Positions 1 through 44,712 are shown, counted from the stretch's first letter. The stretch is 44,712 nt of DNA from Oscillospiraceae bacterium (GCA_031255955.1 JAIRRO010000117.1:1-44712); one strand, 5' to 3'. Program-made: numbers and translations. Notes: generated by a model not told the origin, from the sequence alone.

Positions 1-145
1 AGGCGCCGAGAATGACGCCCGCCACAGCGTAGGACGTCAAAATACGCGCCGGTGTAAGTCCGCTTTTATCGATTAAAAGCTGCCCGACGGCGCAGAGCGC
101 TCCCCCGACGAAAAACACTTTAATAAACGTAAAAATCATATCCAT
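1..145 (-). CDS. spoVAE: Stage V sporulation protein AE (SpoVAEB-type), first 48 codons only; truncated by the left window edge
   Basis: Hand translation of the reverse strand from ATG at 145 gives MDMIFTFIKVFFVGGALCAVGQLLIDKSGLTPARILTSYAVAGVILGA, a typical SpoVAC/SpoVAEB N-terminus. GGAG lies about 11 nt upstream and the ORF is directly downstream of spoVAD. It is absent from the ORF track because it is truncated. Confidence 0.7.
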   Translation of the reverse strand, partial: MDMIFTFIKVFFVGGALCAVGQLLIDKSGLTPARILTSYAVAGVILGA

Positions 146-182
146 TTCAATTTCGCTCCGTTTCGTTAAGCTCCCGTATGGT

Positions 183-1259
183 TTAAGCGTGGTTTTCAAT
201 CGATACCGCGTAGCATATGGACGGTATGCTCTCGCCCTGCTGCGCCGACAGTGAGGACATCATTGCGCCTGTTGCGGCAAACAACACGCGTTCCAAGCGT
301 CCCTTTTTCATCGCGCGCAGGATATACCCCGCCAGCACGGATGCGCCGCAGCCGCAGCCGGATCCCCCCGCTTGAACATCCTGATCCCCGCTCTCCGCCG
401 TCTTCCCCGCGGCAAAGCGGTTCGGCTTGTCCGCATTGCCCCGGGAATATATAAGCAGACCGCAGTCGGTGTAGTTTTTGCCGAGGCGTGGTCCGCCTCC
501 ATCAGAAAACAGCTCGCGCAGCAGCTCCGAGCCGAGCGCGCCGAGGTCGCCCGTTACAATCAAATCATAATAATCCGGCGCGCGTCCCGTGTCGTTAAAG
601 TGCGCCGAGAGCGTGTCGTATGCGGCGGGTGCCATCGCCGCACCCATATTGTTCGCGTCGCGAATCCCGGCGTCCACGATTCTGCCGGAGGTAAAGCGCG
701 TTATATACGGAGGGGCGGCGCTCTCCCCCACTATCACAGCTCCCGCGCCCGTCACCGTCCATTGCGCTGTCGGCGTGCGCTGTCCGCCGTATTCTAACGG
801 AAAACGAAACTGCCGCTCCGCGCCGCAGAAGTGCGACGACGTCATGGCGGCGGCGTTCGATGCAAAACCCCCGTCCACTGCCATAGAAGCGAGAATCAGA
901 CTTTCCGCCATGGTTGAGCACGCCCCGTACACGCCGAAAAACGGTATTCCGCTGCCGCGCAGCCCGAAGGCGGAGCCGACGCATTGATTCAACAAATCCC
1001 CGGCGAAAACGAAATCCGGCGAAGCCATATCGGCTTTCTTTAACGCCTCTGAAAGGGCGAGGCGCTGCATCTCGCTTTCGGCTTTTTCCCACGTTTCCAT
1101 ACCGAAAAAGCTGTCCTCATTCAAAATGTCGAATTCCCCGCGCAGCGGACCCTCGCCCTCTTTTTTCCCGCCGACACACGCCGACGCCAAAACGGACGGC
1201 GGACTTAAAAACGCGAATGTACGCTCGCCAAGTTTTTTATTAATCATTCTGATTTTCAC
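183..1259 (-). CDS. spoVAD: Stage V sporulation protein AD (thiolase-fold, dipicolinate uptake channel component)
   Basis: 358-aa ORF. Length and sequence (GACSTMAESL, TSSHFCGAERQFRFPLEYG, AGGSGCGCSA-like GGSGCGCGAS) are typical of SpoVAD. It is followed by spoVAE. Confidence 0.9.
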   Translation of the reverse strand: MKIRMINKKLGERTFAFLSPPSVLASACVGGKKEGEGPLRGEFDILNEDSFFGMETWEKAESEMQRLALSEALKKADMASPDFVFAGDLLNQCVGSAFGLRGSGIPFFGVYGACSTMAESLILASMAVDGGFASNAAAMTSSHFCGAERQFRFPLEYGGQRTPTAQWTVTGAGAVIVGESAAPPYITRFTSGRIVDAGIRDANNMGAAMAPAAYDTLSAHFNDTGRAPDYYDLIVTGDLGALGSELLRELFSDGGGPRLGKNYTDCGLLIYSRGNADKPNRFAAGKTAESGDQDVQAGGSGCGCGASVLAGYILRAMKKGRLERVLFAATGAMMSSLSAQQGESIPSICYAVSIENHA

Positions 1260-1314
1260 CCCCGTTGCGATTGTATATATCGCATAGCTTGTGCGATTTG
1301 GGGGAATTTATTAC

Positions 1315-1346
1315 AAAAGCGCCGCCGCTCAAATGAGCGGCGGCGC
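1315..1346 (-). terminator. Rho-independent terminator ending the acyl-CoA DH-etfB-etfA operon
   Basis: Perfect 12-bp GC-rich stem gcgccgccgctc/gagcggcggcgc (1319-1330 / 1335-1346) with a 4-nt loop. On the minus strand it is followed by TTTTGTAA, 26 nt after the etfA stop. Confidence 0.6.
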
Positions 1347-1371
1347 TTCGCCGTGAATTTTTTTGCCGATT

Positions 1372-2556
1372 TTAGCCCAGCACTTCAAGCAGGGCGGGGA
1401 TTACCTTGTACAGGTCGCCGACGATGCCATAGTCCGCCACCTCAAATATCGGGGCGTTCTCGTTCTTGTTTATCGCGACGATATATCCGGAGTTTTGCAT
1501 TCCGGCAAGGTGCTGGATAGCGCCGGAGATACCGCAGGCGAAGTAAATCGTCGGTTTCACCGTTGTGCCTGTCTGCCCGACCTGATGACTGTGGTCAATC
1601 CATCCGGCGTCAACAGCCGCGCGGGACGAGCCAACCACGCCGCCCAGACGGTCAGCCAGCTGCTTTATCACCTTAAAGCCGTCCGGTCCGCCCAGCCCTG
1701 CGCCGCCGGAGACGATTATCTTCGCATCCGTGAGCGAAACCTGCTCGGTCAGCCCTTTTACAATCTCTAATACCTTTTGGCGAATGTCGCCTTCTTTATA
1801 CACGGGCGTCAGCTTGATCAGCTCGCCCTTTGCGCCTGACTTTCTTTCGGGCTTCTCCATAACGCCCGGGCGCACCGTGGACATCTGCGGGCGGTGGGAC
1901 GGGCAGAGAATTGTAGCCATCAGATTGCCGCCAAACGCCGGACGCGTCTGCATAAGCTTCTTATCCTCCGGGTCGATATCAAGCTGTGTGCAGTCGGCTG
2001 TCAGACCTGTGCCGCACTGAACGGCAAGGCAGGGTCCGAGGTCGCGCCCGATGTGCGTTGCCCCGAGCAGGACGATTTCGGGCTTATATTTCAGGATGGC
2101 TTCGTATATGACCTTTGTGTAAGAATCGGTGTTGTACGTTTTCAGCTCCGGCGCGTCGGCATAATACACCTTGTCCGCGCCGTACTCATAAAGCTCGTCA
2201 ACAAGGGTGTCAACCTTTTCGCCGCAAAGAATGGCGCAGAGCTTGCAGCCGATTTCACCGGCGAGCTTTTTGCCCTCTCCCATCAGCTCGATGGATACGT
2301 TCATCAGCTTGCCGTCGCGCTGCTCGGCGAAAACCCAAACGTCGTGATACAGCGTAACATCGACGGCGCCCTTCTTTTCCTCCGCGACGTTCTCGATTGC
2401 CTTAAACGGGCAGACGTCGACGCACTTGCCGCAGTTTGTGCACTTGGGTCCGATAACCGCAATTTTTTCTTGCATCGTTATCGCTTCAAAAGGACATTCC
2501 TTTACGCATTTTGTGCAGCCCTTGCACTTGTCGTTTAATATTTTTACAGACATCAA
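1372..2556 (-). CDS. etfA: Electron transfer flavoprotein alpha subunit with N-terminal 2x[4Fe-4S] ferredoxin domain
   Basis: 394 aa. The N-terminus has [12 protein letters not shown] and [12 protein letters not shown] motifs. The rest is EtfA-like, with the C-terminal FAD region [19 protein letters not shown]. Confidence 0.9.
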
Positions 2557-2568
2557 TAAATCCCCCTG

Positions 2569-3363
2569 TTATATGACGTGCTTCTCTCGAAGCTTTCCGA
2601 CAAGCGCCGCCGCCATTTCGCCGATTGATCCGGACAGCATTTCGCCCTTGCCCTTGGGGGGAGGGGTGAAGCTACGGAACACCTGCGTCGGGGACGCCTT
2701 CAAGCCGCAGTCCTCGGCTTTCAGATTAATGTCGTTTTCATTCCAAATCTTGATTTCCGCTTTGTAAGCGTTCTCAATGCGCTCGACGGACATATAGCGT
2801 GGTGTGTTCAATTCTTTTACGGCTGTCAGCAGGCAGGGCATTTCGACCTCTATGACTTCATAGCCGTCCTCAAGCTGGCGTTCAACCACAACTGACTTCT
2901 TTTTAATTTCGCGGATTTTTTGGACATATGTCACGGACGGAATCCCGAGGCGCTGAGCCGTCTGCGGTCCCACCTGAGCCGTATCTCCGTCAATCGCCTG
3001 ACGCCCGGCAAAGATGATGTCATACGCGCCAATGCCGCGGATACCGGCAGCCAGCGTGGTGGATGTGGCGCATGTGTCCGCGCCGCCGAAGGTGCGGGAG
3101 GAGAGCAGATAGGCGTCGTCCGCGCCCATCGCAAGACATTCGCGCAGCATATATGCCGCCTGCGGAGGTCCCATAGAGAGGATGCTGACGCTGATTTTGG
3201 AATCCTTGTCCTTCAGCTGAAGCGCAGCCTCAAGCGCGTTTGCGTCGTCGGGATTAAGAATTGACGGCACGCCGTCACGAATAAGCGTACCCTTGACGGG
3301 GTCGATTTTGACCTCGTTTGTATCGGGCACCTGTTTTGCACAAACAATAATTTTCATATCCAA
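2569..3363 (-). CDS. etfB: Electron transfer flavoprotein beta subunit
   Basis: 264 aa starting MKIIVCAKQVPDT..., the canonical EtfB N-terminus. It sits between the acyl-CoA DH and etfA. Confidence 0.9.
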   Translation of the reverse strand: MDMKIIVCAKQVPDTNEVKIDPVKGTLIRDGVPSILNPDDANALEAALQLKDKDSKISVSILSMGPPQAAYMLRECLAMGADDAYLLSSRTFGGADTCATSTTLAAGIRGIGAYDIIFAGRQAIDGDTAQVGPQTAQRLGIPSVTYVQKIREIKKKSVVVERQLEDGYEVIEVEMPCLLTAVKELNTPRYMSVERIENAYKAEIKIWNENDINLKAEDCGLKASPTQVFRSFTPPPKGKGEMLSGSIGEMAAALVGKLREKHVI

Positions 3364-3368
3364 CCTCC

Positions 3369-4514
3369 TTATTTCTTCAGCAGCGCGCCGGATATAACCA
3401 TCTGCTGAACCTGGCTTGTACCCTCGAAGATCGTGAACACGCGGCAGTCGCGATAAATGCGCTCGACTTTGTATTCCTTTATGTAGCCATAGCCGCCGTG
3501 AATTTGAACGGCTTTTCCGGCTATCTCATTGCATATCTCCGTCGCGTAATACTTCGCCATTGACGCCGCCGTACCGGCTTCCGGACTGTTCATTTCTTTA
3601 AGCTGCGCCGCGCGATAGACAAGCTCCTTCGCCGCTTGCAGCTTTGTCGCCATATCCGCAATCATAAAGCTGATGGCTTGGAAATCCGCGATGCGCTGAC
3701 CGAACTGGCGACGCTCCTTGGCGTATTTAATCGCCTCGTCAAGCGCGCCTTGCGCCACACCGATGCTCATGGCGGCGACGCCGATACGCCCGATGTCCAA
3801 GGTTTTCATCGCGTTCTGGAATCCGCGGTTTTCCTCTCCGAGTATATCCGATTCGTGAACGCGCACGTCCTCCAGAATAATATCAGAGGTGGGACAGCCG
3901 ATGATGCCCATCTTATGCTCTGCCTTGCCGCAGGAAACGCCGGGCAGCTTCATATCCACGATGAAGGCTGAAATCCCGCGCGAGCCTTTTTGCGTGAGGT
4001 CGGTTTTCGCGTAGACGATTGCCCAATCCGCCACCGGAGCCGTGGTGATAAACGTTTTACGCCCGTTGAGTACCCAATACTCTCCGTCGCGTATCGCCGT
4101 TGTCGTTGTACCGCCGGCGTCAGAGCCCGCGCCCGGCTCTGTGAGCGCGAACGCCATAATCTTCTCTCCCGTTGCTATCGGCGGGAGATACTTTTTCAGC
4201 TGCTCCTCTGTACCGGCAAGCATCAGCGGTCCGCCGCCGAGGGAGTTCGGCGCGGAAACCCAAATGTCCGTCACCGCCGACACCCGTCCGAGCTCCTCTA
4301 ATATGATGACATAAGAGAGATAGTCGGAGCCTTGTCCACCGTACTCCTTGGGCGTTTTCACCCCGAAGAAGCCCGCCTTGCCCATTTTTGCGAGCAGCTC
4401 CGTTGGGTACGTTGCTGTCGCTTCGATCTCGTCCAATATGTCGTTCGTCAATTCCGTTTCCGCGAAATCGCGCGCGAGCTTCCGGATGAGATCATGCTTT
4501 TCCGAAAAAATCAT
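3369..4514 (-). CDS. Acyl-CoA dehydrogenase (butyryl-CoA dehydrogenase-like; substrate not determinable)
   Basis: 381 aa with ACAD-family motifs (FALTEPGAGSD, QIHGGYGY, RDCRVFTIFEGTSQVQ). First gene of the ACAD-etfB-etfA operon. Confidence 0.9.
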   Translation of the reverse strand: MIFSEKHDLIRKLARDFAETELTNDILDEIEATATYPTELLAKMGKAGFFGVKTPKEYGGQGSDYLSYVIILEELGRVSAVTDIWVSAPNSLGGGPLMLAGTEEQLKKYLPPIATGEKIMAFALTEPGAGSDAGGTTTTAIRDGEYWVLNGRKTFITTAPVADWAIVYAKTDLTQKGSRGISAFIVDMKLPGVSCGKAEHKMGIIGCPTSDIILEDVRVHESDILGEENRGFQNAMKTLDIGRIGVAAMSIGVAQGALDEAIKYAKERRQFGQRIADFQAISFMIADMATKLQAAKELVYRAAQLKEMNSPEAGTAASMAKYYATEICNEIAGKAVQIHGGYGYIKEYKVERIYRDCRVFTIFEGTSQVQQMVISGALLKK

Positions 4515-4649
4515 TGCGTATCCTCCTGAATAATTTTGTGCAGCCTCCGTCGGCTGCCAAAAAGCGCGTCGAGCGGACGCAGTTTTTGACCTTACACTTA
4601 TTATAAAGACTTTCGGGGAAAATTATATTATTTTCTTTACTACTTTTTC

Positions 4650-4678
4650 TTGAAAAGTTTCGTATTTTATGCTAAACT
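4650..4678 (+). promoter_or_regulatory. Candidate sigma-A promoter for the LuxR-family gene
   Basis: TTGAAA (4650-4655), 17-nt spacer, TAAACT (4673-4678), in an AT-rich divergent intergenic region. Confidence 0.35.
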
Positions 4679-4731
4679 GACGTTGACTCAATACCTAAAT
4701 ATACGTATCAGCGTTTCACGGCAATACTTAT

Positions 4732-5529
4732 TTGAGAGGGGCAAGCTTCGTGAGCTCAACATTATTCGACTATGAATGGCAGTTTTTATTGCAGATGGTC
4801 ACGCGTATAAATTACTCGGAATCCTACGCCGATGTGTGCAATGTGATTCTTCAGCAGATAAAAACATTGATTCCGTATCAGAACGGGGTGGTCTTTCGCT
4901 CCGCGCGGCTGAAGGGGGACGTCGTCCTGTCGAATCCCATCACAACAGAGGACGTGGACGATGAATCCGACCACGCGTTTTTTACGGAGGGCGATTATCC
5001 CCACTGGAACGAATTTGTGATGGCGCCGTACAGCATAGTGTTTCGGCAGTCGGATATCATCCCCGCGGCAAAATGGGAGAAAACGCGCGTTTATCGCGAG
5101 GTATGGCTGCCGAAAAACAATTATTGGGGGCTGTTCGTGTCTCTTGTCCACGCGGACTCTCCGCTTGCCGTGCTGGGACTTATGCGCCCGCCCTCCGACG
5201 AGGACTTTTCCCCGCGGGACATTTATATCCTCAACGCATTAAAGGACCCCGTCGAACGAAAATTCAGCAGCATTTTTGAGAATAAGTATCTCAGAAACGG
5301 AAACCTTATATTCAGCGACCGCATCAAGAAGGCGCTGGCGCAATATAATTTTACGCGGCGCGAGACTGAAATCGTCGCCTTGGCGTGCAGCGGAAAATCG
5401 TCTGAGGAGATGTGCAGCCAGCTGTTTATCACCCACGCGACGCTTGCAAAGCACCTCTCAAACATCTACAGCAAGACAAAGGTGAAGAACAGAACGCAGC
5501 TGTTCAGCCTGTTCAGCAAGATTTTTTAA
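4732..5529 (+). CDS. LuxR-family transcriptional regulator (C-terminal HTH; N-terminal domain unassigned)
   Basis: The C-terminus TRRETEIVALACSGKSSEEMCSQLFITHATLAKHLSNIYSKTKVKNRTQL is a LuxR/GerE HTH. The start is uncertain (TTG at 4732, GTG at 4750, ATG at 4773). Confidence 0.8.
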   Translation: MRGASFVSSTLFDYEWQFLLQMVTRINYSESYADVCNVILQQIKTLIPYQNGVVFRSARLKGDVVLSNPITTEDVDDESDHAFFTEGDYPHWNEFVMAPYSIVFRQSDIIPAAKWEKTRVYREVWLPKNNYWGLFVSLVHADSPLAVLGLMRPPSDEDFSPRDIYILNALKDPVERKFSSIFENKYLRNGNLIFSDRIKKALAQYNFTRRETEIVALACSGKSSEEMCSQLFITHATLAKHLSNIYSKTKVKNRTQLFSLFSKIF

Positions 5530-5546
5530 TCCTCCGTTTTTTCGGC

Positions 5547-5575
5547 TTGCCAAGACAACCGCGACGTGCTATTAT
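5547..5575 (+). promoter_or_regulatory. Candidate sigma-A promoter for rubrerythrin
   Basis: TTGCCA (5547-5552), 17-nt spacer, TATTAT (5570-5575), about 75 nt upstream of the rbr ATG. Confidence 0.4.
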
Positions 5576-5650
5576 GTAGCACCGCGGCGCGAAATCGATA
5601 TGCCGCCGCGAAAAACAAAACACCAAATATGAAAGGAACGGTCAAATAAT

Positions 5651-6196
5651 ATGGCGAAGGACTTAAAAGGCAGCAAAACAGAAGCGAATCTTCTGGCGGC
5701 GTTCGCCGGGGAGTGTCAGGCGCGTGTGAAATACGGCTATTACGCCTCGCAGGCGCGCCGGGACGGCTATGAGCAGATAGCCGATATCTTTCAGGAGACC
5801 TCTGACAACGAGAAGGAACACGCCAAGATGTGGTTCAAGCTCCTGCACGGCGGGGCTGTGCCGCCCACAACAACAAATCTTGATGACGCCGCCGACGGCG
5901 AAAACTATGAATGGACTGATATGTACGCGGGCTTTGCCGCCGACGCGCGCGCGGAGGGCTTTGACGATATAGCCCGAAAGTTTGAGATGGTGGCTGCCGT
6001 CGAGAAGGAACACGAGGAGCGCTATCGCAAGCTGCTCGCCAACATCAACAGCGGACTGGTTTTCTCCCGCGACGGGGATACAGTGTGGATATGCGCCAAC
6101 TGCGGGCACATCGTTATCGGCAAGAAAGCGCCGGAGGTCTGTCCTGCTTGCGCGCATCCCAAGGCGTATTTTCAAATCAAAGCGGCGAATTATTAA
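5651..6196 (+). CDS. rbr: Rubrerythrin
   Basis: 181 aa with a ferritin-like diiron domain ([34 protein letters not shown]) and a C-terminal rubredoxin-like CANCGH...CPACAHP. Confidence 0.9.
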
Positions 6197-6273
6197 ATAG
6201 TCGCGCGCGGCGCGGCTGCTAAAGCAAAAAATTATCTCTGCAAGAAATTATTTTTAAGGAATGGTTACGAAAG

Positions 6274-7107
6274 ATGAATTCACCAAAGGAAGTAGCTCAA
6301 AACTATCTGGCGATCGGGGAGAGCAAAACAAAGCTCTCCGCCGGACGCGCGCTTGTTCTCGCGATACTCGCGGGGATGTTTATCGGACTTGCGGGGGCCG
6401 GCGCCACCATAGCCTCCGCCACTATCGCCTCACCCTCTCTGGCTAAGCTCATCGGGGCGCTTGTTTTCCCCGTCGGTCTTGCTATGACGCTTGTTGCGGG
6501 CAGCGAGCTGTTCACCGGCAACTGCCTGATCATCATCCCCGTGTTGGAGCGCCGCGCGCGGCTCTCCGGCATGCTCCGCAATTGGTTTTTTGTATACATA
6601 GGGAACCTGATCGGCGGTCTGCTTGTCGCGGCTCTCGCGGTTTACGGCGGGACATTCAGTTTGTTTGACAATGCCGCCGCCGCGTCCGTTATCAACACCG
6701 CTGTTGCCAAGGTATCGCTCTCCTTCGGGGATGCGCTGCTGCGCGGCATACTTTGTAATTTTCTTGTTTGCATCGCCGTGTGGATGTCCTTCGCCGCGAA
6801 GGATGTGGTGGGCAAGATTTCAGGGCTGTTTTTGCCCGTGATGCTGTTCGTGCTGTCCGGCTATGAACACAGCGTCGCGAATATGTACTACATCTCCGCG
6901 GGACTTTTCGCCGCGAAATCCCCCGCATATGCCGCCGCTGCGACAGCCAATCTCACCAAGCTGAGATGGGATACAATGTTCACCAAAAATCTGCTGCCCG
7001 TCACCATCGGCAACATAATCGGCGGGGCGCTGCTTGTCGGCGCGGCTTACTGGTTTGCATATATCAGAGGCGGGGACGGCGCGAAGAAGCCCGAGCCGAA
7101 GAAATAG
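6274..7107 (+). CDS. Formate/nitrite transporter (FNT) family channel
   Basis: 277-aa polytopic membrane protein with FNT signatures (VFPVGLAMTLVAGSELFTGN, SGYEHSVANMY). Confidence 0.85.
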   Translation: MNSPKEVAQNYLAIGESKTKLSAGRALVLAILAGMFIGLAGAGATIASATIASPSLAKLIGALVFPVGLAMTLVAGSELFTGNCLIIIPVLERRARLSGMLRNWFFVYIGNLIGGLLVAALAVYGGTFSLFDNAAAASVINTAVAKVSLSFGDALLRGILCNFLVCIAVWMSFAAKDVVGKISGLFLPVMLFVLSGYEHSVANMYYISAGLFAAKSPAYAAAATANLTKLRWDTMFTKNLLPVTIGNIIGGALLVGAAYWFAYIRGGDGAKKPEPKK

Positions 7108-7118
7108 CTTCATATTAA

Positions 7119-8126
7119 ATGGACAGTGTAAATATTTTCGGCAAATCCGTCAACAAAAACGGCTTTGGCGCGTTGCCGATTCAGCGCATACCGGCGGACG
7201 ACGCCGTCCGCCTGACGCGTCGCGCGCTGGAAAACGGGATTACATACTTCGATTCGGCGCGCGCGTACACCGACAGCGAGTATAAGCTCGGCTTGGCGTT
7301 TGAGGGGATGCGTGAGCGCGTTATCATTGCCACCAAGACGATGGGCGGCACGGTTGAGCTGTTTTGGCGGCAGCTTGCGGAGTCACTTGAGCTGCTGCGC
7401 ACCGACTATATCGATGTGTATCAATTCCACAACCCCGCGTTTTGCCCCAAGCCCGGCGACGGCTCCGGTCTGTATGAGGCTATGCTGGAGGCGCGTGAGC
7501 AGGGTAAAATACGGCACATCGGCATCACCAATCACCGTCTTCCGATAGCCCGCGAGGCTATGGAGTCCGGTCTTTACGAGATAATTCAATATCCCTTCAA
7601 CTATCTTTCGTCCGATGAGGAGACTGCGTTTGTCCGCGAATGCGGGGAGCGCGGCATCACCGTTGTCGCGATGAAATCGCTCTCCGGCGGGCTTATCACA
7701 AGCTCCGCCGCGGCTTACGCGTATCTGCGTACATTCGCGAATGTGCTGCCCATCTGGGGGATTCAACGCGAGCGTGAGCTTGACGAATTTTTATCTTACC
7801 AGGACAACCCGCCGCAGCTTGCCGGGGAAATTCTTGAGACTATATCCTGCGATAAGCAATCGCTCGGCGGGGATTTCTGCCGCGGCTGCGGATATTGTAT
7901 GCCGTGTCCGGAGGGCTTTGAGATTCCGACGCTGGCGCGACTCTCTCTGCTCCTGCGGCGCGCGCCGGAGGCTGTCTATTTGACGGATGACTTTGCGCAG
8001 CGCGTTGAGGCTATTGAAAACTGCCGCCACTGCGGTGCCTGCACATCCAAGTGTCCCTATTCCCTCGACACGCCGCGCCTCCTGCGGGACAATCTTGAGG
8101 ACTACCGCGCGTTCAAAAAGCTCTGA
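7119..8126 (+). CDS. Aldo/keto reductase with C-terminal 4Fe-4S binding domain
   Basis: AKR fold motifs (YFDSARAYTDSE, IGITNH) and a C-terminal CRGCGYCMPCP ... CRHCGACTSKCP. Confidence 0.85.
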   Translation: MDSVNIFGKSVNKNGFGALPIQRIPADDAVRLTRRALENGITYFDSARAYTDSEYKLGLAFEGMRERVIIATKTMGGTVELFWRQLAESLELLRTDYIDVYQFHNPAFCPKPGDGSGLYEAMLEAREQGKIRHIGITNHRLPIAREAMESGLYEIIQYPFNYLSSDEETAFVRECGERGITVVAMKSLSGGLITSSAAAYAYLRTFANVLPIWGIQRERELDEFLSYQDNPPQLAGEILETISCDKQSLGGDFCRGCGYCMPCPEGFEIPTLARLSLLLRRAPEAVYLTDDFAQRVEAIENCRHCGACTSKCPYSLDTPRLLRDNLEDYRAFKKL

Positions 8127-8254
8127 GGTTAGGCGACCGTATAGTATGAGGTTCTAGTACACAATTTTTGTGCGAAGCATCATATCAAAGAGAGGCAGGA
8201 TACAGGATTCTCGCGCAATCACACAATAATTTTATACCTTTACATCCATCACCT

Positions 8255-9160
8255 TCACCCCTGCGGGGGGTGCCCGCGGAGGTATTCAGCCGCCGACATG
8301 CGTTTGCTGTTCGGCGGCTGAAGCTCTGTTATCAGCACAGAGCCGCCGGAGCAGGCGACTTCTATTCCATCCTTGCCGGTTGAAATAATCTCTCCCGCAG
8401 TGCCTGTCGCCACCGCGCCGCGCCGCGCCGAAAATATTTTCAGCTCGCGCCCGAAAAGCTCTGTCCTTGCAACTGGCCACGGGTTTAAGGCGCGGATTTG
8501 GCACAGAATTTCATCCGCGGAGCTGTGCCAGTCTATCGGCGATAAATCCTTTGTCAGCGGCGGGGCATAGCTCGCCGCCGCGTGGTTTTGCGGCGTTCGC
8601 GGCGCCGTTCCGCGGGCAATCGCCGCCACCGTTTCCGATAAAAGCTCCGCGCCCAGTACCGATAAGCGCTCAAAAAGCTCTCCGGAGGTTTCGCTTTCAC
8701 CGATTTCCACCTCCCGCGTGAGGATTATATCGCCCGCGTCAAGCTCCCCCGACATATACATACTTGTGACGCCGGTGGCGGTTTCGCCGCCCAGTATCGC
8801 CCGCTGAATGGGCGCCGCACCGCGGTATTTGGGTAGTATTGAGGCGTGGATATTCACACAGCCGAATGGCGGCAGCTCCAAAATTTCGCGCGGGAGCAGC
8901 TTTCCATACGCCACAACGGCGATTAGCTCCGGAGCGAGGTCCCGCAGAATTTTTTCCGCCTCTCCGCGCAGTGTATCCGGCTGATATATCAGGCTTTTTC
9001 CCTCCGCAAGCTGCTTCACAGGCGGCGCCGTGAGGCGCATGCCGCGCCCGGAGGGTTTACCCGGACGTGTGAACACCGCCGGTATTTCGTGTCCGTCGGC
9101 GTAGAGCTGTTCTAAGGCGCGCGCGGCGAAATCCGGCGTACCCATAAATACGATTCTCAA
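8255..9160 (-). CDS. fmt: Methionyl-tRNA formyltransferase
   Basis: Starts MRIVFMGTPDFA and contains NIHASILPKYRGAAPIQRAIL. Overlaps the def stop by 4 nt. Confidence 0.92.
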   Translation of the reverse strand: MRIVFMGTPDFAARALEQLYADGHEIPAVFTRPGKPSGRGMRLTAPPVKQLAEGKSLIYQPDTLRGEAEKILRDLAPELIAVVAYGKLLPREILELPPFGCVNIHASILPKYRGAAPIQRAILGGETATGVTSMYMSGELDAGDIILTREVEIGESETSGELFERLSVLGAELLSETVAAIARGTAPRTPQNHAAASYAPPLTKDLSPIDWHSSADEILCQIRALNPWPVARTELFGRELKIFSARRGAVATGTAGEIISTGKDGIEVACSGGSVLITELQPPNSKRMSAAEYLRGHPPQG

Positions 9161-9678
9161 GCGTCCTCACCCTCGCGGCGGCTTGCAAGCTCGTCCATTT
9201 CCTCGTCTGTGAGATAGCGCGAGACATATGTCGAAAACATTATGCCGTCCAGATGGTCAAGCTCGTGGCAGAACGCCCGCGCCGTAAGACCCTCGCCCCA
9301 CGCTTCAAATTCCTTGCCGTATCTGTCCGTCGCGCGCACCTTTACGAGCTGCGGGCGCTTCACCATTCCATAAATACCGGGGGCGGAAAGGCAGCCCTCC
9401 GCACCATCCTGCTCGCCGGAGCTGGCTATTATTTCGGGGTTTATCAGCTCAATTATCTGATCTGATACATCCTCGCTTTCGATGGATGTATCCACGACAA
9501 GCACGGCACGGCGCAGCACGCCGACCTGCGGCGCGGCGAGTCCCAGTCCGTTCGCCTCGATAAGCGTCTCGCGCATATCGTCCAGCAGCTTGTGCAGCCG
9601 CGCGTTATAATCCGTGACGGCGCGGCTTTTTTTCAAAAGCGCGGCGTCCCCGTCCTTTAAAATATTTCTGAGAGCCAT
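9157..9678 (-). CDS. def: Peptide deformylase
   Basis: Contains GLAAPQVG, EGCLS and HELDHL metal-site motifs. Confidence 0.92.
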   Translation of the reverse strand: MALRNILKDGDAALLKKSRAVTDYNARLHKLLDDMRETLIEANGLGLAAPQVGVLRRAVLVVDTSIESEDVSDQIIELINPEIIASSGEQDGAEGCLSAPGIYGMVKRPQLVKVRATDRYGKEFEAWGEGLTARAFCHELDHLDGIMFSTYVSRYLTDEEMDELASRREGEDA

Positions 9679-9732
9679 AATTGCTATCTCCTGTCCTTTC
9701 GTCTCTTTATCCGTTGTTCGCGCTTGTCCGCG

Positions 9733-12024
9733 TCAATCAAACGGGTCAATGTCCGCGTGTACGGACACGCCCCTGTTTTTACCGTCCCTCGAGAACTCGC
9801 GCACCGTGTGCGCCACGACCTCGCGCACGCGGCGCGACGCCTTGCACATCAGCGTAATTTTATACCGATAGCGATTATTTATCCGCATAACTGCCGCGGG
9901 CGCGGGTCCTAGCACCGCGACGTCGTTCTCATCCGATAAATAGCCGCGCAGGGAGTCGCGTATCTTGACGCAGCCTGCCAGCACGCTTTCTTCCTTTGCT
10001 CCGGAGGCTGTGATGGCAAGTAAATCCCGAGACGGCGGCGCGCCCGACGCCGTGCGGCGCGCAATCTCGCGCTCAAAAAACTCGTCATAATCCTGCCGCG
10101 CCGCAAGTCTTATCACCTCGTGCCCGGGCGTCATCGTTTGAATCACCGCCCTGCCCGCAAGCTCGCCGCGTCCGGCGCGTCCTATCACCTGCGTTATGAG
10201 CGAAAATGTTCGCTCATGCGCCCTATAATCGCTTACGAACAGCGATAAATCCGCGAATACGACTCCGGCAAGCGTCACGCCCTCAAAATGCAGTCCCTTT
10301 GCCACCATTTGCGTCCCCAGCAGGATGGAGCCGCGCCCGGCGCGAAATTCGCCCAGCAGCTTTGTATGCGGGTTCGCCGCCGAAACCGTGTCCGCATCCA
10401 TCCTTATTATTCGCGCCTCCGGGAGCTTCGCGCGAAGCTCCTCCTCCACCTTTTGCGTACCGGCGCCGACGAATTTCAGCCGTCCTCCGCACTCCGGGCA
10501 GGCGGACGCCTCCGACTGCGAATATCCGCAGTAATGGCACATCAGCCGTCCGTTTGCCGTGTGGTGGGTCATCGATACATCGCAGTTTGGGCAGGAAAAG
10601 GTGTAGCCGCACTCCCCGCACGATACGATATGCGACGCCCCGCGTCTATTGAGAAACAGTATGCTCTGCTCCCCGTGCGAGACGTTCTCCCGCAGCTCGT
10701 TTTCCAAAACGCGCCCTATCGAATCGGCGCTGCCCGCCTTCAGCTCCTCCTTCATATCGGCGATAAGCACATCCGGCAGCGGGCGCGTGTTGAATCGCTC
10801 TCCCAACCGCACCAACGTATAAGCGCCGCCGCGAGCCTTTGACATACTCTCTACAGAAGGCGTCGCCGAGCCCAATACAAGCAGCGCCTTATGCCGCGCG
10901 CAACGATATTTCGCCACCTCGCGCGCGTGATAGCGCGGCGACTGCTCTGATTTATATGAATGCTCCTGCTCCTCGTCGATGATGATAAGCCCGATATTCT
11001 CCAGCGGCGCGAAAATCGCCGAGCGCGTTCCGATTACGACGCTCACCGCGCCGCTTTTAATGCGCTTCCATTCGTCGTACCTCTCGCCGGAGCCGAGCGA
11101 GGAATGCAGCACGGCGACATTATCGCCGAAACGCGAAACAAATATGCTCATAAGCTGCGGCGTCAACGCGATTTCCGGCACCAGCACGATGGATGCTTCT
11201 CCGCGTGAAATCGCCGCCTCTATCAGCTTTATGTAAACCGCCGTCTTGCCGCTGCCCGTCACGCCGTATAGCAGCGCCGCCGCCGCGTCAGTGCGTTCCA
11301 GTTCCGCGCGGAGCTTTTCATATGCCGCTGTTTGCTCCCGTGTTAACACTATTTCGTCCGGCGGTATTATATCCACAGCGGGACGCCTGAACAGCTCCCG
11401 CTGCTCCACGCGAATCGCGCCCAAGCGCGTGAGCGCCTTGAAAACGCCGGACGCCGCGCCTGTTCTATACATCAGCTCGCTCTGCGAAAGCTCGCCCTCG
11501 TCGGCAAGCAGATTCAAAACCGCCGCCTGTGACGGCGCGCGCGCGCGACCGGCGGCGAGGCTGCGCGCCTCCTCCGGCGGTATCTCCAGCAGAATTGTTT
11601 TCACCGTCTTGTCCCGCTTGGGCGATTTGCCGTCGCGGAACCACAGCCCCGCGGGCAGCATCGCCCGCAGCGCCTCGAAAACCGTACAGAAAAACTGTCC
11701 GCTCATCCACAGCGCCAGCTTTAGCTGTTCTTCCCCAAGCAGCGGTGCGGCGGCGCCGTCCCCGTCTAAATCCAGCACGGCTTCTATGGGCTTCAAATTT
11801 CGCTCCGGCTCGCGCTTTTCGATTGACAGCACTATGCCCTCGCTTGATTTATTGCCGCGCCCGAACGGCACGACAACGCGCACACCCGGCACAGCCGTAG
11901 CGGCAATGCTTTCCGGCACGCGATAGCTGTACGGTTTGTCTATTGGATATTTAGCCGCGCTGACGGCTACAGCCGCGACAAGTGAAGCCTTGTCCGCGAC
12001 TTCGGAAGCAGCTTTTTCCGGCAA
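9733..12024 (-). CDS. priA: Primosomal replication restart helicase PriA
   Basis: 763 aa with Walker A GVTGSGKT, DEEH box (IIDEEQEHSYK) and the Cys-rich zinc region CGECGYTFSCPNCDVSMTHH...CHYCG...CPECG. Confidence 0.92.
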   Translation of the reverse strand: MPEKAASEVADKASLVAAVAVSAAKYPIDKPYSYRVPESIAATAVPGVRVVVPFGRGNKSSEGIVLSIEKREPERNLKPIEAVLDLDGDGAAAPLLGEEQLKLALWMSGQFFCTVFEALRAMLPAGLWFRDGKSPKRDKTVKTILLEIPPEEARSLAAGRARAPSQAAVLNLLADEGELSQSELMYRTGAASGVFKALTRLGAIRVEQRELFRRPAVDIIPPDEIVLTREQTAAYEKLRAELERTDAAAALLYGVTGSGKTAVYIKLIEAAISRGEASIVLVPEIALTPQLMSIFVSRFGDNVAVLHSSLGSGERYDEWKRIKSGAVSVVIGTRSAIFAPLENIGLIIIDEEQEHSYKSEQSPRYHAREVAKYRCARHKALLVLGSATPSVESMSKARGGAYTLVRLGERFNTRPLPDVLIADMKEELKAGSADSIGRVLENELRENVSHGEQSILFLNRRGASHIVSCGECGYTFSCPNCDVSMTHHTANGRLMCHYCGYSQSEASACPECGGRLKFVGAGTQKVEEELRAKLPEARIIRMDADTVSAANPHTKLLGEFRAGRGSILLGTQMVAKGLHFEGVTLAGVVFADLSLFVSDYRAHERTFSLITQVIGRAGRGELAGRAVIQTMTPGHEVIRLAARQDYDEFFEREIARRTASGAPPSRDLLAITASGAKEESVLAGCVKIRDSLRGYLSDENDVAVLGPAPAAVMRINNRYRYKITLMCKASRRVREVVAHTVREFSRDGKNRGVSVHADIDPFD

Positions 12025-12027
12025 GGG

Positions 12028-12225
12028 TCAACTGTCCGCCCGCGCGCGGATGGCTCCGGACGCAACCTCGTCAATGGCGTGCGACACCGGCTTTTTCTCC
12101 AGCGGCTCACCGCGCCGCTCACTGGCGGCGGATAGCTCCCGCGCGCGCTTCGCCACCACGTTGACAAGTAAATACCTGCTGTTTACATGCTCCAGCATCT
12201 CCGATAAGGATGGGTACAGCATCAT
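12028..12225 (-). CDS. rpoZ: DNA-directed RNA polymerase subunit omega
   Basis: 65 aa; NSRYLLVNVVAKRAREL is the RpoZ signature. It lies immediately upstream of priA. Confidence 0.85.
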   Translation of the reverse strand: MMLYPSLSEMLEHVNSRYLLVNVVAKRARELSAASERRGEPLEKKPVSHAIDEVASGAIRARADS

Positions 12226-12303
12226 AGTTTTTGTTCCTCCTGTTTTTTGATTTCAATTTATTCAGGGCGTTTCCGATTTTCGCTATTTGCTATTCGTTAT
12301 TTG

Positions 12304-12561
12304 CTATTCTTCTGGGACGTCCTCCGATTCGCTTTTTAATCTGCCCGCTATGGTTTCCGGCTGTATCGCCGACAGAATCACGTGTCCGCTGTCAGCGATT
12401 ATCACAGAGCGCGTGCGTCTGCCGTATGTCGCGTCAATCAGTCTGCCGCGCTCGCGTGATTCGACGATGAGGCGCTTAATTGGCGCTGTGTCCGGGCTTA
12501 CCATCGCTATTGTCCTGTTCGCCGCTATCATATTGCCGAATCCGATGTTTATCAGTTTCAT
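12304..12561 (-). CDS. remA: RemA/YlzA (DUF370) extracellular-matrix regulatory DNA-binding protein
   Basis: Contains [32 protein letters not shown]...[18 protein letters not shown] place the start at the internal ATG (12561), which gives the usual ~86 aa, rather than at the track start (12612). Confidence 0.85.
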
Positions 12562-12620
12562 TTTCGCGCCTGTCCCTTCTTTCGTTGTCCCGTTCGCCGG
12601 GCTGTCCCGCAATCACGCGT

Positions 12621-13523
12621 TTACTCGATGTTTTGCGCTTGTTCGCGCAGCTTTTCCAGCTCTGATTTCAGCTCTATGACGATGCGCGTCGTCTCTCCGT
12701 CGTTCGCTTTTGAGCCTATCGTGTTCACCTCGCGATTCATCTCTTGAATGATGAAATCCAGCTTGCGTCCCACCGGTTCATTAAAGCCCAGCGTGTCGCG
12801 CATTTCAGTGATGTGGCTGCGCAGACGCACGGTTTCTTCGTCCGTCGCCGTCTTGTCCGCGAAAATCGCAATCTCTGTGAGCAGCCGCGCCTCGTCCGGC
12901 TGTCTGCCGTCCAGCGCTTCCTCAAGCTTCGCGCGCAGCCGCGCTGTATACGCCGCCGTTATCTCCGGCGCGCGGCGCTCCACCTGCTCAGCTAAGCGGG
13001 AGACATCGTCCAGCTTTGAGGAAAGATCCCGCAGCAGCCGCTCGCCCTCGCGGACGCGCATATCGTCAAATGCCGCCAGCGCAAGCTCCGTCGCCTTGGT
13101 TATCGCGGCTTGAAGCTCCTCGCTGTCCGTTTCGTCCGCCGCGGAGGACAGCACATCCGGCAGCCGCAGCAGCTCCGCCGCCGAAATGTCCCCCGTCAGA
13201 GCATCGGCGCTAATTCCGCTTTGCTCTATCCCGCGCTTTAGCTCAAGTATCGCCGCCATATACGCGGTCGCCGCCTCGATATTCACCCTTGGAATCGCCG
13301 ACGCGGATTTCGTTGTGTCTATCGTCACGAACACATCCGTTTTCCCGCGTGACACGCGGCTTTGCACTTTCCGCTTCAGCTCCTCCTCCATTGATATATA
13401 CGCGCGCGGTATGCGGAGGTTGAAATCGAAATATCGGCTGTTGACGCCCTTCATCTCGACGCGCACCTCGGCTCCGCCGTGATCGGCGGCTCCCGCGCCG
13501 TAGCCTGTCATACTGCGAAGCAC
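12621..13523 (-). CDS. yicC: YicC/YloC family endoribonuclease
   Basis: Starts MLRSMTGYG; the C-terminus has DFIIQEMNREVNTIGSKAND, typical of the YicC family. Confidence 0.85.
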   Translation of the reverse strand: MLRSMTGYGAGAADHGGAEVRVEMKGVNSRYFDFNLRIPRAYISMEEELKRKVQSRVSRGKTDVFVTIDTTKSASAIPRVNIEAATAYMAAILELKRGIEQSGISADALTGDISAAELLRLPDVLSSAADETDSEELQAAITKATELALAAFDDMRVREGERLLRDLSSKLDDVSRLAEQVERRAPEITAAYTARLRAKLEEALDGRQPDEARLLTEIAIFADKTATDEETVRLRSHITEMRDTLGFNEPVGRKLDFIIQEMNREVNTIGSKANDGETTRIVIELKSELEKLREQAQNIE

Positions 13524-13551
13524 TCTGCTTCCTCCCTTCCGCCGCGCCGCT

Positions 13552-14055
13552 TCACGTCCGTCTCCCGCGTGACGAGCGTGAGAGGCGCGCTTTGTAAAAC
13601 GCGAGCAGCTTTGAGTATCCGACGTCGTAAACGATGAATATCACCAGTCCCGCCGCCGCAGCTATCAATATACCCCAACCCGAGGCTTCGGTCAAGAGCG
13701 GAATATTCAAAAGCTCAAATCCAAGGAGTCTTGCCCCCGCGAAAATCACCGCTTCTCCGATTATAAATCCCGCGGCTTTAATCCCCCACGCGACGAAGCG
13801 CCGTTCGGATTTTTCCGCCGCGAGCTTTATTACGGGATAATACCCGAAAAACAAGGTGAATAGCCATCCCGCCGCGCCGCCCGGCGTCAACAGCAGCGCG
13901 AGAGCCGAGGAGGCTGCCCACACGCCGAGTCCCCACGCCGCGCCGTGTTCAATCACCGCCGCCGCCGTGAACAGCGAGGCTATCGCCGCAAACGCCAGCT
14001 GTCCCGTCGAAAGCACGCGCGAGAGCGCGAGCACGGCGACGGCACACGCCGCCAT
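13552..14055 (-). CDS. Hypothetical polytopic membrane protein
   Basis: Roughly 5 hydrophobic helices and no recognisable family. The start is set to the internal ATG (MAACAVAV...) to avoid overlapping the upstream J-domain ORF; the track start is 14145. Confidence 0.45.
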   Translation of the reverse strand: MAACAVAVLALSRVLSTGQLAFAAIASLFTAAAVIEHGAAWGLGVWAASSALALLLTPGGAAGWLFTLFFGYYPVIKLAAEKSERRFVAWGIKAAGFIIGEAVIFAGARLLGFELLNIPLLTEASGWGILIAAAAGLVIFIVYDVGYSKLLAFYKARLSRSSRGRRT

Positions 14056-14083
14056 AGTCCCGGAAAAGCCAATCCGTCGCCCG

Positions 14084-14692
14084 TTATCCACAGCGGCAGC
14101 ACAAATCCGCGCACACCAGCGCTGTGCAAATATCACAGGCATCACAGTCTCTGCCCGGTCGCATACCCCCCGTACCCCCGAATCCCGGGGCGCGGTACGG
14201 CGCTCCGGCGCCGCTCATATGCATAACCGCCTCGCGATACTCCGGATTCCCCGGCTCCATTGACGCCGCCGTTTGATAATTGCGCATCGCCTCATCAAGC
14301 CAGCCCATGCGATAATACAGACTCCCCACGAGAAAATGCCACTCCGCGCCGCGGCTTTCCGCCTCGTTAAGCAGCTGCCGCGCGTATTCCAGATCCCCGT
14401 TTGCTATCGCCGTCCGCACAGCCGCAAATTCGCCGGAAAAGCCCCCGCCGGTGTATGAGGATCGCGCGCCGCCGGACGACGACGAGCTGCCGTAGGAGGA
14501 CGCCGTCCCCTTTGTAATGGCGTCATAGGCTTCGTTTATCTGCTTCATTTTCTCGGACGCGAGGTCGGCAAGCGGATTGTCGTGATAGTTGTCCGGATGA
14601 TATTTCCGCGCAAGCTCACGGTATGCCCGCTTTACCTCCTCCTCCGGCGCGCCGTATTTAACACCGAGTATCGCGTATGGGTCGTTCTTAGC
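14084..14692 (-). CDS. J-domain (DnaJ-like) protein with TPR-like middle region and Cys-rich C-terminus; canonical start codon not found
   Basis: In-frame extension of track ORF 14084..14548 reads [36 protein letters not shown]...[12 protein letters not shown], a J-domain with HPD. The C-terminus is [20 protein letters not shown]. The open frame begins right after a TAA at 14693-14695, with no ATG/GTG/TTG before 14548. Confidence 0.6.
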
Positions 14693-14713
14693 TTATGTCT
14701 GTTCCTTTCAGAA

Positions 14714-14747
14714 TTCACCGTTTTGTCCGTGTTCACCGTTTTGCCGG
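14714..14747. repeat. Two direct copies of TTCACCGTTTTG(y)CCG with 18-nt period
   Basis: Copies at 14714-14729 and 14732-14747 share an identical 12-nt core. They lie in the 70-nt gap between the DUF5685 stop and the J-domain ORF. Confidence 0.6.
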
Positions 14748-14761
14748 TATCTTCGAGTGCT

Positions 14762-15667
14762 TCATATCCCGTAATAGCCGCGCCGCCGCTTCCATTCCCC
14801 GGCGAACACGCGTTCCTGCACCGCGGGCAGCCCCAAGCACAAAATGTTTCGCAAAATATCGCTCCATTCGTTTTCGGGCAGCAGCTCAAAGGCGGAGATG
14901 GCGAGATTATTTGAGTGAGTCGCCGTGAGTTGCAGCCGCGCGTCGTCGTATGTCTCCCGTCCGTTCAGGATGTTCGGTCGGTGCTTTTTGAAGTCCTCCG
15001 GCAGGTCGTCCCGCGCATCTATTAAATACAGCCATCTGCCGATGTGATACAGCAGATTGCCGCGCGCACGCAGCACTCCGGCGTCATGCCCGGCTGCCGA
15101 TTCCCGCTCCGGTGCAGTCTCCGTTTCTCCCTGCCCGCCCGCCGCGGCAAGCAGGAGCGCGAACTTATCGGCGACGGCGTCAAGCGAAGCGCTCTGTGAC
15201 GCTTGATCGGCTTCCGCTTGGGATAGTCGGGAGAGCTTTTCACGCGCCTCGGCATCGAACATCGGGAATCGCCGCGCCGCTCGATTATATGCCGGGGTGA
15301 GCGCCAGCATAGCCACCCGCGCCGCCGTCGCGCGGAGCGCACCCTCGTCCGCCACATCGTCGCGCAGCTTGTGATACGCTAAAATAAGTCCGTATCCGGC
15401 AGCCGTCTCCGTCGCCGCGTTTACATTGACACAGCAGCGCTTTTTCTTCAGACTGACGGGGCAGCGGCGCTTTTCGACGCGCACAGCCTCTCCGGGCTGC
15501 CACAGCAGCGCCGCGAGAAAAACGAAATCATAGCTCAGCACACACCGCGCGGTTATTCCGCCCAGCCTGCCGAGCGCATGGCATATCCCGCAGTAAAGCG
15601 CGCGGAACACCTCCAGCTCACGGACACGCAGCTCCGGCGCATATGGTCTGACGTAGCCGAACATCAA
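14762..15667 (-). CDS. Conserved hypothetical protein (DUF5685-like, from memory)
   Basis: The N-terminus MFGYVRPYAPELRVRELEVFRALYCGICHAL matches a family I recall as DUF5685. The start overlaps the cdaR stop. Confidence 0.55.
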   Translation of the reverse strand: MMFGYVRPYAPELRVRELEVFRALYCGICHALGRLGGITARCVLSYDFVFLAALLWQPGEAVRVEKRRCPVSLKKKRCCVNVNAATETAAGYGLILAYHKLRDDVADEGALRATAARVAMLALTPAYNRAARRFPMFDAEAREKLSRLSQAEADQASQSASLDAVADKFALLLAAAGGQGETETAPERESAAGHDAGVLRARGNLLYHIGRWLYLIDARDDLPEDFKKHRPNILNGRETYDDARLQLTATHSNNLAISAFELLPENEWSDILRNILCLGLPAVQERVFAGEWKRRRGYYGI

Positions 15668-16968
15668 TCTGTGGGGCGCGGGGTCACGGTTCGCGATTCC
15701 GCGTCCCGCTCGACGCGAACCGTCAGCTTGTAATCCCCGATGGGTCCGCAGCCGTCAAAGCTTCCGTCGAGATACACCCTTGCCGGAACCGTAAATGTGC
15801 CGATTGTATCCCCGTATTCCGCAAGGTCGGCGACTATTCTGACGCTCTCCGCCGTCACCGCTTCTATCGCCCCGGCGGCGCCGCGCACCGTTGTATCGAC
15901 GCTTTGCGTGACAAGCTGAGCCGTATAGCCCGGCGTCTCGTTGATTATTTGAAGATTTGCCCCCGTCGCGGTGACGCGCTTCGTTTCAAGCCCCGTGATT
16001 GAGATGGTAACCTCCGCTTCCGTCGCGCCTGTCAGGTTGTTTATGCCGTTGGGAAGCAGTATAGGATACGTCGCGCTGTGGAAGGACTCGAATTTTGTCA
16101 GATCGATGGTGGCAAGCGTCAGGCTGTTCATTCCCGCCAGCTCCGCGTCTCCGGAGAGCGACAGCGAGCCGGGGCTTATCGAAATTACGGTGTTCTCCGT
16201 CGTTGCGCCGGAGGCATAAATCGCGTTCACCGTGAGCGTTACTTCCTTCACCATCAAAATGGGTATCGTGACGGTCACCGTGTCCCTGTCAAATGTCAGC
16301 TTGTCGCTTTCCATCTCTATGCCGTCGGCGTCCACGGGTGTGAAGGTCATCTCTGTCGTGAGCGTCCGGCTTTGATTTTCGCGTTGAATCAAGACGCGGG
16401 CGGCGGCGATACGCTCAACCTCTGTCCGCGGACCGTATACCATGACGGTTTCCGGATTAAATACGGCGGGCTCTGCAAGATAGCCCTCCGCGGCAATATC
16501 CCCGTCGATCTTTGCCGTCAGCGGCACGGGCTTGGACACGGCGTTTTCCACGCGCAGCGATATGAACGCGGCGGAGCGCGATGTAATCGTAAGTCCTTTT
16601 TCGTCAATACCCGCGGCGAATGTGACGGAGTACCCCAGCGTATTTTGCCCCGGAGAGGTGATGTCGGCGAGATTCGCCGTGACGCGCACCGCCCCCGGAT
16701 CGTACAGCTTGGAAATTTCGCCGCGTTTGCCGGAGAAATACAGCGTTATGCCGTCCGTCGCCGCGTCTGTGACAACAAGCCTTCTGTCGGTTAAAACCTC
16801 CGGATTGATAAATTCCACCGGAATATGTACTCCGCGGCTTTCTATATCCTCGTTGACGACGCGCTCGACAAACACCCACAGCGCGATGGACGCAAGTATA
16901 GAGAACACGACATAAAACGCGCGGCTCTCAAATATTTTATTTATCTTTTTCCGGAGCGTTGCAAGCAT
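15664..16968 (-). CDS. cdaR: YbbR-domain protein CdaR (diadenylate cyclase regulator)
   Basis: N-terminal TM helix followed by repeated YbbR-like beta domains. It lies immediately downstream of cdaA. Confidence 0.8.
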   Translation of the reverse strand: MLATLRKKINKIFESRAFYVVFSILASIALWVFVERVVNEDIESRGVHIPVEFINPEVLTDRRLVVTDAATDGITLYFSGKRGEISKLYDPGAVRVTANLADITSPGQNTLGYSVTFAAGIDEKGLTITSRSAAFISLRVENAVSKPVPLTAKIDGDIAAEGYLAEPAVFNPETVMVYGPRTEVERIAAARVLIQRENQSRTLTTEMTFTPVDADGIEMESDKLTFDRDTVTVTIPILMVKEVTLTVNAIYASGATTENTVISISPGSLSLSGDAELAGMNSLTLATIDLTKFESFHSATYPILLPNGINNLTGATEAEVTISITGLETKRVTATGANLQIINETPGYTAQLVTQSVDTTVRGAAGAIEAVTAESVRIVADLAEYGDTIGTFTVPARVYLDGSFDGCGPIGDYKLTVRVERDAESRTVTPRPTD

Positions 16969-17007
16969 TACTCAATAACCCTTCGTCATAGCTTTTTTAG
17001 TTGCTTT

Positions 17008-17904
17008 TCAGTTGTTTTTTGCGTCCTTCGTCTTTTTGGTATCGCTCGTTTTTTTGGTATCGCTCGTTTTTTTCCCGTCCTTTATCGGTTTGCGCTGCGA
17101 GCCGGAGGCTGATATCAGCTCGCCGCGCAGCAGCGCCGAAAACGTGTCGCGGGATAAATGGCGCTTAAGCATCCCCTCGACAGCCACGGATATCGCGCCC
17201 GTTTCCTCTGACACGATGACAACCACGGCGTCGCTGCGCTCGCTTATGCCTATGCCGGCCTTGTGGCGCATACCCAGCTCGCGCGACAGCGCGGGATTTG
17301 AGGACATCGGCATCATACATCCGGCGGCAAGAATTTTTCCGTCCCTTATTAACACCGCCCCGTCGTGCAGCGGTGTGTTCGGATAAAACAGCTGCTTAAT
17401 CAGCTCTGCCGATAAAACAGCCCCGACAGCGGTGCCTGTCGTCGCGTAGTCGCCCAGTCCGATTCCACGCTCGAATACGATAAGCGCGCCCGTTTTCGTC
17501 TTGGACATATCGGCGCAGGCGGACACAACCAGCTCAATGGCTTCCTCCGTCCCCGCGGACTGCGAGCGTCTGCCGGAAAAGAGCTTAAAATTGCTGCTGC
17601 CGAATTGCTCCAGCAGACGGCGCAACTCCGGCTGGAATAAAATCACGAGGATAATAACGCCCATCGCCATAGCCTGACCAAGCAGATAGTTCAGCACATC
17701 CAGCTTTAATACGCTTGAAAGTCCCAGCACCGCGACAAGCAGCACCACGCCCTTTACGACGCTCCCCGCGCTTGTTTTCCGCACGACGGAGAGTATTCTG
17801 TAGATGATGTAGGCTATTATGAGCATATCAAGAACATCCCCGACGCCTATCGTTCTGACATCGCTCCATATACGCAAAAGCGCCGATTCTATAACCTTCA
17901 ACAT
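17008..17904 (-). CDS. cdaA: Diadenylate cyclase CdaA
   Basis: Three N-terminal TM helices plus a DAC domain (GALIVFER, TPLHDGAVLI, GMRHKAGIGISERSDAVVVIVSEETG). The start is set at ATG 17904, preceded by GGGGGA; the track start is 17961. Confidence 0.9.
   Translation of the reverse strand: MLKVIESALLRIWSDVRTIGVGDVLDMLIIAYIIYRILSVVRKTSAGSVVKGVVLLVAVLGLSSVLKLDVLNYLLGQAMAMGVIILVILFQPELRRLLEQFGSSNFKLFSGRRSQSAGTEEAIELVVSACADMSKTKTGALIVFERGIGLGDYATTGTAVGAVLSAELIKQLFYPNTPLHDGAVLIRDGKILAAGCMMPMSSNPALSRELGMRHKAGIGISERSDAVVVIVSEETGAISVAVEGMLKRHLSRDTFSALLRGELISASGSQRKPIKDGKKTSDTKKTSDTKKTKDAKNN
17033..17068. repeat. Perfect 18-bp tandem duplication inside the cdaA 3' end
   Basis: tttttggtatcgctcgtt occurs twice (17033-17050, 17051-17068), encoding KKTSDT-KKTSDT in the Lys-rich CdaA tail. 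Confidence 0.85.
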
Positions 17905-17999
17905 CCGTCCCCCTTCGTCAGCCACCGGTCTTTCCCGCCGCGTGATGCCTAATGATAGCACATTTCACGCAGATTTTCAAGCTTTGGCGGGCGTTTAAG

Positions 18000-18028
18000 T
18001 TGTTAATTTTTCGCGAATATGATACAAT
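18000..18028 (+). promoter_or_regulatory. Candidate sigma-A promoter for hisA
   Basis: TTGTTA (18000-18005), 17-nt spacer, TACAAT (18023-18028), 35 nt upstream of the hisA ATG. Confidence 0.4.
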
Positions 18029-18062
18029 GCGTCATCAGACGATGAATTTATGAGGTGTATCT

Positions 18063-18779
18063 ATGCTGCTTCTCCCCGCGATTGACCTTTACGACGGGCG
18101 CGCCGTCCGCCTGACGCGCGGCGACTACGCGCAAATGACGGTGTATGACGACGACCCGACGGCGCGGGCGCGCGTCTTTTCAGCCTCCGGCGCGCACTGG
18201 CTGCACGTTGTCGATCTCGAGGGCGCGCGCGACGGAACAACGCCGAATTTCGACTGCATCGCCCGCCTTATCGCCACATCCGGGATGAGCGTTGAAATCG
18301 GCGGCGGGATTCGCGACGCGGACACGGCGCGGCGCTATATTGACGCGGGTGCGGCGCGCGTAATTCTCGGCACGGCGGCTGTCGCCTCTCCCGAGCTTGT
18401 GGCTCGCCTGACGGCGGAGCTCGGCGAAAAAATCGCCGTCGGCGTCGATTTGCGCGACGGACGCGTCGCCGTGAAGGGCTGGACGGAAACCACCGACCTC
18501 GCAGCACTTGATTTTTGCCTTGAGCTTGAAGCCCTCGGCGTTAAGACCGTAATTTGCACCGATATTTCAAAGGACGGGCTGCTATCCGGCGCAAACATCA
18601 AGCTGTACGGCTCGCTTTCGCAAAGGCTCACGCTGAGCCTTATTGCCTCCGGCGGCGTATCCTCTCTTGCTGACATAGCCGCGCTGCGCGATATCGGTTT
18701 ATACGGCGCGATTTTGGGCAAGGCGCTGTACGAGGGGCGCATTGACCTCGCGGAGGCGCTGAAAACGGCGCGCGCCTGA
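18063..18779 (+). CDS. hisA: ProFAR isomerase HisA
   Basis: Starts MLLLPAIDLYDGRAVRL and contains GGGIRD and SGGVSS phosphate-binding motifs. Confidence 0.92.
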   Translation: MLLLPAIDLYDGRAVRLTRGDYAQMTVYDDDPTARARVFSASGAHWLHVVDLEGARDGTTPNFDCIARLIATSGMSVEIGGGIRDADTARRYIDAGAARVILGTAAVASPELVARLTAELGEKIAVGVDLRDGRVAVKGWTETTDLAALDFCLELEALGVKTVICTDISKDGLLSGANIKLYGSLSQRLTLSLIASGGVSSLADIAALRDIGLYGAILGKALYEGRIDLAEALKTARA

Positions 18780-18815
18780 ATAAATCACATTAGCAAAGGA
18801 ACGTGACAAGCACAT

Positions 18816-19574
18816 ATGATTACGAAGCGCATAATACCGTGCCTTGACGTGCGTGCCGGAAGAGTGGTCAAGGGCGTTAATTTTAAGGCTCTCGGCGACG
18901 TCGCCTCTCCCGTTGAGCTTGCGCGGGAATATTCCGACGGCGGCGCGGACGAGCTTGTCTTCTATGATATCACCGCCTCGCACGAGGATCGCGGGATTTT
19001 CACGGATATTCTCACGGAAGCCGCGAAAAACGTGTTTATCCCCCTCACAGTCGGCGGCGGGATTTCAAGTCTTGACGACTTTGACCGCGTCTTAAAATGC
19101 GGCGCGGACAAGGTAAGCGTCAACTCCGGCGCGGTGAAAAACCCTGAATTGATTCGCGACGCCGCGCGTGTGTACGGGAATCAATGCGTCGTCCTGTCTG
19201 TCGATGTCAAGCGCGTCGGCGGGGCGTTTCACGTGTTTCTAAACGGCGGGCGGATTGATACGGGTCTTGACGCGCTTGAATGGATACGGTGCGGTGAGGA
19301 CGGCGGCGCGGGTGAGCTTGTTATCAACTCTATGGATACGGACGGCGTAAAAGGCGGCTTTGATTTAGAGCTGCTTGCCGCCGTGTGTGAGGTCACGGGG
19401 CTGCCTGTTATTGCCTCCGGCGGCGCGGGCAGCGCTAAGGATTTTGTCACGCTGTTTCGATCACTGCCGCGCGTAGACGCAGGACTTGCCGCCTCAATAT
19501 TCCACTTTGGCGAGATATCGGTGCGCGAGTTAAAGAGCGTTCTGGCGGAAAACGATATAACAGTTAGACTGTAA
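18816..19574 (+). CDS. hisF: Imidazole glycerol phosphate synthase cyclase subunit HisF
   Basis: Contains KRIIPCLDV, ADELVFYDITAS, VGGGI and ASGGAG. Confidence 0.92.
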   Translation: MITKRIIPCLDVRAGRVVKGVNFKALGDVASPVELAREYSDGGADELVFYDITASHEDRGIFTDILTEAAKNVFIPLTVGGGISSLDDFDRVLKCGADKVSVNSGAVKNPELIRDAARVYGNQCVVLSVDVKRVGGAFHVFLNGGRIDTGLDALEWIRCGEDGGAGELVINSMDTDGVKGGFDLELLAAVCEVTGLPVIASGGAGSAKDFVTLFRSLPRVDAGLAASIFHFGEISVRELKSVLAENDITVRL

Positions 19575-19581
19575 AGGACGG

Positions 19582-20253
19582 ATGACGATGCTTGATATAA
19601 ACGAACTGAAATTCGGCGCGGACGGACTGATACCCGCCGCCGTGACGGACTGCGAAAGCGGCAAGCTTTTAACGCTTGCGTATATGAACCGCGAGAGCCT
19701 TCAACTGACCATCGCGGAGGGGCGCACGGTGTTTTGGTCGCGCTCACGCGGGGAAATATGGCGCAAGGGCGAGACGAGCGGGAATGTGCAGCATGTGGTG
19801 GCTATCCGCGCGGATTGCGACCGCGACGCTTTGGAGATATCTGTTGTTAAGGACGGTCCGGCTTGCCACACGGGCGCGGATTCCTGCTTTTATGACACGC
19901 TTTTTGAAAGCGCGGAGCGCCCTGCCGCGCCGGGCGACGCCGCCTTTTCCCTCTCCGCGCTGTATGATCTGCTCCGCGAGCGGCAGGATAATCCGCGCGA
20001 GGGCAGCTATACCAGCTATTTATTTGAAAAAGGCGTCGATAAAATCCTGAAAAAAATCGGCGAGGAAACAGCCGAGGTGATAATCGCCGGCAAGGACGGC
20101 GACAAGCGCGAAACGATTTATGAGCTGGCGGATTTAGCCTACCATTGCCTTGTGCTGATGACAAATGCGGGCATTGCGCCGGACGACGTGCTGCGCGAGC
20201 TTGCCTCACGCCACGTCGTGGATAAAAAAATCAAGCAGGAGAAGCCGATATGA
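19582..20253 (+). CDS. hisI: Bifunctional phosphoribosyl-AMP cyclohydrolase / phosphoribosyl-ATP pyrophosphatase HisIE
   Basis: HisI part (WSRSRGEIWRKGETSGN, DCDRDAL) followed by HisE part (SYTSYLFEKGVDKILKKIGEE). Confidence 0.9.
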   Translation: MTMLDINELKFGADGLIPAAVTDCESGKLLTLAYMNRESLQLTIAEGRTVFWSRSRGEIWRKGETSGNVQHVVAIRADCDRDALEISVVKDGPACHTGADSCFYDTLFESAERPAAPGDAAFSLSALYDLLRERQDNPREGSYTSYLFEKGVDKILKKIGEETAEVIIAGKDGDKRETIYELADLAYHCLVLMTNAGIAPDDVLRELASRHVVDKKIKQEKPI

Positions 20254-21068
20254 CGGGACTCTGCGAGCTTCACGCGCACACAAGCTATTGCGACGGCGCG
20301 AACACCTGCGAGGAAATGACACTTGCCGCGATTGACGCCGGGTTGGAGAGCTTCGGCATCTCTGAGCATTCGCACACAACAGTTCCGCAGGACACGGGGA
20401 ACTTGACGGCGGAATCGCTTCCGCTTTATCGCGCGGAGATGCGCGCCCTGCGGGAAAAATATGCCGGAAAAATCACGTTGCTTGCCGGTATCGAGCTGGA
20501 TTTGCTCGGCGACACTCCGACGGACGGCTTTGACTATGTAATCGGCTCTACGCATTTTGTTTGCGCGGGCGGCGAATATCGCTTCGTTGACGACGACTCC
20601 AAGGGGCAGCTTGAAACGGCGCAGCGCTTGTTCGGCGGTGATTTTTATGCCTTCGCGGAGGCGTATTACACAGAGGAATCCACCGTCGCGCGCGTCACAG
20701 GCTGCGATATCATCGGTCATTTTGACCTCATCGCCAAGAATAACGAGGACGATTGCTTTTTCGATTCCTCGCATCCGCGCTACCGCGCCGCCGCCATCGA
20801 CGCGATGACAGAAATCCTTAAAACACAGCGGCTTTTTGAGGTGAACACGGGCGCGATGTTCAGGCGCGGCAGAAGCGAGCAATATCCTCAGACGTGGCTC
20901 CTGCGCGAGCTTCTGGCGCGTGGCGGCGAGGTCATTCTCTCAGGCGACGCGCATACGACAGCCGCGATAGCGTATAAATTCCGCGAGATGGAGGAGCTTT
21001 TGCGCTCTGTCGGCTTTCGGCACAGAAAAATCCTGACAGCGGACGGGTTTCGGGACATCGCGCTTTGA
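20250..21068 (+). CDS. Histidinol-phosphatase, PHP family
   Basis: PHP-domain motifs (ELHAHTSYCDGA, ISEHS, GHFD) and its position at the end of the his genes. Confidence 0.8.
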   Translation: MTGLCELHAHTSYCDGANTCEEMTLAAIDAGLESFGISEHSHTTVPQDTGNLTAESLPLYRAEMRALREKYAGKITLLAGIELDLLGDTPTDGFDYVIGSTHFVCAGGEYRFVDDDSKGQLETAQRLFGGDFYAFAEAYYTEESTVARVTGCDIIGHFDLIAKNNEDDCFFDSSHPRYRAAAIDAMTEILKTQRLFEVNTGAMFRRGRSEQYPQTWLLRELLARGGEVILSGDAHTTAAIAYKFREMEELLRSVGFRHRKILTADGFRDIAL

Positions 21069-21079
21069 TTTTATGCTCA

Positions 21080-21102
21080 TAAATCGCGCCGCTCGCGCGA
21101 TT
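21080..21102 (+). terminator. Possible terminator after the his genes
   Basis: 9-bp stem aaatcgcgc/gcgcgattt with a 5-nt loop. The U-tract is short and partly inside the stem. Confidence 0.35.
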
Positions 21103-21150
21103 TCACAATAAAAAATATCATTGCCGCGGGGCGGCGGAACGGAATTTATT

Positions 21151-22320
21151 ATGGACTATGCAACGCAATCACTTAAACTGCATTACGAATGGGCGGGGAA
21201 GCTCTCGATACAGCCTAAGATGGCTATTGACACGCGGGAGGCTTTATCACTTGCCTACACGCCGGGCGTCGCCGCTCCGTGTCTTGAGATTGCCCGCGAC
21301 GCTTCAAAGAGCTATGAGCTGACGGGGCGCGGGAACACCGTCGCCGTCGTCACGGACGGCACCGCCGTGTTGGGTCTCGGCGATATCGGTCCTGAGGCTG
21401 CGATGCCCGTGATGGAGGGCAAGTGCGCACTTTTCAAGGCCTTCGGCGGTGTTGACGCCGTTCCGCTTTGTATTCGCAGCCGTGACGTAAATGAAATCGT
21501 AGACACGGTTGCGCGGCTTGCAGGCTCGTTCGGCGGGATAAATCTTGAGGATATTTCCGCGCCGCGCTGCTTTGAGATAGAGCGACGGCTTAAAGAGTGC
21601 TGCGATATCCCGATTTTCCACGACGACCAGCACGGCACAGCCGTTGTTGTCGCCGCCGCGCTGCTTGGCGCGCTTGAGGTGACAAATCGCCGCGCCGATT
21701 CGATTCGCGTCGTGATAAACGGCTCCGGCGCCGCCGGTATCGCCATCGCCCGGATGCTATTGCTGCTGGGCGCGCGGGATATAATACTCTGTGACCGCTC
21801 AGGCGCCGTTTACGCCGGGCGCGCGGGGCAAAACCCCTCAAAGGATGAAATCGCCGCAATCACAAATCCCGGGCGTGTGTCGGGCTCTCTCGCGGACGCC
21901 CTGCGCGGCGCGGATGTGTTCGTCGGGGTGTCCGCTCCGGGCGCGCTTACGCCCGATATGCTGCGCTCAATGGCAACTGAGCCTATCGTCTTCCCGATGG
22001 CAAATCCCACGCCGGAGATATTCCCGGAGGATGCTATCGGCGCGGGCGCCGCTGTGGTCGGCACGGGGCGCAGCGATTTCCCGAATCAAATCAATAATGT
22101 GTTGGCTTTCCCCGGTATTTTTCGCGGCGCGCTCGACGCCCGCGCCTCGGACATCAATGACGGGATGAAGCTCGCAGCCGCGCGCGCGCTGCACGCCCTT
22201 ACGCGTGAGCGACTGTCGCCGGGGTATGTGATACCGGAGCCGTTTGATAACCGCGTCGTTCCCGCCGTCGCCTCCGCTGTCGCCGCCGCGGCGCGGGAAA
22301 CGGGCGTCGCCGGGATATAA
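21151..22320 (+). CDS. NAD(P)-dependent malic enzyme (short form, no PTA domain)
   Basis: Contains LSLAYTPGVA, VVTDGTAVLGLGDIG, FGGINLEDI and NGSGAAGIA. The start is set at ATG 21151 (MDYATQSLKLHYEW); the track uses TTG 21121. Confidence 0.88.
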   Translation: MDYATQSLKLHYEWAGKLSIQPKMAIDTREALSLAYTPGVAAPCLEIARDASKSYELTGRGNTVAVVTDGTAVLGLGDIGPEAAMPVMEGKCALFKAFGGVDAVPLCIRSRDVNEIVDTVARLAGSFGGINLEDISAPRCFEIERRLKECCDIPIFHDDQHGTAVVVAAALLGALEVTNRRADSIRVVINGSGAAGIAIARMLLLLGARDIILCDRSGAVYAGRAGQNPSKDEIAAITNPGRVSGSLADALRGADVFVGVSAPGALTPDMLRSMATEPIVFPMANPTPEIFPEDAIGAGAAVVGTGRSDFPNQINNVLAFPGIFRGALDARASDINDGMKLAAARALHALTRERLSPGYVIPEPFDNRVVPAVASAVAAAARETGVAGI

Positions 22321-22367
22321 ATCTATAAATCTATAAATCAAGCTCGGTTGAAGGGAGGACACACAAA

Positions 22368-24668
22368 ATGATTGAAAGACTGAATTTAAGCAAGCTGCAG
22401 GCGGAGGAAATAACCTCCCTCTCCGCATCGTGCGTCGCCGGAGCGCCGCCACCCTGCGCGCGTAAATGTCCCTTCGGATTAGATGTTCGCTCCTTCACCG
22501 CACGCGCGGAAAAGGGGCGGTGGCAGGTGGCGTATAAATCCTTTCGCGACGCCGTCGTGTTCCCGGAGCTGGTTTCGCGCCTGTGTCCCGCGCCCTGCGC
22601 GGGGGCGTGTTCCCGCAGTGACGTCGGCGGAGCTATCGATCTGCCGGGTCTTGAGCGCGCCGTGACGGCGCTTGCGACCGATAAGCGCCGCGACAGCTAT
22701 GCCATTCCGCGCAAGGCGGGCAGCGTCGCCGTGGTCGGCGCGGGCGCCGCCGGCTTGTCCGCTGCGCTGTCTCTTGCCGTTAAGCGCTGCGGTGTGACTG
22801 TTTTCGAGCGCGGTGCGGCTTGGGGCGGCGCTCTGCGCGCTTTGCCCGATTTTGATGTATTCGACGCGGAATTTTCGGCGGGCTTTTTATCTCTGGATGT
22901 GAATTTTCGGTTTAATAGTGAAATTCACGCCCTGTCGGAGCTTTCGGAATTTGACGCCGTCTATCTCGCGACGGGCGACGGCGGGGAGAGCTTCGGTCTG
23001 TTTGATAGCTTTGATTCCACACTGCTGACAACAGCCCAGCCGCGTGTTTTCCTCGGCGGCGGGCTTGTCGGCGCCGAGCTTATGACGGCGATAGCCCACG
23101 GGCGGCTTGTCGCGCGCTCTGTGGAGACGTTTTTTCAAATCGGGCGGGCAACCGCTGCGGCGGACGCCTCCGTCTGCTCGTGGACGCCGGATACAACTGA
23201 TATCGCGCCCGTGCAGAGGCTTGTCCCCTCGGACGGCTCCGGTGTTTTCACCGACAGTGAGGCACGAGCCGAGGCTGCGCGCTGCTTGAAATGCGATTGC
23301 GATATTTGTCTTCAGGGCTGCGAGATGCTGCGGCGTTTTCATAAGCTCCCGATGAAAATTGCTTCAGAGGTGTATACGGACATCGGCGCCAATCCGCCGT
23401 ATTCCTCTCACACCATCACGCGCGAGGCTTATTCCTGCAGCAACTGCGGATATTGCAAGCGCCGATGCCCCGAATCCATCGATGTCGGCGAGCTGCTGCG
23501 CGTATCGCGCCGCGCGCGTGTAGAGGGCGGCTCCGCCCCGCCCGCGTTGCACGATTATTGGCTGCGTGAGATGGATTTTTCGTCGTCTGATGCTTTTACC
23601 GTTTTGCCGCCACGCGGTAAAACCACCGCTGAATATGTGTTTTTTCCGGGGTGTCAGCTCGGAGCTTACAATCCGGATTATGTGACGCGCTCCTTCGCCG
23701 CATTGCAAAACGTCTTTGATGTCGGGCTGTTTCTCGGCTGCTGCGGCGCTCCTGCATACTGGGCGGGCGACGATACTCGGCTTATCGCCAATTCGGAAAA
23801 AATTCGCGAGGCTTGGCGCTTGCTCGGGGAGCCGAAATTCATATTTGCCTGCTCGACCTGCGCGTCGCTTTTCGCGGAGCTGTTCCCGGAGATTGAAGGC
23901 GTTTCGCTCTATCCGCTGCTGGCGGAATCCGTCGCTTACGATACCGGCGGCACTACGGCGCCCTTCGGCGCAGCCTCCGTTTTTGACCCCTGCTCCGCGG
24001 CGGAGGACGAAGCGGCGCGCGCCGCCGTGAGAACGCTCGCCTCCGGTCGCGGCGCCGCGCTGACAGAGCTTGAGGAATCCGGCAAGTGCTGCGGCTATGG
24101 CGGGCATATTCGTCTCGCGAATCCCTCGCTGTACGAAGAAATTACGTCGGGACGTGTCGCCGTCGGCGAGCTGCCGTATATCGTCTATTGCGTAAACTGT
24201 CTTGCCGTATTCTCCGAGCGCGGCAAAAAATGCGCGCATATTTTGGATGTCGCCTTCGGCTTGAAAAATTCCATAGGTCAAGGCGGCGCCGGTATGCCCG
24301 ATATCGATACGCGGCGGAAAAATTCTTTGGAGGTGAAGCGCCTGATGGTGCGTGAGCTTGGAGCGGACGGCTCTGATTTTATTCCGGAGCGAGATCCGTG
24401 GGACGACATCGAACTGATAATTGACCCCGAAACGGCGGAGCGTGTTGACCGCAAGCTCATTTCGTTATCCGACATTCGCGAGGCGCTGTATTTGGCGCGG
24501 GAGAGCGGCGGCTTCTTCACCGCCTCTGACGGCACGCGGCAATGCTCTATGCTGCGCACCGCGCTTGTGTATTGGGTGCATTATCGTGAGCCGCGCGAGG
24601 GTGTTTATGAAATTCTTGACGCGTATTATCACAGAATGAAGTTTTCGGAGGGCGAAGCCGATGAGTGA
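22368..24668 (+). CDS. Multidomain oxidoreductase: GltD-like Fe-S N-terminus, NAD(P)/FAD Rossmann domain, 2x[4Fe-4S] ferredoxin domain, two CCG (HdrB/GlpC-like) Cys-rich domains and a C-terminal domain of unknown function
   Basis: Motifs include CARKCPFGLDV and CPAPCAGAC, VAVVGAGAAGLSAA, CLKCDCDICLQGC and CSNCGYCKRRCPE, FFPGCQL...LGCCGAP, and FDPCSA...GKCCGYGG. RBS GGGAGG lies upstream. Confidence 0.75.
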   Translation: MIERLNLSKLQAEEITSLSASCVAGAPPPCARKCPFGLDVRSFTARAEKGRWQVAYKSFRDAVVFPELVSRLCPAPCAGACSRSDVGGAIDLPGLERAVTALATDKRRDSYAIPRKAGSVAVVGAGAAGLSAALSLAVKRCGVTVFERGAAWGGALRALPDFDVFDAEFSAGFLSLDVNFRFNSEIHALSELSEFDAVYLATGDGGESFGLFDSFDSTLLTTAQPRVFLGGGLVGAELMTAIAHGRLVARSVETFFQIGRATAAADASVCSWTPDTTDIAPVQRLVPSDGSGVFTDSEARAEAARCLKCDCDICLQGCEMLRRFHKLPMKIASEVYTDIGANPPYSSHTITREAYSCSNCGYCKRRCPESIDVGELLRVSRRARVEGGSAPPALHDYWLREMDFSSSDAFTVLPPRGKTTAEYVFFPGCQLGAYNPDYVTRSFAALQNVFDVGLFLGCCGAPAYWAGDDTRLIANSEKIREAWRLLGEPKFIFACSTCASLFAELFPEIEGVSLYPLLAESVAYDTGGTTAPFGAASVFDPCSAAEDEAARAAVRTLASGRGAALTELEESGKCCGYGGHIRLANPSLYEEITSGRVAVGELPYIVYCVNCLAVFSERGKKCAHILDVAFGLKNSIGQGGAGMPDIDTRRKNSLEVKRLMVRELGADGSDFIPERDPWDDIELIIDPETAERVDRKLISLSDIREALYLARESGGFFTASDGTRQCSMLRTALVYWVHYREPREGVYEILDAYYHRMKFSEGEADE

Positions 24669-24861
24669 GAGCAACGAGCTTTTATGGCGGTGCGGAAGGT
24701 GCGACGAGGCGCTTGAGAAGAAAAAAACCGTGTTTTCATATCTCGGCAGGTCGTTCACGCACGAGGTTGATGTATGCCCGAAATGCGGCGCGGTGTTGAT
24801 TCCCCGCGAGCTGGCGGAGGGGCGTATGGCGGAGGTTGAGGAGCAGCTGGAGGATAAATAA
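24661..24861 (+). CDS. 66-aa four-cysteine zinc-ribbon/rubredoxin-like protein (DVU_1557-family-like, from memory)
   Basis: Contains CGRC ... 31 residues ... CPKC with an acidic C-terminus. The start overlaps the upstream stop by 8 nt, and its stop overlaps the radical SAM start by 1 nt (TAATG). Confidence 0.6.
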   Translation: MSESNELLWRCGRCDEALEKKKTVFSYLGRSFTHEVDVCPKCGAVLIPRELAEGRMAEVEEQLEDK

Positions 24862-26168
24862 TGAAGCTTGGCAAAACTGAAAGCGTCTGCCCCGTGTGTC
24901 TGCGGCGCATTCCAGCGGAGCGCGTTGCGCGCGGGGGCGATGTGTTCCTTGAAAAATCCTGCCCCGAACATGGCGCGTTTTCCGTTATCGTCTGGCGCGG
25001 CGGACTCGGCGAGGAATTTGACAAATGGAGAAGCTACACCCCGCCGGACGGCGACAATGGCAGCAAGTGTCCCACCGGCTGCGGACTGTGCGCGGGGCAT
25101 TTGAATAAAACCTGCTGCGCCTTGGTTGAGATAACGCGCCGCTGTAATCTGCGCTGCCCTGTCTGCTTCGCGAACGGCGGCACGGACGCGCCGGAGCCGA
25201 GTGTAGCTGAGTTATATAAGATTTTCAAAAAGCTCGCCGCCGCCGGGAACACATTTGTCCAGCTATCCGGCGGGGAACCGACGGTCAGGGACGACCTTCC
25301 CGAAATAGTAGCGGCGGCGCGGCGGGCGGGCTGCGACACCGTGCAGCTGAATTCCAACGGAATAAGACTTGGCAGCGACCCGGATTTCACCGCCGCGCTT
25401 GCCGACGCGGGATTGTCGTTTGTGTTTATGCAGTTTGATGGTATGTCCGATAATTCGTATATATATCTACGAGATTCTCAGCTTATAACCGAAAAAATTA
25501 AAGCCATCGACATATGTTCCCGGTTTAATTTGGGCGTTACGCTTGTTCCGACGCTTGTGCCGCGGGTGAATATCAAGGAAATCGGGGATATAATAGACTT
25601 CGCCGTCAGCCGCTCACCCGCCGTGCGCGGCGTGCATTTTCAACCCGTTTCATATTTCGGGCGCTATCCCTTCCCGCCCGCCGATGACGACAGGATCACG
25701 CTGCCGGAGGTTTTGCAGCAAATCGAGATCCAAACAGGCGGGAAATTCAAGCTGCGCGATTTCAACCCCTCATCGTGCGACCACCCCTGCTGCGGCTTTC
25801 ACGGTGATTTTGTCGTCCTGCCGCGCGGCAGAATAATGAAGCTGACAAAAAAATATAATCCCGACGCCTGCTGCGCCGACGACTCGCACCTGAAAAACCG
25901 CGCCTTTGTTGCCCGACGCTGGACGCGTCCGGCTAATGACACAAGCGCCGCCGCGCCTACCGATGAAAAATCCGACTACCGCGATATGTCAACCTTTTTA
26001 TCGCGCGTTAAGTCCCACGGCTTCACCATCTCCGCGATGGCGTTTCAGGACGCGTGGACGCTTGACCTTGAGCGCCTGCGCCGCTGCAGCCTGCACGTCT
26101 CTGACGGCGCGCGCGTCGTTCCGTTCTGCGCGCGCTATGTCACAGGCTCCGCGCCTATCCAATTATGA
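24861..26168 (+). CDS. Radical SAM enzyme with N-terminal zinc-ribbon (TrsS-like, from memory)
   Basis: The CxxxCxxC motif is in RRCNLRCPVCFANGG, followed by QLSGGEPT. The N-terminus has CPVCLRRIPAE...CPEHG and the C-terminal region has SSCDHPCCGFHGDF. Confidence 0.85.
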   Translation: MKLGKTESVCPVCLRRIPAERVARGGDVFLEKSCPEHGAFSVIVWRGGLGEEFDKWRSYTPPDGDNGSKCPTGCGLCAGHLNKTCCALVEITRRCNLRCPVCFANGGTDAPEPSVAELYKIFKKLAAAGNTFVQLSGGEPTVRDDLPEIVAAARRAGCDTVQLNSNGIRLGSDPDFTAALADAGLSFVFMQFDGMSDNSYIYLRDSQLITEKIKAIDICSRFNLGVTLVPTLVPRVNIKEIGDIIDFAVSRSPAVRGVHFQPVSYFGRYPFPPADDDRITLPEVLQQIEIQTGGKFKLRDFNPSSCDHPCCGFHGDFVVLPRGRIMKLTKKYNPDACCADDSHLKNRAFVARRWTRPANDTSAAAPTDEKSDYRDMSTFLSRVKSHGFTISAMAFQDAWTLDLERLRRCSLHVSDGARVVPFCARYVTGSAPIQL

Positions 26169-27628
26169 CACGACGCGACTTAGCCGCCGCCTCGCGTCAC
26201 CCCGGCGGACTGCCCCTGACGCAGCGCGCGGTACGGTTATCCGGGCTGCCACCCGGAGCGCGAATTCTTGATATTGGCTGCGGGGACGGCGCCAGCGTTC
26301 GCTTGCTGCGGCAGCTGGGTTTTGACGCCGTTGGAATAGACGAGCGCGCCGAAGGTCTCCCCTATGCAAGCGGTGAATTTGACTGCGTTCTGATGGAATG
26401 TGTGCTGTCCGTGCTGGACGACCCCGAAGCGGCGCTGCGCGAAGCGCGTCGCGTGCTGACGCCGCGCGGCACATTCATCCTCAGCGATGTCTGCGCCGCG
26501 GACGCCGAAGAAGAACTGCGCCGATTGCTTGAAGCATCAGGCTTTTCCGTAAAAATTGAGGAGGATCACACGGCGGCGCTTGTCACCTACGCGGCGGAGC
26601 GCGGCTTCGCCGCGGGGCGCGCTGCCGGATATGCGCTGTTCATCGGGGAGACCATTGACCCTCTTGCGCAATGGCTTGCGCGAAAAATCGGCAGCAGCAC
26701 ACCGCTTGAAGCATTTCAAACAGAGCAATTGCGAGAAACGCTTCACTTAGCCGCCGCCCACTCGCGTTTTTACAGGCAGAGCCTGGGGCATCAAGGCTTC
26801 TCCGGCGACACGGCGCGGCAAATTCTTGCAAGGCTGCCGTTTTCGTATCCCGAGCAGCTGCGCGCCGACCCCTTGGCGTTTCTCTGCGTCCCGCCGTCAG
26901 AGGCTTCCCGCGTCGTCACACTCGGCACCTCCGGCACGACCGGCGCTCCGAAGCGCATATATTTTTCCGCCGACGAGCTGGAGGACACCGTGGATTTCTT
27001 TGACTATGGGATGCGAAATATCGCGCAGCCTAACGGGCGCGCAATGATTTTTATGCGCGGCGCGGGCGTCCCCGACGGCGTGTGCGATACCTTGACGCGC
27101 GGCTTATCCCGCTTTGGCTGCGAGGGCATATCCTTCGGTGAAATCACCGGTGACGCCGACGACGCGCGGCGCGCGCTGCTTGAATCGAAAGCCGATTGCG
27201 CCGTGGGCATAGCCTCGCAGATGATGAAAATCGCAGCACTAGGCGGGGAGCAGCCGAGGCTCAAAACCGTGCTGCTCAGCGCGGATAACATCCCCGCCCA
27301 AACTATTCGCGCGCTTGAGGACGCTTGGGGCTGCGAGGTGTTCTCGCACTTCGGAATGACAGAAACCTGCTTCGGCGGCGCCGTTGACTGCCGCTGCCAC
27401 TCCGGTATGCACATCCGTGAGCCCGATATGATTTTTGAAATCATCGACCCCGTCACCGGAGCGCAGCTGCCGGACGGAGAGCGCGGCGAAATCGTCCTGA
27501 CCACGCTGACACGCCGCTGTATGCCGCTTATCCGTTATCGCACCGGCGATATTTCGCGCATCCTCACAGGTGAATGTCCCTGCGGCTGCACGCTGAAAAG
27601 ACTTGACCACGTAGAGGGACACGCGTGA
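26165..27628 (+). CDS. Fusion protein: class I SAM methyltransferase (N) + PaaK/coenzyme F390-synthetase-like adenylate-forming enzyme lacking the C-terminal subdomain (C)
   Basis: The methyltransferase part has motif I ILDIGCGDGAS and LTPRGTFILSD. The ligase part has TSGTTGAPKRIYFS, FGMTE and YRTGD. The ORF ends about 28 aa after YRTGD. It overlaps the radical SAM gene by ATGA. Confidence 0.8.
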   Translation: MTRRDLAAASRHPGGLPLTQRAVRLSGLPPGARILDIGCGDGASVRLLRQLGFDAVGIDERAEGLPYASGEFDCVLMECVLSVLDDPEAALREARRVLTPRGTFILSDVCAADAEEELRRLLEASGFSVKIEEDHTAALVTYAAERGFAAGRAAGYALFIGETIDPLAQWLARKIGSSTPLEAFQTEQLRETLHLAAAHSRFYRQSLGHQGFSGDTARQILARLPFSYPEQLRADPLAFLCVPPSEASRVVTLGTSGTTGAPKRIYFSADELEDTVDFFDYGMRNIAQPNGRAMIFMRGAGVPDGVCDTLTRGLSRFGCEGISFGEITGDADDARRALLESKADCAVGIASQMMKIAALGGEQPRLKTVLLSADNIPAQTIRALEDAWGCEVFSHFGMTETCFGGAVDCRCHSGMHIREPDMIFEIIDPVTGAQLPDGERGEIVLTTLTRRCMPLIRYRTGDISRILTGECPCGCTLKRLDHVEGHA

Positions 27629-27647
27629 TCGGATCAAATTATCAAAC

Positions 27648-27676
27648 TTGCTTTTCTCCGACAGATAATGTATACT
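27648..27676 (+). promoter_or_regulatory. Candidate sigma-A promoter for gap
   Basis: TTGCTT (27648-27653), 17-nt spacer, TATACT (27671-27676). Confidence 0.35.
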
Positions 27677-27717
27677 GCCGTCGTTGTCGAGACGGACATC
27701 GGGAGGGATAATCCAAA

Positions 27718-28731
27718 ATGGGGATAAAAATCGGAATCACAGGCTTCGGCAGGATCGGGCGAATGATACTGCGCGCCGCTACGCATTATCCGGAGCTTGA
27801 GGTTATGGCGATAAACGCGACGGTTGAACCGGAGTATATGGCATACCTATTAAAATATGACAGTGTTCACGGCACATTTGACCGCGAGGTGCGCCATTTC
27901 GATAACGGCATTATAATAGACGGGCGCGAAATTCCGTGTTTTTCAAGCCGCGACCCCGAGGCGCTAAATTGGGGCGACGCGGGCGTTGAGTATTTAATCG
28001 ACGCCACCGGGCAATTTAAGACCATCGAAAAAGCGTCGGCTCACCTGCGCGCCGGTGCGAAAAAGGTCATTCTCACCTCCCCCTCCACCGACGCCCCTAT
28101 GTTTGTAATGGGCGTAAATCACGACACATACGCCGCGCGTGATATGAACGTGGTGTCTAATGCCTCCTGCACCACCAATGCGCTTGCGCCGATTGCAAAA
28201 ATCTTGCACGACAACTGGGGTTTCGCCTCCGGCTTGATGACGACGATTCACGCGGTAACGGCATCCCAAAAGACGGTGGACAGCTCCTCGCGGCGGGATT
28301 GGCGCGGCGGCAGAGCGTCGTCTGTGAATATAATCCCCTCATCAACGGGCGCCGCCGGCGCCGTCGGCAAGGTCATACCGGCGCTTGCAGGTAAACTCAC
28401 GGGGATGTCTATGCGCGTTCCGACTGTCAATGTCTCCGTCGTGGATTTAACCGTGAACCTCGAAACCCCGACGTCATACGCGGAAATTTGCGCCGAGATG
28501 AAGCGCGCCTCCGAAACGTATATGAAGGGGATTCTTGCGTACACGGAGGACGCCGTCGTATCCTCTGATTTCATCCACGACGAGCATACATCGATATTTG
28601 ACGCGGGCGCGGGCATTATGCTCACCGACCGCTTTGTGAAGCTCATCGCGTGGTATGATAACGAATGGGGCTACTCCTGCAAAACGCTTGAGCTGGTGCG
28701 GCATATGGCTCAAACGGACGCCGCTGTTTGA
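27718..28731 (+). CDS. gap: Type I glyceraldehyde-3-phosphate dehydrogenase
   Basis: Contains [10 protein letters not shown], the catalytic [12 protein letters not shown], and WYDNEWGYS. Confidence 0.93.
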
Positions 28732-28768
28732 CCGCTTATATTTTTTGCGGATTTTTTGAAAATTCCTC

Positions 28769-28796
28769 TTTACAAACAGAAATTATCTGCTATAAT
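28769..28796 (+). promoter_or_regulatory. Candidate promoter for the tRNA-Ala gene
   Basis: TTTACA (28769-28774), 16-nt spacer ending in TGC, TATAAT (28791-28796), 12 nt before the tRNA 5' end. Confidence 0.5.
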
Positions 28797-28808
28797 GGCA
28801 TTGCGCTT

Positions 28809-28884
28809 GGGCTCGTAGCTTAGCTGGGAAAGCGCCGCGTTCGCAACGCGGAGACCGAGGGTTCGAATCCCTTCGGGTCCACCA
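28809..28884 (+). tRNA. tRNA-Ala (anticodon CGC), CCA encoded
   Basis: 76-nt cloverleaf folded by hand. The acceptor stem GGGCTCG/CGGGTCC carries the Ala identity pair G3:U70. The anticodon stem is ccgcg/cgcgg with loop TTCGCAA, and the T-arm is gaggg-TTCGAAT-ccctt. Confidence 0.9.
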
Positions 28885-28890
28885 CGCCCG

Positions 28891-28925
28891 ACAGAAGCCG
28901 TTGCGGTGCAACGGCTTCTGTTTTA
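28891..28925 (+). terminator. Rho-independent terminator after tRNA-Ala
   Basis: 13-14 bp stem acagaagccgttg(c)/(g)caacggcttctgt followed by TTTTAT. Confidence 0.7.
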
Positions 28926-28978
28926 TGTAATCCGGCATTTCGCTTACATGTGATATAAATATTCGGAGGGACAAGCAA

Positions 28979-30613
28979 ATGGCTGCAAAGCACGTATTCG
29001 TCACAGGCGGCGTCGTTTCGGGACTCGGCAAGGGTATCTGCGCCGCGTCGCTCGGAAGGCTGTTAAAGCAGCGCGGACTGCGAGTGACAATTCAAAAATT
29101 CGATCCGTATTTCAATGTCGACCCCGGCACAATGAACCCCTATCAGCACGGGGAGGTGTTTGTGACCGACGACGGCGCGGAAACAGACCTTGACCTCGGT
29201 CACTACGAACGCTTTGTGGACGAATCCCTGACGCAGGATAGCTCTGTTAGCTCCGGTCAGATTTATCGCGATGTGCTTGACCGCGAGCGCTCCGGCGATT
29301 ATCTCGGACGCACGGTGCAGATTATCCCGCACATCACGGATGAGATTAAGCACAGGATACATAGCCTTGACGACGGCTCGGCGGACGTGATAATCACCGA
29401 AATCGGCGGCACCGTCGGGGACATTGAAATCCAGCCGTATCTCGAAGCGATTCGTCAGGTCGGTCGTGAGCTGGGGCGCGAGGAGGTCGTATTCATCCAC
29501 GTGCCGCTTATCGTGCAGCTGCCCGGCTCGGACGAGCTTAAAACGAAGCCCACGCAGCACTCTGTAAAAGAGCTGCTGTCCGTCGGGATTCAACCGGACA
29601 TTCTCGTCTGTCGCTGCGACGAGCCTATGACGGCGGACGTCCGCAACAAAATATCGCTGTTTTGCAACGTCGAGCCGGACTGCGTAATCCAAAATGTCAC
29701 CGCCGGTGTGCTGTATGAAATCCCCCTGTTGATGGCGGCGGAGGGGCTTGACCGCGTGGTGTGCCGCAAGCTGGGACTTGTCTCTCTGCCGGAGCCGGAT
29801 TTGCGCGAGTGGACGGAGATGGTGAACCGCTGGAAGAACGTCTCCCGCCGCGTGGAAATTGCCCTTGTGGGTAAATATACGGAGCTGCATGACGCCTATC
29901 TGAGCATTGTGGAGGCGTTTTCGCACGCCGGAACGGCGAACGACGCCGTTGTTTCCGTGCGCTGGGTGGATTCCGAAACCGTGACAGAGCAAAACGCCGC
30001 CGATTTTCTGCGCGGTGTCAGCGGAATTCTTGTCCCCGGCGGCTTTGGCTCACGCGGGGTAGAGGGTATGATTTCAGCCGCGAAATACGCGCGGGAGAAC
30101 GATATTCCATACTTCGGCATATGCTTTGGTATGCATATGGCGGTCATTGAGTTCGCGCGGCACGTCGCGGGACTTGAGGGCGCGAATTCCACAGAGATGA
30201 ACGAGCTGACGCGCCACCCCGTCATCGATCTTATGCCGGAGCAGGTGGGCATTACAAAAAAGGGCGGCACGATGCGCCTCGGTAAATATCCGTGTGCGCT
30301 GACGGATGGCTCACGCGCGCTGGCAGCCTACGGCGAAGCCGAAATTTCTGAGCGCCACCGCCACAGATATGAATTCAACAACGATTATCGCGAGCTTTTA
30401 TCCGGTCACGGTATGCTCCTTTCGGGGCTGTCCCCAAACGGCAGTCTTGTGGAGATAGTTGAGGTGCCGCGTCATCCGTGGTTTGTCGGCGTGCAATTTC
30501 ATCCCGAGCTGAAAAGCCGTCCGAACCGCGCGCATCCGCTGTTTAAGGCGTTTGTGAAGGCGGCGCTCGACAGGGCTTCAAGCGAAATAAATAAAGGCGA
30601 ACCCGAAAAATAA
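28979..30613 (+). CDS. pyrG: CTP synthase
   Basis: Starts [19 protein letters not shown], with GATase Cys in [10 protein letters not shown] and HRHRYEFN. Confidence 0.95.
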
Positions 30614-30645
30614 AAACATAATAAAAACAAGGGAGGAACACTGAA

Positions 30646-33621
30646 ATGAGCAAGGCTCCGACGATTATGGTGTGGGGGCAGTTCGTCAGCATCACGCACG
30701 AATGGATAACCCCTGAGGGCATTGCCTCCGGAGAGCTGGAAGCGCGCGTTACCACGGGGGCATCCGCTGATTTTGCGGACTGGCTTCCGGCGGAGGTTTC
30801 CGAAACCCCGTTTGGTCCCACGGCGAGCTATCGCGGGGAGCTCCCCCCGTTTTTCAGGCTGCGCGCCGCGGTGTCGCTTCGGGGAGAGGTCAGCGAAACG
30901 GCGGAATTTGTCTCGTCGCCGCGCGCGCCGGAGCCTGATTATTCCCCCGGCGCTTATCTGCCGGAGGAGCTGCCGCGTGAAATTGCCCTTTCTGCCCCGG
31001 CGGGCGAGATTTTTTTCACAGCCGCCGCCGTTCCGTATTCCGCGGGCAGTTTCGCACCGGACAGCTCCGCCGTGTCCGCCGTCCCGGAACCGCGCGCCTT
31101 TGAAAACGCGTACACGGGTAAAATCGCGCTTTCGGATATTTCATCGGGCGCCATAAGCGGAGCAAATGCCGTTGTGATTAAAGCCATCGCAGCCGCCCGC
31201 GACGAGGGTGGCGAGGTGTTCTCCAGCCCCGTCACAACGCTGTTTTACGCGCCGGACGCCGCCGTGCAAAAGCTGACCCCTGACAATATCGACGCCGTAC
31301 TTGCCCAGATGACCGCGGAGGAAAAGCTCCGTCTTACGGGCGGCATCGGCGGCGACCCGACCGTTTTAATTAACGATGGTCCTGCCGGGGCGACATACGG
31401 CATCCCGCGGCTGGGTATCCCGCCGCTTGTGCTGGCGGACGGTCCCGCCGGTGTGCGTATGCGCAAAAACGCCACGGTCTGGCTCTCCCCCACCGGTATG
31501 GCGTCCACGTGGGATTTAGACCTTGTTCGCGAGGTTGGAGAGCGCGTCGCCGCGGAGGCTACGCACTACGCCGTGGATGTAATTTTGGCGCCGGGGCTGA
31601 ATATTCAGCGCAACCCGCTCGGCGGACGAAATTTTGAGTATTATTCCGAGGACCCGCTGATAACGGGCGCTGTCGGCGCGGCATATATAAACGGCGTACA
31701 GTCCGGCGGCGTCGGCACCTCGCCGAAGCATTTCGCGGGGAACGATCAGGAAAATTTCCGCGGACGCGGCAACGTCATCGCGTCGGAGCGCGCGCTGCGC
31801 GAGATTTTTCTGCGCGGCTTTGAATTGGTATCAAAGGCGCAGCCGTGGACATATATGTGTGCCTACAACGCCGTAAACGGCGCGCTTGCCAATGAAAACA
31901 AATGGCTGATGACCGACACCCTGCGCAAGCTGTGGGGTTGGGACGGTCTTATGATGAGCGACTGGGGCGCGGACTATGACCCCGCCAAATCGCTGGAAGC
32001 GCAAATGGATCTCGGCGAGCCGACGCGCGATATCAACGCGGCGCTCGCGTGGCTGCGCGGCGAAACGGACGCGCAAGCCAACGATACAGAGCTGCGCCGC
32101 CGTATGGCGCTGCTGGATCGCTCGGCGCGCAATATGCTGACTCTGATACTAAAAACCCACGCGTATAACGGCGCTTACGGCAGGCTTATGCCGGACGGCT
32201 CTTATGCCGCGTCCGGCGGCGTGCCGGGACTCACGCGCGAGATCATAAACAACCGCTCGCGGGAGTTCGGCGGATCGGAAATTCAGCGCGAATCCGCCGC
32301 CGTGAATCGCCGTCTTGCCACAGAGGGTATGGTTCTGCTTAAAAACGACGGCGGCGCGCTGCCGATTAAAACCCGCGGGGCAAAGCTCTCTCTTGTGACC
32401 AGTGAGGTGGCGTGGGACGAGCTGGACAACCCCGGCTGGTACGGAAACACGGCTTCGCTCGGGGACATCGTAACGCAGGGGCGCGGCTCGGCGCAGGTGA
32501 AATTCAATGGCGACGGCGGGAGCGCTTGGGCGCCGACCCTGCGCGAAGGCTTGACAAACGGCGGCTTTGAAATCGTCGCGTGGAAGCGCGACGGCGAAAT
32601 TGCCGGCACCTCTGATATGCCGCACGGGGAAAGCTTGGGTGCTGACGAGGGCGCGCGCGTACCGGCGCGGCGAGAGGATGTTGAGGCGGCGGCGCGGGCG
32701 GCGCTTGACGCCGGGGCAGAGGCGTTTGTATTCGTCGTAACGCGCGTTTCCGGCGAGGGGCAGGACGTTGTGCCGGAGGAATTTGCCCTTTGCGCGCGCG
32801 AGGAATCCGTGTTCGCGCCATACGCCGATATGTTCCGGGCGGCGGGACGCCGTGTCATCGTGCTGTTAAACTGCGGCTCCGCCGTCGATACCACGCTACT
32901 GCGCGAAAAGGCGGATGCGATTCTTGACGTCTTTAACCCCGGCACAGAAGGCGCAAACGCCATCGCGGATATTCTTTCCGGCAGGGTAAGCCCCTCCGGC
33001 AAGCTGACACAGACCTTCCCGTTAACATATGACGACAGCCCTTCCATCGCCATGGCGCGCGCGGAGCATCGCGGCAAAACCTTCGGCACCGACCCCGTTT
33101 ATTACGACGAGGGCGTATATGTCGGCTATCGCTATTTCGATACCTTCGGCAAGCGCGACCGCGCGGCGTATCCCTTCGGGCACGGGCTGTCATATACGAC
33201 GTTTGAGTTCAAAAATCTTTGTGTCTCGACTGAAAATGCAGCGTCCGACGGCGTCACGGCGACGCTTGAAATCACAAACACCGGAGACCTCCCGGGGCGC
33301 GAAACCGCACAGCTGTATATTGGCGCCGATACATATAAATCCGAGGGACGCCCGATAAAGGAGCTGCGCGCCTTCGCAAAAACAAAGCTGCTGGCGCCGG
33401 GCGAGACGCAAACCGTGACGCTTTATGTACCGCCGCGCGAGCTGTGCTTTTATGACGACGGCAATCCGGATAACGCTCTGACAGAGCGCGACATATCCTA
33501 TACGGACGGCACACACTGGCGAGTTGCGCCGGGCACGCGCTTTAATATAACCGTCGGAAACACCTCTGACCCCGAAACGCTCGCGGTGTCCGGCTTAAGC
33601 GCTGAAATAACCCTGAAATAG
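30646..33621 (+). CDS. Glycoside hydrolase family 3 (beta-glucosidase-like) with ~210-aa N-terminal extension and C-terminal Fn3-like domain; no signal peptide
   Basis: GH3 motifs are present (ADGPAGVR, KHFAGNDQE, nucleophile region GLMMSDWGA) with a C-terminal FGHGLSYTTF and beta-sandwich. RBS GGGAGG lies upstream of the ATG. Confidence 0.88.
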   Translation: MSKAPTIMVWGQFVSITHEWITPEGIASGELEARVTTGASADFADWLPAEVSETPFGPTASYRGELPPFFRLRAAVSLRGEVSETAEFVSSPRAPEPDYSPGAYLPEELPREIALSAPAGEIFFTAAAVPYSAGSFAPDSSAVSAVPEPRAFENAYTGKIALSDISSGAISGANAVVIKAIAAARDEGGEVFSSPVTTLFYAPDAAVQKLTPDNIDAVLAQMTAEEKLRLTGGIGGDPTVLINDGPAGATYGIPRLGIPPLVLADGPAGVRMRKNATVWLSPTGMASTWDLDLVREVGERVAAEATHYAVDVILAPGLNIQRNPLGGRNFEYYSEDPLITGAVGAAYINGVQSGGVGTSPKHFAGNDQENFRGRGNVIASERALREIFLRGFELVSKAQPWTYMCAYNAVNGALANENKWLMTDTLRKLWGWDGLMMSDWGADYDPAKSLEAQMDLGEPTRDINAALAWLRGETDAQANDTELRRRMALLDRSARNMLTLILKTHAYNGAYGRLMPDGSYAASGGVPGLTREIINNRSREFGGSEIQRESAAVNRRLATEGMVLLKNDGGALPIKTRGAKLSLVTSEVAWDELDNPGWYGNTASLGDIVTQGRGSAQVKFNGDGGSAWAPTLREGLTNGGFEIVAWKRDGEIAGTSDMPHGESLGADEGARVPARREDVEAAARAALDAGAEAFVFVVTRVSGEGQDVVPEEFALCAREESVFAPYADMFRAAGRRVIVLLNCGSAVDTTLLREKADAILDVFNPGTEGANAIADILSGRVSPSGKLTQTFPLTYDDSPSIAMARAEHRGKTFGTDPVYYDEGVYVGYRYFDTFGKRDRAAYPFGHGLSYTTFEFKNLCVSTENAASDGVTATLEITNTGDLPGRETAQLYIGADTYKSEGRPIKELRAFAKTKLLAPGETQTVTLYVPPRELCFYDDGNPDNALTERDISYTDGTHWRVAPGTRFNITVGNTSDPETLAVSGLSAEITLK

Positions 33622-33651
33622 CGAAAATATATTCCCACGGACATCAAACCT

Positions 33652-33690
33652 GCGGGGCGGCGAAATTCGTCGCCCCGCTTCGTCTTTCTT
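33652..33690 (+). terminator. Rho-independent terminator after the GH3 gene
   Basis: 11-bp stem gcggggcggcg/cgtcgccccgc with loop aaatt, followed by TTCGTCTTTCTT. Confidence 0.65.
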
Positions 33691-33727
33691 CGACATTCAC
33701 ATTGTAGAATTTTTCACAAAACAACTC

Positions 33728-33756
33728 TTGCCAAGCGTTATGTTTCAGTATATAAT
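33728..33756 (+). promoter_or_regulatory. Candidate sigma-A promoter for the GH63-like gene pair
   Basis: TTGCCA (33728-33733), 17-nt spacer, TATAAT (33751-33756). AAAGGAG lies 9 nt before ATG 33816. Confidence 0.5.
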
Positions 33757-33815
33757 GGCTATATAAATCAGCAGCGAATAAACAAGAAGCCAAAATATGA
33801 AAGGAGCCTCACGAA

Positions 33816-35423
33816 ATGCCTAACAACCCATCAACAAGCGCCTCCCCGCCGAAGCTCCCGTTCCTGCCCTTCGGCAGACGGGACTCGCGGCATATGCTCA
33901 TCGCGCAGGGGGATACTCTGTGGCTTGCCCTTGCCTCTGAGGGCGCGCCGTCGATGATTCCCACCGCCCCGCGTCCCGCCGGACTGTTTGAGCTTACGGT
34001 TCTCTCCTCCGGCAATCCCGTCCCGTATACATACACAGCCGACATATCCGTGCTGGAGCTTAAAGCCTCCGGCGGAGTGGCGCGCATCACACACGATACT
34101 CAGGTGGGCGCTTTAAGAATTGAAGCCGAGGGCATCTCCCTTCGCTTTGACGGCAAAACCTCCTCCGGAGTGTCCTCTCTTAACACGCCGGACGGTCCTG
34201 TGGTAAGTATCGGCGGCGGGCGTTATCTCTTCTCCGCGCGTCGCGGAACGATCACCTTTGACGACACGTGGGTGCTAAACGCCTTCGGCTCTGTCGTGCC
34301 TGTGGTGGACATTGCGCCCGCCGGGGGCATTATCGAGCTTGTCGTCTACGAGCTGCCGGGCGACACCATTATACCCGCCCCGACAGGCAGCTTTGACAGC
34401 CGCGCGGCGGAGAATGCCGCCGAATTCTCGGCGTTCGACAGCTCCATCGTCTCCGCGCCGCCGCAGTATTCTAAGCTGCGTGACGAGGCTGTGTATTCGC
34501 TGTGGTTGAATTCCAAAAAGCTCGCCGACGGCAATCACTGTATCACGCCGAACCGCATCACCTCTTCAATGGCGGAGGCGCACCGCCAAGCCTTGGCATC
34601 GTTCGCGTTCCGCGATTTTGACTCTGCCTTCGAGCTTTTGATGTCGCTGCCGGAGTCCTCTCCTCCGCTGCGCGGCTTCGCCGTCACACGAATGATTGAT
34701 GACGGCTTGCTCGACGGCGTGGAGCTTGACATGCTGCGCAAGCTGTATCACGAGCTGGAGGCGACAGCCAAATGGTGGCGCGACAACCGCACTATGCCGG
34801 GCGCCGCTCTCAGCTATTACGCCTACCGGTTTGAATCGGGGCATCCGAACCCCTCCACCTTCACCGTCGGCGCGCCTGTCATAGCCCCGGATTTGAACGC
34901 TTATCTTGTGTTGCTGTACGAGGCGCTGAGTCAGCTGGCGGCAAATCTCGGCGACAACGCGGCGTCCGATAAATTCGCGCTGGGCGCGAAGGAGCGTCTT
35001 GACGCGATGCTCTCCGACCTTTGGGACGGCGAGCGCTTTTTCGCCGTTAACGTCTATTCCGGAGAGCGCGAGAGCGCGGAGTCTCAGACGACATACGCGC
35101 CGCTTATTCAAAACGAAATCCCGCTTATCCTCGGGCGGCGGCTGCCGGGCGATGTGTTCGATAAGCTCGCGCGGAGCTTCGGCGAAAAGCTGAACAATCC
35201 GCCGGAGGGCGCGGGACGCAGCTCGGATCAAACGCTGCAATATGCCGCCGTGCTGCTGGGTCTTGTCTACGCGGAGCCGCTTGAGGTTCTCGGTAAATAC
35301 ACCTCGCTTGTCGCGGGCGCGTTCAAGCCGGAATGGATGCAATACGCCTCTGATCCAATCACCGGGGCGGTAATGCTCGCCGCCGTATCCAAAGCCTTCG
35401 GCATGGGTACGCGGATAAATTAA
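33816..35423 (+). CDS. Putative cytoplasmic (alpha/alpha)6-barrel glycosidase, GH63/MGH1-like
   Basis: Pattern typical of GH63/GH37/GDE_C barrels: YRFESGHPNPS (acid/ESG motif), DLNAYLVLLYEALSQLA, LWDGERFF. No signal peptide. Assignment is by motif pattern only. Confidence 0.45.
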   Translation: MPNNPSTSASPPKLPFLPFGRRDSRHMLIAQGDTLWLALASEGAPSMIPTAPRPAGLFELTVLSSGNPVPYTYTADISVLELKASGGVARITHDTQVGALRIEAEGISLRFDGKTSSGVSSLNTPDGPVVSIGGGRYLFSARRGTITFDDTWVLNAFGSVVPVVDIAPAGGIIELVVYELPGDTIIPAPTGSFDSRAAENAAEFSAFDSSIVSAPPQYSKLRDEAVYSLWLNSKKLADGNHCITPNRITSSMAEAHRQALASFAFRDFDSAFELLMSLPESSPPLRGFAVTRMIDDGLLDGVELDMLRKLYHELEATAKWWRDNRTMPGAALSYYAYRFESGHPNPSTFTVGAPVIAPDLNAYLVLLYEALSQLAANLGDNAASDKFALGAKERLDAMLSDLWDGERFFAVNVYSGERESAESQTTYAPLIQNEIPLILGRRLPGDVFDKLARSFGEKLNNPPEGAGRSSDQTLQYAAVLLGLVYAEPLEVLGKYTSLVAGAFKPEWMQYASDPITGAVMLAAVSKAFGMGTRIN

Positions 35424-35442
35424 TTGAAGGGAGCTATTTAGA

Positions 35443-37281
35443 ATGTTCGGAACTTACGAAAAATTTACCTTAGTGCGCGCGCCATACGCGCGGCGCGGCT
35501 CCGTAATATATCTGTATGAGGATTTTGAAAAGCACGGACTCCTGCGTCTCGGCATGCAAAAGTCCGGCGATATGATCTCCGGTACGGATTTCCTGTTTGA
35601 TATCGCCCTGACGAAAAACGGCGCGAGCGTTCCTTATACATACTTCGCCGACGCGGGCAGCCTGCGTCTTACAAGCGGGGACGCCTACGTCGAATTTGCG
35701 ATTACGGACAGACAGCACGTGCGCATCAGAGGCAACGGCGCGGGGGCGCGCCTCACGCTTATTTCCACAAATCCGCCGATACCGGAGCGCACCCCGGGAT
35801 TCGCCCGCGCGCTGCGCGGCATTTATTCTATGCCAAAAGGCGGCGCGGAAGCCGATTTCGGCAAATACGGCAGGGTGTTTATCAATGCGCTGGCGGGCGC
35901 GTTCCATTATGACGCGCCGTACAACGAAAACGGCTATTACAATTCGTTGACATACAACTTTTTGCCGGATGTCCAAACGGGTCGCTTTGACGCCGCCTTG
36001 CACGAATATGACGACGGAGAAATTTATCCCTATGGTCACTATGAGCCCTTCGACCAGCTTGTATCGGACAATCGCACGGACTTCGAGAGCTTTAAGCGCG
36101 GCTATCGCAGCGTCGCCAAGGGCTATGAGGAAACGGCGAATTACGCCATGTGGACCGTTTGGAGTCACCGCGCCGCGCCGCGTTCGTTTATCAAATCCCC
36201 GATAATATTCTTCCATCATCAATGGGCTGTTGTGGCGGCAAGCTGGCAGCAAAGCTATAACGCTATGCCGATGCAAAATAATCTAAAAGAGGCGTGGCGG
36301 CTGATTTGCACAATGTTTGAATATCAGGACGAGCGCACGGGTCGTCTGCCCGGAATGCTGGCGTATACCGGCGTAGCGGCGGGGCTTCAGCCGCCGTTCC
36401 AAGGCTTTGCGCTGGAATTTTTGCTTCGAAACGTCGGGGAGGATATAATCCCGCAGGAGGACTGCGCCAGAATGTTCCCCAAGTTCGCCAAATGGGTGAA
36501 TTATTGGACAACATACCGCTCCGCGGATCTGGGCGCCGCCGCCCCGCGTCCGCAGCCCGCCGTGCAGCCGTCAAGCGACGTCACGGAAATTCAAAGCCCG
36601 CATGAAGCCGGCTGGGACGACGCCTCCAACTTCAAGGACGGCTTCCCCGCCTCTGACCCGAACACAATGGCGTTTCTTGTACTGTTGATGGAATGCACGG
36701 CGAGACTCGCCCGCGGCGCGGGTCTGCGCAAGGAAGCCACCGACTGGATGGACCGCGCGCAGAAGCTTACAAAAATAATTATCGACGATTATTGGGACGG
36801 TGAAAAATTCGTCACCAAGGTAAAGGGCAAGCCTGTTGACGCGATGAGCCTTGCCTGCTATCAGCCTATCATCCTCGGCAAGCGCCTGCCCCGCAAGATA
36901 ATTAACAAGGTCGCCGAGCGGCTTATGGCTCCCGGCGAGTGGCTGACTGAAATCGGACTTGCCTCTGAAAGCATGCGCTCTCCGCTTGTGACGTTCGGCA
37001 TCAGCTTTGTATGCGGGCGCGTTGTCGCGCCGCAGAATATGATCATCTCTGTCGGTTTACAAGCCGCGGGCAAGCAGAAGGAAGCGGAGGAAATCGCGCG
37101 GCGCTACTGCGATCAAGTCAAAAAAGAGGGCATCATCCTCGGCTTCGCCCCGTATGACCACTTCCCGCTTACCGGTGAGCCGGCACCCGACCAACCGCGC
37201 CCGTTCGCGACAGACGGCTGGCCGTGGACCTCGTGGTGCGCCAACAGCTTTATGACGATGGCATCAAGCGTTCTGGCGTAA
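35443..37281 (+). CDS. Putative cytoplasmic (alpha/alpha)6-barrel glycosidase, GH63/MGH1-like (paralog of the preceding gene)
   Basis: Contains SPHEAGWDDASNF (cf. ESGWD/ESGMDNSP motifs), FLVLLMECTARLA and YWDGEKFV. No signal peptide. Confidence 0.5.
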   Translation: MFGTYEKFTLVRAPYARRGSVIYLYEDFEKHGLLRLGMQKSGDMISGTDFLFDIALTKNGASVPYTYFADAGSLRLTSGDAYVEFAITDRQHVRIRGNGAGARLTLISTNPPIPERTPGFARALRGIYSMPKGGAEADFGKYGRVFINALAGAFHYDAPYNENGYYNSLTYNFLPDVQTGRFDAALHEYDDGEIYPYGHYEPFDQLVSDNRTDFESFKRGYRSVAKGYEETANYAMWTVWSHRAAPRSFIKSPIIFFHHQWAVVAASWQQSYNAMPMQNNLKEAWRLICTMFEYQDERTGRLPGMLAYTGVAAGLQPPFQGFALEFLLRNVGEDIIPQEDCARMFPKFAKWVNYWTTYRSADLGAAAPRPQPAVQPSSDVTEIQSPHEAGWDDASNFKDGFPASDPNTMAFLVLLMECTARLARGAGLRKEATDWMDRAQKLTKIIIDDYWDGEKFVTKVKGKPVDAMSLACYQPIILGKRLPRKIINKVAERLMAPGEWLTEIGLASESMRSPLVTFGISFVCGRVVAPQNMIISVGLQAAGKQKEAEEIARRYCDQVKKEGIILGFAPYDHFPLTGEPAPDQPRPFATDGWPWTSWCANSFMTMASSVLA

Positions 37282-37344
37282 ATAATCCCACAGACGCGAG
37301 GAATAATATACTCCGAATATTTCTTTTTTCGGAGTTGGTGCTTT

Positions 37345-39324
37345 TTGAAGGCTGTTATCCTCGCGGGGGGTGAGGGGACGCGTCTGCGGACGGTTACGGG
37401 GAATATGCCGAAGCCGATGGTTCCGATTCTCGGGGAGCCTGTGCTGGTGCACATTCTTCGGCTGCTGCGGAAAAACGGCGTCACGGATGCGTGTCTCGCG
37501 CTGCGGTATATGCCGCGCGTGGTTATTGATTATTTCGGCGATGAGTTTGAAGGCGTATCGCTGACGCACCGCGTGGAGGGTGAGAGGCGCGGCACGGCGG
37601 GCTGCGTTCGCGACTGCGCGGATTTTATCGGCGGGGACGGCGATTTCCTTGTCGTCTCCGGCGATTGCATATGCGATTTCGATTTTCGGGAGCTTATCCG
37701 GTTCCACCGGAGCCGAAAAAGCGAGGTGACAATCGCGCTGCACGCCGTGCCGGAGCCTACGGAATACGGTCTTGTCGTATGCAGTCCGGACGGTAAAATC
37801 GAAAAATTTACGGAAAAGCCCGCGTGGGAGGGCGTTATGACGGATATGGTATCCACCGGCATATATGTCATAACCGCCTCCGCGCTGCGCGAAATTCCCG
37901 AGAGCGGGGAATATGATTTCGGCTGCGATTTATTCCCCGCGCTGCTTGAATCCGGGCGGGCATTATATGCCGTCGCCCCGCGCGGCTATTGGCGCGACAT
38001 CGGCTCCCCCGATTCGTACTACGCTTGCGTGCGTGATGCGGAGGACGGACGCGTGAGGCTGGAAGCCTCGCACAGCGCCGTTTCGCACCGCATCACTGCA
38101 TCCGAGACGTCAAACGAAGGTGCACAGCACGCGACGCCACTGTTCACGGCGCGCGGAGAAATATCCGGCGGGCGTGACGCGCGCCTTGACGCGTCGGTGT
38201 GTTTAAGGCTGGGGCTTGCGGCGGGAGGCTTCGGACTTGTCGGGATATGCTGCGCGGGCGGCGCCGCCGCGCGCGTGGTTTCGCGCCTTATCGCCGACGG
38301 AGTGAACGCCGCGGGCGGGGATGTTATCACTCACGACGCCGAAACGCTCGCCGAGGCGGCGTTTGCCGCGCGGACGCTTGATATCGCGTTGTCCGCCGTT
38401 GTGACGCAGCGCGGCGGGGATATCAAAATCAGCTTTATCGATAAAACAGGCGCCGCGATCGGGCGCGCCGTTGAACGTCGGCTTTTATCCCCACCTCCGG
38501 ACGGCGTTGGCGCGCTGCGCTTTTCAGGGCAAGCGCACTGCGGGGAATCCCGCAGCGTCACCGGCGTCGTGGAGCTTTATATTTCGCACCTCGCGCGTAT
38601 CGCCCGCGTGGAAGCTCCGGACGACGCGGCGCCGCTGCGCGTCGCTGTCGGCGGGGGCGGCTCAGCGGCTCGCGCCCTGCGCGAGGCACTGACGCGCGCG
38701 GGCGGATATGAGCTTGCGGAGGAGGCGCAGGGGTGCGTAATTTTTGAGCCTTCGCCCGACGGAAGGGCATGCTCCGCGCGCGGTGAGCGCGGTGCCCCGC
38801 CGGATTTCGGAGAGCTTTTGGCAATGGCAGCCGCCATACATTTTGAAAGCTCGCGGGGCGCGCTCACGCTGCCGCCGGACGCGCCGGAGGCGATAAACGC
38901 GCTTGCCGCGAAATATAAAGGCGAGCTTATTCGCTCTGACATAAACACCGCCGAATGGAGCCGCGACGGTCTTGTACTCGCGGCGGAGCTGTGCGCGTTT
39001 ATGCGGCGGCGCGGGGTCAGCTTTGATGAGATCAAAGCCTCCATCCCCCGCTTTCGTATATCAGAGCTTGAAATTCCGCTGCGCTCTGACCGCGCCGCCG
39101 TGATGCGCGAGCTGTCCTCAAACGCGGAGGCGGGCGATATGCTGGATTCCGGTCTTGTTTTGCGCGGCGCGGACGGATTCGCGCTCATATCGCCGCGCCG
39201 CGCAACCGACGCCCTGCATATACGCGCGGAAACCCCCGGCGAAGCCAACGCGCGGCAACTGCTGGCGGAGTTGACTCGCCGCATCCGTGAAAGCGAGGAC
39301 CGGGCAATTATAAATAAATTTTAA
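37345..39324 (+). CDS. Sugar-1-phosphate nucleotidyltransferase fused to a degenerate phosphohexomutase (PGM/PMM)-like region
   Basis: The N-terminus MKAVILAGGEGTRLRTVTGNMPKPMVPILG is the NTP-transferase signature. The C-terminal 400 aa follow PMM topology, but AVVTQRGGDIKISF replaces the TASHNP phosphoserine loop. TTG start. Confidence 0.7.
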   Translation: MKAVILAGGEGTRLRTVTGNMPKPMVPILGEPVLVHILRLLRKNGVTDACLALRYMPRVVIDYFGDEFEGVSLTHRVEGERRGTAGCVRDCADFIGGDGDFLVVSGDCICDFDFRELIRFHRSRKSEVTIALHAVPEPTEYGLVVCSPDGKIEKFTEKPAWEGVMTDMVSTGIYVITASALREIPESGEYDFGCDLFPALLESGRALYAVAPRGYWRDIGSPDSYYACVRDAEDGRVRLEASHSAVSHRITASETSNEGAQHATPLFTARGEISGGRDARLDASVCLRLGLAAGGFGLVGICCAGGAAARVVSRLIADGVNAAGGDVITHDAETLAEAAFAARTLDIALSAVVTQRGGDIKISFIDKTGAAIGRAVERRLLSPPPDGVGALRFSGQAHCGESRSVTGVVELYISHLARIARVEAPDDAAPLRVAVGGGGSAARALREALTRAGGYELAEEAQGCVIFEPSPDGRACSARGERGAPPDFGELLAMAAAIHFESSRGALTLPPDAPEAINALAAKYKGELIRSDINTAEWSRDGLVLAAELCAFMRRRGVSFDEIKASIPRFRISELEIPLRSDRAAVMRELSSNAEAGDMLDSGLVLRGADGFALISPRRATDALHIRAETPGEANARQLLAELTRRIRESEDRAIINKF

Positions 39325-39343
39325 TATTTTTTCATTTTTGGTG

Positions 39344-39372
39344 TTGACATCCTGAAAACCCTGTGTTATACT
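39344..39372 (+). promoter_or_regulatory. Strong sigma-A promoter driving the riboswitch leader
   Basis: TTGACA (39344-39349), 17-nt spacer ending TGT, TATACT (39367-39372). Confidence 0.55.
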
Positions 39373-39379
39373 GCGTTTC

Positions 39380-39616
39380 AAGAAGAAGGAAGTCGGCTCC
39401 GTCGGCTCGCGCTTCGTTAAGTGCCGGTGTTGCTGTGTGCGGCGCCCGCACGTAATTAAATGCTGTCGCGTAAGCGATAGGGATTTGCGGTGAGATTCCG
39501 CAACTTTCGAGAAACCGTAATGCCTCAGCCCTCATTTGGGCACGGGGACAAGTCGGGTCGGGGGATGCAAACACGCTCGTTATCGGTTTGCATGTGCAGG
39601 TGCACTGATACTATAT
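39380..39616 (+). promoter_or_regulatory. Probable cobalamin (B12) riboswitch aptamer; exact boundaries uncertain
   Basis: ATAGGGA at 39477-39483. A hairpin ttgcgg-TGAGATT-ccgcaa at 39485-39503 resembles the GGTGAnAnTCC loop. ACCGTAATGCC is at 39514-39524. GCCTCAG-ccc...ggg-CACGGGGA at 39522-39548 resembles GCCACTG...GGGAAG. A B12-box-like AAGTCGGGTCGG starts at 39550. DUF4430 genes lie downstream. Confidence 0.55.
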
Positions 39617-39653
39617 CACCCCCGTAGTCTCGAACTACGGGGGTGTTTTCTGT
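39617..39653 (+). terminator. Rho-independent terminator (riboswitch expression platform)
   Basis: 12-bp stem cacccccgtagt/actacgggggtg with loop ctcga, followed by TTTTCTGT. Confidence 0.75.
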
Positions 39654-39792
39654 ACAGAAAAAAATCCCCGCTGCGCCACGACAGCATAGAAAGGAGGGTC
39701 GCCATTTGCTATGTGTTCGGGCAAATGACCGACAAAAGAGGACGAACGCGGGGTAATGTAATTGGCGCCCACGCGCCGGAAAGGTAATTATT

Positions 39793-40293
39793 ATGAAAAG
39801 CATAAACAAGCGTTTACTGAGCGTGGTATTGACGCTCGCAATGGTGGCAGCCCTGTTCACAGGGTTCGGCGGAGCCGCAACAGCGGTGGAGGACAGCGTA
39901 ACTGTTACTGTTTCGCTGGTGATCTACGGCGAAGAGTTCTTTTTTTATTCTGCCACTTTATCCGATGGCAGTACCATGTACGATCTGGTCAATGAAGTGT
40001 TTGATGATCTTGAACCGACATGGGTAACAGTGCCTGATTTCCAGTATGAAAACGTGACTTACGAAGCCCTTGAATCTCTTTACGGACTCGGAACGGTTTT
40101 CGTCGATTATGTGTATGAAGACGGAAGCTGGTACTATATTTATGACGGATGGATTTTCACGGTCAATGAAATCAGACCAAGTGAGATGCGCCCCGGCGTA
40201 GCCTTTCCTGTACAACTGTATATGGATCAAGTTGAGCTACAGGACGGCGATGAGATAGTGTTGAACTATGACACTTGGTACGAGGAAATGTAG
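39793..40293 (+). CDS. Secreted DUF4430 (transcobalamin beta-domain-like) protein
   Basis: Signal peptide MKSINKRLLSVVLTLAMVAALFTGFGGAATA. The DUF4430 pattern is VTVTVSLV..., DGWIFTVNE, LQDGDEIVLNYD. Confidence 0.7.
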   Translation: MKSINKRLLSVVLTLAMVAALFTGFGGAATAVEDSVTVTVSLVIYGEEFFFYSATLSDGSTMYDLVNEVFDDLEPTWVTVPDFQYENVTYEALESLYGLGTVFVDYVYEDGSWYYIYDGWIFTVNEIRPSEMRPGVAFPVQLYMDQVELQDGDEIVLNYDTWYEEM

Positions 40294-40320
40294 CAACCGA
40301 CGTAATAACCTGCGGTATAT

Positions 40321-40353
40321 AAAGCGGGGCGGTTCACCCGCCTCGCTTTATTA
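40321..40353 (+). terminator. Possible (leaky) terminator between the two DUF4430 genes
   Basis: 12-bp stem aaagcggggcgg/ccgcctcgcttt (one G:U) with loop ttcac, followed by an A/T-rich tail. Confidence 0.45.
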
Positions 40354-40378
40354 TAAATATCAAAATGGAGGTTGTATT

Positions 40379-43300
40379 TTGAAACTATCCAAATCTAACC
40401 CAAAAATGTTCGCATTGCTTTTTGCTATAATTCTGTGTCTGTCACAGCTGCTTGCGATAAATGTACACGTTATTGCCGCGGATGATAATACCGTGCCGAC
40501 GGCAGGCGATGAATATGGCTATATCACGAGTGTTTTTCTCGGTCACCAAAATAGCTCAACCCCGGTGCCGGGATTTGAGTTTGTGCCTGGAAAGACAACA
40601 TACGATGTTGTAATTTCTGATGCATCTGTGAGCGGATACCTTTCGTTTACTTGCATTGACCCAATACCCGAAAACTTTTATTACGATTGTTATCGTGACG
40701 GCAAGGCTCTTGCAAACAGCACCACAAACAAAGCAATATCAAATACTACCACAAGCAACTCCATGTTAACTACAAGCCTAAGAGAATTTCCCATTGGCGA
40801 AACACATGTACTCAGTCTTGTTATCGGTCAAAAGTATGATGGTCAATATGTTAATTCCGCTGTATATAATTTCAACATAACACGCAGTCCATCTGTAAAA
40901 TCAGGTTCATCAGCCTTTAGTATATCTATTCAAAATGAGCAGGGTACAAAAAAGCTTCCGCTGTCTCCGGCAACATCACCGTACACATACGAATATTCTA
41001 CCGTGACCTCCGAGGATAAAATATACATCACGGCTCCGATCAATTCTCCCGGAGTGGATTTTTATCTGCGGGATGAGCTTATCTCCCCCGCCCCGACAAA
41101 TAGGGAAATAACACTTTCCGAATATACAGCTTCTGGCTCTGATATTGCTGTCATTCCTTTTTCTCTAAGATATGAAAATGAAAATCCCGCGCTATCATCG
41201 ACAACCAACTACACCTTGTATGTCAGCAAAATTGATTATGATCCAAAAATCTCCGCGCAACCTTCTCCGTCGTCAACTGTTTCCAAAAACAATTCCTCTT
41301 TTTCTCTCTCCGTCGCGGTAAATACGCCGGAGAAAGGCACACTTAGTTATCAGTGGACATACGGTCCGATGAAGCTCCCCATTCAAGGCGCGACGGAGAG
41401 CACGTATACACCGCCGACAGCATACGCGGGAAGCCGCAATTATTATTGTGTGATTACCAATACTGTGGATGGAATCCAGTTCACTACTACAAGCGCGGGA
41501 GCTACGGTGACGGTTCTCGCTGAGTCGGTATTTCCTCCGGAAATAGTTTCCGGTCCGCCTGACATCGTGACTCTGCCTATTGGTTCTGAGTATGCGGTTC
41601 GCACGACTATAGCGACGCTTGAAAGTGATGCGCTCTTATCTGTCAAGTGGTATAAGAACTCGACACCGTCCACAACGGGAGGTGTTTTTATCGGAGACGC
41701 CTCGCAATCTGCGACAAGCATTTCCAGCACCGCAGACTATTACCAGCGCAAAAGCGTAACTCACAGCTTTACTCTTCCGGCGCAGTACGAAGCTGGTGCT
41801 AATTATTGGTATTTCGAAGCTTCAAGTGTTATTGGAAATAATATAGCTACTGTGACAAGCGATATCATCACCGTGATAATTGAACCGGTTTCAATCGGTT
41901 CACTCCGCGGAACAGGTACTCCCGAGGAGCCGTTTTTCATCGAATCATATGCGGATTTGCTGACAATTCAACGTGCAGTAAACAGCGGCACTACACTTGA
42001 AGGCGTCCATTTGAAGCTAACGAATGATATTTCGCTTGCGTCAGATTGGGTGCCAATAGGCACTGTTAAAAACTCATCGTCGGTTTTCATACCCACGAGC
42101 GCAAGAGATGTCGAAAAAGCCGAATACGGTCATGGCGCAAATATCGACCCGTTTATGGCAATTCTTGACGGCGACGGGCACACGATTACTGTCGCGAACA
42201 ACGGATACCCCTTGCTTGGATTCGTCAGAGAAGCCACGGTTAAGAACTTGAATATATACGGTGAACGCATTAACGGTTCAGGACTGGTATTAAACAGTTT
42301 TGTGGTCTATGGCATTGACGGTACGTACAGCACGGGCGTTCCCGACACTATAACGCTTGATAATGTCAAGCTGCTCTCCGGCTCGTCCACATTACGCAGT
42401 GGATTGATTGAGGGCAGCGGATCAGGCTATAATGGTATCACAATTACGAATTGCATCGTGGAAACCGGTGTGACTGTCGGTTATGACGCTTCGCAAAGCG
42501 ATATTGCTTCTTTTGTCGGCGGTATGAACGGAACCATCCGTAATTGCCTGAGTTATGCCGATGTGAAGGGTGTGAATACCGTTGGCGGAATCATCGCTAA
42601 GAAAATGCAATCCGTGGGATTATGCAGTGTGGATAACTGTGTGTTCCTCGGTACGATAAACGCAAGCGGGCACTCGGTAGGCGGTATAGTTGGCGCGGGA
42701 TATATTGCCGCATCCGCTCCAAATACGCCCACTGTGGCAGTAAAGAATTGTTATGTCGCGGCTGACATCAAGGGTTCGGCGGGCGTAGGCGGCATTATTG
42801 GCAACGAGGGCGGGGTTCGCGGCGCGCTGAACACCAGTTACGTGACTGATAACTTCTTTTACGGTACAATTACATCCGTGGACAATGCTGCGGCTGACGA
42901 TTATTTTCTTGCTTTGGCGAATGTTAAATCAAGCGAAACTTTCGGAGCGATATTCGGCTTCCTGAGAAGTGTGGATGTTGACCGTCAATATATAAGCAAC
43001 AACTACTATCATTTGATTGTTGCTACTGAACTGGATGGCATAGGTAAAATCAGCGATCCGACCTCATTCGACGAATCTGCTGCCTGCATCCAAAAAACCC
43101 CCGATGAATTTGCCGTCGGTACGGTTCTTGCACAGCTCAACAACTCTGAAACAAGCTATAAGAACTGGGTGCAAGGGGAACTGTTCCCTGAGCTTGACTT
43201 TGCTAAAGCCATCATCACAAGCCTCGAGATTTCCGGCAACTATAAAACGCAGTACTACATCGGCGATGTGCTTGATCTGTCGGGAATTGTTATCACGGCA

Positions 43301-44712
43301 AGATGGTCAGACGGCAAAGCAAGTGAAATTTCGCTTTCTGACTGCAATGTCAGCGGTTACGACTCCGCTACACGCGGGATTCAATCTATCACACTGACAT
43401 ATGGCGCGGTTAACGCCACGCTTGATGTAACTGTCCTGAAGCTTCCCGGCGGCGGTTCGGGTGCGTCGGATTTGATTACCGTTACCCTGACCATTAAGGG
43501 CGATACGCTGCACAACAGCGTTGAGGACGGCAGGGTACACGGGCTGAAAAATGGTGGGCTATCGGACTGGGTGTCAAAATCCTTTGCGGTTGATTTGAAC
43601 GCGACAGTAGCCGATGTTATTCAAAGAGCCATCACCGAGGCGGGTATTTCTTGGAGCAATCCGAGCGGAAACTATGTCGAATCTATGACCCGCAACGGTG
43701 TTACAATCGGCGAATTTACAAATGGTCCCCACTCCGGTTGGATGTATACAATCAACGGCAAGCTGTCAGATTTAGGTATATCCGAGCAATTCCTTGAGAG
43801 CGGCGACAGGATAATACTGTTCTATTCGGACGATTCAACCACAGAGGACGGCTGGGAAAAGATTTCCGGAACCGGCGACATTCCCACAGGCTCCGGAAAC
43901 TCGGCGTCTGACGGGGACAACAATTCCAGCGACGCCGACAGCGAAACACCCCTCGGCAGTCTCGGCAAAGCATCCTACGACGTTGTGGCAAGCGAAACCC
44001 TTGACACCCCGGCTATCACGCCCGACGACAACGGCACAGCCACGGTGGCAATCGAAGCGGAGAAAGTCACCGCAGCGGTGGACAAAGCGAAAAAAGCTGT
44101 GGAAACGGCGAAAGCCGACGGCAAAACAAACGCCGTCGCGGAAATCGTAATCCCCGTGAAAATCGACGAGGCAAACACGGGCGACGCCGCAATCGCGGTG
44201 ACAACCGTGGAGGCAACACTCCCCGCCGCGGCAATCAAAACAATCGCCGAGGCGAAGGACGTCATCCTCACGGTGGAAAGCGACATCTCAACCGTCACCC
44301 TCGACACCGCGACAATCGCAACAATCGCCGCTAACACCCAACCCAATGAAGCCGTGACAATCACGGCGACGATCATCCCCATCGCTGTAGGGGGCGGCGT
44401 CCCCGACGCCCCTTCCGACGTCCTCGGCGTCCCGCCCTCCGTCACCGCCAACATCCCACCCGCCGTCCGTGACATCATCGACCTCGGCATCACCGTCGGC
44501 AACACGGCGATAACAAACCTCGGCGGCACAGCAACCATCTCCATACCGTACACCCCGACAGCGGAAATCGCAACAGCGGACTACGATCTGCTCACCGTCT
44601 ACCGCATATCGGACAACGGCAGCATAACAGAGGTACACGGAGCGAGCTACGACGAAGGGACAATGACATTCACGACAACACAAGCGGACAAATTCTTTGT
44701 ATCCGAATGGAT
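40379..44712 (+). CDS. Large secreted/cell-surface multidomain protein (at least 1444 aa, 3' end beyond the window): signal peptide, Ig-like repeats, GLUG-motif beta-helix, Big_3-like Ig domain, DUF4430 domain, Ala/Thr/Ile-rich C-terminal module
   Basis: Hand translation from TTG 40379 (GGAGG 7 nt upstream) is open to the window end. It starts MKLSKSNPKMFALLFAIILCLSQLLAINVHVIAADD. Other landmarks are LSYQWTYGP...YYCVITN; GTGTPEEPFFIESYADLLTIQ followed by VGGIIAKK, VGGIVGAG and VGGIIGNEGG; GYDSATRGIQSITLTYGAVNATLDVTV; and HSGWMYTINGK...ESGDRIILFYSDD. It is not in the ORF track because no stop lies in the window. Confidence 0.85.
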   Translation, partial: MKLSKSNPKMFALLFAIILCLSQLLAINVHVIAADDNTVPTAGDEYGYITSVFLGHQNSSTPVPGFEFVPGKTTYDVVISDASVSGYLSFTCIDPIPENFYYDCYRDGKALANSTTNKAISNTTTSNSMLTTSLREFPIGETHVLSLVIGQKYDGQYVNSAVYNFNITRSPSVKSGSSAFSISIQNEQGTKKLPLSPATSPYTYEYSTVTSEDKIYITAPINSPGVDFYLRDELISPAPTNREITLSEYTASGSDIAVIPFSLRYENENPALSSTTNYTLYVSKIDYDPKISAQPSPSSTVSKNNSSFSLSVAVNTPEKGTLSYQWTYGPMKLPIQGATESTYTPPTAYAGSRNYYCVITNTVDGIQFTTTSAGATVTVLAESVFPPEIVSGPPDIVTLPIGSEYAVRTTIATLESDALLSVKWYKNSTPSTTGGVFIGDASQSATSISSTADYYQRKSVTHSFTLPAQYEAGANYWYFEASSVIGNNIATVTSDIITVIIEPVSIGSLRGTGTPEEPFFIESYADLLTIQRAVNSGTTLEGVHLKLTNDISLASDWVPIGTVKNSSSVFIPTSARDVEKAEYGHGANIDPFMAILDGDGHTITVANNGYPLLGFVREATVKNLNIYGERINGSGLVLNSFVVYGIDGTYSTGVPDTITLDNVKLLSGSSTLRSGLIEGSGSGYNGITITNCIVETGVTVGYDASQSDIASFVGGMNGTIRNCLSYADVKGVNTVGGIIAKKMQSVGLCSVDNCVFLGTINASGHSVGGIVGAGYIAASAPNTPTVAVKNCYVAADIKGSAGVGGIIGNEGGVRGALNTSYVTDNFFYGTITSVDNAAADDYFLALANVKSSETFGAIFGFLRSVDVDRQYISNNYYHLIVATELDGIGKISDPTSFDESAACIQKTPDEFAVGTVLAQLNNSETSYKNWVQGELFPELDFAKAIITSLEISGNYKTQYYIGDVLDLSGIVITARWSDGKASEISLSDCNVSGYDSATRGIQSITLTYGAVNATLDVTVLKLPGGGSGASDLITVTLTIKGDTLHNSVEDGRVHGLKNGGLSDWVSKSFAVDLNATVADVIQRAITEAGISWSNPSGNYVESMTRNGVTIGEFTNGPHSGWMYTINGKLSDLGISEQFLESGDRIILFYSDDSTTEDGWEKISGTGDIPTGSGNSASDGDNNSSDADSETPLGSLGKASYDVVASETLDTPAITPDDNGTATVAIEAEKVTAAVDKAKKAVETAKADGKTNAVAEIVIPVKIDEANTGDAAIAVTTVEATLPAAAIKTIAEAKDVILTVESDISTVTLDTATIATIAANTQPNEAVTITATIIPIAVGGGVPDAPSDVLGVPPSVTANIPPAVRDIIDLGITVGNTAITNLGGTATISIPYTPTAEIATADYDLLTVYRISDNGSITEVHGASYDEGTMTFTTTQADKFFVSEW

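Follow-up and report, generated by a model that had tools for sequence, protein, structure and literature searches.

A conserved gene pair of uncultured Clostridia built on the transcobalamin-beta fold: a plausible corrinoid-capture module whose riboswitch appears eroded in one Oscillospiraceae genome

In intrinsic factor and transcobalamin, vitamin B12 is sandwiched by two domains, and the isolated domains assemble around the ligand. Cobalamin riboswitches control B12 synthesis, B12 transport or B12-independent isozymes. The C-terminal domain of the vertebrate TCN proteins is DUF4430 (PMC4350170). In Bacteroides thetaiotaomicron, a riboswitch-controlled cobamide relay consists of BtuJ, BtuH1/BtuH2, BtuK and BtuG-BtuB (PMC13616437, PMC6143338). 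In Lactobacillus sakei, the lsa1836-1840 genes encode an ECF transporter together with the secreted transcobalamin beta-like Lsa1839 and alpha-like Lsa1840, for which heme uptake was proposed (bioRxiv 10.1101/864751). This is the only functional proposal for Gram-positive secreted transcobalamin-like proteins, and we found no report in the literature of ligand binding for any bacterial DUF4430 protein; both points were counted against the corrinoid-capture reading considered here.

The window, a 44,712-nt stretch of DNA from an Oscillospiraceae bacterium (GCA_031255955.1 JAIRRO010000117.1:1-44712), encodes SpoVAD, which marks the host as a Gram-positive-type sporeformer of the Clostridia type. 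It contains a two-gene extracellular module, in which the gene for a small secreted protein precedes that for a giant surface protein, both on the + strand:

39344-39372, + strand: sigma-70-type promoter, TTGACA-17-TATACT with a TG extension (11 of 12 consensus matches)
39379-39616, + strand: structured leader RNA of ~240 nt, where orthologous operons have a cobalamin riboswitch
39463-39565, + strand: apparent cobalamin aptamer remnant (partial RF00174 match, RF01689, family model R1, motif count)
39617-39653, + strand: intrinsic terminator of the leader (12-bp stem at 39617-39645 with 8 GC pairs, then a U tract)
39654-39792, + strand: 5' UTR spacer, with the ribosome-binding site GGAAAGG at 39778-39784
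39793-40293, + strand: small secreted protein, 166 aa, with a Sec signal and a divergent DUF4430/transcobalamin-beta-like beta-grasp domain
40319-40351, + strand: 14-bp intercistronic stem-loop immediately 3' of the small gene (-34.7 kcal/mol, z = -4.9)
40379-44712, + strand: giant surface protein, TTG start, signal peptide; 1444 aa visible, 3' end beyond the contig end
43244-43435, + strand: Big_3 Ig-like domain, aa 956-1019 (Pfam 57.9 bits; PDB 2l7y match)
43463-43864, + strand: DUF4430/transcobalamin-beta-like domain, aa 1029-1162 (family HMM span; Pfam core aa 1076-1149)

Much of this map had been drawn in a first-pass annotation made from the sequence alone and was recovered here, including the near-consensus promoter, the structured leader (MFE -118.6 kcal/mol, z = -3.9), the strong terminator that follows it, the 166-aa signal-peptide ORF with DGWIFTVNE (aa 118) and LQDGDEIVLNY (aa 149), and the surface protein of at least 1444 aa, whose ORF was placed here from the TTG at 40379 to the contig end.

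Comparison of five orthologous operons showed a common layout of promoter, leader, small gene, hairpin and giant gene. The order promoter, aptamer, terminator, spacer, small gene is the same in loci L001, L002, L003 and L011, and the promoter of L001 lies at the equivalent relative position. A gene for a large Big_3-containing surface protein follows the small gene in all seven related loci with downstream sequence available (L001, L002, L003, L011, L014, L016 and L017). The module is conserved in uncultured Clostridia, and the transcobalamin-beta (DUF4430, beta-grasp) fold underlies both of its products.

The giant protein has a signal peptide without a lipobox cysteine, and most of its sequence consists of Ig-like and glycine-rich repeats, with DUF4430 following Big_3. 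The DUF4430 domain previously ascribed to this protein was confirmed by PF14478, which matched aa 1076-1149 at 37.7 bits (cut-off 23.8), and the motifs HSGWMYTINGK (aa 1118) and ESGDRIILFYSDD (aa 1140) are present. Homologues P0002-P0026 (1426-2522 aa) have the Big_3 + DUF4430 architecture, except P0006 (Big_3 + SLH on record); the DUF4430 domain is kept in 24 of them (P0002-P0005 and P0007-P0026). No DUF4430 domain was detectable in the partner giant proteins of L016 and L017. Wall anchors occur in orthologues, as SLH in P0002 and L011 and as CW_binding_2 in P0004, which suggests that the giant protein of this copy is anchored in the wall as well, by a part of it that lies outside the window. 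Neither window protein contains an alpha-alpha toroid domain (PF00432 or PF01122); such a domain is present in a distant giant protein of L006, and faintly in P0009-P0011. The lack of an alpha-alpha toroid partner in the window and in the close orthologous loci counts against corrinoid capture.

The small protein carries an N-terminal Sec-type signal sequence, also without a lipobox cysteine, and its mature form of ~135 aa is a lone divergent beta-like domain. Its earlier identification as a DUF4430 protein fared unevenly: PF14478 recognised the giant protein, whereas the small protein gave no Pfam match even at E <= 1. Nine of the 11 members of its family match PF14478 weakly (best E = 2e-4), and alignment of the family with the large-protein DUF4430 domains by hhalign gave 96% (E = 4.4e-9). 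An AlphaFold2 model from a 9-sequence alignment (pLDDT 80.4) was searched with Foldseek, and the top 19 matches were beta domains of transcobalamin, haptocorrin and intrinsic factor together with the R. gnavus DUF4430 structure 3u7z. The probability was 1.00 for 5no0, 5np4, 4kki, 2pmv and 3u7z, with target-normalised TM-scores of 0.68-0.69 for 5no0 and 5np4, and 0.78 for 3u7z. The predicted fold, a generic beta-grasp, also matches ubiquitin-like domains, more weakly. The family profile and the model indicate that the small protein shares remote homology and a fold with the DUF4430/transcobalamin beta domain, and its L003 orthologue is named 'DUF4430 domain-containing protein' by NCBI. In sequence it is an orphan (8 representatives in 1.8 billion), which counts against the corrinoid-capture reading.

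The mammalian beta domains of transcobalamin, haptocorrin and intrinsic factor (5no0, 5np4, 2bb5, 4kki, 2pmv; PF14478) resemble the window modules in fold and in being extracellular. In contrast to them, the window operon lacks an alpha6/alpha6 barrel, identity is only 11-16%, and one copy of the domain sits within a >1444-aa protein that is wall-anchored in orthologues. We infer corrinoid binding by both DUF4430-like modules. The first gene supplies a secreted ~135-aa lone beta-like domain, and the second a >1444-aa protein showing one canonical DUF4430 behind Big_3 on a long Ig-like/glycine-rich stalk. Corrinoids (vitamin B12 and its analogues) would most likely be caught outside the cell and passed to a transporter encoded elsewhere, and the two proteins may act as a relay of soluble corrinophore and cell-bound receptor.

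The intercistronic stem-loop bears on the stoichiometry of the two proteins. A strong hairpin is found at the matching position in L001, L002, L003, L014 and L016, and is lacking at that position in L011. Its role may be either partial termination or stabilisation of the mRNA, and its conservation suggests that the two genes are unequally expressed, with the small protein probably in excess over the giant protein. A possible but not favoured arrangement is that the small protein, instead of being a diffusible corrinophore, pairs stoichiometrically with the giant one, for instance docking on it to build a two-beta-domain binding site, or aiding its folding or anchoring. Such a partner would suit the strict pairing of the genes wherever downstream sequence exists, the absence of an alpha-like domain from the operon, and the mammalian precedent of B12 held between two domains that assemble around it, but the unequal expression suggested by the hairpin, the absence of a recognisable anchor or docking module from the small protein, and the L016 and L017 partners without detectable DUF4430 argue against it. 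A stoichiometric partnership fits a B12 role but alters the mechanism.

To the 5' side, RF00174 (class I AdoCbl) matched upstream of four orthologous operons at 62.4, 50.4, 38.4 and 49.9 bits, all above the gathering score of 31.5 bits, and these leaders are bona fide members of the class (38-62 bits), with the P6 extension present in all four. Upstream of a fifth, the riboswitch is cut by the contig start and scored 17.2 bits with Rfam and 28.7 bits with the family model. L016 and L017 have a weak riboswitch variant only; none was detectable at L012, and none was found at the distant giant homologues L004-L007. The proposed link to B12 holds at the level of the family, and the operon was probably B12-regulated ancestrally, in which case cobalamin would have acted on a transcription-terminating riboswitch to turn the operon off.

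The leader of the present copy was rejected as a recognisable cobalamin riboswitch. No RF00174 match reached the gathering level anywhere in the window; the best was partial and local (39486-39557, 17.4 bits, E = 0.016 in a 296-nt search), covering model positions 51-163 and stopping at 163. RF01689 scored 15.6 bits on the aptamer remnant, and the family model R1, built from the orthologous riboswitches, recovered only the P4/L4 hairpin at 39486-39502 (4.4 bits). With RF00174 below gathering and a single hairpin from R1, the first-pass claim of B12-riboswitch regulation at this locus was not upheld, by the refutation test which that annotation had itself proposed.

The riboswitch-like core motifs on which that claim was based are present in part. 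Besides a P2-like hairpin and AGGGA, the remnant keeps the P4/L4 hairpin UGCGGUGAGAUUCCGCA at 39486-39502 and, resembling the P6 core, CCGUAA...AAGUCGG; the L4 loop motif GGUGnnAAnnCC follows GGGA(A), as AGGGAUUUGCGGUGAGAUUCCGCA at 39479-39502. The window has one copy of the motif AGGGA-N5-GGTG-NNA-NN-CC, 100 shuffles have none, and the remnant aptamer motifs exceed chance. The elements that close the four-way junction, the P3 helix and the J6/3 'B12 box' core (AGCCAGGAGACCUGCC), are missing from the leader: AAGUCGGG runs on into UCGGGGGAUGC, where no CCU/CCC strand can pair with GGG, the AGACC of the B12 box is not present, and R1 finds nothing there. The peripheral P6 extension that class I typically has (GCCACUG...GGGAAGGC) is absent too, only ~30 nt separating CCGUAA from AAGUCGG. 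In keeping with class I, the leader has a downstream terminator, whose hairpin has a predicted energy of -22.9 kcal/mol. The 5' arm of this hairpin, CCCCC (39620-39625), is predicted to pair instead with GGGGG at 39560-39565 as an antiterminator, a pairing present in the computed folds of transcripts ending at 39628 or 39633. The fold of the 5' UTR spacer is unremarkable (z = -1.0).

These features suggest that the aptamer has eroded in this genome and left only fragments, with the terminator/antiterminator pair still present. With neither the closing strand of P3 nor the core of the B12 box nor the extension of P6 remaining, B12 control of this copy is doubtful or non-canonical. It is unlikely, in our judgement, that the leader is a still-working cobalamin sensor of atypical architecture through which B12 represses the operon. 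In such a sensor the helix CUUUCGA/UCGGGGG (39505-39511 paired to 39559-39565) would be stabilised by the bound ligand. CCCCC at 39620-39625 would thereby be released, the terminator would form, and B12 would repress the operon, as the first-pass annotation had it. The position shared with the orthologous riboswitches, the perfect L4 motif GGUGAGAUUCC, the retained CCGUAA...AAGUCGG, the mutual exclusivity of the predicted helix, antiterminator and terminator pairings, and the strong structure of the leader are consistent with a working sensor, but the local, below-cut-off RF00174 match, the lone R1 hairpin, the lack of a P3-closing strand and of AGACC, and a predicted fold that places P4 outside the junction argue against one.

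The reading we lean towards, with slightly better than even confidence, is that of an extracellular corrinoid-capture module, ancestrally riboswitch-controlled, whose aptamer is eroded in this copy. It is plausible as a Gram-positive module of this kind, hitherto uncharacterised, and both of its proteins contain the fold that mammals use for vitamin B12 binding. The first-pass interpretation is partly supported: it keeps the DUF4430-like module in both proteins, is backed by the conservation of the gene pair and by the riboswitches of the orthologues, and loses the regulation of this copy. Counted for corrinoid capture were the DUF4430 fold in both proteins, the gene pairing, the orthologue riboswitches, the remnant motifs, the SLH/CW_binding_2 anchors in orthologues and a CbrT-like S-component at L007. 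Counted against it were the failure of the window leader with RF00174 and R1, the absence of a riboswitch from L012 and from L004-L007, the weak variant of L016/L017, and the absence of a transporter from the window and the close loci.

Like the B. thetaiotaomicron relay, the orthologous operons encode putative surface or extracellular B12 binders behind cobalamin riboswitches, and the stand-alone BtuH1 and the BtuH2 behind Ig-like domains parallel the small and giant proteins. There is no relation between the folds, which are jellyroll, BtuH domain and beta-propeller there and beta-grasp here, and no Pfam/NCBIfam match to the BtuG, BtuH or BtuJ domains (beta-propeller, BtuH, DUF4465 jellyroll) was found in the window proteins. 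The Bacteroides proteins are outer-membrane lipoproteins feeding a TonB transporter, whereas the window system belongs to a Gram-positive-type sporeformer, its orthologues are anchored by SLH or CW_binding_2, and its operon encodes no transporter. The likeness is one of functional analogy only. L. sakei lsa1836-1840 shares with the window a Gram-positive host and a secreted transcobalamin-beta-like protein, proposed there as a tetrapyrrole scavenger for import, but encodes its own ECF transporter and alpha-like partner together and was proposed for heme. The window system lacks both an ECF gene and an alpha partner, carries its second beta domain on a giant surface protein, and has riboswitch-controlled orthologues.

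The L. sakei proposal also bears on the nature of the ligand. We consider it rather improbable that the DUF4430 modules bind heme, another tetrapyrrole or a non-tetrapyrrole, the giant protein being mainly of S-layer or adhesin type and the B12 link incidental here. Besides heme scavenging in L. sakei, a non-corrinoid ligand would be in line with the deposition of 3u7z as a 'putative metal binding protein', the generic beta-grasp fold with its weaker ubiquitin-like matches, the many giant homologues that lack a riboswitch and lie in mobile-element surroundings, and the Ig-like, glycine-rich bulk of the giant protein, to which no function is assigned. It is opposed by the five orthologous operons behind cobalamin riboswitches (one of the five cut by the contig start), by the top structural matches, which are specifically B12-binding beta domains, and by the transporter context of L007.

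For corrinoid capture, the transporter would have to be sought outside the operon: as stated earlier for this DNA, no ECF or ABC B12 transporter is encoded in the window, and no ECF S-component or ECF module was found in L001-L003. The ECF-CbrT system (PDB 6FNP, PMC5997447) has no counterpart in the window or the four close orthologous loci, but a CbrT-like S-component lies beside the DUF4430 genes of the distant L007. There, the gene for a giant Big_3 + DUF4430 protein adjoins a 193-aa DUF4430 gene, followed by a 54-aa ORF and the S-component (two genes downstream of the giant gene by the order recorded), whose best solved relative is 6fnp, the ECF-CbrT B12 transporter.

The window is a complete contig (44.7 kb, 57% GC) that contains SpoVAD, an Etf/acyl-CoA dehydrogenase cluster, his genes, priA and cdaA. 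The presence of SpoVAD and the other genes indicates that the host is a spore-forming, Clostridia-type bacterium. No relative at 90% protein identity was found in a 15-billion-protein collection. All of the motifs quoted in the first-pass annotation were found at the positions it reported, in an operon with the following elements.

Elements of the operon in the window (forward strand)
39344-39372, near-consensus promoter, TTGACA-17-TATACT with a TG extension
About 240 nt, strongly structured leader (-118.6 kcal/mol, z = -3.9)
39617-39645, intrinsic terminator, 12-bp stem followed by a U tract
140 nt between the terminator and the 166-aa ORF, spacer with ribosome-binding site GGAAAGG
39793-40293, ORF of the small protein, 166 aa
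40319-40351, intercistronic stem-loop, 14 bp (z = -4.9)
From a TTG start at 40379, ORF of the giant protein, 1444 codons, then cut by the contig end

Both proteins carry Sec-type signals without a lipobox cysteine, and both had been proposed to contain a DUF4430 domain (PF14478). For the giant protein this was confirmed by Pfam, which placed a Big_3 domain at aa 956-1019 and DUF4430 at aa 1076-1149 (37.7 bits against a threshold of 23.8). A family HMM widened the DUF4430 domain to aa 1029-1162, and detected no further copy. The first ~950 residues, serine/threonine-rich and then glycine-rich, gave no significant Pfam or PDB match. Nearly all of the ~25 giant-protein homologs share the Big_3 plus DUF4430 architecture, and the three closest are 41-45% identical. 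Their loci, and the related locus L011, come from MAGs labelled Eubacteriales Family XIII and Gracilibacteraceae. Some homologs add the wall-anchor domains SLH or CW_binding_2, which also anchor the orthologs; the anchor of the window copy falls past the contig end.

The small protein failed the Pfam comparison (no match at E ≤ 1), but its family profile and predicted fold agree with the DUF4430 assignment. PF14478 was weakly matched by 9 of the 11 small-family members, and the family profile matched the DUF4430 domains of the large proteins with 96% probability (E = 4.4e-9). AlphaFold2 modeling gave a pLDDT of 34.7 from the single sequence, and a pLDDT of 80.4 (pTM 0.68) with a 9-sequence alignment. 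The top 19 Foldseek matches of the model were the beta domains of transcobalamin, haptocorrin (4kki) and intrinsic factor (2pmv), together with the Ruminococcus gnavus DUF4430 structure 3u7z. TM scores normalised to the target were 0.68-0.69 for transcobalamin (5no0 and 5np4) and 0.78 for 3u7z. This likeness was seen by fold comparison, whereas PDB sequence searches, whether the query was the small protein, the profile of its family or the DUF4430-domain profile, were blind to it and did not find transcobalamin.

The small family is sparsely represented. An exhaustive HMMER search recovered 7 relatives among 1.8 billion representatives, a word-indexed protein search returned the self-match alone, and a scan of metagenome contigs with the family profile returned nothing. 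The pattern used for genome contigs requires Y where the window sequence has V, so the window's own lineage may have been missed. In each of the close orthologous operons (L001, L002, L003 and L011), a signal-peptide protein of 168-204 aa is encoded directly upstream of the giant gene; NCBI names the L003 ortholog 'DUF4430 domain-containing protein'. In loci L016 and L017, the small-family protein is paired with a 1976-aa Big_3 and SLH protein, in which DUF4430 is undetectable.

B12-riboswitch control of the window operon, which had been made to depend on a significant match to the cobalamin riboswitch model RF00174, was not borne out. At Rfam gathering thresholds, the whole window yielded a tRNA-Ala as the sole match, and no RF00174. 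With permissive filters, RF00174 aligned locally, and in part, to 39486-39557 in a search of 296 nt (17.4 bits, cut-off 31.5, E = 0.016), and the best clan member in a 651-nt search was RF01689 (15.6 bits, E = 1.7). The leader retains a P2-like hairpin, AGGGA, a textbook P4/L4 hairpin UGCGGUGAGAUUCCGCA and a P6-core-like CCGUAA...AAGUCGG. One instance of the combined motif AGGGA-N5-GGTG-NNA-NN-CC is present in the window, and 100 shuffles gave none. No strand that could close P3 is present in the leader, nor is the B12-box core AGACC or any of the P6 extension. A covariance model (R1) built from the four orthologous riboswitches recovered the P4 hairpin alone (4.4 bits), and a MAFFT alignment with the orthologous leaders was uninformative. 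The window leader is not recognisable as a cobalamin riboswitch. A second half-aptamer upstream (39420-39460, GCCGGUG...GCCCGCACGUAA) was considered and rejected, as this stretch searched alone gave no cobalamin match.

Predicted folds show a three-way competition among a helix (39505-39511/39559-39565), an antiterminator (39560-39565/39620-39625) and the terminator, and the leader may therefore have some switching function. It is unlikely that it still senses B12. The leader may represent a cobalamin riboswitch midway through natural erosion or re-wiring.

The close orthologous operons each have a long leader containing RF00174 above the gathering score (62.4 bits in L001, 38.4 in L002, 50.4 in L003 and 49.9 in L011), and the order in L001 matches that of the window: promoter, aptamer, terminator, spacer and small gene. 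L013 is a short contig whose start falls inside the riboswitch (17.2 bits with Rfam, 28.7 bits with R1). The riboswitches in these five orthologous loci provide independent regulatory support for the operon family, and the comparative evidence rescues its link to B12. The leaders of L016 and L017 are a weak riboswitch-like variant without P4/L4 (14.7 bits with R1). No riboswitch was detected in L012 with Rfam or R1, and the distant giant homologs L004-L007 have neither a riboswitch nor a small gene upstream. The leaders range from intact to undetectable, with the window copy toward the eroded end. This series may offer material for the study of riboswitch decay, from an intact form through a P4-less variant and a P4-only relic to none detectable. 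The L016 leader (6502-6747, likewise in L015 and L017) resembles a cobalamin riboswitch with the P6 extension and a B12-box-like CGCAAGUCAGAAGAUCUGU still in place and the P4/L4 hairpin lost, the reverse of the loss pattern in the window.

A strong stem-loop lies directly 3' of the small-gene stop codon in 6 of 7 loci (window 40319-40351, L001 ~4358-4389, L002 ~9886-9914, L003 ~6359-6389, L014 ~832-871 and L016 ~7511-7550). The position is conserved but not the sequence. This stem-loop, perhaps a partial terminator or a stabiliser, may set how much small protein is made relative to the giant one. The presence of a strong hairpin at this position suggests excess production of the small protein, which would fit a soluble binder with a rarer cell-bound partner.

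DUF4430 is the C-terminal domain of the vertebrate B12 carriers (PMC4350170), and cobalamin riboswitches govern B12 synthesis, uptake or B12-independent isozymes (PMC11477304). Because the operon encodes two exported proteins with a B12-carrier fold, and in view of these riboswitch targets, corrinoid capture is the natural reading, and we consider it on balance the probable function. L007 lends further support to it: downstream of a homologous giant protein, this locus encodes a DUF4430 protein of 193 aa and an ECF S-component, whose best solved relative is the B12 ECF transporter ECF-CbrT (6fnp). The window and the close orthologous loci lack a transporter, which counts against corrinoid capture. 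So does the proposal that the transcobalamin-like pair of L. sakei carries heme (bioRxiv 10.1101/864751). Also on this side, literature searches turned up no bacterial DUF4430 protein characterised as a corrinoid binder, and no published corrinoid-binding data for any. The cassette is a well-supported candidate for corrinoid capture, not a demonstrated system.

The L. sakei ECF operon, with its secreted alpha-like and beta-like proteins, is the closest Gram-positive precedent. The window cassette differs in lacking ECF genes and an alpha partner (no alpha-alpha toroid domain is present in either protein), in carrying its second beta domain on a giant protein of the wall, and in the riboswitch control of its orthologs. 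The logic is the same as that of the Bacteroides BtuJ/BtuH/BtuG relay, and the pairing of the domain alone with Ig-like domains plus the domain resembles BtuH1 and BtuH2, whereas the folds, anchoring and cell envelope all differ. It is conceivable, though we hold it only tentatively, that the module is a Gram-positive counterpart of this extracellular cobamide relay, built wholly on the transcobalamin-beta fold and with a leader that is possibly eroding or re-wired. Under this reading, an abundant secreted protein consisting of the beta domain alone would capture corrinoids, which would then be handed to, or sandwiched with, the beta domain of a wall-anchored giant protein. If so, the beta domain of the mammalian B12 carriers would have a working bacterial precedent that does not need the alpha domain.

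Competition for corrinoids shapes anaerobic gut communities. To our knowledge, extracellular corrinoid capture has been worked out in Bacteroidota alone. According to a 2026 review, any use of secreted or wall-associated cobamide binders by Firmicutes is 'entirely uncharacterized' (PMC13616437). The operon family offers a concrete, expressible candidate pair for such binders, and places the transcobalamin beta fold in a bacterial setting.

Several neighboring features were also observed. In L007, 16857-19201 is a putative B12 uptake cassette adjoining the giant protein, comprising the DUF4430 protein (193 aa), a 54-aa ORF, the CbrT-like S-component and a 303-aa protein without a Pfam match. 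The distant giant proteins occur in mobile-element contexts: the giant Big_3 plus DUF4430 gene adjoins tRNA genes and a phage-type integrase in L004 and L005 (3352-8091 and 2892-7631, respectively), and directly follows a prophage-like block (VapE, DNA polymerase A, sigma factor) in L007 (1-10000). These contexts recall a report that genes for B12 uptake are mobilised in gut Bacteroides (PMC8759732). In L006 (2601-9233), a second giant protein of 2210 aa just upstream of the homolog contains DUF4430 and a prenyltransferase-type alpha-alpha toroid, the latter below the Pfam cut-off (20.6 against 26.5 bits); such a surface protein would unite the two halves of a transcobalamin-like binder. On the contig of the closest ortholog, L001, a URO-D family gene (16361-17362) is found downstream of the operon, several genes away. 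This family includes corrinoid-dependent methyltransferase partners, and the gene may point to a corrinoid-dependent metabolism in the L001 organism.

In the window, directly upstream of the operon (30646-39324), is a glycoside-hydrolase cluster with no obvious B12 connection, encoding a GH3 enzyme, two MGH1-like hydrolases and a 659-aa nucleotidyltransferase whose long C-terminal extension lacks a Pfam match. An unusual pairing is found at 24861-27628: a radical-SAM protein carrying a zinc ribbon of the HMPTM type, then a fused methyltransferase/AMP-binding protein. The single tRNA-Ala(CGC) lies at 28809-28884, between gap and pyrG.
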